Below are positions 1 to 64,000 of a DNA stretch of 64,000 nt, piece by piece. The stretch is from Ylistrum balloti (Eukaryota). Both the position numbers and the translations under genes were made by a program. Where the stretch lies: positions 434,001 to 498,000 of the forward strand of contig NW_026782685.1 of NCBI RefSeq assembly GCF_031769215.1. Reading direction: 5' to 3'. Under the pieces are notes generated by a model that had not been told where the DNA came from, did no database searches, and worked only from the letters and a program-made list of their open reading frames with translations. Position 1 is the stretch's first letter. Each line of letters opens with the position of its first letter.

Positions 1-295
1 GTGTGATCCCTATCACAGTAGTATATATTAAACACGGGTAAAATTACAACAGCAAATATATATGTGTAGTGTAGATAGTATCAAAATAAATAGTCAGGGA
101 GAATGTTACGCCTCCACGACAATTTATTACTTCAACTCCGAATAACCTTGCTATTCTTTATTGCCATGGATAGCCGTAAACAACTACAAAACAGAAATAA
201 CAAATAATCACACATTAGAATTTACATATCTGACATTTCGACACACAGACAGAACCACGTGTTATGTTACGCTACAATTTTCAGCAAGCAAATTA

Positions 296-716
296 TCAAA
301 CACACAAACCTACACTGTCGTGGTATTCTGGATTGTGTATAGAACATCTCAGATGCCGTAAGGTAGAAGTGACTATCGTCCCAGACGTTTCATTGTCACT
401 TGGCATGCATACATTGTAGCTGGCAGACGACAACACATGTCTGCAAAACGTTATCAAAACGAAACCACATCCGATGGGTAAAACTAATGTCCGGACCAAA
501 ATACTGAACAAGAATCCCGGATTTAAGCGACTCTGGCGGCGTAACAGAGAATTATGAAGTAAAAGAGAATCAAGAATGTATTTTTGTATCTTATTTGGTT
601 TAATAGTTAAAGACTTTCTATCGATCAGTTACCTGTGCCTGCAGTTGTCTCTGGAGTCCTGCTGGATGACAACTTTTCCAGTTCTCTTTCAATCGATTCC
701 CATGTTTCAGAACCAG
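296..716 (-). other. Possible terminal two exons of an unidentified minus-strand gene (single-pass membrane-protein-like)
   Basis: An 84-bp segment (716-633) is flanked by a good acceptor (tttctatacag|) and donor (acag|gtaact) and is open in two frames. A 100-bp GT-AG intron (632-533) follows. The next segment encodes a hydrophobic stretch (SILVRTLVLPIGCGFVLITFC) and a tail containing NPEY. The splice phase is ambiguous and I recognise no homology. Confidence 0.3.
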
Positions 717-1123
717 CTGTATAGAAAACAGGTTTGTTTTATTGATTAACTGGCTTGAAAAACACTATGTTTAAAACAAGGCGATGCATAAACGAACGAT
801 GAGAATAAGTTTTCCTAGAATAACAGATAAGTTTAATTGAAAGGGATTAGGCCTCTGACATTTGTTTTGTTTTGATATCAAAGCTCAAACCGCACTTATT
901 TCAAACATGTTTTCAGGAATTTTGAGAATAATAATGGAATGTGAGGGTTGATATTTTATTACCATTATCATTGATTTTCAGATTTTAGTAATTTTGGAAC
1001 GAGCGGTAATGAAGTTGAGCAATTATGGATTTTTTGATACCAGAAAGGATGCTAAAATTGCATATTTATTATGATAGTATTTGACAGTAGATACTGCTTA
1101 AGTTTGTTTTATCTTATTGTAAA

Positions 1124-1300
1124 NNNNNNNNNNNNNNNNNNNNNNNNNNNNNNNNNNNNNNNNNNNNNNNNNNNNNNNNNNNNNNNNNNNNNNNNNNNNN
1201 NNNNNNNNNNNNNNNNNNNNNNNNNNNNNNNNNNNNNNNNNNNNNNNNNNNNNNNNNNNNNNNNNNNNNNNNNNNNNNNNNNNNNNNNNNNNNNNNNNNN
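1124..1300. other. Assembly gap (177 N)
   Basis: Run of N in the sequence. The two ORFs spanning it are artefacts. Confidence 0.99.
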
Positions 1301-2293
1301 AGTCAATAGATACATTGCAGATATATAAATTTGGAATAAAATGTTATTTTTGGACATGATGTCTATTTCTCATTGCACATTTTAATGTAGGAATTTCAAA
1401 ATATTTCATACCATGTTTAAACAATCATAAGAATCCGAGAGCCTTTGATGCTGGAAAAGAGACTCATTTGACCGGTTTTTGGCCGTTTTAATAAGCATAC
1501 CGACCAATCACTTTAATGGATGTAATATTTAGAGAGATATGCCATGAACATGTGTAGTTTTATCAAAATCAAACATAGTTGTTGTTATGTTTTTGCGGGT
1601 ATGTTATCCACAAACGGTGTAATGGCGAATATCAGAGGCTATGTTCGAACACCCTATTGAAATACCAAATATTAACTATGCTGTTGTGGTGTTTCTTTAT
1701 GGTTGAATGCAGAAGTCACAGCTCATTTCTAAAAACCAAATCGGGAAAAGACTGACTTAAAAATAACCGGTTATATGGTTTATTAAAGCATGGAGATGCA
1801 GGGATTACATATGATAGCAACTGAAAAATCGTAATTGATGTTTAATAACGTTGGATGTTTATTTTTTCCTTACCACGATTTGTTATAACTTCCTAAACAG
1901 TGCTGTACATTTAATACAATATAACAAAAAGGGAAATTGACAATTAAAAAAATTTGAATGTAGCGGGACACTTTTGTTAAACGACAGGACTATGACATAC
2001 ATCAGTCAAAACACACATGAGAGCAGAAAATACAACAGCTATTTTCCCATAGAAACGATCCATGTTTTTTATGACAGAGGTATAATCAGATTATATATAT
2101 TGGACTTACGATTTATAATTTTTCCATGCCTTCTTCCATCGCTTGATGCCATTTCCTTTGATTTTCAAAAACACATGTAAATGAAAAAATAATAGAATTA
2201 AAAATATAACAAAAGATGTCCGGTTGTAATGGGAGATATGAGAGGTAGCAAACAATGTACTTGTATCTCCATTCTATTTTTGTGTAGTATTTC

Positions 2294-3623
2294 CATTATT
2301 ATTATGACTGATAAAGATCAGAAAACACTGGCAGATAACCTTTACATTATTATTATGACTAATATAGATGAGAAAACACTGCCAGATTGCCTTTACATTG
2401 TTATTATGACTAATATAGATAAGAAAACACTGGCAGATAACCTTTACATTATTATTATGACTGATATAGATAAGAAAACACTGGCAGATAACCTTTACAT
2501 TATTATTATGACTGATATAGATAAGAAAACACTGGCAGATAACCTTTACAATATTATTATAACTGAAAGAGATCAGAAAACACTAGCAGATAACCTTTAC
2601 AATATTATTATGACTGATAGAGATCAGAAAACACTAGCAGATAACCTTTACATTATTATTATGACTGATAGAGATCAGAAAACACTAGCAGATAACCTTT
2701 ACATTATTATTATAACTGAAAGAGATCAGAAAACACTAGCAGATAACCTTTACATTATTATTATGACTGATAGAGATCAGAAAACACTGGCAGATAACCT
2801 TTACATTATTATTATGACTGATAGAGATCAGAAAACACTGGCAGATAACCTTTACATTATTATTATGACTGATAGAGATCAGAAAACACTAGCAGATAAC
2901 CTTTACATTATTATCATGACTGATAGAGATCAGAAAACACTGGCAGATAACCTTTACATTATTATTATGACTGATATAGATAAGAAAACACTGGCAGATT
3001 GCCTTTACATTGTTATTATGACTGATAAAGATCAGAAAACACTGGCAGATTGCTTTTACATTATTATTATGACTGATAGAGATCAGAAAACACTGGCAGA
3101 TAACCTTTACATTATTATTATGACTGATATAGATAAGAAAACACTGGCAGATAACCTTTACATTATTATTATGACTAATAAAGATCAGAAAACACTGGCA
3201 GATAACATTTACATTATTATTATGACTGATAAAGATCAGAAAACACTAGCAGATAACATTTACATTATTATTATGACTGATAAAGATCAGAAAACACTAG
3301 CAGATAACATTTACATTATTATTATGACTAATAAAGATCAGAAAACACTGGCAGATAACATTTACATTATTATTATGACTGATAAAGATCAGAAAACACT
3401 AGCAGATAACATTTACATTATTATTATGACTGATAAAGATCAGAAAACACTGGCAGATAACCTTTACATTATTATTATGACTAATAAAGATCAGAAAACA
3501 CTGGCAGATAACATTTACATTATTATTATGACTGATAGAGATCAGAAAACACTGGCAGATAACCTTTACATTATTATTATGACTGATAAAGATCAGAAAA
3601 CACTGGCAGATTGCCTTTACATT
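2294..3623 (+). repeat. 51-bp minisatellite, about 26 copies (a few 54-bp variants)
   Basis: The unit attatgactgataRagatcagaaaacactggcagataacctttacattatt repeats head to tail. It gives the 478-aa ORF 2229-3665 of (MTDRDQKTLADNLYIII)n. Confidence 0.97.
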
Positions 3624-4599
3624 TTAAAAGTTAATGAACTTTTAACAAATACCATAAAACAGTAGATAGACGGTTATAAATTGTAAGATTATTATTTTAC
3701 TGCCAAATACTCGAAATTTCGAGACACTAACTCAAAATTTCGAGATAAAATAAAACAACGTGGCCGGAATACGCTTCCGTAGCCAAATGACAAACACTGA
3801 ATGAATAACAGTGTATGAGATTGAAAAACAGACTACAATGACATTCCAAACCACTAACTCTTATAATTGAAAAGGCACTTCTGAAATATATGTTAAATTA
3901 TTGGAAAGGTTGTGATATGATAAAAATTCAGGTGTCAGGATTTCTACCGCATGATTCAACAATTAACCACTGGTTAAAAATACATAATACCTTAGTCAAT
4001 TGTTATGACCATAAAATGATATTACATAACAGAGTTTAGCATGAAGGTTTACTTTATAAATCAAATCAAAATGAAATGGTATGAAGTAATAGAATGACTA
4101 AAGTTATCTTTGTAGCAGAAAACAAAAGTGCCGACAAAGGGGTTTTAAACAACGTTCAATATACGTTTAGGTATTTCTAAAAGCGCGGTCCTTCGCCTGG
4201 AATACACGATATGATTGACTCTGTGGAAAACACAAACAAAAGTACTTATCTCTATGAAATAATAAACATATGATCATATTGAAATTATACAAGATGTTAC
4301 TTATGTAATAAAGTTACCAGGGCAAAACAATATATATTAACTATAAAACTAGTTCCAATCCATATAAACAGGATCGGTGTTTTTCTCTATAAAAAGAGAA
4401 TGATGAAGTATTTAATTCTGAAATATTTTATTTGCCAACAATACAGCTAGTTTTGTCATACCTCACAAACATTTAGCTTTAATATTCAGTAGTGATGGTA
4501 AATGGACAGACCATATAAATGATATTATGAGCAAGTCTATACTGAAGCTTATTGCATGAAAAATACGTCAAAATCAGGAAATATACAGAGAACGCAATA

Positions 4600-5420
4600 G
4601 TAATCATGATCGAGGTTCTGGTTAAAAATATCTTTGGTGGTAAGATCTCCCAGCAGACTATAGGCATACATATGGAGATTAACAGTGACTCTCTGATGGC
4701 TAACTTGTTTTTGTTATCATACAAGGCTGAATCGATTGCAGAACTTATCAAAACGGATAACAAAGACATTGAAAAGTCATTTTCTTTCACGTTCAGATAT
4801 ATTGATGGCGTCTTGTCTTTAAATAGTAAGAAATTCAATATACGACGTCCATCGTATACATCCACCAGACTCAGAAATAAAAGACACGACAAACTCTTCT
4901 ACAACGACCGCTTATCTCGTTCTATTCTTACAACGAAACCAACGTGAACAGACAGCTTTCACTGAGCTGTGTAATAAGCATGATGAATTGGTGTATTTTC
5001 CCTTTCTTGACAGCATTAACCCTGCGTATCTAACCTATGGTGTGTACATGTCACCATTGATTCATTATTCATTGTTTTGCTCCCATTGTCACGAGTTTCC
5101 TGCAAGAAAGCGTCAACTGACAGACAATTCGTAACACAGGGTTTCAAAAGATGCAGGTTAATGAAAATTATGGGGCAATTTTACGGTCGCCATAGTGATC
5201 TAATGGAGATATATTCACTTCTTTCTGTGTTATGAAGCTGGACGGGTTTGATGCTCGTTAGTATGCCTGTTGTTTTCGTTGTTGTATATATTGTTTTCAT
5301 TTGAGAACGTGACATTACTTGGCGGATGTCGTCGATGAAGCACAAGGCGCCTACTCTTCTGGTACATCTGGTCTTACTATCCATGTACTTTTTCAGGATA
5401 ACATTTGTACAAAATGTCTT
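4600..5420 (+). mobile_element. Decayed Penelope-like element (probably Naiad-type), RT C-terminal half plus 3' end
   Basis: The translation QQTIGIHMEINSDSLMANLFLLSY...SFTFRYIDGVLSLN matches the PLE RT motifs GIPMG...LADLFL...FRYIDD. Decayed FPFLD...YGVYMS follows, then the 3' motif gatgaagcacaaggcgcctactcttctggtacatctggtc shared with other copies in the window. Confidence 0.8.
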
Positions 5421-8400
5421 TCATATGTATTTCAAACTAATGTTGTCAGAGCTAAGAAAACTATTGTTTTCAGATTTATCATTCGGGTAGACAGACAACT
5501 TCATATCGTAATATCCTGCGCCCAAAAGACGAGCATGTTATGACAAACACGATTGTTTACATGGTAAATGCAAATACGTTAAGAGACAATATATCTTTGC
5601 TTCTTTTCAAATCTTCATTTTGTTACTAGTTCATCTCGGACTTCCATACTTTTGTTACAGCAATTCAACAGTTGCTGCTCACTACAACTAAATAGTGTTT
5701 TTACTGGTTTCTGTTTGATTCTGTGGTATAATTTCATTTTAAAGCAGTGCAATTGTGTTAAATTGGTGTTGCTTGTTTTTCAGAGATTGCTGATATGACC
5801 AAGAAGTTTAATGCTTTTACTGAATATGGCACATAGGTATAAGTATGTTTTTAGGGGATATTTTTATCAACATGAAATGCTTCTAGCCGTGCATTCCTTT
5901 ATCTGGTTTGTACCAAATGTACCGGTACGAATCTAAAGATCTCGTAATGGAACGTGCCGAACCGGTTCGGGTGGTTCCGTTTGATGAAGTGTACCAACTT
6001 GGGTCCAAGATGGTGGAACGAAAATGCTCTGTTATCTTGCATGTGCACTCTTTGTTAAAACAGAGACGGGAATTTGCTTCTTGAATTATATGGATAATAT
6101 TTATATGTAATAAAACTATTCAAATCTTAATTCAAACTTTGAAAAATCAAATGTTTGAAAATATATCATAATCGTCACAGTAAACAGTTATTCTGTTCAC
6201 TTTCAAGATAATTCAGTATTGATGCAATTAAACGGTGATGCATTTGATATTGTTTCACGTACATCAACATAACTAAGTTTTTGTTGTAACTTGCATGCAT
6301 ATTTCAGTCTAGACTTCGACAAATAAAGACCTTTACTGGACCTGTTTTCTGAATGAAAATGTATGAGAACCTGCTTAAGTTCGAGGTTGAGTAATTCTGC
6401 AGTTTTGGTAGGCCTATGTAGCCTACATTACTTTTGATTATGTTGATTAGGTTGTGTGTTTTCCTGTTTGTCGCTAGCCAGGTAAAAAATCATTCATTTG
6501 ACAACTATGAGAAAGGGAGATAGATATATCAGTTACGCCCATGGTGAATTATTGTCCTGTTGAACATTTACATTCTGAAATGCAAGAAGATTACAACACA
6601 AGTTCAGTGTAGCTGGAACATCTATTAATCCTTTTTCCTAGTTTTATTCGATTTTCCCCTTATATGGCTTAAATATTTACACAGTGTAGCAGTAAGAACA
6701 CTGCTGTCTTTGTTATGTACATTTATGCTGATTTATAATTAAACACAACTTGACTGCTTTTAATACATTAAAATACTAGTAATCTATAATGCTTTTCATG
6801 AATTAATTTGGTCACTTTTTATATACCAAAAGTAATTTTAAAAATATCATCATTATGGTTTTACTAATTCATTATTTTTGTCACCAGACTGAGGAAATCC
6901 CAATGAAGTAAGGTAAGACAGAATCCTGTACTTTTTGCTCTCAATCTACTGTAAAAATTATATACTTCAAGTATGGCAAGCTAAATTATACCTCATATAA
7001 TTTGGGTCAGGGTCACCAATGTTTCATAGATAAACTTGTCTGAGCATATATCATCACCTATTTTTGAAAGAAGAATACATGCAGTATATATTAGATCAAC
7101 AGTAATATGTGTTTGTGCAATACTAAGGGATTAAAAGTATGAGATAATGTTACTGTTATCTAGGAGGCATTCCATGACCTACTTATTTACAGAGAGATAA
7201 AACAGCTTGCTGTAACAGGACAAATACAATGTATATCATATATGTAAGTCTACCAAATAAGGAATATGAGAGTGGATTCAAAGGAAAAATAAAACCTTAA
7301 AAATTCTTTACATTTCTCACATGGTGGATCATTACAAGTAAGAAGGCACCTCAACCTCTGACTAGTAGCTGTATGGAAGCGAAGGACTTTTTTTTCAGCA
7401 GCTACTACAATACATGTGCATTGCTAATAAAAAGAAGATATTTTTGTTTCCATCAAATGAGTGTTGGTTTAAATTCCGACTTCTTTTTTCTGTTTGAAAA
7501 GTTAATTACGAACGTTTGGTTCGGATTAGTTCGATATTGGTAAGCCTACTTTCACTTTCCCGAACTGTCAAGCGCTGATTGGTATACTACGGAGTATATA
7601 TAAATGTAAGGCGAATGTGTTTTCTTCAATTATGCGATAGTTTCATGATATGTTAAACTTGTCGTGCATTTAAAAGCATTGTGTTTGATTAAGTTTAAAA
7701 ACAATCTGCATTAACGACAGCCATCTTTAAAAGCTCGCGTGAGGTTCAGTTGTGTATTATGAATGCAGCCCGGCCTTGGTGGTGTGTGATTACTGATGCA
7801 TGAGGCATGATTGGAAGTTGTACATGCTAGTTGACATATTTACCTTGTATAATTCTTTGGCTACCGGCGTGCTGATCAGAACCCCAAACAGTACCTGGGT
7901 TAATCTTAAAGAAGGAACAGTCCTACTACACAAAGACATGGACACGTGACCAAACAGAGTCACTGATTTCAGAATGTATTACGCTTATGACGTACATTTG
8001 TATATGAATTATCATTGGTTATGTCTGATATAGGAGACACAGCAATCTTTGGCTAGCTGATGTAGGAGACAAAGCAATCTTTGGCTAGCTTGTATAGAAT
8101 ATATGTCTACAAAAAGATATGATGTCAAAGTCGGTCATTGCAATCATTTTATCAATATTGCCAGGTACTAATATAACATAGCAGGAATACCTACCCACTC
8201 ATCATGATATAAAGTTTATATCGCCTGTACAGTGACGGGTATTCAGAGGTAAAATTAGTTTTACAAAACTATTGCATGGTGTGTGTAAGTCAGTTATTGA
8301 AAATGTGGCCATGATGCTGGTATTCTTTGAGCGGTGCATATTACGACTTAACGCAGTTGACATCAATATGCTCATAGAGTGCTGACAAGGACAACAGGGT

Positions 8401-9949
8401 GCTGGCATATGCAGGTAAACTGTATCAGATGTCAAGACAAGGCCGCTGCAGCGTATGCATTGGATCGTGACAGATTTAACGACGTGCGTTTGTAAACAAA
8501 ATGCAATGCTTGTGGATTAATATTACACCTATGTTATATTACATTCCATAACAGTTCTTTTTGACATTTTTTGTCTTAAAATAAGATTTTCCTAGGGGCC
8601 AAACACACTAATATTATTTATTATATGTTTGAAACATAGAAAAGCACGGCGATATTTATATAGCTGATTATAGCCATGTTATATAAACTTAAACCCCGGA
8701 TGGTAGGATATGGGAAGGGACATAACTCGTATTGTTTGGCACCCAAGTGACACGTGCAGGAGAATTGTGCGGGAAATGCTGTGTTGTGGTGTAGCTACAT
8801 GTTTACATGCATGAATGTCGTTGAGGGGATAGAGATCTGATGTCGTTCTGTACTGTGATATGCTGCAGCAAATGAATGATATTTCCCTTGTATTTTCATG
8901 AATTCATTTACATCTGATACAGTTAAACAAATAAAAAAGATAAAAAAGTTAGCGATACTGATTCCTCTCAATGGTGTTAATCATTTGTTCATTGTTTTAA
9001 ACAATAGTGTAAATAAAGCAAGCAACGCATGCATTTTCAGCCTGAACGATTAATACCTAATTTGCTTGTATAAATACTCACTTAGGCTTTTAATATTTGG
9101 AGTTTGGTAATAGTGGAACAAGCGGTAGTAAATTGGAATAATAATGGACTATCAATACCTGTATAGGCGCTCCAATTTTATATTTACTATGTTATTGAAT
9201 ATGTAGAAACTGTTTGGTCACGTTTTTAATTATTACAAACGTATTAGGAATGTCAAAAGGAAAAAATGCTGAGGGAAATTAACGGATGCAATACAGCTCT
9301 CTGTTATTTTCACACCGAATATATTGTAACCTTTAAACATGTTCGTTTTCCTCTGGCCATTTAAATACATGAGATTCAAAATTCATACCAGGTGAAATAA
9401 ATTTTGCCTGGAATCACTTTGAGGCATACATCTACACCCAAGACCAGCGCGCAATACCTCGCTATTGGAAGAGGGTTATATTTGCAATATTTCATGAATC
9501 GTTTCTTTACGATGATCAATGTATGATTATGAAATGAATACTTTTTTTATGGCATCACAAAACAAAATGAAATGAACATTAACAAAACGAAAAAAATGTC
9601 CCTGTGTTATTATACACAGACCCTCGCGCTGATAAAAACTATATTTCGATTTTTTTTTTCACACGTCATACCAAAATATATCAAGTAATCTGATTTCTTC
9701 GGAAGAGCTGCGAATGTTTGTTCGTTTTTTTGGTGTTTTCGAAAGCATGGATTACACAGGAACATTCTATGGAAGTCTCTTCATAGAAAACTGAACAGAA
9801 TGCGCAAATCAAGTGGCTTATACAGTTATACATAGGTGACCTATATAATAATATTAAGATGGCTCGATATTAATTTGTAAAGATTTCATAAATGGCTGTC
9901 TGCTATTCGAACTTAATATCATGATAGATAACTAACAGACGAAGGCTTT

Positions 9950-11100
9950 GTCACATGGATATTAAAGTAATTACTAGGGGGAAAATGGTATATCTAATGA
10001 AGTCCTGAAGTAACTCTGCTACACTCGTGTTTTCAGCAGGATCAGAGCAGTTTTGTACAGCGGTATGATTATTTGTTGGGATAGCATAAAAAAGGCAGAA
10101 AATTCTTGCATTAATGTTGATATAATTAATTAAAAGAGACACAAATAATATTTTCCCGTTGGGACGTTGATGCGTAATGCATTAAGGAACATTATAAGTT
10201 TTATTATGATTGCTGTTGTTATGTAGTGTTTATATGCTGACCTAGCAACACGATCGATATGGTTAACCAGCTACCACCACTGGAGAAATTGAGACCTGAA
10301 AGTATATACTGATATTGAGCAGATGGTAAAGCTACGTATTGTATGATTTTTGGTTTTGTCTGCATTGATTTCATTGACAATTTCTTTCGACTAAATTTCG
10401 GAAAAAATATGAAATCGTTATTCATGCTAGTTTCAATCTCACCAATTTTCAGTCTATTTACCGGTTCATTATTAAACAGTCTATGCTTAACATGTTTCCA
10501 TCAACATCGTTTACATATGTTAGAAATTAGAGAGGAACCAGGACTTACCCCTGTGGCACTCCAGCGTTTAGATAAAACGAGTTTGATTGATCTATGATAT
10601 CCTCTTTGTTTACTATCCAAGAATTGTTCTGTTTTATGGATCATAGAAGACATTACAACAGTGTTGTTGGTTATATTTGGAAAGTAATAAAGGAATATCA
10701 GAAAATGATGATTTGTATAAAATTAGATTTTAAATAATTTCCACTAAAGTTTCTGGTGATCTACACTGATATCACAGTTTAATACAGCTATTTATCATAC
10801 ACCTTGATCATTGCTGCTTTATGTAAATGATTAATACTATAGTCATACTTCGACATGGCTTCTCGTCTTAATTTGTCGCGGAGACGAATGTGACGTCTGA
10901 ACGCCGAATTAAACCAGGGCTTGTTCTTTAGGTGAATTGTATTTTTTTTAATAAAGTAGATATTGTTCTAGAAGTTTCATTAATGTTGATGTTAATATGG
11001 TTCACACAGCATTAACGTTTTCTGGCCTGTTAATCATATAGTCTACATTGCCCTTCAGGTAAGGTGTAAGAGTTGTACCTGCTGTTATATGAGAAATGGG
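9950..11100 (-). mobile_element. Heavily decayed CR1/L2-type LINE RT fragment
   Basis: The minus strand near 10500-10600 reads NAGVPQG*VLVPL*FLTYVNDV, the RT motif GVPQGSVLGPLLFLIYVND. A CDIS-like motif lies near 10760. There are many stops and frameshifts, and the boundaries are approximate. Confidence 0.6.
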
Positions 11101-12599
11101 TTTGTTTACTACTCATTGATTAAAGTTCAGCATTTACGTAGAGTTTTGCTTTGCTTCTTCTCAGGATAATGTGACCAGGCGGGACATCCTCCTGGGGGCC
11201 TTCCGTATTATGCTCCCATGTTGTAGCATTGTACAATCGACATCAGTTCTATAACAGGTTTACGTGTACATATTGCAGCCTCCCAGAAAACATTTTTAAC
11301 ATGTTTTCACCTTGCGTACATCGATGGGTTATCCTTTAGTGACCTTAGGACGTTAAATCAAACCAAGCATTTCAATAGAACAAAATGGTACGCTAAAATG
11401 AAGAAGATTTGCCTGGAAAATGTATATACATGGATGTATAAGTGGCTCTTTGGTCAGTAATGTGTTGTTTAAAACTGAACACATCAGAGATAGAAAAAGC
11501 TGTATTAATCAAGAGAGGGTTGATAATGATAGTGGATTATGGTTAGATTTTTTTATGTCCGTCAGCTCTATAGATTTGATGGAGTGCACTTAAATATAGA
11601 AGATATCATTCGTATCAGTTGCATCCATGTGTGCTTCAATGAAACGCAGAATAAGAATGCATACACATAGTCAAGTTTGTTTTATTGTACTAAGAATATT
11701 TTTAGGTTTAAGATATCAATACAGTTCTGCACGATAGAGAACGTTGCGAACTATATCTGAAATATTATATATCGTAGAGATTTCAAAAACAGTTCTGTTC
11801 ACACACGGTTAATGAGAGATATTAAGTCAAAACACGTGTTCATCAAATATGGACGTAGTGTGCTGTTTGACATTTTGCTTGCTCTTAATATTGCTTTTTG
11901 TTTTTTAAAGTCTTATCACCCAATGCCGATGAAGAACCTTATTGTAATTATGTGTGCAAGAATTGCTATATTTAATATATAAGTAAAAACTTACCAACAT
12001 TGTTCACAGTAAAAAAAAAAAGTCAAATAAAAGTAACGATTTAAAACAACATATTTTCTTTTTCACATCTATACAAAAGTAGCAAACATATATTTACCTG
12101 AAAGGAGAGGAGACATATGTTTGTTAACAAGAGTTATAGATTTATATGTAGGATGAATGGATGTACATTTGTGTGACAATTAAAACAATCCAATAAGCAC
12201 CTTCCTTTGTGATACGAAGGTACTATATGATGGTAGTGAGGTGGCTTGCATACATATATATAGCAAAGGATTAAAGGAGAAGCAACTGTCATCGTTGTAG
12301 TTAATTCAAAACGGAAAAAAAAACATATAAAACATAAAAAAATTAATAGGTTATAAAAAGGAGATTCGTTAAATGTCTAGTGAGCACAATACACAGCAAA
12401 CAATATTGTTTTAGTATTTCGCAGACTCGACCAACATCGAATGTGATTAGAGAAATATTGAGACGGTAACGGTTATTGTATTTATGCAGATCATATAGAG
12501 TACTAAAAACATCAAGAAAATACCACCGTGGCAACATCATCAAAATCCAATCACAATTTAAATAAAAACTGGCGCAAATTATGAAAAAAAGAAAGATCT

Positions 12600-12760
12600 A
12601 CACGGAGACTCTTGCACAAGTACAAGGCGAACACGTCCATATGCTCCGGAGGAGTAAACGCCTTCTGTTTCATCGAAGACGACATCCGCCATGTTAATCT
12701 TTTATGCGGACTCACTAATCTGTCTCCAGAAGATTCCAAAATAAATATTTTCAAACCGAA
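12600..12760 (-). mobile_element. Solo 3'-end fragment of the same PLE family
   Basis: The minus strand carries ggcggatgtcgtcttcgatgaaacagaaggcgtttactcctccggagcatatgg, homologous to 5321-5375. Confidence 0.6.
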
Positions 12761-14059
12761 CAGATTTTACAAGACTTAATATAATCAAAACTTGTTAAAG
12801 TTAAATTTGTTGAAAGTAGAACTGATGATGAAGAAGTCCGCTTTTTGTTCAAAGTATTTTAATCTTTTACATGAATCTATATTCAATATACATGTAAACT
12901 ATATACAATAACCATGCCTTTACCAATTTAAAGTTTAGATGTAGAGTTATTCTGGGCAAAAGCCATGGCGAGCGAGTTTCCTACAAATGGAAAGCTTAAC
13001 CCAGAACTCGTTCGGGCTCTTTGTGCGTTAAAATGTTAAATAGAAAATACTAAATAATGTGAATCACATAGTAAACCGTTACAACATGTACCAGGTACAT
13101 ATCATTCAAGAGTGCCTCGAGATGTATATGACATATTGACCAGTAATACTAAAGATGTTTTGATAGAACCCGTAGCTATGTTGGAAAGCAGTCATCAGCT
13201 ATATAGCCATAGGGACTTCACTTCTAATGAGAAATATATTAACTAGTCTTGTCAAATAAATCGAATAATTAAAAATTGCATAATACTGGCTCACTAATCC
13301 TTTCGATGATGAAAGTCCTATGGAATATCCATCAGATCCGAATGCGTTCATTGCTTAGTAGAAAGCCAGAGAGGTTGATTCTAAATCATTTGTTTTGATG
13401 TTTGATGGTAAAATGATAAAAAAGGTTCATGAAGTTAGGAGGAAATTAATTGTTTTGCGTTGAGGATGCACATGCAGTGGATGAGAGACAACAAAGTCTC
13501 CAATAGGAAGTTCAATCATTCAACAATGCCATAAGTATTTGTTTTAAGATAGATAAAATGATTTGTCTTTTGGAAAAATAATAATAAAAAAAGAATTATG
13601 TGCTTGACACCCTCAAAACATGAATTGCTACATCATCTCTAAATGTTAAAGGCTGGAAGAACAGAGCAAGTCATGTGAATAGGCAAACAATGTTAATGGT
13701 ATTAATTCTTAATACACATACTTCTGTCGATAATATGTTACAGAACTGATACATCTACTCATAACATGTCTCGACACTCAAAACAACCAAGATACGATAG
13801 GACAACATATCAATTACTCAATAATTAAATACGACATGATGGTAAAATAGAATTGATTTCCGATGGAAGAAGACAATAACGATCAAGACAAACATATTTA
13901 CTAATAATTATAACTAATTTACGCTTTGAGTCAAAGATTGCGTACTATCAACGAACGGCGAAAGAGGATATGGCTCTCGGAAATGATATCACATGAATTG
14001 AAATGCAAAAACGAATGTATAAAAACATCACAAAATATTAGCATTCAACATAATCATAA

Positions 14060-14800
14060 TCTAAAACACATAAAACCTAAGCAAAGTACATGGAGAATAA
14101 GACTTAGGTGTTCCGAAAGAGTGAGCGTTTTTTGTTTCATGTCACGTTCTCAAATAAGAACAAGGTATACAACAATGGAATCAATAGGCAAACGAACGAG
14201 CTTCGAACATGATCATCTTCATATCACACAAAGAAATAGAATATTTCCAAATGCGATCATTATGGCGACCATAAAACTTTATTTTCATAAACCTGCGGAA
14301 CATTGTGTTACGAGTTTGTCCGTCAGTTGACACGAAAATCATGATTATGGGGACAGAATCTTGAATATCGAAATCAGCTGTGATATATAAATAATATAGA
14401 TTGGAGATGCAGGTATTTCATTATCCAGAAATGGAAAATTCACAATAGGGAAATTGAAATAATCACGGTTATCATACAGCTTGGTTTCGTTGTAGGAAAA
14501 GATCGAGATACAAGACAGAGACCATATATACTATGGACGTGGTCAACAAATTTCTTGTTATTTATTGACAAGACGTCATCAATTTATCCGAACGTAAAAT
14601 TAAACGACTTAGCAAGGTCTTTGTGGACCCTTTTGATAAATTCTTTAATAGATTAAGCCTCGTATGAAAACAAAAACGAGTAAGGTAACAGAGGTGCGCT
14701 GTTAGGTATGCCAGTAGTCTATTGGAAGATTTTCAAACCAAACTCGCCGAAGATGTTATGAACCAAGAACATGATCATTTTTATGATTTCGTCCATCGTA
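14060..14800 (-). mobile_element. Decayed Penelope-like element (Naiad-type) RT C-terminal fragment plus 3' end
   Basis: The minus strand translates to TKLYDNRDYFNFPIVNFPFLDNEIPASPIYIIYISQLI. The shared 3' motif is at 14101-14150. Confidence 0.8.
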
Positions 14801-15889
14801 TATTTCTTCTTTAATTTATACTTTTTTTTTAAATACGAAATTCGTTACCGTATATTTCACAATGTTTATACCACCGTTCACGTTTTTTGGAGAGGAAAGC
14901 CCTCAAAGCAAGAGAGCAAAAGCGATCCTTTAGTTTAGAATGGAGTATGGAGGTTTGGAGGGCGGAAAAATAAAGTGTTCTTACATAAGAAATGTTTTTT
15001 GAAGAATAAATCATCCGCATACCTCATCACATTCTCTTTTAAAAATATCTTTCCGATGGAAAATTGTGCGCAGGTATATGTGGATTGTCCTATGTTATTA
15101 ACCACACCGATTATTACAGAAAAAACTAAGGATGACCTTACCGCTTACAGTATGACAAGTGAATTGAAGTTTCACATTTACAGTGCTTGTGTCAATTATA
15201 TTTTCATTATCTCATTTGGAAATATTTCTTTCCTCCAAAAATATTTTTCACGCATGGCAATGAAGTCTCGTCAATAATGTTAAAAACTGAAGGTGGGAAC
15301 AACTGTGCAGAAAGAAATAGCAGGTTAGGAATAGAGTGTAAACATTGAAAGCGGTATTATAACATATTTCTTATTTCTTATTAGTATTTGTCTGCTTATA
15401 GAAAAGATAAGGGCAGGTATAATTGAATAACTAATACAGCAAAAGGTTATGAAGTCTTGTTTATATTTACGTTCAAACACCAATCAAACACCGATCAATA
15501 GACACAAAAATGATTAGACATGTGTTAAAAAACACATAAAAAAAAACACACACACACGAAAAACCTAATCAACATATTCATATTTCAAAACTCAAATTCA
15601 ATAAGACAATAATTACCAGTATAAGTTTTACTTTTTAATTTTTTCCCTTTAATCGTATCCCAGGTCTTAACAATTTTAGTCTGTAACTTCAATGACGAAT
15701 CATACTAAGATGAAAGATTTGTATGCCACAATTCAAATCTTGATTCGATTTTACTACACTCAAGTCTCAATTTGTGTATAAAAGTAGTATTCATTTGTTT
15801 TATATATCTGTTGTACAAGTTTTAAAACGAGTTTCAAGTGATATACCAGTGCAAATAATAATAATTCAAATACTTAGATTTGTATCACA

Positions 15890-16735
15890 TAATCAGAGTA
15901 GTGACACACCACGTGTAAATTGACCTGTACACATCAAACAAATGCAAATTATGAATACATAAACTAATGTCCCATGCTAAGAATTCTTTTCGAGTTTGAA
16001 TTAAAAGAATTTTTGCTCAAGATTGTTCTATATAAAATTCATTCAGGAAAGTAGAACATTCGAATTGCAGTCAATTTGTCCCAGGTGTGGTCCCGCCCAT
16101 CAACCCCTATGGGGTTAGTAAATAAAAACATTCTCACCACATTTGAATTATTCCTGAAAGAAAATAAACAAATTATTCCTGACAAAATGTAATTTTCCCC
16201 CAACCCGGAGAGGAATGTGAGACCCTGAAGTCATGCAATTTATTATTTTAATAAAGCAACGTAGGACACCTCCATCCATGAAGAGTATTTGTATTCTTAA
16301 ACTTATCATTTTAACCAGGTTTTAATTCATTCCAATAGAAAATAAACAAACATCATTTTTGCATATAAACTATAGTACATTGCACCCCGTTCCCTGGGCG
16401 GAATGTGAGACCCTAGGGTCATGAAAATTACAATTTTGGTAAAGTATCGGAAGGTCTCTTCGTGACAAGAACTTAATTCTACATTACCTGGAATTTGAGA
16501 TATTTGAAATTTCAATTATTTTGATCCCGCAACTAAGGCGCTGGACAAACCTGGGGACTGGAGACCATATAATTTACTATTCTGGTGCGCCCTTAGTCAG
16601 TGTTTGTAAAATTTCACTGAAATAGGTTCAGGTTCGGTTTCAGTCGAAAATGTTAAAAGTTTACGACGCACGACGCAGGACAAAGGGTGATCGCGATAGG
16701 CCACTATGAGACTTTGTCACAGTGACCTTTAAAAT
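15890..16735 (+). mobile_element. Non-autonomous Helentron-associated (HINE/DINE-like) element, probable
   Basis: It has an internal duplicated block (cggagaggaatgtgagaccctgaagtcatg / gggcggaatgtgagaccctagggtcatg). The 3' end acgacgcacgacgcaggac...gcgataggccac...gtcacagtgacctttaaaa has a terminal GTCAC/GTGAC palindrome and an A tail, as in bivalve HINEs. The 5' boundary is uncertain. Confidence 0.55.
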
Positions 16736-17069
16736 AAGAATTTATAGTGTTAATTGCTTTTTAAAAAAATCAACAAAATTGAATTAATAACTAATTTAAC
16801 AATAACGTGTTCAACAAACTACAATATTAGTCAAATTATAAAATATAACGAGAATTCTTGATATACTTTAACTATAAGACAATAACAGGCATATACTTAA
16901 ACAAAATGACAGCATGTCGTGCAAACTCCATAGTATGTAACATATATCATTGATTGTTGTAATTTTGCTAGGATTTCTATGGTAAGAATTCGAGTTATGG
17001 TAGTGGATATAGCGTTACTGTAGACTTCGCTGTACATTGTATTTGGATTTCCATAATTGTCCAACAGTG

Positions 17070-20000
17070 TCATTGTGTTATAATTCCATCACATTGCTGT
17101 TGACTTTCCTCTTTGAACAGTTTATCATTTTCTGGAGAAATAAATGCTTCAGTAGGATGAGAAACTTGATGGAACACTTCAGACGCCAATCCTAAGACTG
17201 CAGCTATAATTGCTGAAGAACCTGAATGATAAAGTTAAAACTTTATACAAAACTGTTATGCATGTTATGTCAATTAGTCTACTCGAAAATCTGTTTGATT
17301 GAATATTAAAGACATGTTCAGTCTTGCAGATTTCACTGAATTTTATGCTAAATTATATTGAAGTGTATGATCTGAAAATATGAATCATTAAACATTTTTG
17401 TTTTATTTTCTTAATTTTGATATTTGATATTAAATTTAGTACTGCAATGAGGGTTGTCCGTAGGTTATGCAGAATACAGGGAAAAAATATTAGCGAACAT
17501 GCAGTACCTGCTAAAAAGAAGGAAGCTTCATAGGTCCCTCCTGAATCCAATATAAACCCTAAACGATAAGATATTAAATATCACACGAGAGACAAAAGAT
17601 ATAGCAAATAAGTCAAAGCAGTCAAATGCATGGAAACAGATTATACAATATCTGAAATGTTTAAATCGTCACAAGGCACAATAAGATACATTATTTCATA
17701 CAAAACATTTCTGCATCTAAACTTACTATATGTTTTTTTTTGTTTTGTTTATGTAAAAGGTTTTGAATATTATGCTTCCCGAAAATGTCCGCAAAAGGCA
17801 TTTCAGATATCAAATATTGAACAAAGCTTATATCATTCGTGTAGTGATGTATCTTTCCAGTATAATGTTTTGTATCTATAATCAATGCTGACGATGCATT
17901 ATGAATTTAACTCTAGATACAACATAAACAAAAAATTAATTAAAGACCGTCATACAATTGCTTCTTCCTTTCAGAATGTTTTTTGATAGATCCATAATTC
18001 AATACATATTAAATTTCACAACTTGAAGATATCGGTACTAAATAATTACATTTACACTGGTATATTTTTAATTGTGCGTACCAATATTCAAATGAATCAA
18101 ATCGTGACATACATGATGCAACGCCTTTATTGATGTTACATGTTAATGACAAACGCCTTACTCAGAACAGAAATTAAACTCACCAGCTATTGGGGGTCCT
18201 ATCAGGGTCCCTACACCAGTGAATGTCATCTCGATTCCAAACGCTGTTGCTAAATTTTTCAATCCCACTAGATTAGGTGTGATAGTGGCTAATAATACAT
18301 AACAACATCCGGAATACGTTCCTAAAAATGCAGCATAGATGGCTTGTCCAACAAAGTTCGAACCATAAAAAGGAAATAGCATTGTTGATATTCCAAGCAA
18401 TGAAAATGTTCCAAAATAGAGAATTATAGTTGAGATATGTTCTGAATTGCCAGCAAAACCTATAAATAATCTAGATACACAGTTCATTATACCAGTAATG
18501 GACATTAAAAAAGAAGCCTCAAAACCCGATGTACCTCGAGATATTGCAAAATTAGGAAGATGTACATACATCAGATAAATACCTACATGGCTGGAAAAGA
18601 GACTTAAACATATCAGAAAAAATGGTATATTAGCAAATACCTTGACCCTTTCATAAATCCGTTTCTTTTTTGATAAGCTCAGGGAAGACACTGATAAGTT
18701 TATATCAGCCAAATGTCTTTCCACTTTGTAATATTCAAGATAAGAAGGAAAACACAACGCCCCAAATACAGACATATTAAGAGCGATGCCTGCCATTACA
18801 AAGAAAACCCCACAATTTCCATACTGTTCCCTGGCAAGCTGGATCACCGGAGATAGAATGAAAACCCCTACGCCTGCACCACAGGACGCAAATCCAGTTG
18901 CTATGCTTCTCTTTTTCTCGAAATTCAGTCCCACTACAACGATTCCTGTGGTGTAAATAATACCTGATCCACTTCCTGATAAGCAAAACCAAAGTCGCAT
19001 TACATATTTTACACACATTCTGTCTCAACTCCTCTTATATAGGAGAGAAAGTACATGCACATTTAATATCATAAGACATAGTAAACTGAAAAGTTGTTGG
19101 ATTGTTAATTATCGTATTATAACCATAAGATCAAAGTTTAAAAAACAACAGAGTTGTCTACCATAATTTAAAATTGATTAGTCGGTCAACACTAAATTTA
19201 TGATTGTATGTATGTATGGTATGTATGTATGTATGTTTATGGTGTATGGTGTATTATGTTTATGTCTGACCACCATGTTGTCTAGGGAGAAGACTTATAT
19301 AGGCTCTAGCCTGCTGTCGTAAAACGTCCAAATGGAAAATAAACACAGAAGAGAAAGTTATCGTCCATTTCACAACTTAAATTGGTGCAAAACTATGAAT
19401 TAAACTTCGAACCATCAAAGAACATCTTTTACAATATGAAATATCAGAATAATGTTACAGATCGAAAGTTACACAAAGTAAATTGCAGTAAATTAAAAAT
19501 GAAATTACTGGATATTAACAACTGAACGTTTGAAAATATCTAACGAATGTTTCGTTATATGCTAATAACAAGAAATAATGAGTTTAGAATAAAACTGCAA
19601 GACAACCTCAATTTCTTCAGCAATCATTTCTATTTGTCAAAAGCCTACCTGCTACAAATCCGTATACGAGAAATATAAGCGACAAGGACTTCACGAACAC
19701 ACATGCAATCAATCCTGATGTCATAATCACGGATCCAATTAAGAAAGCTGTCCTACATCCCCATCTATTTATAATCCAACTTCCAATCACACCTGAAAGT
19801 AAAATGAAGTACGGCGTATTGTACATAATTAGTAAAGATGTCCTACACCCCTCTGTATTTATGATCCAACTGCCGATCACACCTGAAAGCAGAATGAAGT
19901 ACGGCGTATTGTACATATATTTTTTTAAAAATTATAATATGCTGTAAATTATGTAAAAAGGATAAGAAGCATAGTATCGATTTCATGATTGTTTCAAGGT

Positions 20001-21695
20001 ATGTTCAGATACAGATCACCAGGTGCGAAGTATTTATGATTTTTTATCTGAAGAACATTTCCAAAACGATCTTATTCAAAGCAAACAGAAAATACCAACA
20101 TGTGAACATAATCATAATCGAAACCCAAATTCAAATTGAATAAATCTATATATTTACATATTTTAATGATTTTGGGGCTGCTGCATCCCCCCGGTCATGA
20201 TTTTGACGTTTCTTTAGGTCATTTTGAGCCTCCTAGGCTTCAAAGTTGAAGTCCTTAGCATTAATGACTGGTCCTAGGAGGACGAAACAGCTGTTTGGCT
20301 CTACTGTATCTTACTCTAAATTATAACGAAGGTGATATTCACTTGTCTACAATCTTTAATAAATCTGCACTTACATATCTTTCTACACAGCAAACTCCTA
20401 TCCATGACTGGGAAAATTCCAAAATACTCGACAGAGGAAATAACCTTTTCGGGCGGTTGGAAAAGGAGGCCATTCGGACACGCCGCAGCGGTCCAATACT
20501 AAACAGGGACGAGGGGGACCAAAGAAAAATGTTAGATAGCCGTAGCCTAATTGACTATGGTACATTGTTACCATCTTGTGTATTTTCTGGTCTTTAATTT
20601 GTTTACTATTTCGTCACACAGTTTTTTTAATGCACCATAGGATTATAGTACCACAGAAAAGTTGGTCGATTCCTTACCATCTCGTACACTAAGTACGTTT
20701 CTGCTAGAACGCTACACACTGGACATTTGTCTGATGGAGGTGTCAGTGCCACACTCTAATCTTCTACTGGCTGTGTCATGTTTCTATTTCATCTTCATAC
20801 ATGTCTTTTTAATTTAAGGCTTCCTTTGCACAATGTGTTATCAACCAAGAGAAGTATACTGACATATGGAGTTATATACCTGTAAACTAACACTAACGTA
20901 GCATTGTACTGTACAAGCAGTTAACTCTGTGCACATTTAAACACATTGTCACTTTTGTATCCCAAAGACATTATTGTAAACACGTATACACACAATTACT
21001 TCATTATTTGTTGCATTTTAATTTTGCGGTTTGGCGAAAGCTTCGCAAACAAAATGAAGCAGCACCAGTTATACTGGATTGTCAAGCCCAACGATTTGTT
21101 TCCAATGTCCTACCTCAAAGCATAATGACTTAATTAGAATCTGAAAATGTTTGATATCTGACGCTATATAATGCTTGATATCTGGCCCAGATGTATATCG
21201 CTTGCTGGTAATGACACAGCTGTTTGATCTAAAAATTGAGAGCAGAAATGATGTCCTCAGTGTACAAAGCATTTCAACACATGTTTAATCCACCAAGTAA
21301 TAAAATTGAAATTGAAATAAGAGAACACCATTCAGTTGAATACATCGTGATACAGAGTGAAAATCCTGTATACACGTGACTAAGTGTTAATGTGAGTAGT
21401 GTTTTAACAACATCAAGCTTCTGAATAACAGAGTGAAAATCCTGTATACACATGTAATGCACGTTATTAAGTTTGACTGTGTTAGTGTTGGTTTAACAAT
21501 ACCTGCAGACGACATGAAGAAGATAAAGATTCCACCAGCCCATGATGTAAGCGACACACTTCTGTTGAATCTGTCAAGTAGTGAGACTTGAATGATGCCA
21601 GCTCCGTACAGAATGCTACCATTGAGTCCGTGAATAAAAAACGACGCTACCATGACAACCCAGGACCAACCTTTGTCTGGCCTTGTTAGTCTCAT
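17070..21695 (-). CDS. SLC16/monocarboxylate transporter-like MFS protein (gene A), 5 coding exons, 443 aa
   Basis: Exons are 21695-21503 (193 bp), 19792-19649 (144), 18975-18184 (792), 17558-17508 (51) and 17221-17070 (152). All introns are GT-AG, phase 1, and the total is 1332 bp in frame with a TGA stop. It has the SLC16 N-terminal signature PDKGWSWVV, INRWGCR, NFEKKRSIATG and GPPIAG. Confidence 0.93.
19206..19265. repeat. Imperfect (TATG)n microsatellite in intron 2 of gene A
   Basis: gtatgtatgtatggtatgtatgtatgtatg... Confidence 0.8.
19737..19916 (-). repeat. 90-bp tandem duplication spanning the intron 1/exon 2 acceptor of gene A
   Basis: The two copies are 19737-19826 and 19827-19916, about 87% identical by eye. 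Each contains tacaatacgccgtacttcatt.t.ctttcag|gtgtgat.gg. Confidence 0.93.
20200..20520 (+). mobile_element. Penelope-type fragment: GIY-YIG endonuclease C-terminus preceded by pLTR-like sequence with a decayed hammerhead-like motif
   Basis: The ORF 20295-20597 contains HDWENSKILDRGNNLFGRLEKEAIRTRRSGPILNRDEG, matching the typical PLE endonuclease tail (H.IDW....ILD.E.....R..KEAI.I......NRDEG). The upstream motif at 20255-20300 is described in the findings. It lies antisense in intron 1 of gene A. Confidence 0.7.
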
Positions 21696-23739
21696 GACAT
21701 TGAATTGATGGAAGGCTCGTGTATCACTGGAAGTAAATAAACACAATACGGATGTGAACTTGACATTGGTACATAGCTATGCATGATCTACATTAAATGG
21801 GGTCATTAGACCATGAAATACGTACGTTTTCAAATATAAGACTTTGAATGAATAGTTTTACATTATAAACATATATCGTTATCGATTCGGCACGAATGTC
21901 TGATTGATTCATGCAATATTTATAGGCTTTCCATAATTGTATACAGTTCAAACATGTTCAATATATTCACCTTAATAGTTTGAATATAAAAAATGTATCA
22001 GACATTTAAAACCAATTTTTTTTTCTCAATTATATTGCTTGGAATTTTAGTAAATAATAAAAGAAAGGTTAATATATCTGTAATTATAGTATTTTATACC
22101 TTCATTTTCTTTTGAGGCACTTACAATTACAGTCTACAGACACGCCCTTAATCAAATGTCATGATCTGTCAATCTTTCACCTTGTGAAGGCTACAAAGAC
22201 CGGACATTAGTATAGTATGACATTCGGAGGTATTTTGATGTCCTTTTATTAATTTGCAGTAATGCAAACTGAATTTGTACCAATCGGCCATACGTTTGAA
22301 AAAAGACGTAAACGTATTTGATAGTAATTTATTTTTCCTCCTTACAGGACGAACTGTGCCCCGTGGATGATTGCTCGACTATAATAACACCTAACTTATT
22401 GATTATCGATCTGTACTGGTGATGTTATATACACTACTACAATTAGAAAGAAAACATCAGTTCATTTATACCACAGATAAAAATATCGATCAGACACTGG
22501 TTGATTTATATATCTACATGTTGAAACACTATGTCGACAACTATACCAGGATGAATTTTGTATAATGTATCTTCTTTGAGTCTGGTATAGAGGACTTGCA
22601 AATAAGTCCTGAACCAGAAATAAACTTATCTTATTAAACAATATATCCAGTCGTATTTACGATAATCCTGGTATGTAAGTATACACTTACCTGTGTGATG
22701 TGCGGACAGGTTGTCTTATAACTCGTCAAGCCAGATGATCGTGTTTACCTACAGTAATGTTGTATATATACAAAAGTCTGGTTACTGGGTATGTCCTATA
22801 CGCAACATACCTGATTTACAATGACGAGGTGTCCTTAAAGTACATCGGGCATTTAAATAGAAAATGTTTTCACTAACCATTTGATATGGAAATAAAGGAA
22901 TTCTACGCCTATCATAACGAATGTTAAAACATACATTAAATGAAAATACTGGTTTTAATAGTTGATATTCTAATAAGATTTAACAATTGATAGAAAAATG
23001 GTAATACAGGAGAGAAAGCGTCAAGTCCATCAATGTCTCTATCTATACCGTTTATCTTACAGCACAGTGCATATCTCTCTTCTTAATGCCTCAATGAGCC
23101 TAATTAAAATAATGTGAAAATAACCCTCTTTAACAACTTACTTGCGAGATGAAAGAGGTATTCAGGCGAGCATTTAAATGTGAATTCAATATTATCCAAA
23201 CACACGAACATTTTCTAAACATTTAACAAGCACCTTTATTGGACAGCATTCATATATAAGGACACAGAAGAATAACGACTTTTGAACGAGAAGAAATATG
23301 TGTATTGCTATTTGCACATATCATTATTGAAGCAGCCAATGCTTAAATACTTATAAAGGTAAATATCGCATTTCAGTGACGTCATTTTACATCTGGAAAT
23401 TCGGTAGAGGATCTTTCTGGTGAAGTATTGGGAATCATTTTCTGATACCTTTACAGAGTGTGAATGGTTCGGATATCAGTGTACAAAATTTTTACCGTCT
23501 GTCATCGTTACGTCGGCGTTTTATTTATCTGTTATAATATCACTGATCAATCCACTCTCTCAAGGTTTCAGAAAACCCTACAATTACATTGAAAATATCA
23601 AACGAGAAATGTGAAAGTTATAAAATCATTTTACATAACGAATTGGGTATACTTATCAGGGTCTGTAATCAGTTGAAAAGTACTAGATACGTTTGTTGTC
23701 GAACTGAAAAAATATTCTACGTCATTGCATTGTATGAAG

Positions 23740-23990
23740 CTAGATGTCTTTGATGCTCAATGGTTTGCCTGTTGGTTCCGTTGTTGTGTACCTTGTTATC
23801 AAATGAACACGTTACTTACTTGGATTGACCAAGGTTTACATAACGTGTGTCGCCAATGAAGTAGAAGACGCTTACTCTTCCGGAACACCTGGTCTTAATC
23901 TTCTTGAACTTTTTCAGATGTCTACTCGTAAATATCTCTTTTTTTCTATTCTGGTCTATTACATTTGAGTTTTGATTTTGGTTATGTTAA
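23740..23990 (+). mobile_element. Solo 3'-end fragment of the Naiad-type PLE family
   Basis: gtcgccaatgaagtagaagacgcttactcttccggaacacctggtc (23849-23894) and its flanks match the reverse complement of 14100-14200 and 57300-57420. Confidence 0.65.
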
Positions 23991-24544
23991 CATGTTGATA
24001 TTTCCCTGTTGAAATTTGTAAAATTCTAGGTTACCTTAAAAATGACGTACCCTGTGTTTATATACCCATTTAAGGTTTTTAGCGTTTGTCTTTTACCTGT
24101 CAGTTTGTTTAATGTTATTTCCTTTTGGATCGCTGTGTGTTTTACCGTTTGATAGCACTAATGACCTTTCATGTGTTGACGGGCGGTAAAGAATGTAATA
24201 ATAATGATAATGGTATTTCCTTGTTGTTTTATAACAAACATTCACAGAAGAAAAACACATCTTATTTAGATATTGCTAGATCGTGTCGTCACTGATTGGC
24301 TAAACATGAAAAATACTGATATCGTAAACATTCTAACTTTTACTATAGAAAAAAGACATCTTGCCTGAAAAAAATGACAAGTGAAATTGCCGATCTCATT
24401 TGTGCTGAATGCGTAAAGTCATGTGGAATCGCAAATTGATCGTCTTCAACCAGCGTTCAACTACATGTAGGATAAATATGCCACCTGGTGAACACGCAAG
24501 CGTATTTATGATTCCGTTAGTCCCTCGTGACAGCATAGACACTG

Positions 24545-24722
24545 GTGTTAGGTAAATCCTTCATACACTTCAACACACTCTCTCCCACACACCCTCACAC
24601 ACACACCCCTCTCTCTCTCTCTAACACACCCTCCCTCACCAAACAGACACATCACTACCACACCCTCTTTCACACACCCTCATACACACCTCTCCCTCAC
24701 ATCCTCCTTCACCAGCCATACA
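24545..24722. repeat. C/A/T-rich low-complexity tract (CA/CT microsatellite decay)
   Basis: Almost free of G, with cacacacccctctctctctctctaacacacc... The overlapping 64-aa ORF is compositional. Confidence 0.8.
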
Positions 24723-25989
24723 CTTACCGGTTTATGTAACAAACGAGGTAAAGAAACAAATACCGGAAGCAGCGAAATTAACGATGGGCGTGGAATAATG
24801 AACATGTCTAAAACTATCGCCAAAGCTTGAGACACAAAAGTGCCACGTCCTCATCGTGGTTTCCACAATCTGAGGTACACACCAGTTTGATGTAACTGTC
24901 ATATACAAAAAAATAAAACATGAGATACACGCGCTCACATCAAAACACTTTACATAGCAAAGAAAATTTTGATAAAGATATATGTCTAAATAACGTATTC
25001 ATTACAGCACGAAAAGGCCACGATAACGAGATAATGGCAACACAATACCTCACTACAGTGGCAACACTCATTGAGGTAAGTTCGGTACATGGAAATCTCA
25101 TCTTACAAACACAGTGTAGTAACACCAGACAAGCTTAGCGAGGTCCATGGAAATTACCTCACTTTAGTGAAATGCTGTTAGCGCAGTGTGTAATATCACA
25201 GCGGCTAAGCGAAATACTTGAAAATTACCTGAGCGGCGTTTGCTATGTCACCAACTTGAAGATCACGGAGTCGACACACTGTGCAACACTTCAATGTGAC
25301 TTTAAGATCCGATTTTCTACGCAGAAATCGGAGGCGGCAAAGTGAAGTAACGAATAAAATTTCCTCGCTTTTATTATATACATTACTTCTTGACTGTATT
25401 GTCATACTTTGTACCTTGTACCTTTTGCCAAATGACTATAATGACACGTTCGATCACGCAGTGTATCCGCTGTAACTTCAGGTCCTTTTGAGACAATGAG
25501 ACCGGAGTTCGGCCAGCAATGTTACCTAAGATCATAAAAAGCACCGCTTTACTTCCGTCCTGTCACCGCTGTGTTTGTTTCGCGGTTTTACACTTCCCGT
25601 ATAGCTATATCCGGTGTACGATGATAGACAGAGGTCATGATGTATTTGAACATTTGTAAGAGGGACGTCATTCGATTGAATATTACAACGTAGTGAGTTC
25701 GATGATACTGGCCGGGGTGCTAGCTGTTAGCTGTGTGGTTGATATAATTGATAAGGGGTATGGTTTGGCTCAGAGGTTTGCTGCCAGTAGGTCACGGTTG
25801 TTCATGTGTGGAGTAGTTTGGGTTATATGTTAGTATGCAGGAAGGTCATAGAAAAGTATTTGTAAGTTCGATGTTAAATTTTGTGGGGTATCAATGTAAA
25901 AAGGATAGAAGTTATTGATTGCTAGTTTGCAAGTATGGTTGGGTTGGGCAATGATGCACATGATTACGTCTAGCTCGACTAATTATTCT

Positions 25990-26130
25990 AACTCTGTACG
26001 CCACGTAAATCCCATACTAAGAACCCTCGACTACCAGTATTCGGTGTACGTCACGTAAATCCCACAATAAGAACCCTCGACTACCAGTATTCTGTGTACA
26101 CCACGTAAATCCCACAATAAGAACTCTCGC
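25990..26130. repeat. 50-bp tandem repeat, about 3 copies
   Basis: cacgtaaatccca starts at 26002, 26052 and 26102. Confidence 0.9.
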
Positions 26131-26639
26131 GCGCTCCCAACCGTACTAGCAAGATTACTGAATATTTATTAGTGAAAGCGATGTTTGTGGTTGGACAATT
26201 ATTGATGGCTTTTTTATTTATGAAGGAGTGGTATTTGCGTAATTCATCCTAGAAGGTAGAGCATTAGCGTATATAATCTTAGAATTTAGAAATTAATGTG
26301 TCTAAGTAAGTTAAAGATGCCTTTGATCTTAGATGGCGGGCTGTCACGTGTGTTGCACTGAGTAGGTGTACGTGTTTTTGATCTTGATCTTAGTGTATTT
26401 GGTCATAGAAGGTAGAGTTTGAGAGAATAGGATAATGGGAGGCGGTGTGTTTGTGTGTTTGACCTTAGAAAAAGGTTGAGAGCATGTTTGAAGGAGGGGA
26501 ACAAGAATATTTGGTCAGAAAAGGTTTGTTATAAGTTATTTGAACATAGAAGACGGGGCGTCAGTGTGTTTTGATATTAAATGAAAGAATATAATAAATA
26601 CGTAGATATTTGTTGGTGATATGTTTTAAGTGTGTGATC

Positions 26640-28190
26640 TTCGTTAGACGTGTAGAACTGGAAAGTTTTGGAATGTGAACTTACAGATTTCTCTGCTAAT
26701 GGTAACCCAACCGCTTCGGTTAGGCGCTGATGACATGGAGCTTTGGAGCCTTCTGTTGTCAGCATCGTCAGGTGGATTCCAACCATCATCGGCCGTTTCG
26801 ACCCCTATTCCACGACGACCTATTGTTGGCGGGTCAGCAGTGGTGATCAATCACTGCTTGCTGTTGTCTGGGCTCTAGTTTGGCTCATCTCGTCTACACC
26901 ATAACCAGCATGATGCTCTCTCAACCCTTTCAGCCAAGGTCTTAATAGCTGCTTTCCTCTTTGCTCCTATCAGTCCCACTTTCTGGAACATCTTCCATAC
27001 TGACTGTGCAGGGAATCCTCTGGCACCGACCTCTACTGGAAACAGCCATGTGTTCCATCCCTTTTGTCTACACTAATCTGCTAGCTCTAGGTATTTGCCA
27101 GCTTTCCTCTCATGTGCTTCATCACACTCTTCTTCCCATGGAACTGTCAGCTCCACCAAGATGACCTTCTGGCGCTGTTGCGACCATATCACAATGTCTG
27201 GTCTCAGAGTGGTATGCACTACATCAGGAAAGACGAGACGCTTGTTGAGGTCTACTCTCATTTCCCAGGATGGTGCTTGGCTGAGTACATTCACACGATA
27301 TGCAGTTGGTCCCTTCTCTCCAGCTCTCACAAACTGTATGTGGGGTTTATGAGGTTCTATCAGTGACCTCTTCTGACGCCGCTCCTTTTCCAGAATATCT
27401 GCTAAGGCAGCTAGAACCTGGTCATAACGCCATCTGTACCATCCCTGCTGGAGGGCTACTCTACAGCCTGATAGGATATGTGCAAGTGTACCTCTTCCAG
27501 CGCACAAGGAACAAGCTGGATCTTCCAGAAGGCCCCACCTACACAAGTTGCTTGGAGATGGCAGTGTGCCATACACAGACCTGAGCATGAAGGATATCCC
27601 GAGAGGTTCCATTTTCCACAAGTCTGTCCATGTAATCTTGCGTTCAGGAAGATTCCACCGCGTCCATGATCCTTGCTGTCCTAACTCAACTGCTCTACTT
27701 TTGCGCTGCTGTTCCTCCTCTAATCTCACCACAGATACAATTCTGTCTCTTTTTTCCTTGCCGTCTGCTTTGCTCCACTGCTGAAAGTGATCGACTTCCA
27801 ATCCTCGTCTACCAACACAGATGTTTCCCACGATGTCTTGCAACTCCAGAGTACTCTCAGCTTTGCTGACTGTAGCAACAGCTGACCATTTCCGACCTGT
27901 CCTTGTGACCACTCCAGCTTTTTGTACCTTGATGTCTTTGGAGTCCTTCAGGGTCATAACCAATCTACACTTGGCCACCTTGAATTCTTCCACCATGGAG
28001 GACAATGGTAATTGCAACTGAGATGTCTTGCTGTAAAGGCCAACCACCGTGAAACTAGGTAGTACTCCCAGCCATGATCGTAGCTTCCTGCTGGTACATC
28101 TCTCCAAGGTTTCAACTGCTGTCAGTGGTAGCTCATACACCATCATGGGTGTAAAATGATGGATTGTAAGGCAGTAAATCAGATCGTTCA
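26640..28190 (-). mobile_element. 5'-truncated RLE-type non-LTR retrotransposon (HERO-like): post-RT region, CCHC knuckle, restriction-like endonuclease, 3' UTR
   Basis: The ORF 28191-27073 has CSLCAGRGTLAHILSGC, YRWRYDQVL, LRPDIVIWS and VILVELTVPWEE. After one in-frame TAG it continues in the same frame (GWNTWLFPVEVGARGF...RASCWLW) to a stop ending at 26875. A 3' UTR follows. Confidence 0.88.
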
Positions 28191-28559
28191 TTCATTCATG
28201 CACATCAAATTAAAAATAATAAATGCAAGAAATGCAAGAAAAACATTTGATCAGTCCGCTGAATGAGAACAAAGAAGAAGGGAAAATATGAAGAAGTTTA
28301 CATCGTTAACAGGTTACGGTGTCGCGTACGCGTTCGCGTGGCGGTTAACACAGGTATTGTAAAGAACGTGGAGATAGCGCAAATAGTGTAATATCGTAGT
28401 CGAGTGTAGTGTTGTCACAATATAATGTATTTAGAGGCGCTACAAAGTCAGATACAGACGAGTCGTTCAGTAGATCCTCAATGAAGATAAGGTAGTATGA
28501 CGTAGACAAGATTGCCCCCTTGTCGCAGTCCACGTTTCATATCAATCCAAAGAGATTTA

Positions 28560-28900
28560 GTCCCGTTACACATTAGAATGTTTCTAAGTCCTTAATATGT
28601 GTTTTTAATGATGGTTAGTATTTTTTCATTGATTTCTTTTAATTTTAGTTTCTGTACAAGTCCTCTATGCCACTCTGTATCGAACGCTCTCTTTATGTCG
28701 AGGAAAGCAGCATAAACTTTGTTATGCTGCTCGATATTGGCGTATAGCGTTTCACGTAACATGGAAGATGCTGTTTGGCATCCAAAAAGATGCTGAAAGC
28801 CCTGTTGCTGTTCATTAAGAAAGGATGGATGATATTCCGCCAGCCAAGCAGTTATAGATAACACTTTCATATATTTTATAAGCCATCGGTAACAGCGATA
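28560..28900 (-). mobile_element. Short non-LTR RT fragment (APE-type LINE)
   Basis: LNEQQQGFQHLFGCQT...VYAAFLDIKRAFDTEWHRGLVQKL corresponds to the RT subdomains Q.GF and FLD..KAFD.V.H. Confidence 0.8.
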
Positions 28901-31709
28901 TCAGTCTGTAATTATAGGGATCTGATCTAGGTTTGTTGTTTTGTTTATATATTGGTATAATGACGACCTTTTCCTATATATTTGGGATTTTCGTACCACT
29001 CGTGATGAGGTCAAACAATTTAGTCAGGTAAGTAGTCAAGGTCCTACCGCCGTATTTGAAGTGTTCATTTGTCAGTCCATCGATTCCAGGCGCTTTTTGT
29101 ACATTGTTTTTGTGAATAGATTCTATAACTTCGTCAAATGAAATTTCACAATATCGTTACACATTTTTCACCGTCCAATCCTTGATAAAAATGTCATCAT
29201 GTTTTGTGGGTGTATCGGTAGTGGAAGAGTACAATTTTTCGAAAAAAAAAAAGAAAAAAATGGCATATTGATTTCAAAGATATTCCGGGTCGCGAGCTAT
29301 CATAATACATCACAAATGAATTGAATAGTGAATATTATTATATTTTTCTTCCCGTCGGATTAAAAATGGGTTTTAGAACTTTTGATAAATTGCATCGCGA
29401 AAGATGTTCAAAATACAGTATATTCTAATTGATCACTATTTAGAGAATTCGTCAGCCAAATATACTCAACAAACCATTGACAACTTACCGGTAGTACAAG
29501 GTACAATAAGTCCAGCTCACGTTATATTCCGTTCCAGTTTCTGCTAAACCCTGTACAAACACTTCAGATAGTCATTCATGCAGCTTCACCGATAGAAGTC
29601 AAAGCGTATACTACTTTATCATATGTTTTTCCTTCCACACTTCGAAACAGTATACGTTAAATAAAGAATGTAATATGTGCCAGAAATATACTTGTTGATG
29701 ATTTTATTGCTCTCAGTTACAGACACAATCCGTGCATTACCCGATGACCTATAATGCCAGCAGTGTCGTATGGAGAGGTAATGGGACGCTTCTAGTGCTC
29801 TCTTTATCCGACCGGTAGAGCGTTCAGGTTGCGGTAAGACATACCCACCGGGACATTTATGCTAATAATTACCACCAAATGAAGGGAGACGAATATTTAC
29901 ATGTGTGTCGCCCACTGTACTCTATAAGTCAAAACATTGCATTCTTAATAATGGACTCTTTTTTCAGTATTTGCACAACGACAACGTCCCTGATAGATTA
30001 CGGGTATTAAGGTTAAAGATATTTGTTCCTGACATATATAAAACACTCTTTGACAAACATTACATATATTCGTTATTTTTTATTGCTGTGTTTGATATAT
30101 ACGCACTACTGTAACAGGCCTGACCTTGATCTTCAACGTTCCCCATCAGGTTATGAAAACACTTGACAAACACCATTAGAACAGTACAATTTATATCACA
30201 ATGTTGTGTTTTATACGTGCGCTGCCACTCATCATAAATACATACTGTCAGAATTCAGTGTGCTGGGAGCCAATTATGTAGTGTGTAGATATATAATTAT
30301 TTGCGGACTAAATAGATCCTGGTTGAATTAGAATATCAAGGAATACTTTATATAGCCATGTCTACTTAATGCTTAACTGGACTGGTTATATTTTTGTCGT
30401 ATTACACTTTATAGCACTAAGTACCATCGACCTATCAATGATAATAAATCAACAAATTAAACAATTACAGAGCTACTAAATTATAACAACATACATAGTT
30501 CTTGCAGTTTTCTCCTAGTTTTTGCAATGTAAACAAAGGAGGAGTGCCAGTTAGGGCCTTCTGGTGGCCATGACGAATACTTTTTATTTTTTGTCTATTA
30601 AAAACTTGAGGTCAGGCGGTAATGACATGACATTAATCTAAGGTCAGCTCAAGGCTTTTCAGTTGTTATAGGGGGGACGAGTGGGTGATCAAATTCATAC
30701 TTATTGCAATAATTATCAAACTAAAATATTTTGTTTTTAGTTTTTTTCTCTTAAATGTCATTTGATGATATAATTCAAAAACCTTCATTAGAAAAAATGA
30801 CCAAAAAATATGCCATTGTTGAAAAGTAGGTCGCGGTAATTAAGTGCCCTAATTACTAATTAAGTCAATGTAAACAATCTTGTCTGACAGGAATGTATTT
30901 CGCGATCTTTTTATACAATGTAAACAAACTTGTTATTCTAACAGGAATGTCTTTCAGATCTCTTTTATACTTTTCTCACCAGATCACATGATCCCTCTCA
31001 GCCAATCAAATATTTTCTCACATCCACTCTCACAAAAAGTTCCTTTCTCGTTCAATACAAATCCAGTATTTTAATAGCTGTAATTATTGAAATGATGTCC
31101 TCTTCTTGTCCTTATCTCTACATTTAAAAGTTATGTAGCAGATGAGGACAGTTTAAGATATAATATTCATTAAAAGGACAAGTATTATCTATACTCCGCG
31201 TCTCGTAGGAAACCAGACTATATGCGAAATTATACTCATAAAATAGCGTGATATGGTAAGAATGATATATAGTTCCGATCATAATAATAAAAAAACAAAA
31301 ATTGATAAAATTGTTTGTATAACTGGACCAACAGATAATAATTAAATACTAACTATATTCCTATAATACAATTATACTATGTATATATATAACGAACGAA
31401 GAAATGCTTTTGTAATGATAGCTTTACATACAAATCGTCAACGCACTTCCGGTTTACAAGCATCTTCACACCGCTGAATATAAAAACAATTAAGCACATT
31501 CTTGATGGCGATTGAGTCCAAACGTTAGTTAAAATTATAAATATCCCGCGTCAGTATTTTCCTGTGTTATTCCTTTATGGACTTATTTAGCATTGTTCAT
31601 TTCAATGAAACAGAATCAAAATTCCAGCTCAAAGTCAATACAACGAGGGTAAAATATGATCAAAAGAAAGATTTATTCGGATACTCCTGCAAAAAGGACA
31701 AGGAGTTTA

Positions 31710-31775
31710 AGATAAGGTGTTCCAGAGGAGTAACCGTCTCCAGCTTCATCGAAGACACACGACATATTAAATATA
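31710..31775 (-). mobile_element. Short copy of the PLE 3'-end motif
   Basis: The reverse complement reads gtgtcttcgatgaagctggagacggttactcctctggaacacc. Confidence 0.55.
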
Positions 31776-33247
31776 ATCAATGCAATAACTTATGTCACTC
31801 TCCAAATGAGAACGAGGTATACAATAAAGGAACCAGCAAGCAAACAAACACCAAACACGTCCAGCTTCATGTCGCCCAAAAATCACCTGTTTAAGGTGTG
31901 GGACCTTATAATGGAAACAATTGAATTGAAATTCCAATCAACTTTTTTTTTGTTTTATTATCTTTAAACATTCTGAATACATGTAGCTTCTCAACATGAT
32001 AATTATATCCATAAGGAAGCAGTACACAATTTCTTCTGAAGGGGCGTCGTTTTCCGGAATATTTTTGGACTGTGTCGGAGAAAGTTAATTGGACAGTCTA
32101 CACATCAAAAACTAGGTTTACAAAAACTGAGATTTCCTCATGGTCCACACGTGTTGATGTGAAGCCGTTCCGAGTTTCAATTTTCTGGAAAATTTAATTT
32201 CTTGTCGTGACAGTGCTGTTATTCTAGACTGGTGTTCTGATTCCTCGTATGGCTGTGCAGTTTTGGGATAAAACTGGTGATATTTTAGCGCATTTTGAGA
32301 TGGTACTCATGGTACCACATGTCAGAATATTCTTGTTTATACATTTCTTGTTCCTTAGCTGCAACTGCAATTATTATGTAGTTCATAAGTAAAGCATTTT
32401 TCGTAATCAGGAAAAATGTAACGAATTGTTCCCTTATACCTATATATTCTATTTCAATTATCGTTGCTCTATGCACTCTTTATTATGTTTATAATGCGAT
32501 TCATTATCTGCTAACCCCAACTTTTCTGACGTATTAACAAAGTAAAACTTACTCTGCCAGCAGATTTCGATATTTTTTTTTACGGAAATATTATTCTATT
32601 GATTCATTTGGCAATAATTAGCTCCGAGTATTGCTGCATTTTTGTAAGGCATTCACATACTATTTACCATGGCAAAGTGGATGGAATTGCTAATTAAACA
32701 AGAAATGGAAAATTTGAAGGGATACAACGAGACTCAGTACGTAGATAAGTGTATGTGGGTCACATTGATATTTATTTAGTGTGTATGTGTCTAGGGAATT
32801 GGAACCATTCCGTTAGGGTACATGATCGATCCGTTCAGTAGTAATGGAGTAATTATATACAGACGTCGGGTGTGTTGTTATATACACCAATGTATTGAGG
32901 TATTCACATGACATAACGGTGAACTGATAACTACTATCACAATATCTTACCTTAGAAACGATAACATTATAAGGTACAATAAGTATTATAAATGTATGTG
33001 AATAGATACAAAAACTTCAATTGATAAGTATCTGGATTACTTTTTCAAGGTAGTTTTACGTAAAACTATGAAATAAAGCGATTATTTCACTTTCGCCGGG
33101 AGGTACGTAAAACTTTTCTTTCATTTTCTAGTTCACTTTTTTGAAATTTCATTATTCATCCGCCGGCTTCAACTATAATTATATACAGGGAACATGTCAC
33201 TTGTTAGAAGTATGCTAGTCAAAATTGAAAATTGTTTTCACTTGAAG

Positions 33248-36200
33248 GGCATAATGGCTAGCGATATCATCAACCTTTACAGTTGCCACGTGGCCTTATT
33301 TACCGGGAGTTAGGTGATGACAGTTGCCGCGTGGCCTTATTTACCCGGAGTTTGGTGATGACAGTTGCCACGTGGCCTTATTTACCCGGAGTTTGGTGAT
33401 GACAGTTGCCACGTGGCCTTATTTACCGGGAGTTTGGTGATGACAGTTGCCGCATGGCCTTATTTAACGGGAGTTTGGTGTTGACAGTTGCCGCGTGGCC
33501 TTATTTACCGGGAGTTTGGTGATGACAGTTGTCGCGTGGCCTAATTTACCGGGAGATTGGTGTTGACAGTTGCCGCGTGGCCTTATTTAGCGGGAGTTTG
33601 GTGATGGCAGTTGCCGCGAGGCCTTATTTAGCGGGAGTTTGGTGATGACAGTTGCCACGTGGCCTTATTTACCCTGAGTTTGATGATGACAGTTATCGCG
33701 TGGCCTTATTTCCCGGGGGTTTGGTGATGACAGTTGCCGCGTGGCCTTATTTACCCTGAGTTTGGTTATGACAGTTGCCGCGTGGCCTTATTTACCGGGG
33801 GTTTGGTGATGACAGTTGTCGCGTGGCCTTATTTACCGGGAGTTTGGTGATGACAGTTGGACTTACTACTTGTTGTGTTGACATATGGAAGATTTGCAGG
33901 TAATGTATACCAACAAGTGTTTGTAGCTTATACTTTGGAATGCGTACACAGACAATTAATAGGGGAAACAATAAAGGTTGTTTGTGATAAATACTTTCGA
34001 ATGACAACTTTTTCCTGATAAAAATGTACATCGGTGGCATAATTGGAAACGATTTTAAACATACATTGTTTCTGTGTTTTGTCTGAAGTAAATATTAAGC
34101 TTTCATTTTGTATACTTTTAAAAGGGGTAAATATATTAGATATGATTTTGCCATGTAAATAATGTCTGTCAGCAACAGTCATCATAACAATACAAATCCT
34201 TAACATTGTTGTTTTCCTAGTACAATATTAGACAACATTTCTTAAAACTGACCAAATGATACAAAAAATTGTAGATAAAATCAGATTAATTTCATTCTGA
34301 TTCTATCGCAAAAAAAAAAGCAAATTAAAAGAACACCATAAATGACTTTGAAAATAAAGTCGATCAATTTACTATATTGTGTATTGTGTGACTGGTAGTG
34401 ATTTATTTGAAAAGTAAATTACATATCTCAGAAAAATACCGTTTAAGATACCTTTTGTTAAAACACAAGCATATTTTTATATGAATTTTATAAATGAAAA
34501 CAACATAAAAATCCATCTGCGTCGCCCTACGATTTGAATATGATATTTCTATTTATATTTTCGCTTACTGATACTGAATATGATTTGAGATCCCATGCTT
34601 CACTGAAGCAGAACATACCAAGATATGTTGCTCTACAGGATAAAAGTCATCAGCGGATTGAAAAGTAAGTCTTATTCTCTTTTTACTTTATCAGGAGTCT
34701 CCGTGTTTTGTTATATTTGAATTTGGATTATGATTATGTTGACATTTTGGTATTTTCTTCTTGTTTTATGTTTAGGAACTAGTTCCGGAATTGTCTTCAT
34801 AGCCGGAGTAGTTGTCAGTGGTTTCAACTTTGAAAAGAAACACAGTTTTACTACTGGATTTGCATTCTGTGGGTCAAGTTTCGGGTATTTATTTTCCCAC
34901 CCTTGATTCATTTGGTAAAGGATACTTATGGCGACAAAGACTTCTTTTTCATCTTCGACGGAATGGCTCTCAGTATATATGTCTTTGAATCATTATGTTT
35001 TCCTTCTCAATTGGAACATCTTAAAATACCAGGTTTTACCGGATGCGAATTGTCAATTTCCGCACCGAGCTTATCATGTGTGAAGAGATGTTATGACATG
35101 GTACGCATGTGTAAAAACATAGGATTTTTGGCTCAGTGTTGATACTTTTTTTGGCCAAATTGGAATCCATATGATGTATGTACATTTGACAAATTACGCC
35201 ATACACTTAGGGTCTTTTAGATTCCAAGCATCGCTCCTTCTCTCCATGACAGAGATTATGTGTTGTATATCCAGGCCTTTAGTTGGGATAGCAGCTAATG
35301 CAGACAATATATCGTCATTCATCCTGTTACTTTGGAACATTTGGAGTCCTTGGTGTGGCAACTGTAATATTTTCGCTTTTTAGAACATCGTACGTCTGTC
35401 AAATTATATCTTCGGCCTCTTTAGGAACATACGCTGGCAGTTGCTGTGTCCTTTTGAGCAATAACGTCATAAATGATGGATGTTCAATATTTAGCTTTAG
35501 CGTGTGGCGTGCAAATGGTTCTTCAATTGGAACTCTGTTAGCAAGTGTGTACTATAGTATTGTAGTACTTCCAATTTTAATTACACGAGTATAGATGCAT
35601 TCCAGATCACAAAACAACAGTGGTAAAAAAAACCAAACCAAAACAAAACAAAACCAAAAAACAAACAGATTTTTTCTTGACCTAATAGACACGATAATGT
35701 TTCATTACCTAAACTATTAATTGAGAAGTCGTCAGATTTATTACAAATGTATCATATTCATGCAATCTAGAGGACAAGTAAGTAGGTATGATGTCATTCC
35801 ACTGATCTATTTACCTATTGATTTAACAAAACACTGACATGTTGTGTACACGGTAATTCAAACCCATTAGCGATGAAACGCGAATACGATATGAATATTT
35901 ATGTGACGCTAGATGCGTTATATTACGAATACTATAGACATGTAATATTGTTTGTTTCTTTAATCCAACCATGTGCGGTGACCAAAACAAATTCAATAAA
36001 ATAAATGAAGTACATAATTATTGACTACCCTATTCATCCATTGCCAATCCCTATAAATAGCTGTTGATAAAAATATGGTTACATATATTATGAAACCGGA
36101 GTCGTTATGCATTGATGATGTTTCATATCTTTAATTCTAAAATTGAATTACTTTTTCTATGTGTTATAGTGGAAAGAGACTGGAAATACGAGACGTTCTG

Positions 36201-36480
36201 CGCTTTATCAGTTTTGTTGAAAAGCCCAAAAGAGATGTATTTGAAGTCTCACTGATTTGATCGTTACAAACACATTGAGTCATGAATATCAAAGCGGACC
36301 TCTCTTTTCCATCGTGATCGTCCTATTTATATAAAATGCCATTGCATTTCTACATCTTCGTCTTTAGGAATGTCTATTCTCTCAGCTGTTGTGCTTGGAG
36401 TTGCGGCAGTATACCTGTTGTGTAGTATCGATACAAAACCTGTCATCCTTACACTGTATAATATTAACAACCAAGACTAA
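33248..36480 (+). pseudogene. SLC16/MCT-like pseudogene (gene C), closest in sequence to gene A
   Basis: The exon 2 remnant 33248-33899 reads GIMASDIINLYSCHVALFTGS-[array]-VMTVGLTTC...VVLTYGRFAG|gtaatg. Exon 3 from 34776 reads GTSSGIVFIAGVVVSGFNFEKKHSFTTGFAFCG, followed by frameshifts and stops, MYVHLTNYA and YFGTFGVLG. An exon 4-like remnant is at about 36168-36210, and exon 5 at 36368-36480 reads GMSILSAVVLGVAAV...stop. A weak exon 1 candidate lies at about 32740-32900 (GIGTI...IDPF...|gtattc). Confidence 0.88.
33279..33859 (+). repeat. 41-bp minisatellite, 14 copies plus a terminal ACAGTTG, inside exon 2 of pseudogene C
   Basis: The unit acagttgccRcgtggccttatttaccgggagtttggtgatg starts at 33279, 33320, 33361 and so on to 33812. 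The final acagttg is at 33853. Confidence 0.97.
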
Positions 36481-39400
36481 CAGTGGATAAGTATAATTCA
36501 GCTATTTTAATGAAAACGCTAACGACCAATTAAACTTTTCACGTAAAAAATCATTATTTTGAGTATTTCTAGACAGTTGTAAAAATTATATATTTGTGTA
36601 AGAAAAAAACACAATAACATTAGAATAGTCATTGGAATTATAGTTAATGAGAACGCAGACAGGATAGCTAAGATGAAGGGCACTCTGAAAGTGTAAAGGA
36701 ATAACATTAAATTGTTATATACTGATAATAGCAATGCATGCTTCAATCAACGGTGACTGGTTGTAACGATGCCCTCAGGGGACTAATAACAAGCTATTTA
36801 GATATAGGAGCATAAACAAATGTGTTGTCCTAAACGAGCAGATCGTAGAGAAGTTGTCCTTTCTCAGTTCTGAACATCTTACATACCTTAATCACTTATT
36901 TCCACAACAGAATAATATTACACCTGTTTGTTATACGTTATAAATGCACATGACCAAATTGTAAATTAGATTGACAATTCACATTCGTATAGCATGGTAT
37001 CAGGTTCGTGATTTGGAAAGCCGTTTTGTGTTTATAGGTTTAAAAAATTTTCATTTTCATTAAACAGCCAGTCGTTACCTTTCACCAAATATTAGCTGTA
37101 CCATTACAGACGTTCTCCGTTGTCTTTTCTATTAGTGTCGGTGAACGAACCATTTGTTCAGTAGTTTGCAATTGTGCTGTTTTTACTTCCGCAAGATAGG
37201 ATCCTGGCTGTCGACGAGAGGAAAATATTTTCCCAATTTTATAGATATTTGAAAAAGTAATAATTCACAATTTTTTGGATATCTTTTGACGTGCATGGAT
37301 ATAAATTTGCCAACCTCATTAAATTAGGCATTGTTTGTACCAGTTATTTTGTGTTTGCTACAAGTTCATCCAGACATTTTATAAAATATTTAAAAAAAAA
37401 CTAATGCATTTTTGTGTTTCGTTGAAGGACAATGAAGTATGCAGATTAAAGAAACATTTTGAAGCTTATAAAAATGAATAAAGACAAATCCCAGTTGACA
37501 GAAACATATCAGAGAATGAATTTATTTAAATTGTCAGTTTTATTTTTAGGTTAGACATCTTCGGGATGTTCTCCAGTTTAAAGGTTATCTGTGCATTTTC
37601 AAGGACAACATATTTAATAGCATGCTTGATAGTCAAGTCTAACACTCCCAGGTATAACATTTTTGTATCATTTTAGTTTTTCCACCAAGATATAATTTGT
37701 TTCATAACAGGCCAGAAAAGGCTATTTTCTACCAATGTATGCTACGTATGTCGACTATTGGAGACCAACATGTATAGATACTTTCCATAATTCGTGCATT
37801 ATAAAGGTGATCTCCTGACAAATATACATGTATGAGGTTGAATGTAATGTTTTGGAAAGCTGTACTAAATTGTTCGACTTGGTCATTATTGATGTATGCC
37901 TTGTCCTTAGAATAGCAAATACAGTTATATCGTATGTAATGAAATCATAATACAATAATGTGTATGGAATGATTCAGACATTCACATACAGAGATAGCGT
38001 ATCTGCCTCCATATATCATATATCCTTTTCCCTGGTACATGTAGAAGGGGCGATAAGTAGGAGATAATCTGTTAGAGTCAAAATATTGTATGGGTATATT
38101 CTGTAATATGACAGAATGTCTTATATTGAAAACTTATTCCCGTTTTTGATAATTAATTACATGTATCAATATGATGTAAAGATGAAAGCTAATGACTACA
38201 TTGCCTTACCAAGACATTGCATTGCTGCTTTCTGATTCAGGAGTTTCATTGCATACACAAAGAAGTGTTTGTTATTGTCTCTTTATCTATCCTGGATGGC
38301 ATTTCAAAACATCCCAGACTAATTCTTTGTATGGCTGATTTCCATCGATGTAACTAATTTATCCTCCTTTAAGAATAATTCAAAGATGTCTCCTTACTGT
38401 GACACGTGTATCTAAGTATGGAGCCCATCCTCAGCTGGTTACAATGTGAATGGATTGAGATTCAAATGGCATTCAACAATCATATGGCTCGGTTCATTAT
38501 CCTTATCAGTGTTTGTTTTATTATTTCGTTTGTACTTTAATAGCATTGATTACTAAAAACTAAAGTTTGGATTGAGGTGAATGACTTGTACTTGAATTTG
38601 AAAATAAGTTTTTAACATTTTTGTATCTGCACTAAATGTAATGTTACATGTCTGAACCATGTATATATGTTCTTTTTGAGTTTTCATTTACTAGTAAAGG
38701 TCAAATGACATAAAAACATTCAATGTAAATCAGAGATTGAAACCTTCATTAAATCTTGTTACTCTAAAATTAGGCTATATATAGGTATCTCTTAAAATGA
38801 CATGTATGTACATTTTTCCAGTGAAATGTCCATTTGAAAAATTCTAAGAAAAAACATCAAATAAAAAAAAAAGAAGAAAAAATGAAGAAATTCAACATAA
38901 ACAGAATATCAAGTTACGTTTAATCTTTATTGTGTAAAGATTTTTATTAGTCGAAATATTTTTTTGATCGGTATTGGATAGTGCACCATCTCTTTTCACT
39001 GTAGTTAATAACTTTGTTTCATTTTCATGTTTAATAGCTCTTAAGGAATTAAGAGTCATGTTCTTTATATACAACAAAGCATACAATTATTGTTCCTTTT
39101 AAATTGCCTCATCTCAACTGCAAATTGAAAACAAAGTTTATTCTTATCAGAGACTTGCCTAGATATAAATTCTTACATACATTTGAAAGGTTAGTGTTCT
39201 GTTTTAATTGTGTTATTACTTAACAACAAGTGATTTTTATTTGTATGTTATGAAGATTTCAAAGGAAGAAATAATACTTTCTATATAACGTACATTGTAA
39301 TCTGATGTATATTAGTCTGAAAATTGCCAATACGAATAAAAAAAAAAGATAAGAGCATGATTATAAAATTTATTATTATTTACAAACAATCAATGATTTT

Positions 39401-39649
39401 GTAGCTCAGCAAAAACAGCTCGTCACGAAGAGCATATCTGGATTTTCTTTCAGGCACCTTGCATGGCGGAAACGACAACATTCGTGGCTACAAAAGCGAA
39501 CCACTGAATATATACTTAGATATTTTCTGCATGAAAGTGATTGTTTTGCATTTCTGAGTTAATCGTGAAATAAAAGATTCTTTGGTTATGTTTAAAAATG
39601 CTCAGAAGGACTTGACATATATCTGTTGCACGACCGTATGATTTGTGAA

Positions 39650-39950
39650 AATTGAAGACATTTTTCCCATTTCGAAAGGGTCTTAGAGAAAAACTTAGAT
39701 GTTTTGTAGAATAAATCAGTGTTGAAAGTTGGATGTTGTAACTCTTACATAATCAGTGTGAGTTCCTGCCTAATTCATTCGCAAAGCTTGGCTGACAGTT
39801 TTTTTCCGCAAAAGGTGCTAATTTGGGTACGGTATCGATTTGGATAGCGTCATGTTAAATGTATATCTGTCAGTTAAGTGTTGCACAATTTTTCCTGCAA
39901 GAATTTCCGTTTTAAAAGTCATCATCTTCGAAAGCTATTATGACAAAGTA
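39650..39950 (-). mobile_element. Possible decayed tyrosine-recombinase (Crypton-like) remnant
   Basis: The minus strand gives ...LSKSIPYPN*HLLRKKTVS... and RVT..NFQ, resembling the Y.NHSLR.T and TGHKN.QSL..Y motifs. The match is only approximate and needs frameshifts. Confidence 0.3.
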
Positions 39951-40896
39951 ATTTGGCGATCACTGATGGGCTTTACGATGCGTGTTTTCTATAGACCCGT
40001 TTCTCTACTGCAATATATGTCAGCACATCCAAATGAAGCTTACCATACGTCCATGTGTGTTGAGCAAAAGGTACACCGTTGTACATAGCTCACTGACTGT
40101 CAGCCTGGCAACAACGCCGTCGCCAAAATAACATAAAGTATTTATTAATTTTGTTCTTCCATAATGGGTACAAGAAACGCTAATACAGAGAAATTCTTAA
40201 ATGCTTATTCTGATCACCTTATACACGACATAACGTTTTAAAATGAAGATATTCCTTTACACTCTAGATATGCTTACGGTACATATTGTCATGTATAAAG
40301 TTGTATCTGTATTAAATTCCTAGCCATATCGCTGTCAGCCCAAGTAACACCGTCAACCTATATACAAACTGATAGTCTAAATATAACTATAATTATAGGA
40401 TTGTATGTAGATGGAAGTGATGTATTATATAATTAAAACACACGCCATGATCAATGTTTTTCATACATCGATTTAATCAGAATAATTAAGAACATATGTT
40501 AATTACACGATGTTATTCCTACCCCGAGTAATCCTGACCACAGGCCCATTGCTACGTCGTTAAATTCTCATTATATCTATCTATGAGTGACCCTTTGACG
40601 ATCCTCACACAATTTAAAATGTAAGAGTGATCTGCCCTTGCAGTGACAACAGTGGGTAGATCTATCCGGAGAATTATGTGAAATTCCACGACTTAGTGCA
40701 GGAGGTATTGTGTCTTTTGAAGCTGTATTTATATCCTGCATCTACATGTATATGTAATCAATACCTGTCCACCCGGCTACGCCTGATTGAACCTTGCTTA
40801 CCGATAGTGTGCTCACGCTGCTTGCTTAGCTTAACTCACATTCCATTACCCTAGCCAACTCGCGTACGCTGGGTACACATTATTTGTTTTGCTGAC

Positions 40897-42121
40897 ATGT
40901 CCAGTACCCATCGAGACTCTGAGTCTAATAAAAGAACGCGTAGCGATAGGAGCTCATCATCGTCTTCTGACCTACCCGAAAGTAAAAAGTCTTCTCCATA
41001 TAGTTACATCTTGGACTTGCCCGAACCCGAGGTCTCTGACAATTATCCATTTTACATGGCTGAAGAGGCAAATATACCCACCCTCTCATCAGCTAATATG
41101 GACGGTTGTATCGTCCATGTAATTATCTTTGACGGAAGTAACATGCCATTTCAAGGGCGGTCACTCCGACTTTTTGGGAGAGGAGTTCCGGATAGCACCA
41201 TACCAGTGAACAGGTAAGAAAGGGATGTCATTACGCGCGTAACTTCCCCTTTTGCATCAAATTTCAATCAAGCTGGCGGTAATGAGAATTTTTTTTTCAA
41301 AAAAAAAAATAGAAAAAAAAAATCATGCAGATAATGAAAAAAGGGCGCAATTTATGAAAAATATCGTGGGGGAAATATATTAACTTAGAAATTGGAAATT
41401 AAATGTGTACACTCATGGACAGCATGTACCTATCGCCCAATCGGTTGTAAACCGACCAATATCGGTTACTTTAACCGACGATCAGATAGATAAAATAGCC
41501 GATCGTGTACTTAAAAAAACCGAGGACAGACTCCGGCAGATGGTCTTAGAGGAAGTAACACCTATTCAGGAGAGATTGCAGGCCCTCGAAAATGAAAATA
41601 GACAGTTGCGGTTAGCAATTGATGACGTCGAACAATACGGACGACGTCCATTAGTCAGTTTTTCCGGTATAAAGGAGATGGCGTCTTTTGGTAGCGAACC
41701 TACAGCCGAAGATACTACTTCCCTTGTAGTTGACATATGTACTAAGGCCAATATCCCCATAACAAGTGATGACATCGAGCGTTCCCACCGTGTGGGCAAG
41801 CCTCGACAGGGAAGGAATGGTCCCCCGAAACCTAGACAGATCATTGAGCGCCTTAAGTCTAGTGATGCTAAACGCAATCTGCTCATTAATAGTCCAAAAT
41901 CACGATCTTTGGAAGGAGTAATATCTGTTAATGAGGATCTGACCAAATTGCGCGATGCCCTCTTCTTCCATGCTCGTCAGTTAGCAAAGAAAAAACTTAT
42001 TAAGAAAGCTTTGACAACCAACGGGAAAATCCGCGTGAGGGACACTAATGACCGCGACCACGTCATTCAGAAAGAAGAGGATCTGTGCCCGTTTGGCCAT
42101 ACTGTAACTAAGCGACATTGA
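40897..42121 (+). mobile_element. LINE ORF1 (CR1/L2 type; coiled coil plus RRM-like), interrupted
   Basis: A low-complexity N-terminus (KRTRSDRSSSSSS) is followed by an interruption at about 41104-41414. The ORF 41405-42121 has LQALENENRQLRLAIDDVEQYGRR, DIERSHRVGK, VNEDLTK and TTNGKIRV, typical of the LINE ORF1p/Tnp22-like family. Confidence 0.82.
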
Positions 42122-44763
42122 TGTTCAAAATTTTTACTCAACTTTTTCAGTTGATGTTGTAATATATAGTCTGTAGAATTATTGTTAAGAAATCCCCCCC
42201 ATCAGCAATCTCCTTACTGACCCCCAGCCTAGTGAATGTATGACCAAAGATTGAGCTTCATGTCTGATATCCGAGTGCTTACGATGCTGGTGTTGGGTTG
42301 GTAACACAGTGACATTTTATCATGGTGCTGATGATAGAGTTATTACTAGTGCTGGTGGTCAGAGTCGTATTCTAGTTATCTCCTTTGAGTAATTTTTGTG
42401 ACGCATAAGAACATATTATAGATAATATATTTATAGATAATGGAATACATATACGCATGGTTCGCCCTCTTTGGCCATCAGACGTTAGAACATTTGCTTA
42501 ATATCAACTACTAACAACCGACTCTACGTCCATAGTTCATATTACTATTTTTCATGCTTCTCGTGCCCTCCAAAAGCTTTCGTATTGCAAGCATCTTAAG
42601 CACGAGTCATATAAGTTATAAATAATTAAAATGACTTATCTATATACAGATTCAATTCAAATCTATTTCGGATATACAGTCACACACTTTGACATTTATC
42701 TCCTTCGTTACCTTATTTTGAATGATTGATAACATGGCAATAACTATATAAATGTATGTCTATAATTAAGATCTGTATCGTAATATCTGTATCCAGCATA
42801 CATATGTATATGAGCACGATGATTATGTATACTTCCAGTTCCCATGAGATGCATTACATAAAGATGTACTTATGGTAAACGAAATCCTTAAAAATGTTTT
42901 CCCTAGCCTGGTTAACCGTGTCGATAGCTTGGCGGTCATGGCTAGCGTTGTTTTGACCAACTTGCTGTCTAGGCTCGCGGTACGGTTGATCAGGCTGGTT
43001 CCTATCACATAAATGTATCTGTAATATCTGGTTTGTGTTAATGATACAGGTGTCGACTTGGTGTCACTTTACTAGCATCATGTTCTACATAGTGCATTTC
43101 ACTAGACTTATTCAAATATATTGTTCTCAATATTTGTAGTCCTTTCTATGACAAGTTTTGTATATTGTCCGATCGTAAGAGTTATCTCCCCTGGTAACAC
43201 GACAATGTATCATAAAACTTTGTATTTTTTACTATATCAGGGCAATTGTTATTTTTTTCTTTATATATATAAATGTCTTGTGCAGTACACTGCTTCAAAC
43301 GAGGATATGTGCGTAATATTTGTGCTTTGTAGTCGTCATTCATTAATTTCTTAATTAGACGCACCCTAGAGTAAGTATGACTATGATCTCAGCTACTTGT
43401 CTGTGTATCACGATGCAAGTGACAAAGTCTGGTATGACGTGATGCCTGACCTATACTTGCGATGGCAGTCAAAATCATTAACTTATTAGCTAATATCATC
43501 GGTTTTATTCCAACTTGATATTGTTGCCACTTACTGATCAACATGTAAAGTTTTATGTATAAATTTATATTCTCATCATCCATAACCTTACTTGGCGACG
43601 GGTATGTATTGGAATTATGAAAAACATTTGTCAATACTATTTTCTTCAATTTGGGTTTTATCCTCATTGATATAACTGATAAAATTCGGTAAGCTTCAGT
43701 TGGCTGCGACATATAACATATGTATAACAGCCGATATTGCTTCATGAGCTACCCCCTTGGCAATGCAAAAGTTGTTCATACATACTATACGTTACATAAT
43801 ACTATTGTAGCGACACAGGTCGAGGTGACTGCAGAGTAATTTTCTTACGTGTTGGTTGTTGCGCTCATATAATCTCAATTTGCTGTGTACATACATGTAT
43901 ACGATAAAAAAAACTAATGCTATGGTTACATTAGACGGAATCCATTTGTCAATTGTGTTGTTGTCTTTTATGAACATGTTACATAATATGTACAACTAAT
44001 CGTGTTTTAGAGACTTCTCAAATCAACATAAGTATGTGAGAGCAAATTATTACTCATAATCGTTCTGATTATCTGAACTTAATGTCACTTTTGATGTACA
44101 TTATTGTATATAAGTAATCCCATAGAATTAAGTGTTAGACTGTGCTCCTTTGTCCTGTTATTTCATCGTTTACTTTACTTACTGAACTGCATAGAACTTT
44201 GTTATTATTATTATAGCTGCGAAAGCTAGTGTTCATTCACAAAGCTTAATTATTGAGCGATTTTTTTTCTTAGAAACGATTATTCCCTTTTTAGCAACTG
44301 ATGTGTTTTTCCTTAGTTTAACTTCTTTGCCCTTAAAATTCCAAATATTTGTTAAAGTAATTACGTAGTTAACTTACTTATTCCTTCTTTTTGTAATATG
44401 TAATTTATTTTGTACCCCCTATGGCTGACACTATATGTACGATGTTTGGTTATGTTAACAGCGATCTCATGAATGCACTATTAAGTCCTTTTGATTTTTT
44501 TCTTCTTTCATCATACCAGTGATGACTATTATCTTCTCTCTCATCCTCACTCTTATTACTTTTCTATTTTCTTCACCTATTACCACTTATGATCAAATAT
44601 TCATTTTAAACATGTCGCCCCTTTCACTTTTGTATATTATTACCCCCCTTGATGCATATAAATCCCCGGTTGGCTTTGTTTCATCATTACGCTACGGTTC
44701 ACTCTACAGGATCAATTATATTCTTGCATGGCATTTTAATGTGTTCTATCCCGGTATTACCTA

Positions 44764-47700
44764 ATGTCAATTTGTGTTGAGCAATATCGTACAAGAATAG
44801 GTCTTTTTTCCACTGTAACTATGAAACGTATGAACATTAGATCACCAAACGTTATCAACATCTTATTCTATGTATTGTTTTGTATATATATCCATTATAT
44901 ACTTATGTATTTCCTGACCGATATAATACTATACATCACAACAAATAACGTTTTCATAACACATGTAGTATTACGTAATTCCTGTCCAGGTTTTCTTAGA
45001 GAAATTACCAATTTTACCTTCACTCTCTCAGTCTCACTTTTATTGTTGTGAACCCAGGTCCCTCTAACTCTGAACGTTCTAGCTCTGTCACCGACACCTC
45101 GAGTTTTTCGTCTCTTTTATCCGAAGAGTTGCTGAATTCTGACAATAATTTGTCATTTGTTCATTTGAATGTCCAAAGTCTACGACCAAAACTTGACCAT
45201 CTCTTTACTGAATTGTATAACTATGATATCTTGTCGTTTACTGAAACATGGTTGAGCGATACTCAAAATAACAACGATTTAGAATTAACCGGTTTTCAGA
45301 AACCTTTTTGTCGCTATAGGCCAAACAGAATAGGTGGGGGAGTTGCTGTTTATATAAAGAATGACTTATTTGCTAAAAGGCGTAATGATATCGAAGTAGG
45401 TAATCTTGATTGTATTTGGATTGAAATTCTCTATAGAGGGCAGAAGCTACTATTTGGAATTTTTTATAGGTCCCCTAACTCCGATATTAACGACTGGGAC
45501 TTGATTGAGCATTCTATTGACTTTGCTTTTAACACTGGTATTGATGATATTGTTATTACTGGCGACTTTAATTCTAATATGCTACGTCCTAACCCTCACC
45601 GTACTAGACTAGCGAATATTATACAGCTCTATAACATGTTACAGATAATAACTGAACCTACTTTTTATTCTGAACCCAACTCTAGTCTTCTCGATATTAT
45701 CTTAGTAAGTAATGATTCTATTGTTACGCGTTCATACGTAGGTGAACACTTCCTTGAGCAAAATACACGATATCATTGTCCGATATACGGTTTTCTTCAT
45801 GTTAATATATGGTTGTTCAAACATGGTGACTACGTATCATATCGAAGAAAACTTTCTGATGTTTCTTGGGATGAAGTTATTATTCCCAATGACCCAAACG
45901 AATCTTGTAAGAATGTGACAGAAAAAATATTAAGTATCGCTCGCGATTGTATACCCTATAAGTCTGCATTAATAAGACCACTTGACCCGCCTTGGATGTG
46001 CAATAAAATCCGTCGACTCATTCGTAAACGTAAACGATCTTACAAAATTGCCCGTTCTTCAAATTCTCCTTCTGACTGGTTGAAATTTCGACGCTTAAGG
46101 AATAAGAGTGCTAATGCATGTAGAATTGCTAAGAAGAAATACTTGTGTAAACTTACCGCTTCCCTCCGCGACAAAAATAATCTGTATCGAAATTCTTGGT
46201 GGAATACTATCAAATCATTTATAGGCATTTCCAAAAAGTCAAATTCCATTCCTGCTTTATTATGTAACGGTATCCTGTACGTATCAGCTGGTGATAAAGC
46301 TAGGCTATTCAATGATTACTTCACAGCCCTGTATATGATACACACTCCCAAATTCCTCCCAACCAAATTCCTGATAATAAACTTAGTGATATTATTATAA
46401 CTGAAACGGATGTTCAAGATGTCTTATTATCACTTGACACTTCAACAGCTACAGGACCTGACTTGTTGAACCCACGTTTACTTAAAGAAGGTGCCAACGA
46501 ATTAGTCTTACCACTTTGTATTTTATTCAACTCTTCTTTACAACTTGGTATATTTCCTAATTCTTGGAAGATAGCCAATGTAATACCTGTACATAAAAAG
46601 AATGAAAAAAATGATGTTAAAAATTACCGTCCTATTTCTTTACTTAGTATCGTTGGCAAAGTGATGGAAAGGTGTATATTTAAATATGTACATAATTTTC
46701 TAAATGAATATAATTTGATAACAGATTGCCAGTCAGGATTTAGACCAGGGGATTCTACAATTAACCAGCTACTAAATAGAACTAAGGACTTGGGAAGGGC
46801 AATAGATTCTGGGAGGGAAGTACGTATTGTTTTTTGCGATATAAGCAAGGCTTTTGATCGTGTCTGGCACAAAGGTCTTATACATAAACTTGTCAATATT
46901 GGTTTAGATGGTAAAGTAATTTAATGGTTCAAAAACTACTTAACAGATAGAAAACAAAAAGTTATCATTAATGGTGCTGAGTCCTATTTGTCTGATATCA
47001 CGGCGGGAGTTCCTCAAGGGTCAATTTTAGGGCCTCTTTTGTTTCTAATTTTTATTAACGATATACTCGCCGATATTGGGTCTATAATCAAGCTATTTGC
47101 TGATGATACGTCTGTATATGTTATTGTTGATTCACCTTTGTTGGCTGCTGAACGTCTGAATAATGACATGGAGAAAATTTATTTATGGTCCAAAGCTTGG
47201 CTTGTTGATTTTAACCCTCAAAAAACTGAATGTATGATTGTTTCTAGAAAAAGAGATCCCCTTAATCATCCTAACATTTACTTTGATAATACCCCCATAA
47301 CAAATGTAAACTCTCATAGACACTTGGGTGTAACTCTATCTCGCGACTGTAGCTGGACTACTCACGTTGATATTATTATTGGTCAAGTAACATCTAAGCT
47401 TAATATGATACGGAAATTAAAATTTACTCTAGACAGGAAAAGTTTGCAGATTTTATATTTTACCTTTATTAGGCCTGTAATTGAATACGCTGATATTGTC
47501 TGGGATAATTCAAGCAACGAGTATGTAAATAAGCTGGAGAAAATAAATCAGGAGGCTGCCAGAATAATATGTGGGGCTACTAAATTAACTAATATAGATA
47601 AACTGTATATAGATACCGGGTGGGAAACACTAAGCGAAAGAAGGAGAAAACACAAATTAATCCAATTTTTTAAAATGTTTCATGGTAGAACGCCTGAATA

Positions 47701-48259
47701 TCTGTCCTGTCTGGTACCTCCTAACATATCTGACACACATAATTATGGCACAAGACATGGTAACAATTCAATCGGTGTTAGATGTATGTCCGAATTCTAT
47801 TGCCATTCCTTTTTACCCTCAGTGATTACACTTTGGAACAATATTCCTGAGGAAATTGGTAATAATCCCTCACTATTTTCATTCAAAAAGTATCTTAATA
47901 TCAATTCCAGGGGACGTCCGCCTGAATATTATTATGCAGGGTTGAGACTAGACCAAATATACCATACTAGATTACGGCTTGGATGTAGTTCCTTAAAAGG
48001 TCACCTCTTTCGGAGAAACCTAGTTGATAGTCCCATGTGTGCATGTGGATACCCATTTGAAGATAGTTTCCATTTCCTGTTGCAGTGTGCCAATCACTCT
48101 GCCCCAAGACGAAGGTATTTAACCTCGTTGACTTACCATCTTAGTGTTGATTTACTTTTGTTTGGCGATCCACTTTTATCTTATGACCAAAATGTAGAAA
48201 TATTCATAGCTACTCAAAAATTTATAAAATTGAGTGAAAGATTTAGAAATAGTACCTAG
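44764..48259 (+). mobile_element. Near-complete CR1/L2-type LINE ORF2 (hydrophobic leader, degraded 2A-like motif, APE endonuclease, RT, C-terminal Cys/His motif), inactivated
   Basis: The endonuclease has HLNVQSL, FTETWL, GGGVAVY, GDFN and LDIIL. The RT has YRPISLL, QSGFRPG, CDISKAFDRVWH, GVPQGSILGP and LFADD. The C-terminus has CACG...HFLLQC. Lesions are a frameshift at about 45049, a frameshift at about 46330 and an in-frame TAA at 46922-46924. The 3' UTR runs to about 48620, ending aataaagtttaaactaa. Confidence 0.95.
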
Positions 48260-48751
48260 CATCCTATCAATCCAACCGGGGAAATTCATCAATTCATGTA
48301 ATCATGTTTACAATATTTATATTATAAATTATGCACTCTTGCCTAATTTTATATACCCCCTTTTCTTTTCTCTTCTTCCATTTTCTCTTCCTTTAGTTGT
48401 AAACCTGTTCGTTTCATATTATAAACATTAGTTAAGTTACATTATAATCAATTCACTATATGCTGTCAGTGTAAGGGTTAACATGTAAAATTTAAATTGC
48501 TGTATTGATGAGACGGACTTAGATTAAGTACATTTGTACTTGTTTCCAAATCATCTTTATGTTTTGTATGTCACCAATATGTACATGTTTCACTTGCCAA
48601 TACAAATAAAGTTTAAACTAATGTAAAATCTCGTCATTTAGAGTATGAATATCGACTTAAACCCAAATGTCTACTCATGCCAATCTGTCGTAGGTTTGTG
48701 TCCAGTTCAATGCTTCAAGTTATCCTCCAAGTATATTAAGGTGTTTTCTGT

Positions 48752-49225
48752 ATAACTAAATCGCATGCCAGTTTACACCGGAAATAAAAATAACTAAATC
48801 GCATACCAGTATACGACGGAAATAAAAAGAACTAAATCGCATGCCAGTTTACACCGGAAATAAAAATAACTAAATCGCATACCAGTATACGACGGAAATA
48901 AAAATAACTAAATCGCATACCAGTATACGACGGAAATATAAGATCTAAATCACATACGAGTTTATACCGGAAATAAAAAACGTTTACACCGAAAATAAAC
49001 AGAACTAAATCGCATACCAGTATACACCGGAAAAAAGCAACTAAATGGCATACCAGTATACATCGGAAAAAAACAACTAAATGGCATACCAGTATACAGT
49101 GGAAATTGAAAAAGTAACACAGGAAATAAAAAGAACTCAATCGCATGCCACTATATACTGAAAAAGAAAAAAAGTATACACCCGAAATAAAAAGAACTTA
49201 ATCGCGCACCAGTATACACCGGAAT
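48752..49225. repeat. 37-39-bp minisatellite, about 12 degenerate copies
   Basis: The unit is aactaaatcgcatRccagtWtacaccggaaataaaaaN. Confidence 0.9.
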
Positions 49226-51144
49226 AAAATGATCTGAAATAATAGCTCTGGTGTAGTAATACAAATGTTTCCTTTCTATAAACCCGATCTGTAATTCAAC
49301 CTATGACTGTTTGTAAAAATATATCACTAAGGAATATACAGGAGAATTTGTTTTCAAACAATTTTTATTAATAATAATATAAATGTAAATGAAAGTTTAA
49401 TATATCTTCTCCATTTCCAAGTAAATTCTTAAAGGAAACAGAGTTTTTTTTTCTACATACAATGTAGATGTTCACTGATGAAAACAATCTTCATAACATG
49501 TAAGGAATCATGATATATCTGAGAGTGTGGACAACTTGAAAAATATTTCGCCATGAGTGACAAATTTACCTTACACAGAGTTTTAGGTGTTCAACATAAT
49601 ATGTCAAACCCAGCTTTTACGCTTTACAGAACGTCATGCTTTAAAGTTTGAATAAATCGTAATCATAAACACCAAATGTCTATATAAGTCAGTGTAGGAA
49701 ACGCAGCAAACTGATTTTTCTCAAGGAAGCGCAAACAGCATTTCGATAAACCAATATAACACTATGTGTATACATGAATAAATAAATGTAACCAAGCAAA
49801 ACGTCAATGGCTAGTATTAACTATGCAGACGATGAATGTGTTTTAGCAGTCTGTGTAGTGTTTGAATTATTCATAACAAAAATAGGAAAACACCATTGAA
49901 ACACACCTGCCATGAACATCACGGATGGTTTAGTCTGATTTAATAAGCAAAACCTTGACAAACAGACAGGAAGGACATCTCTAGCAAAGATATCCGTCCA
50001 TTATTTCAATATGCAATACGTTTATTATTTTTATTTTATCAATTAGACCACGGATTGTCTTGAATAGAAGTCTACCATGTGTTTATACCTACATTATATA
50101 TGTCAACAGCCACTCGGAAAAACATTTTCATAAATGGAAAAGTGGCAGAATTTTCGAGTCCATATATTGGGATATTTATATGAAAAATGCAGCAATATCT
50201 ATACATAGATTGACACGGTAAGTTGAACTAGTTATTTGTTGGGTTTAAAGATACCCAGCTAAATAGACATGCACTGTGGCTGGATCCTGAAGAATAACCC
50301 AGGCAAGAGGTACAAAGAATGTTTTATATGGAATGTATAGAAAGTATACACACTTACTAGGTATTAGAAGGAAATTTATCATATAAACAGAGGGATACAT
50401 ACATGCTGGCTATCATTAAGGTATCTAAGATAGATTTATCACCAAATGGTTGCTAACGTTATGAGACAAACAGAATCATAACGTATGATTGAAACACCAT
50501 TAAAAGAGCCTTTTCCGAATTTTCATTTTACCGAGCCTTTGGTGAAGTAAAAATTGAAGAAATTACTGATCTTTGTTTTAATTTTTTAATCTTATATGCA
50601 ACGAAAATGATTATAGGACCTTCTATTTGGTTTTTGTTTACTGAATGCATATCATTCACACGCATGTTTGAACAAAAATGAAAATAACTGTATATATATT
50701 CAAGAGTTTTCTGTTTTCTCACATTGTCTTTGATAATTTGTTTCTCGTTAAGACAACACTACCTATTTCTTTAACAGTATCTTGTTCCATTTAAAGCAGG
50801 ATTGTATGGTCCTAGATTCCATCTGTTTCTCCTCTTATTTGCTATTTCTCATCCTTGAAACCTTGATCACTGAAGATAGTGATAACAAAATTAAGGTTAT
50901 TATTTTTTTTAAAAATATTTACTCTCCATAAAGCCATAAAATTTATTTTCATGTTTTGCTGATGTATGTAGAGGTAATTTTTTTTTAATGAAAATTATAT
51001 GCCACAAGCTAAGCCAACCAAGTCAAACCAAGCCAAGCATAACGTATATATGTATATAACACTATGTATGTTACAGGATGTTAAAAGTGACACATTAATG
51101 TGTTGCTGAATATACAACTTTATCCAGGACGGTACGAAGTCATC

Positions 51145-54100
51145 ATGGTTCTCACCAAACCTGACACAGGTTGGTCCTGGGTAGTCATGACAGCAACATT
51201 TTGTATTTTAACCATCCATGGTTTTCTTGTTTATGGGTCTGGCATGGTACAGATAGCTCTGTTCGAAAGATTTCATGATAGTGTGGCCAAAACTTCATTA
51301 GCAGGATCTTTGTTAACGGGATTCTTATCTTGTTCAGGTAAGTATGGTAACGACAAAAATCTGATTTATTGATTAAAAATCAATTTCCATTGGAATTTAA
51401 TTAGGAAAACCTGATTACGCTTATTACGATATTAAAAGATAAAAAGGTTTTAATATTTGTTTTAAGTATTTCCATAGTTGATAAAAGGAGTTATACCGGG
51501 TTGCAATCAGAACACACCTTGTTGAAACCATACCAAATTTTCCTTGATTGAAATTGATGACGTCAAATCTGTTAGATAATGTATAGAACTTGTCATTCTT
51601 TTGCGAACGAAATACTAAGACGTTGCTTCCTTTGTTTTTTTTAGGTATTTTAGACGGGGTGTTAATCAGACGATACAGTTGTCGACAGGTTGCCGTCAGC
51701 GGTGGAATTCTAATGGTTATCGGAATTTTCCTCAGTGCCTTCATGACGTCATTGAGCTGGATAATATTTACCTTTGGTGTTGTTGCAGGTATCTATAACA
51801 TATCAACTGTTTTCAGTCTGTCACCGGAAAAGTTAAAGCGTATCAAACAGACAAAATCATTGTATTATAAGCATGTCATTGCATTCAGAAATTGTTATAT
51901 CTGTGTAGTTTAAACTGTACTTAATTTCCTTATTGAGTATTTGTAATGACGACTGAGACATGTGGCTAGGGACAAGATGACTGTGAAACACTTGTGCTCT
52001 CTTGGCTGGGTCTTTGGGTAAGATGCCTTACCACATATGCTATACATAGCATGAGATGGAGCTCTTGTTCCATGCATGTTGTTTAGCTTCTACAAGGAAG
52101 CATCGCCTCAGAATTGATTTTTCTGTTGGAGGTTCGATAAACCCAGTACTTCAACCTCCACCTTGATGCCTAGATCTTTCGGAAAAGTCGTGCACTCGTT
52201 TAACTTTGAAGGGTCGTCATCTTATGTTTACTTTTTTCATGTTTTTCTTCCAATTTTTCGATATCTTATTTAAAAGATACAGTTTAATTAAATGCTTATA
52301 TTTCTATATATAACATTTGTACATCTGACGTATTAAAGATAGTAGAGGATATCACATTTTCGAAGGAAAGGAAGAATGCCCCAGTAGTACACTTCTTATC
52401 AAATAAGATTCACAAGATGTGCATTTTTGGAGAAGCACGTTAACCTTCCACAACATCATGTCTTATTTTCGTTTGTTTTTTCAGTGGTTTCCCCTCCCCC
52501 TCCCTTTATTTATTATTTGCTCTCTTTTGTCAGTTTTCAGAAAAGTGAAATGACTTACAAGCTAGTGTTTTGTTACTACTTTCCTAAATATTGGTGTCTC
52601 CGATATTGTTTTATATATTTTTGTGGCTTTTAATCAATTTCTTTTTGTTTTTCAGGTTTTGGAGCTGGTATACAATATACATCCATGTACATTACCATTG
52701 GTTACAATTTTAAACGAAATATCAACCTTGCATTAGGCTTCGCTTTATCGGGTTGTGGTATTGGAACTTTCGTCTTTACTCCAGTATTCGCGTATATTAT
52801 GACTGTTTATTCATTAGAAGGAATTTTCATATGTTTAGCAGGTTTATCGTTGCAAAGTATTGTTTTCAGTGTAATGATATTTCCTTCTAGTCTAGAAATG
52901 AAACATAAATCAAATTCTACAAATACACGCAAAGGAACAAACAGTCAAGATACAACTTCGTTTTGTGTGAATATGATAAAATTATTTAAAACAAGATCTT
53001 TTGTAGTCTTACTAATTAGCTTATATATTGCAAATTTTGGAACCTATATAGTCTACATACACTTGGCTAACTATACCACACACAAGGGAAGCACAGAAAT
53101 GGAGGCCGCTTTACTTCTGTCTATAATAGGGTTGTGCTCCTGTGTATCAAGGATATTGGCCGGACTTGCTTGTAATTCGGAAGTCATTGAGGAACCAACA
53201 CTTTTGTTTGGAACTTTGGGAGTAACTGGAGTTTTCACAGTCCTGCTGCCTCTTTACAGTCATACACTTGCAGGACAGATCGTTTTTGCCGTTGCCTTTG
53301 GACTATACGCTGGATGCTTGTACTCCATAATGAATGGTATAACGTTAAGGTTTTTGTCATTAAGTGACCTCGGTAGCGCGGTGGGAATCGAACTCGCCGT
53401 TATAGGAGTTGGTATAATGACTGGTCCTCCTGCTGTAGGTAAGTATAACGCATTCCGTATGTAGAATTTTTGGTTGAACTAGAATTTTACTCGTTGAAGA
53501 TTTCAGCGTGGGCAAATATTGACCGAGACTAAAATTCAGATAGAAAATTAATTGCAGTAAACTAAAAGCATGTGAAAGGAGGATTGTGGTATAGAGGTAT
53601 TACGTAATTATAATGATGGACATTTGAATTATTTATGCCTTCTTTACTTTTTGTTCCTCGAAAGCTTCATCATTTCGAAATCTTTTCGTAAAATACTCTT
53701 CTGTACGTTTTGTTGTGATAGATATCATCCAGGATTTTTAAACTACATTCTATACGCAAAACAGTGTAACCACTTAAAATAGTTAACATATAACCATCCT
53801 TCAAAATATATCATATTTAACAGAAATAAAGTTAATTGGTGCAAATAAAACATCTCTAGGTGCATTGTAAATTGAAACCCAGAACAACTATTTTATTGAA
53901 TTATTTCTATTCTCTTGAACAAGCACTGCTTACATTGTTAGAATTTGTATTTATCTACCCGCAAATAATAAACCAATTTATTTTTAATTAATTAATCTCA
54001 TCTTTAAATATCTTTCAAAGAATTTAATTCATGTTTAAACAAAATATGGGTATAACAGGTTTGTTTCACACACGCAAATGTCCCATTTATGGACCGAAAT

Positions 54101-55131
54101 CTCATTTCAGTCTTGCCATACTTTCGCTTTTGAAGAGGAAAACAGTAACATGTAGTTCTCTTCTTTTTGTATTTAATTTTATCAGTTTAACTTAGACGGT
54201 GACGAAACAAAAATCATTATATTTTCTTTTTGCAGGCTATATTATGGACTCGACAGGAAACTATGACATTGGCATTGTCATAGCAGGTAAGTTCCTCAGT
54301 TTTGTATATATAACAACTCTATGTAAAGATCTGTTTATGCATAATCCTGTCCAAAATTTCCACATAACTATTTACTTTATTAGAAAGATATCACATTGAT
54401 TGAGCTTTTGAGTGTTTATATGAAGTCTCTCATTTCATTTCTATTCCCATACTTTTGAGAGAGTATAACTGGAAAAAGACCTAACTTGCTATACATCACA
54501 ACCTTCACCTTGAGGTGATCAAATGCGAGGTCCTGGTTAGCCTGTGAAGTCAGTTTCTCGCGTGCCATCTTAGGGAAGGCATTCGGAAAAAACATGAATA
54601 TACCTTATTCATTTTAACTGCTTTTGACCTATAACGATAACTGACATCAGTTCCTTGCATGACCGGGTTCTTCTTTACTGCCCTCTATGGTATGTTCTTT
54701 TTCATCGTTTGCACTACTAGATTTGCTATTTATTTTAATGTTCTTTTATGTTCGACCTACTTTATAGATTAAAGTACGAGGTTCGTCTTTGTCATGGTTG
54801 AGTGCTTACATTTTCCCGTCAGAGAAAACTTTAGTATAAGTAGATTGTGATTAGTACCTGTCATATCTTTCGTCAGGTATTCCATACACAATGCACAGTT
54901 AAGATTGGTTGGTATTTTTATTTACATTTGGATAATTATAGTAATCATGAATCACGTCTCGTTTGTTCAATTCTAGGTTTGTGCATAATAGCAGGAGCCA
55001 TTTTGACACTGATAGCAGAACTTTGTAATAATAAGAAAAAGAAAAGAGACGAGACTAAATGTGATGGCGAGTTTACAATATCACTGACCGAGGATGTATT
55101 GGAGAAACTGAAGGAGGAATGTGAACAATGA
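51145..55131 (+). CDS. SLC16/monocarboxylate transporter-like MFS protein (gene B), 5 coding exons, 441 aa
   Basis: Exons are 51145-51337 (193 bp), 51645-51788 (144), 52656-53438 (783), 54236-54286 (51) and 54977-55131 (155). Introns are GT-AG, phase 1, and the total is 1326 bp in frame. It has PDTGWSWVV, RRYSCRQV, NFKRNINLALG and GPPAVG. Confidence 0.93.
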
Positions 55132-55165
55132 TCCACAAATGATGAGTCGTTCTCAAATGAGGAAT

Positions 55166-55962
55166 CTGACAAAATGCTAGAGGTATTTCGGAAGTGAAGT
55201 TATACTTCATTTATCGACAAAGCTAGAGGTATCTCAGTAGTGAATTTATACTTCATATAACGACAAAGCTAGAGGTATCTCGGTAATGAATTTATACTTC
55301 ATATAACGACAAAGCTAGAGGTATCTCGGCAGTGAATTTATACTTCATATATCGCCAAGCTAGAGGTATCGCGGTAGTGAATTTATACATCATACATCGA
55401 CAAAGCTAGAGGTATCACGGAAGTGAAATTTTAAACATCATATATGGACAAAGCCAGAGGTATCTTGAAAGTGAATTTATACTTCATATATTGACAAAGT
55501 CAGAGGTATCTCGGTAGTGAATTTATACTTTATATAACGACAAAGCCAGAGGTATCTCGGTAGTGAACTTATACTTCATATATCGACAAACCTAGAGGTA
55601 TCTCGGTAGTGAATTTATATTTCATAAATCGACAAAGCCAGAGGTGTCTCGGTAGTGAACTTATACTTAATATATCGACAAAGCCAGAGGTATCTCGGTA
55701 GTGAATTTATATTTCATATATCGACAAAGCTAGAGGTATCTCGGTAGTGAATTTATACTCCATATAACGACAAAGGTAGAGGTATCCCGGTAGTGAATGT
55801 ATATTTCATAAATCGACAAAGCTAGAGGTATCTCGGTAGTGAATGTATATTTCATAAATCGACAAAGGTAGAGGTATCCCGGTAGTGAATGTATATTTCA
55901 TAAATCGACAAAGCTAGAGGTATCTCGGTAGTGAATGTATATTTCATAAATCGACAAAGCTA
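55166..55962 (+). repeat. 46-bp minisatellite, about 17 copies, starting 35 nt after the gene B stop codon
   Basis: The unit is cgacaaagctagaggtatctcggtagtgaatttatacttcatatat. Confidence 0.96.
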
Positions 55963-57289
55963 CTGTGTTTGTATTGTGTAAGTTATTCTGGCCAAAATAC
56001 CTAAAATCAAATTATACAACGCATATGACATTAAACAAATCACTGTAATAGGGACACTAGGTTATAATACTGTTTACAAATAATTGTTTATCAAAGAAAA
56101 ATATGTGTGACATGACTTACCAGCTAACTAAACAAACATTTTTATCATCCACAACAACTAACGATATATAATTATACTGTAATTAATTGAAATACCATAT
56201 AAGGAAATGTTTTCACTGCGTTAAAAAGGTTATTTAGATGTCAAGCGCGGTTTTTTAATTGTATTTAATAAAATAAAATGTACGATTAGTTCAGAATGTT
56301 GTATATTACATTTTATTGGCATATAGATTGAAGAAAAGGTAATAACGCATAACGTCACATTTTAAAGTGAAAATAGAAATAAAACCAGACCTGTATGTTT
56401 GTTTTTATATAGCCTATTTTCTCATTGCGCTTTATTACTTTTGATATTAAAAACAAGGAGGAAAATCGGAGACTAGTTCAGAAAAAAAGTTGTGTATAAG
56501 ATGAAAATTTCAAAATGTAATATTTACATAGAAAAGCAATTAATTGAAATTTAAATCTAAAGAAGATTCCTTTGACTTTACTAGTCCGGAGTAGTAACAG
56601 TCAGTTTTTTTTTCATCTGTATTAAACTGGTTGATTTCCGGGTCCGTATTGTGATCACAGCCATTCACTTTCCGGAGATGTTATTTCAACTGAAAAAAAT
56701 GTTACCTAAATATGAGGTTTCGCTAGTGGTATCACAATCTCACTCCTCGTCATCAAAGTCATAGGCATTGAAAATCACAGAAAATCATATAAATCTATAA
56801 CACCAATACAACAATATGACAAACATTATTTCCATGGATGATATTTTAACATAAAAACTGACTTTATGTTATCTATGTGGTACTATTGTAAATCGCGCAG
56901 GTGTCTACAACCATGCGCCCTTATACAGCTGCACACAAATCACCAGAAAAATGCCAATGGAACGTCAAAATAAGTGGACGAAATAGATTCCCAACCATTA
57001 AACATTGGAATATAAACTAAGTCATTCGCATCTTTCATCGGAAACAACAAATATTTTATAAGAATTTATTTCGCCCTACATTGCCAGTATACGACTGTAC
57101 GTATGTATAAATGTTCTTGTTTTAAATAACGCGATATACACACTTAGGAGTTATTTCCCTTCACACGTAAATCGTACGAGAAACTTGTGGAGGGAAAACA
57201 ACACCAAGAAAGTACCAACATGTCAACATAATCACCAATCCAAACTCAAATTCAATAACACTAGGTCAATACACGAACAAAAGAAAGAA

Positions 57290-58070
57290 CAGAGAACATT
57301 ATACCAGGTGTTTCAGAAGAGTAAGAGCCTTTTGCTTCTTGGTCAACCGAAGTAAATAACGTCACGTTCTCTAATGAGAACAAGGTATACAACGGAACCA
57401 AAAGGCAAACTAACGAACATTAAACACATCCAGCTTCATATCGCATAAAGAAATAGAATATTTCTCAATCAGATCACTATGGCGACCATATACTTCCCTG
57501 CAATTTTCATCAACCAGTTATTTTAAAACACTGTATTACGAATTTGTCCGTCAGTTGACGGAAATCAAGATCGTGGGTAGAGGCCCTTGAATATCGAATC
57601 AACTGTGACATGTAAACACCATAAGTTTGGGATGTAGGGATATTGATATCCAGAAATGGAAAATTCACAATAGGGAAATTGAAATCATCTTGATAATCAT
57701 ACAACTTGATAAAAACTGTCCATGTTTATTTTGGTGTAGGAAAAAATCAAGACAAGTAGCCGAAATGGAAGAGCTTGTAGTGTCTTTGACCTCCAAATCA
57801 GACGGGTTTATGCGATGGACGTGGTAAATGAATATTTTGGCATTTATATTTAAAGACAAGACGTCGTCAATATATCTGAAATTAAAACGAGGTCATAATG
57901 ACCTGTTTTGATGAGTTCTTCAATATATCAAGCCTCGTATGAAAACAAAAACAAGACTTCCCACAGAGGGGTCCATACCCATAGGTATGTCAATTGTTGG
58001 TGAGAAGATCTTATCACCGAAGTCGACGAATATCATATCAACCAGAGATAATCACGTTCATGAGTTCGCC
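57290..58070 (-). mobile_element. Decayed Penelope-like element (Naiad-type) RT C-terminal fragment plus 3' end
   Basis: The ORF 57704-57510 reads YDYQDDFNFPIVNFPFLDINIPTSQTYGVYMSQLIRYSRAS. An upstream IDIPMG-like motif is near 57990 and the shared 3' motif is at 57303-57350. Confidence 0.82.
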
Positions 58071-58689
58071 CTTTTTCAAGCGTGAAATACGTACTAATAA
58101 TGAAATACAAACAAATATTCGAAGCATGGTTATCACCATATAATCTATATTGTGTATCAAATACATACATATGCATTACGACTTATTTGAATTGAATACA
58201 ATTTTCCCCTTTAGAAAGATGACAGAACGGAATTTAAAGTGATATCTACATATAGCATCTCAGCTAAACGTAATATAAATAAATCAGCAGCGTAATGGAA
58301 ATGTTAATAAATGCTTGGTGAAAAAACTTTCTTGTAAAGTGTTCAATGGTTTGTATTTGAATATACAGAGAAAGCTGAGTTGTGAGATAGGGGAAAAATT
58401 ATCGCTTGTCTGCCTTCGTCTTTCAAGTGAACAAGCTGTTCACTGTCAGAGTGAAAAAATCTAAAAAATAATTTACGTTGGAAGCACTAAGTTCATAAAA
58501 AAGCGAGCTTCGTCTATTGGTGACCGTAGCATCTGGCATGAACGTTCTTCTGTCCTCAATTTCCAATTTTAAAATGATTTAACGATCACATACATTGATT
58601 CTGTTAGATTATGGAACTTTTTTTCATATCAGCTATCCATTAACAACTTTGAATCTTTAATTTTGATATCTTATCTTCATAGTCAGGTA

Positions 58690-58810
58690 AGGGGTAAAGG
58701 GTCACCTACCCGACCACGTGGGTTTTCCCCGGGTACTCCAGTTTCCTCTCTAAAAAAGGCTCTTCGTGCACTTACATTTGGGTCAACAAGAGTGGTTAAT
58801 ATCAACCGAT
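58690..58810 (+). mobile_element. SINE fragment with a conserved central-domain motif (V/Meta-type)
   Basis: gtgggttttccccgggtactccagtttcctc closely resembles the GGGTTTTCTCCGGGTACTCCGGTTTCCTCCC motif of widespread tRNA-derived SINEs. The tRNA head is not evident. Confidence 0.55.
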
Positions 58811-59680
58811 AGAACTCTCACCGTTTTATCTTAAAGATAGATTATATTATTACATACAAAATGTCGCATGCATGTAGTACAGTACATTGTAGTAGAAAAT
58901 ATACTCCCTTCAGATTAATCATTAAATGTTTTATAATTTATAAAAAAAAGTTTTTTCTTAGTTTCGAACATGTCTGGCTTCTTTTCTCTATAAAGATGTA
59001 AATCCACGTATATTTAACCAACACACATGAACATAAGATTATGATATTATATTAGAATGATTCCTATTTTTGTCTCAAACAAGAACATATTAAATGTTTT
59101 TGGAAGAGACCGAGGTTGGAATTTTTTCAAACAAAAAATACATTTATAAATAAAACAGAACTAGTTCTTTCTTTAATCTTGAAAACTTTAATTCCTCCTG
59201 AAATCCGCCAGTTTACGGCTATCATTAGCAAGTCGTACTAATTCATAAGAGGAATTAGTCACATGGCTAACCCGATTAACGACATACACTAAATTAAAAT
59301 ATTTCATTCCCAACTCATTTGTGTATCAGGGTTCGTTTTGATAATCATACAACTTATGATATGACTGTGTACATAATCTATGGCCGACATGTATAATGAT
59401 TGTGGCCAGTTTTATTAATCTATTGATATGTGACAAGCGTTTTTGGCATTAATACGCTTCAACAGAATGGCGTTATGTTTGAAGTATAGAACGTTCGACT
59501 TGGATTGAACGAAAATATGATATATGTAACAAGAATAGTGAGGTTTATACCTCAATAGTGACAAAGTTCGCCATATTGTAAACCAAACTGTGCGGTCAAA
59601 TATATAAACAAAGATGGCTGACATTTTCATGTTGGAGTGATTTTAACGGATGTAAAATCTGTTTGACGCGGCCATATCTA

Positions 59681-59688
59681 TGACGTCA
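59681..59688. promoter_or_regulatory. Perfect CRE palindrome TGACGTCA, 77 nt upstream of the 59765 ATG
   Basis: The exact octamer is present. Function is unproven, since an 8-mer is expected about once per window by chance. Confidence 0.25.
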
Positions 59689-59764
59689 CGATGGAACTAA
59701 AATGGATAATTAAACTTTGAACACTTAGTGAACTCTGGAAAATGTCTCAAGAAAACCAGTAATT

Positions 59765-60512
59765 ATGATATCACCTATGGAGAAAGCACCAGTCTCTAAA
59801 CGAAACAGTCAACACGGAATACACCCAGAGAGAATACCTCCACAAGGTATACCTTCAAACGGGATAACTGCACATGGGTTACCGTCAAACGGGATAACTG
59901 CACATGGTCTACCCTCAAACGGGATAACTCCACATGGTCTACCCTCAAACGGGATAACTCCACATGGTCTACCCTCAAACAGGATAACTACACAAGGGAT
60001 AACCCCGAATGGGATAACTCCACAAAGTACATGTATACACCCCAACGGGTTTACTCCAAATAGTATACCACCAAACGGGAAACCTCTTCATGGGCTACCA
60101 CGACACGGGAAACCTCTACAAGGTTCAACGGAACGAGATGGATTTCCGGTCCTGAGAAAAAGAAACGGATCTGGAAATCGAACGAAGGAAAATGACAAAA
60201 TAACACATCGGCACGTATTTCATACCAATGACTCAATTCCTACACTCCGAGAGGTTGATGAAAACAGACCGGAAACTCCTATCGTCAGAACACGACGGGA
60301 GCGTTATCAACTGGCAATGGAAGGCAAAACCGGAAATGGACGTCCAATAGTACCACGTGATACACAAGATGTATATTCCTCAAATGGGATGTATAAGAGA
60401 ATGTTAGCTTCGACTCCTTCAAATCCAGTCCGATCTGGAAAAAGCGGTAGTAGGTGTCCAACCCCAGTTCCCTTTGATCAGCCACTAACAAGACTCTGCT
60501 GGGACAACGGAG
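59765..60512 (+). CDS. Putative coding exon of an unidentified gene: Pro/Gly/Asn/His-rich 10-aa repeats (HGLPSNGITP) then a low-complexity region
   Basis: A 253-aa ORF, GC-richer than its flanks, with 30-bp in-frame repeats. It ends at a good donor (aacggag|gtaggt at 60512), three codons before the ORF stop. I recognise no homologue. Confidence 0.55.
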
Positions 60513-60634
60513 GTAGGTTAAATTGAAATATTATCCCTTCGTTACTCTAAAGATGTCTATTCGATGTGTCCTTTGAGTAATCCCATATGTCTGTCAGGAT
60601 TTTCATCCCTTTGCGCAACAGCACAGGTATTCCT

Positions 60635-63040
60635 GTCTACCTCAGGTCACCTCTCCCCTTTGTGTACTATGCCTACCTCAATTCACCTCTTTCCTCTGTG
60701 TACTATGCCTGCCTCAAGTCACCTCTCTCCTTTGTGTACAATGCTTACCTAAAGTCACCCCTCTCCTTTGTGTACTACGCCTACCTCAAGTCACCTCTCC
60801 CCTTTGTGTACTATACCTACCTCAAGTCACTTCTCCCCTTTGTGTACTATGCCTACTTCAAGTCACCTCTCCCCTTTGTGTACTATGCCTATCTAGAGTC
60901 CTCGCTCTCCTTTGTGTACTATGCCTACCTCAGGTCACCTATCCCCTTCCTGTACTATGCCTTCCTGAAATTACCTCTCAATTCTGTTAAATTTGTCTAC
61001 TTCAGATTACCTCTCCCCTCTGTATACTATGCCTACCTCTAGTCACCTCTCTCCTTTGTGTACTACGCCTACCTCAAGTCACCTCTCCCCTTTGTGTACT
61101 ATGCCTACCTCAAGTCACCTCTCCCTTCTGTTACCTATGTCTACTTCAGGTTACCTCACTCCTCTGTATACTATGCCTACCTCAAGTCACCTCTATATTT
61201 TGTGTACTATGCCTACCTCAAGTCACCTCTCCCCTTTGTGTACTATGCCTATCTAGAGTCCTCACTCTCCTTTGTGTACTATGCCTACCTCAAGTCACCT
61301 ATCCCCTTCCTGTACTATGCCTTCCTCAAATCACCTCTCCCTTCTGTTACCTATGTCCACTTCAGGTTACCTCACTCCTCTTTGTACTATGCCTACCTCA
61401 CGTCACCTCTCCTTTTTGTGTACTATGCCTACCTCAAGTCACCTCTTCCCTCTGTATACTATGTCTACCTCAGGTCACGTTTCCTCTATATATACTGTAT
61501 CTACCTCAGGTCACCTCTCCTCTTTATATACTGTGACTACCTCAGGTCACATCTCCTCTTTATATACTGTGTCTTCCTCCAGTCACCTCTCCCCTTTGTG
61601 TACTATGCCTACCTCAAGTCACCTCTCCCCTTTGTGTATTATGCCTATCTCAAGTCACCTCTCTCCTTTGTGTACTATGCCTACCTCAAGTCACCTCTTC
61701 ACTTCCTGTATTATGCCTACCTCAAATCATCTCTCCACTTTGTGCACTATGCCTACCTCAAGTCACTTCTCTCCTTTGTGTACTATGCCTACCTCAAGTC
61801 ACCTCTTCACTTCCTGTACTATGCCTACCTCAAGTCACCTCACCTCTTTGTGTACTATGCCTACCTCAAGTCACCACTCTCCTTTGTGCACTATGCCTAC
61901 CTCAAGTCACCTATCTCTTTCCTGTATTATGCCTACCTCAAGTCACCTCTCCCTTCTGTTAACTATGTCTACTTCAGGTTACATCTCCCCTCTGGGTACT
62001 ATGCCTACCACAAGTCACCTCTTAATTTCCTGTACTATGCCTACCTCAAATCACCTCTCTCCTTTATGTAATATATCTACCTCAAGTCACCTCTCCCCTT
62101 TGTGTAATATGCCTATCTAGAGTCATCTATCCCCTTCCTGTACTATGCCTTCCTGAAATCACCTCTTCTTCTGTTAAATTTGTCTACTTCAGATTACCTC
62201 TCCACTCTGTATACTATTCCTACCTCTAGTCACCTCTCTCCTTTGTGTACTATGCCTACCTCAAGTCACCTCTCCCCTTTGTGTACTATGCCTACCTCAA
62301 GTCATATCTCCCCTTTGTGTACTATGCCTACCTCAAGTCACCTCTCCCCCTTGTGTACTATGCCTACCTCAAGTCACCTATCCCCTTCCTGTACTATGCC
62401 TTCCTCAAATCACATCTCCCTTCTGTTAACTTTGTCTACCTCAAGTCACCTCTCTCCTTTGTGTACTATGCCTACCTCAAGTCAACTCTCCCCTTTGTGT
62501 ATTCTGCCTACCTCAAGTCACCTCTCCCCTTTGTGTACTATGCCTACCTCAAGTCACAAGTCATCTCTCTCCTTTGTGTACTATGCCTACCTGAAGTCAC
62601 CTCTCTCCTTTGTGTACTATGCCTGCCTCAGGTCTTTATATACTGTGACAACCTCAGGTCACGTTTCCTCTCTAAATACTGTGACTAGCTCAGGTCACGT
62701 TTCCTCTCTATATACTGTGAATACCTCAGGTCTCCTCTCCTCTTTATATACTGTGATCAGTGTGTCTACCTCTTGTATCTCTGACTACCTCTCTTTATAT
62801 ACTGTGACTACCTCAGGTCACCTCTCCTCTTTAGATACTGTGTCTACCTTAGGTCACCTCTCCTCTTTAGATAGTGTGTCTACCTCTGGTCATCTCTCCT
62901 CTTTAGATAGTGTGTCTACCTCTGGTCACCTCTCCTCTTTAGATACTGTGTCTACCTTAGGTCACCTCTCCTCTTTAGATACTGTGTCTACCTTAGGTCA
63001 CCTCTCCTCTTTAGATACTGTGACTATTACAGGTCACTTC
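60635..63040. repeat. 36-bp minisatellite, about 67 copies, with recurring variant blocks
   Basis: The unit gtcacctctcccctttgtgtactatgcctacctcaa grades into gtcacctctcctctttagatactgtgtctacctcag. It explains the (YAYLKSPLPFVY)n and (TSSHLSPLCTMP)n ORFs. Confidence 0.97.
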
Positions 63041-64000
63041 TATCCTCAATATGTTGAGAATGCCTCAGATCATCTCCCCTCCATTTATCACTGACGATAA
63101 CTAAAACTTATTGCCAATATCTATCCTCCAAACAGCTGTGAGCACTTTGTAATCGACTCAATGAAAACTGAAATGATGGAAGTAGATCTGTGACATAAAA
63201 GCTCAACTAATAACTCCATAAAAAAGAAAAGAAAAAACAAAATCAAAGTCTGTATTAAACAGACGGACTTCTACTCGGGCGTGGCATGTAGTTATCAGAA
63301 GTATATTTCTCGACATAGCGTCATTAATACATGGTGTCGCTATAGCGTCATATCATGGTATTAAGACAAGGGCATATTACGCGAGAAACAGATTTGTTAG
63401 AATGTCCTAAAAACTTCAATGAATTGTAAGAGATGTTTCCCTTCTCAAATTAATTGTTGGTGTGCGTTATTGTGCATAATATCCCGAAACTATTTCAACA
63501 TGAACCACAATAAAAACACATGGAAAGCTAATGTGTGTGATTATAATGTCTAAGCCGATTAAAGTTTGCATTATATATGGTTACTCTTCGGTGTTGGTTT
63601 AAAAATTAAATCTTAAGACAGATTAGTCCCAAAAACGTGACTGTCAAAGTATGGTCAGATTCAACTAAGCTCTTATTAGAAATATATATGTATATAGATA
63701 TATTGACCATAACAATTATAAATGCTGCGTAACGATGTGGCCAATATCATTCAATATATCAACTAGATACATTTAATGTAGCTTATTTTTTATATTTACA
63801 ATTAGATAAATAAAGAGTAAAATCGATAGCCATGTTGATCGAACTAGGCAGTACCAAAATCTGACATAGATTTTTAAAACACAGTTTAACCAGGCGAAGT
63901 AGAGGTCAGCTACTGGAGATCGAGGTCTGGCACTCAGGCGTTTGACAAGGGAATGGAAATATCATTTCAATAAATTTGATTTTACCACTGTATCTACAAT

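What the first reader, a model, noticed from the sequence alone, without database searches (positions are those of the whole stretch)
33248..33899. A minisatellite born from coding sequence: exon 2 of the MCT pseudogene amplified 14-fold between two ACAGTTG microhomologies
Seen: the flanks read GIMASDIINLY-SCHVALFTGSLVM-TVGLTTC...YGRFAG|gt, collinear with gene A exon 2 (GVIGSWIINRWGCRTAFLIGSVIMTSGLIAC...YGFVAG|gt). The 41-bp unit is the segment encoding SCHVALFTGSLVM. It is bounded by the 7-mer ACAGTTG, which occurs in both tACAGTTGc (Y-S-C) and ACAGTTGga (T-V-G). The 13 extra units add 533 bp, which is not a multiple of 3. The first unit has an in-frame TAG, and about 26 bp are missing downstream. 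Inference: microhomology-seeded duplication followed by unequal exchange. The ancestral single-copy state can be read from the paralogue, which is a rare, clear record of minisatellite origin and possibly the event that killed the gene.
Basis: partly seen in the sequence, partly recalled or inferred. Interest (0 to 1): 0.75.

Follow-up and report, generated by a model that had tools for sequence, protein, structure and literature searches.

The report
Minisatellite grown from a dead exon
In a scallop (Ylistrum balloti) a 41-base piece of exon 2 of a long-dead transporter gene copy has been multiplied 14 times on the spot, starting at a 7-base direct repeat; it is a clean textbook example of how minisatellites are born, not a new kind of element.

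Summary
At 33279-33859 there are 14 full 41-bp units plus a terminal ACAGTTG. The unit occurs nowhere else in the 648-Mb genome.

Collapsed to one unit, the stretch aligns without gaps to exon 2 of three intact MCT-like (MFS) paralogues: A, B, and a closer one, C, on another contig. That gives 15/31, 10/31 and 14/31 residues (z 8.3, 6.2, 7.5). A GT donor follows. An exon-3 remnant with at least 3 frameshifts lies 0.9 kb downstream.

So the array is coding-derived, grew in place and sits in a real pseudogene. A 7-nt remainder after a blunt duplication has p = 6e-4. This fits the known birth models (Haber & Louis 1998; Taylor & Breden 2000).

Contigs from four other samples carry the same junctions, unit variants and frameshifts. 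No one-copy allele was seen.

Not supported: that the array killed the gene. The pseudogene branch is 7-10 times longer than those of its intact relatives and seems to predate the split of scallop genera. The units differ by only 9%, and the edge units are barely diverged.

Other notes of this scan report exon-derived minisatellites elsewhere in this genome. Two other arrays in this window are also unique to their own locus.

Verdict: real, neat, ordinary in kind.

The parts
33248..33278 (+). Left part of the exon-2 remnant of the MCT-like pseudogene (GIMASDIINL, first base of Y). The AG before it (33246-33247) is 1 nt out of register with the phase-1 acceptor of the paralogues.
33279..33852 (+). 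14 full 41-bp units. The consensus encodes SCRVALFTGSLVM when read in the exon frame. Mean pairwise difference is 9.4%.
33279..33285 (+). First ACAGTTG (codons Y-S-C). Gene B has the identical TACAGTTGT at the homologous site. In four other samples base 33283 is G.
33311..33313 (+). In-frame TAG, private to unit 1 (T>A at unit position 34). Also present in the other samples' left-flank contig.
33853..33859 (+). Terminal ACAGTTG (codons T-V-G). It is the incomplete 15th unit, the 7-nt remainder of the array.
33853..33899 (+). Right part of the exon-2 remnant: TVGLTTC, then a 26-nt deficit at 33874-33883, then YGRFAG. GT donor at 33900-33901.
34775..35594 (+). Exon-3 remnant of the same pseudogene, after a TTTAG acceptor. 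It reads in four frame pieces (34775-34885, 34888-35139, 35171-35326, 35328-35594), which means at least 3 frameshifts plus stops. E 1e-34 to paralogue C and 2e-33 to gene A. The same sequence, without indels, is in four other samples.
19647..19793 (-). Exon 2 of intact paralogue A (annotated monocarboxylate transporter 9-like, P0006), used as a single-copy comparison.
51644..51790 (+). Exon 2 of intact paralogue B, a single-copy comparison that keeps TACAGTTGT.

Best explanation
A third MCT-like (SLC16-type MFS) gene copy lies between genes A and B of the scallop Ylistrum balloti and is a long-dead pseudogene. Inside its exon-2 remnant, a 41-bp stretch that once encoded the segment S-C-R-V-A-L-F-T-G-S-L-V-M was duplicated in place. 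The most likely cause is replication slippage or unequal exchange between two ACAGTTG 7-mers lying 41 bp apart. Once two copies existed, ordinary minisatellite dynamics (slippage or unequal exchange, sometimes two units at a time) raised the number to 14. The array has no function. It is neutral DNA whose progenitor can still be recognised because intact paralogues keep the single-copy state.

Shown: the array, its uniqueness in the genome, its coding origin, the collinearity with one unit, the 7-nt remainder, the pseudogene lesions, and presence in other individuals.

Inferred: the slippage or exchange mechanism, and that the array arose after the gene was already dead.
For: Array and units.

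Unique in the 648-Mb genome: DNA search; 35-nt pattern, up to 3 mismatches; 11 hits, all in this array.

Coding origin. With one unit the remnant aligns ungapped to exon 2 of A, B and C at 15/31, 10/31 and 14/31 residues, z 8.3, 6.2 and 7.5, and 0 of 20,000 shuffles reach the score. The unit alone matches C at 8/13 (SCRVALFTGSLVM against SCRVAFIVGSVIM). C-R to M spans 12 codons in all four sequences. Gene B keeps TACAGTTGT.

Context. GT donor at 33900. The exon-3 remnant lies 0.9 kb downstream on the same strand, E 2e-33. The paralogues carry PF07690 and are annotated as monocarboxylate transporters.

Microhomology. A remainder of 7 nt or more after a blunt 41-nt duplication has p = 6e-4 over 53,374 sites of this window. 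It matches the models summarised in PMC3389668.

Later exchange. Variants are shared two units apart: u5/u7, u10/u12, u11/u13.

Real, not an artefact. Contigs of 4 other samples from 2 studies, about 1% diverged, hold both junctions, internal unit variants in the same order, and the exon-3 frameshifts.

Old pseudogene. Branch 1.24 against 0.05-0.17 for the intact members of its own clade; placed outside the Ylistrum/Pecten/Mizuhopecten C group (support 86/82).
Against: No one-copy allele or orthologue was seen, so the progenitor is inferred from paralogues that share only about 50% of nucleotides in this exon.

The GTT in the second 7-mer is absent from all paralogues. The full 7-nt homology may have been completed after the first duplication by conversion at the array edge.

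Copy number in other individuals could not be measured, because short-read contigs break inside the array.

The argument that the array came after the gene's death assumes that homogenisation has not erased older divergence among the units.

The tree placement of the pseudogene is on a long branch with moderate support.
Confidence: 0.8

Rival explanations
1. The first 41-bp duplication was itself the inactivating frameshift of a then working transporter gene. All other lesions came later, and the units look young only because exchange keeps them alike.
For: +41 nt shifts the frame. The TAG in unit 1 is a private, later change. Concerted evolution of tandem arrays is well known (for example PMC3087553).
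Against: The edge units, which homogenisation normally leaves out, differ from the consensus at only 2 and 1 of 41 positions. The pseudogene branch is 7-10 times longer than those of its intact nearest relatives. The locus also carries at least 3 frameshifts, stops and a 26-nt deletion, and has lost exon 1.
Confidence: 0.15
2. The first duplication was blunt or used only 3-4 nt of homology (ACA..G). The full 7-nt match arose afterwards by conversion or repair spreading from the array into the flank.
For: Gene A has ACA-TCA-G and paralogue C has ACT-TCA-G at the second site, so only 3-4 of its 7 bases are shared with paralogues. The neighbouring 90-bp duplication in gene A has a remainder of only 1 nt, so blunt duplications do occur here.
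Against: A 7-nt remainder is rare by chance (p = 6e-4). Half of all nucleotides differ between the pseudogene and its paralogues in this exon, so a lineage-specific GTT is unremarkable.
Confidence: 0.15
3. The array is a dispersed or transposon-borne satellite that landed in, or only resembles, an exon.
For: Many minisatellites come from mobile elements (PMC3389668). Other notes of this scan describe such families in this genome.
Against: There is no other copy in 648 Mb. There is no foreign sequence at the junctions. Unit plus flanks are collinear with exon 2 of three paralogues.
Confidence: 0.02
4. Assembly artefact, or a chance resemblance of the flanks to exon 2.
For: Tandem arrays are often misassembled. 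BLAST E-values for the short flanks alone are only 6e-4 and 1e-3.
Against: Independent contigs from four other samples reproduce the junctions and the order of units. Ungapped z scores are 6-8. The position, strand and GT donor fit the exon-3 remnant downstream.
Confidence: 0.02

Closest known systems
Minisatellite birth between short flanking direct repeats (Haber & Louis 1998, Genomics 48:132; as summarised in PMC3389668)
   Same: A unique stretch flanked by a 5-10 bp direct repeat is duplicated by slippage or unequal crossing-over. Here the repeat is 7 bp, the period is 41 bp, and the array ends in the bare 7-mer.
   Different: The progenitor is not observed directly. It is inferred from paralogous exons. 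The host is a dead exon in a mollusc, not a yeast or human gene.
[quoted passage not shown]
   Same: It predicts that the terminal repeat unit is incomplete, which is seen here (7 of 41 nt).
   Different: That model was built on a fish mitochondrial control region where alleles before and after the event were seen. Here no one-copy allele was found, and no pause-prone hairpin is predicted.
'Mirages': minisatellite-like tandem duplications of exon-intron boundaries in amphioxus (PMC3087553). Other notes of this scan report them in this scallop.
   Same: Gene-derived, locus-specific tandem repeats built from exon sequence. They seem frequent in this genome. The 90-bp duplication in neighbouring gene A is of the mirage type.
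   Different: The 41-bp unit lies wholly inside the exon and contains no splice site, so it is not a mirage by definition. It sits in a pseudogene.
Transposon-derived minisatellites (PMC3389668)
   Same: Unit size and array size are in the same range.
   Different: The unit is unique in the genome and derives from host coding sequence.

Membership tests
Minisatellite born by slippage or unequal exchange between short direct repeats | Head-to-tail array with a unit of about 10-100 bp | tested here: met
   41 bp x 14.2 copies, 90% matches, no indels
Minisatellite born by slippage or unequal exchange between short direct repeats | The array ends in an incomplete unit equal to a 5-10 bp direct repeat that also begins the unit | tested here: met
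   581 = 14 x 41 + 7; ACAGTTG at 33279 and at 33853; p = 6e-4 under blunt duplication
Minisatellite born by slippage or unequal exchange between short direct repeats | The single-copy progenitor carries both short repeats at the unit's spacing | tested here: inconclusive
   No one-copy allele in four other samples. No orthologue within the 10-kb flanks of the Pecten and Mizuhopecten loci. The paralogues give the right spacing (12 codons). The first 7-mer is identical in gene B. The second shares only 3-4 of 7 bases with A and C.
Minisatellite born by slippage or unequal exchange between short direct repeats | Locus-specific, not part of a dispersed element | tested here: met
Minisatellite born by slippage or unequal exchange between short direct repeats | Copy number varies between individuals (VNTR) | tested here: inconclusive
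   Short-read contigs break inside the array. Unit-level SNPs are seen but length is not measurable.
Pseudogene of an SLC16/MCT-like MFS transporter | Significant similarity to family members over several exons, in the right order and on one strand | tested here: met
   Exon 3: E 2e-33 to A and 1e-34 to C. Exon 2: z 6-8. The paralogues carry PF07690 and are annotated as monocarboxylate transporters.
Pseudogene of an SLC16/MCT-like MFS transporter | Disabling lesions that are real, not sequencing errors | tested here: met
   At least 3 frameshifts and stops in exon 3, a 26-nt deletion, the array with stops in every frame, and no exon 1 in the window. The same exon-3 sequence without indels is in four other samples.
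Pseudogene of an SLC16/MCT-like MFS transporter | Not expressed as a functional mRNA | not tested
   No RNA run was listed for this stretch.
Mirage (tandem duplication spanning an exon-intron boundary) | The unit contains a splice junction | tested here: not met
   The unit lies 31 nt after the acceptor and 40 nt before the donor. Definition taken from PMC3087553.
Transposon-borne or dispersed satellite | Copies of the unit at other loci | tested here: not met

The most novel reading that the evidence does not exclude
The first 41-bp slip was the mutation that inactivated a working transporter gene, and continuing exchange has kept the units young-looking. The locus would then be a datable birth of a minisatellite with a known coding progenitor. 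Together with the independent 90-bp duplication that overlaps the homologous C-R-x-A-F segment of neighbouring gene A, it would mark exon 2 of this gene family as a recurrent duplication hotspot.
Probability: 0.12. Interest if true: 0.45.

Novelty: new member of a known kind. Interest (0 to 1): 0.3.

Why it matters
It is a clean teaching example of how a minisatellite starts. The progenitor sequence, the short direct repeat at the edges and the later multi-unit growth can all be read from one locus and its paralogues. It adds to the impression, from other notes of this scan and from two other arrays in this window, that this scallop genome readily turns unique and even genic DNA into tandem arrays. 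It does not change what is known about the mechanism, and the array has no evident effect on a living gene.

Tried and rejected
1. Dispersed repeat family: rejected. Whole-genome DNA and pattern searches find only this array.

2. Hairpin or pause-driven slippage: the unit and its neighbourhood fold no better than shuffles as single-stranded DNA (z 0.0 to 1.0).

3. Gapped DNA alignment of the collapsed exon to the paralogues is unreliable at about 50% identity. It was replaced by ungapped, codon-anchored comparison with permutation.

4. Looking for a one-copy allele: contigs of four other samples show no joint that skips units. Contigs cannot prove absence.

5. Looking for an intact or one-copy orthologue:
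- No annotated protein of Pecten, Mizuhopecten or oyster is closer to the pseudogene than the A/C clade, at about 35-62% per piece.
- The 10-kb flanks of the Pecten maximus gene-A orthologue (L018) and of a Mizuhopecten relative (L020) hold no remnant. The tool cannot reach further out. In Ylistrum the pseudogene lies 11.5 kb from gene A.
- P0005 (isoform X2) was not on record. P0028 lies 25 Mb away on the same chromosome.

6. Exon 1 of the pseudogene was not found anywhere in the window.

7. 533 - 26 = 507 = 3 x 169, so both ends of the exon remnant are in one frame today. There are several stops in that frame, so this is taken as a 1-in-3 coincidence.

8. The costly representative-protein search and structure prediction were not used. 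The proteins are plainly MFS/MCT-like.

Full report
**What is there.**
- The stretch 33279-33859 is a tandem array of period 41, 14.2 copies, 90% matches and no indels.
- Written out in register, it is 14 full units (33279-33852) followed by the first seven bases of a 15th, ACAGTTG, at 33853-33859; 581 = 14 x 41 + 7.
- Eleven units match the consensus with at most three mismatches, where shuffles give none.
  - the left flank reads GIMASDIINLY;
  - unit 1 carries an in-frame TAG at 33311-33313;
  - the last unit and right flank read SCRVALFTGSLVM-TVGLTTC;
  - YGRFAG ends at 33899 and GT follows;
  - 13 x 41 = 533;
  - 26 nt are missing between the Cys codon and the YG codons, compared with the paralogues.

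**Organism and gene family.**
- The product of gene A (17073-21746, minus strand) is 100% identical to a protein annotated 'monocarboxylate transporter 9-like [Ylistrum balloti]' (P0006).
- A closer paralogue on contig C926, called C here, is P0001 of the same scallop.
- Exon 3 of A and of B hits Pfam MFS_1.
- The window therefore holds two intact MCT-like genes: A on the minus strand and B at 51100-55131 on the plus strand. A third, broken copy lies between them.

**Is the middle copy a pseudogene? Yes.**
- 0.9 kb downstream of the array, after a TTTAG acceptor at 34774, lies an exon-3 remnant (34775-35594). It matches exon 3 of A at E 2e-33 and of C at 1e-34.
- It can only be read in four frame pieces, with stops between them. 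That means at least three frameshifts.
- No exon-1 remnant is detectable anywhere in the window.
- Contigs from four other samples (two studies, about 1% SNP divergence) cover 34739-35621 without any indel. The frameshifts are therefore real and shared.

**Is the unit coding sequence of exon 2? Yes.**
- If the array is collapsed to exactly one unit, the first 31 codons align without any gap to exon 2 of A, B and C.
- The collapse was done only inside a script, for alignment.
- The scores:

| Paralogue | Identical residues | BLOSUM62 z against residue shuffles |
|---|---|---|
| A | 15/31 | 8.3 |
| B | 10/31 | 6.2 |
| C | 14/31 | 7.5 |

- None of 20,000 shuffles reaches the observed score. No other stop-free 31-residue window in the six-frame translation of the 64-kb window scores as high, apart from the genes themselves.
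- The unit alone is SCRVALFTGSLVM against SCRVAFIVGSVIM in C (8/13).
- From C-R to M there are 12 codons in all four sequences, so one unit is the ancestral length.
- At the DNA level gene B keeps TACAGTTGT at the site of the first 7-mer.
- The consensus unit has the Arg codon CGC, as all paralogues have Arg. The His (CAC) in units 1, 3, 4 and 10 is a CpG-type transition.
Both were tested and neither is met.

**Is it a dispersed repeat? No.**
- The 652-bp stretch and a 35-nt core of the unit (up to three mismatches) occur only in this array in the 648-Mb assembly.
- The exon-3 remnant is also single-copy at the DNA level.

**How it most likely arose.**
- Slippage and unequal exchange add or remove whole units. 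The remainder of an array therefore preserves the length of the homology used in the first event.
- For a blunt duplication of a 41-nt segment at 53,374 non-repeat sites of this window, a remainder of 7 nt or more occurs at a frequency of 6e-4.
[quoted passage not shown] I could not open the original Taylor & Breden paper.
- Later growth involved multi-unit steps. Private variants are shared two units apart: u5/u7 A39T, u10/u12 G27C plus G28T, u11/u13 A30G.
- No hairpin or unusual fold of the unit is predicted.
- One caveat. Of the second 7-mer, ACA and the final G match gene A (ACA-TCA-G; C has ACT-TCA-G), but the middle GTT matches none of the paralogues (TCA in A and C, ATC in B). Either the pseudogene lineage had Val there before the slip, or conversion from the array extended a 3-4 nt homology afterwards. 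I put about 15% on the second.

**Did the array kill the gene? The evidence leans against it.**
- For the tree the pseudogene pieces were joined with X at each break, inside a script only.
- The pseudogene falls in the A/C clade (support 99/98), as sister to the C group of Ylistrum, Pecten and Mizuhopecten (86/82).
- Its terminal branch is 1.24 changes per site, against 0.05-0.17 for the intact A and C genes.
- That points to a copy older than the split of these scallop genera, with a long period of decay. The long branch makes the exact placement unsure.
- By contrast the units differ pairwise by 9.4% and from their consensus by 5.2%. The two edge units, which array homogenisation normally leaves behind (PMC3087553), differ from the consensus at only 2 and 1 of 41 positions.
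- The array is nevertheless older than present polymorphism. It is in all five genomes sampled, with flanks about 1% diverged.
- The simplest reading is death first, array later.

**Other individuals and species.**
- In all four runs, the left-flank contig runs from unique DNA to 33342 and the right-flank contig starts at 33830 (33903 in X5).
- Internal pieces reproduce the reference order of unit variants with 0-4 differences.
- No joint that skips units was reported, but short-read contigs can show neither copy number nor rare alleles.
- All four runs have G at 33283, so their first 7-mer reads ACAGGTG. Gene B shows that T is ancestral.
- No intact or one-copy orthologue could be retrieved:
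  - annotated proteins of other bivalves are no closer to the pseudogene than the A/C clade;
  - the 10-kb flanks obtainable around the Pecten maximus gene-A orthologue and a Mizuhopecten relative hold no remnant.
- In Ylistrum the pseudogene starts 11.5 kb from gene A, so this blank says little.

**Comparison with what is known, and novelty.**
- The mechanism is the published one. The class, a locus-specific minisatellite grown from unique DNA, is known.
- Other AI notes of this scan, which I did not check, report many exon-derived arrays ('mirages') in this same scallop. Mirages are defined as spanning an exon-intron boundary (PMC3087553).
- The 41-bp unit contains no splice site, so it is not a mirage. 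The 90-bp duplication in neighbouring gene A is of that type.
- The two other large arrays of this window that I tested are also unique to their own locus. In-place array birth therefore seems routine here.
- What is pleasing about this case is only that intact paralogues let one read the pre-duplication state.
- I rate it a new member of a known kind, with modest interest.

**Housekeeping.**
- The N run at 1124-1300 was left alone.
- Spliced or joined models were never sent to a search tool. Searches used single exons by reference.

Noticed in passing
window 19737-19917 (-): Exon 2 of gene A has its own 90-bp x 2.0 tandem duplication, covering the splice acceptor plus the first 55 nt of the exon. 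It is in frame and has a remainder of only 1 nt. Its far edge falls in codons F-L-I, inside the stretch homologous to the pseudogene's 41-bp unit. The annotated protein P0006 uses the second acceptor. The Pecten maximus locus shows a single exon-2 match.
   Followed up: partly
window 55176-55962 and 60637-62634: The 46-bp x 17 and 36-bp x 55 minisatellites are each unique to their own locus in the 648-Mb genome. By the repeat finder's boundaries, the 46-bp array and the 51-bp array at 2290-3623 have remainders of 5 and 8 nt, the same small-remainder signature. The boundaries were not checked by hand.
   Followed up: partly
L018 (Pecten maximus LR736849.1, gene-A orthologue); proteins P0005 and P0027: The annotated isoform X2 of the Pecten orthologue of gene A skips exon 2 altogether (SSAG joined to TGSGIIF). 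Exon 2 would therefore be optional in at least one prediction.
   Followed up: no
window 34694-34807: The stretch just upstream of the exon-3 remnant attracts thousands of short contigs, with summed depth of 40,000-85,000 in all four runs. It is a high-copy or low-complexity sequence next to the old acceptor.
   Followed up: no
window 27073-28191 (-) and 45048-48259 (+): Long open reading frames that look like retroelement genes: a 372-aa ORF between gene A and the pseudogene, and 450-aa plus 423-aa ORFs typical of a LINE between the pseudogene and gene B. They may explain the lost exon 1 and the wide spacing. They were not scanned against family libraries.
   Followed up: no
window 33248-33899: Array gain (533) minus the downstream deletion (26) is 507 = 3 x 169, so the start and end of the exon remnant are in one frame today. 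There are several stops in that frame, so this is taken as coincidence.
   Followed up: yes
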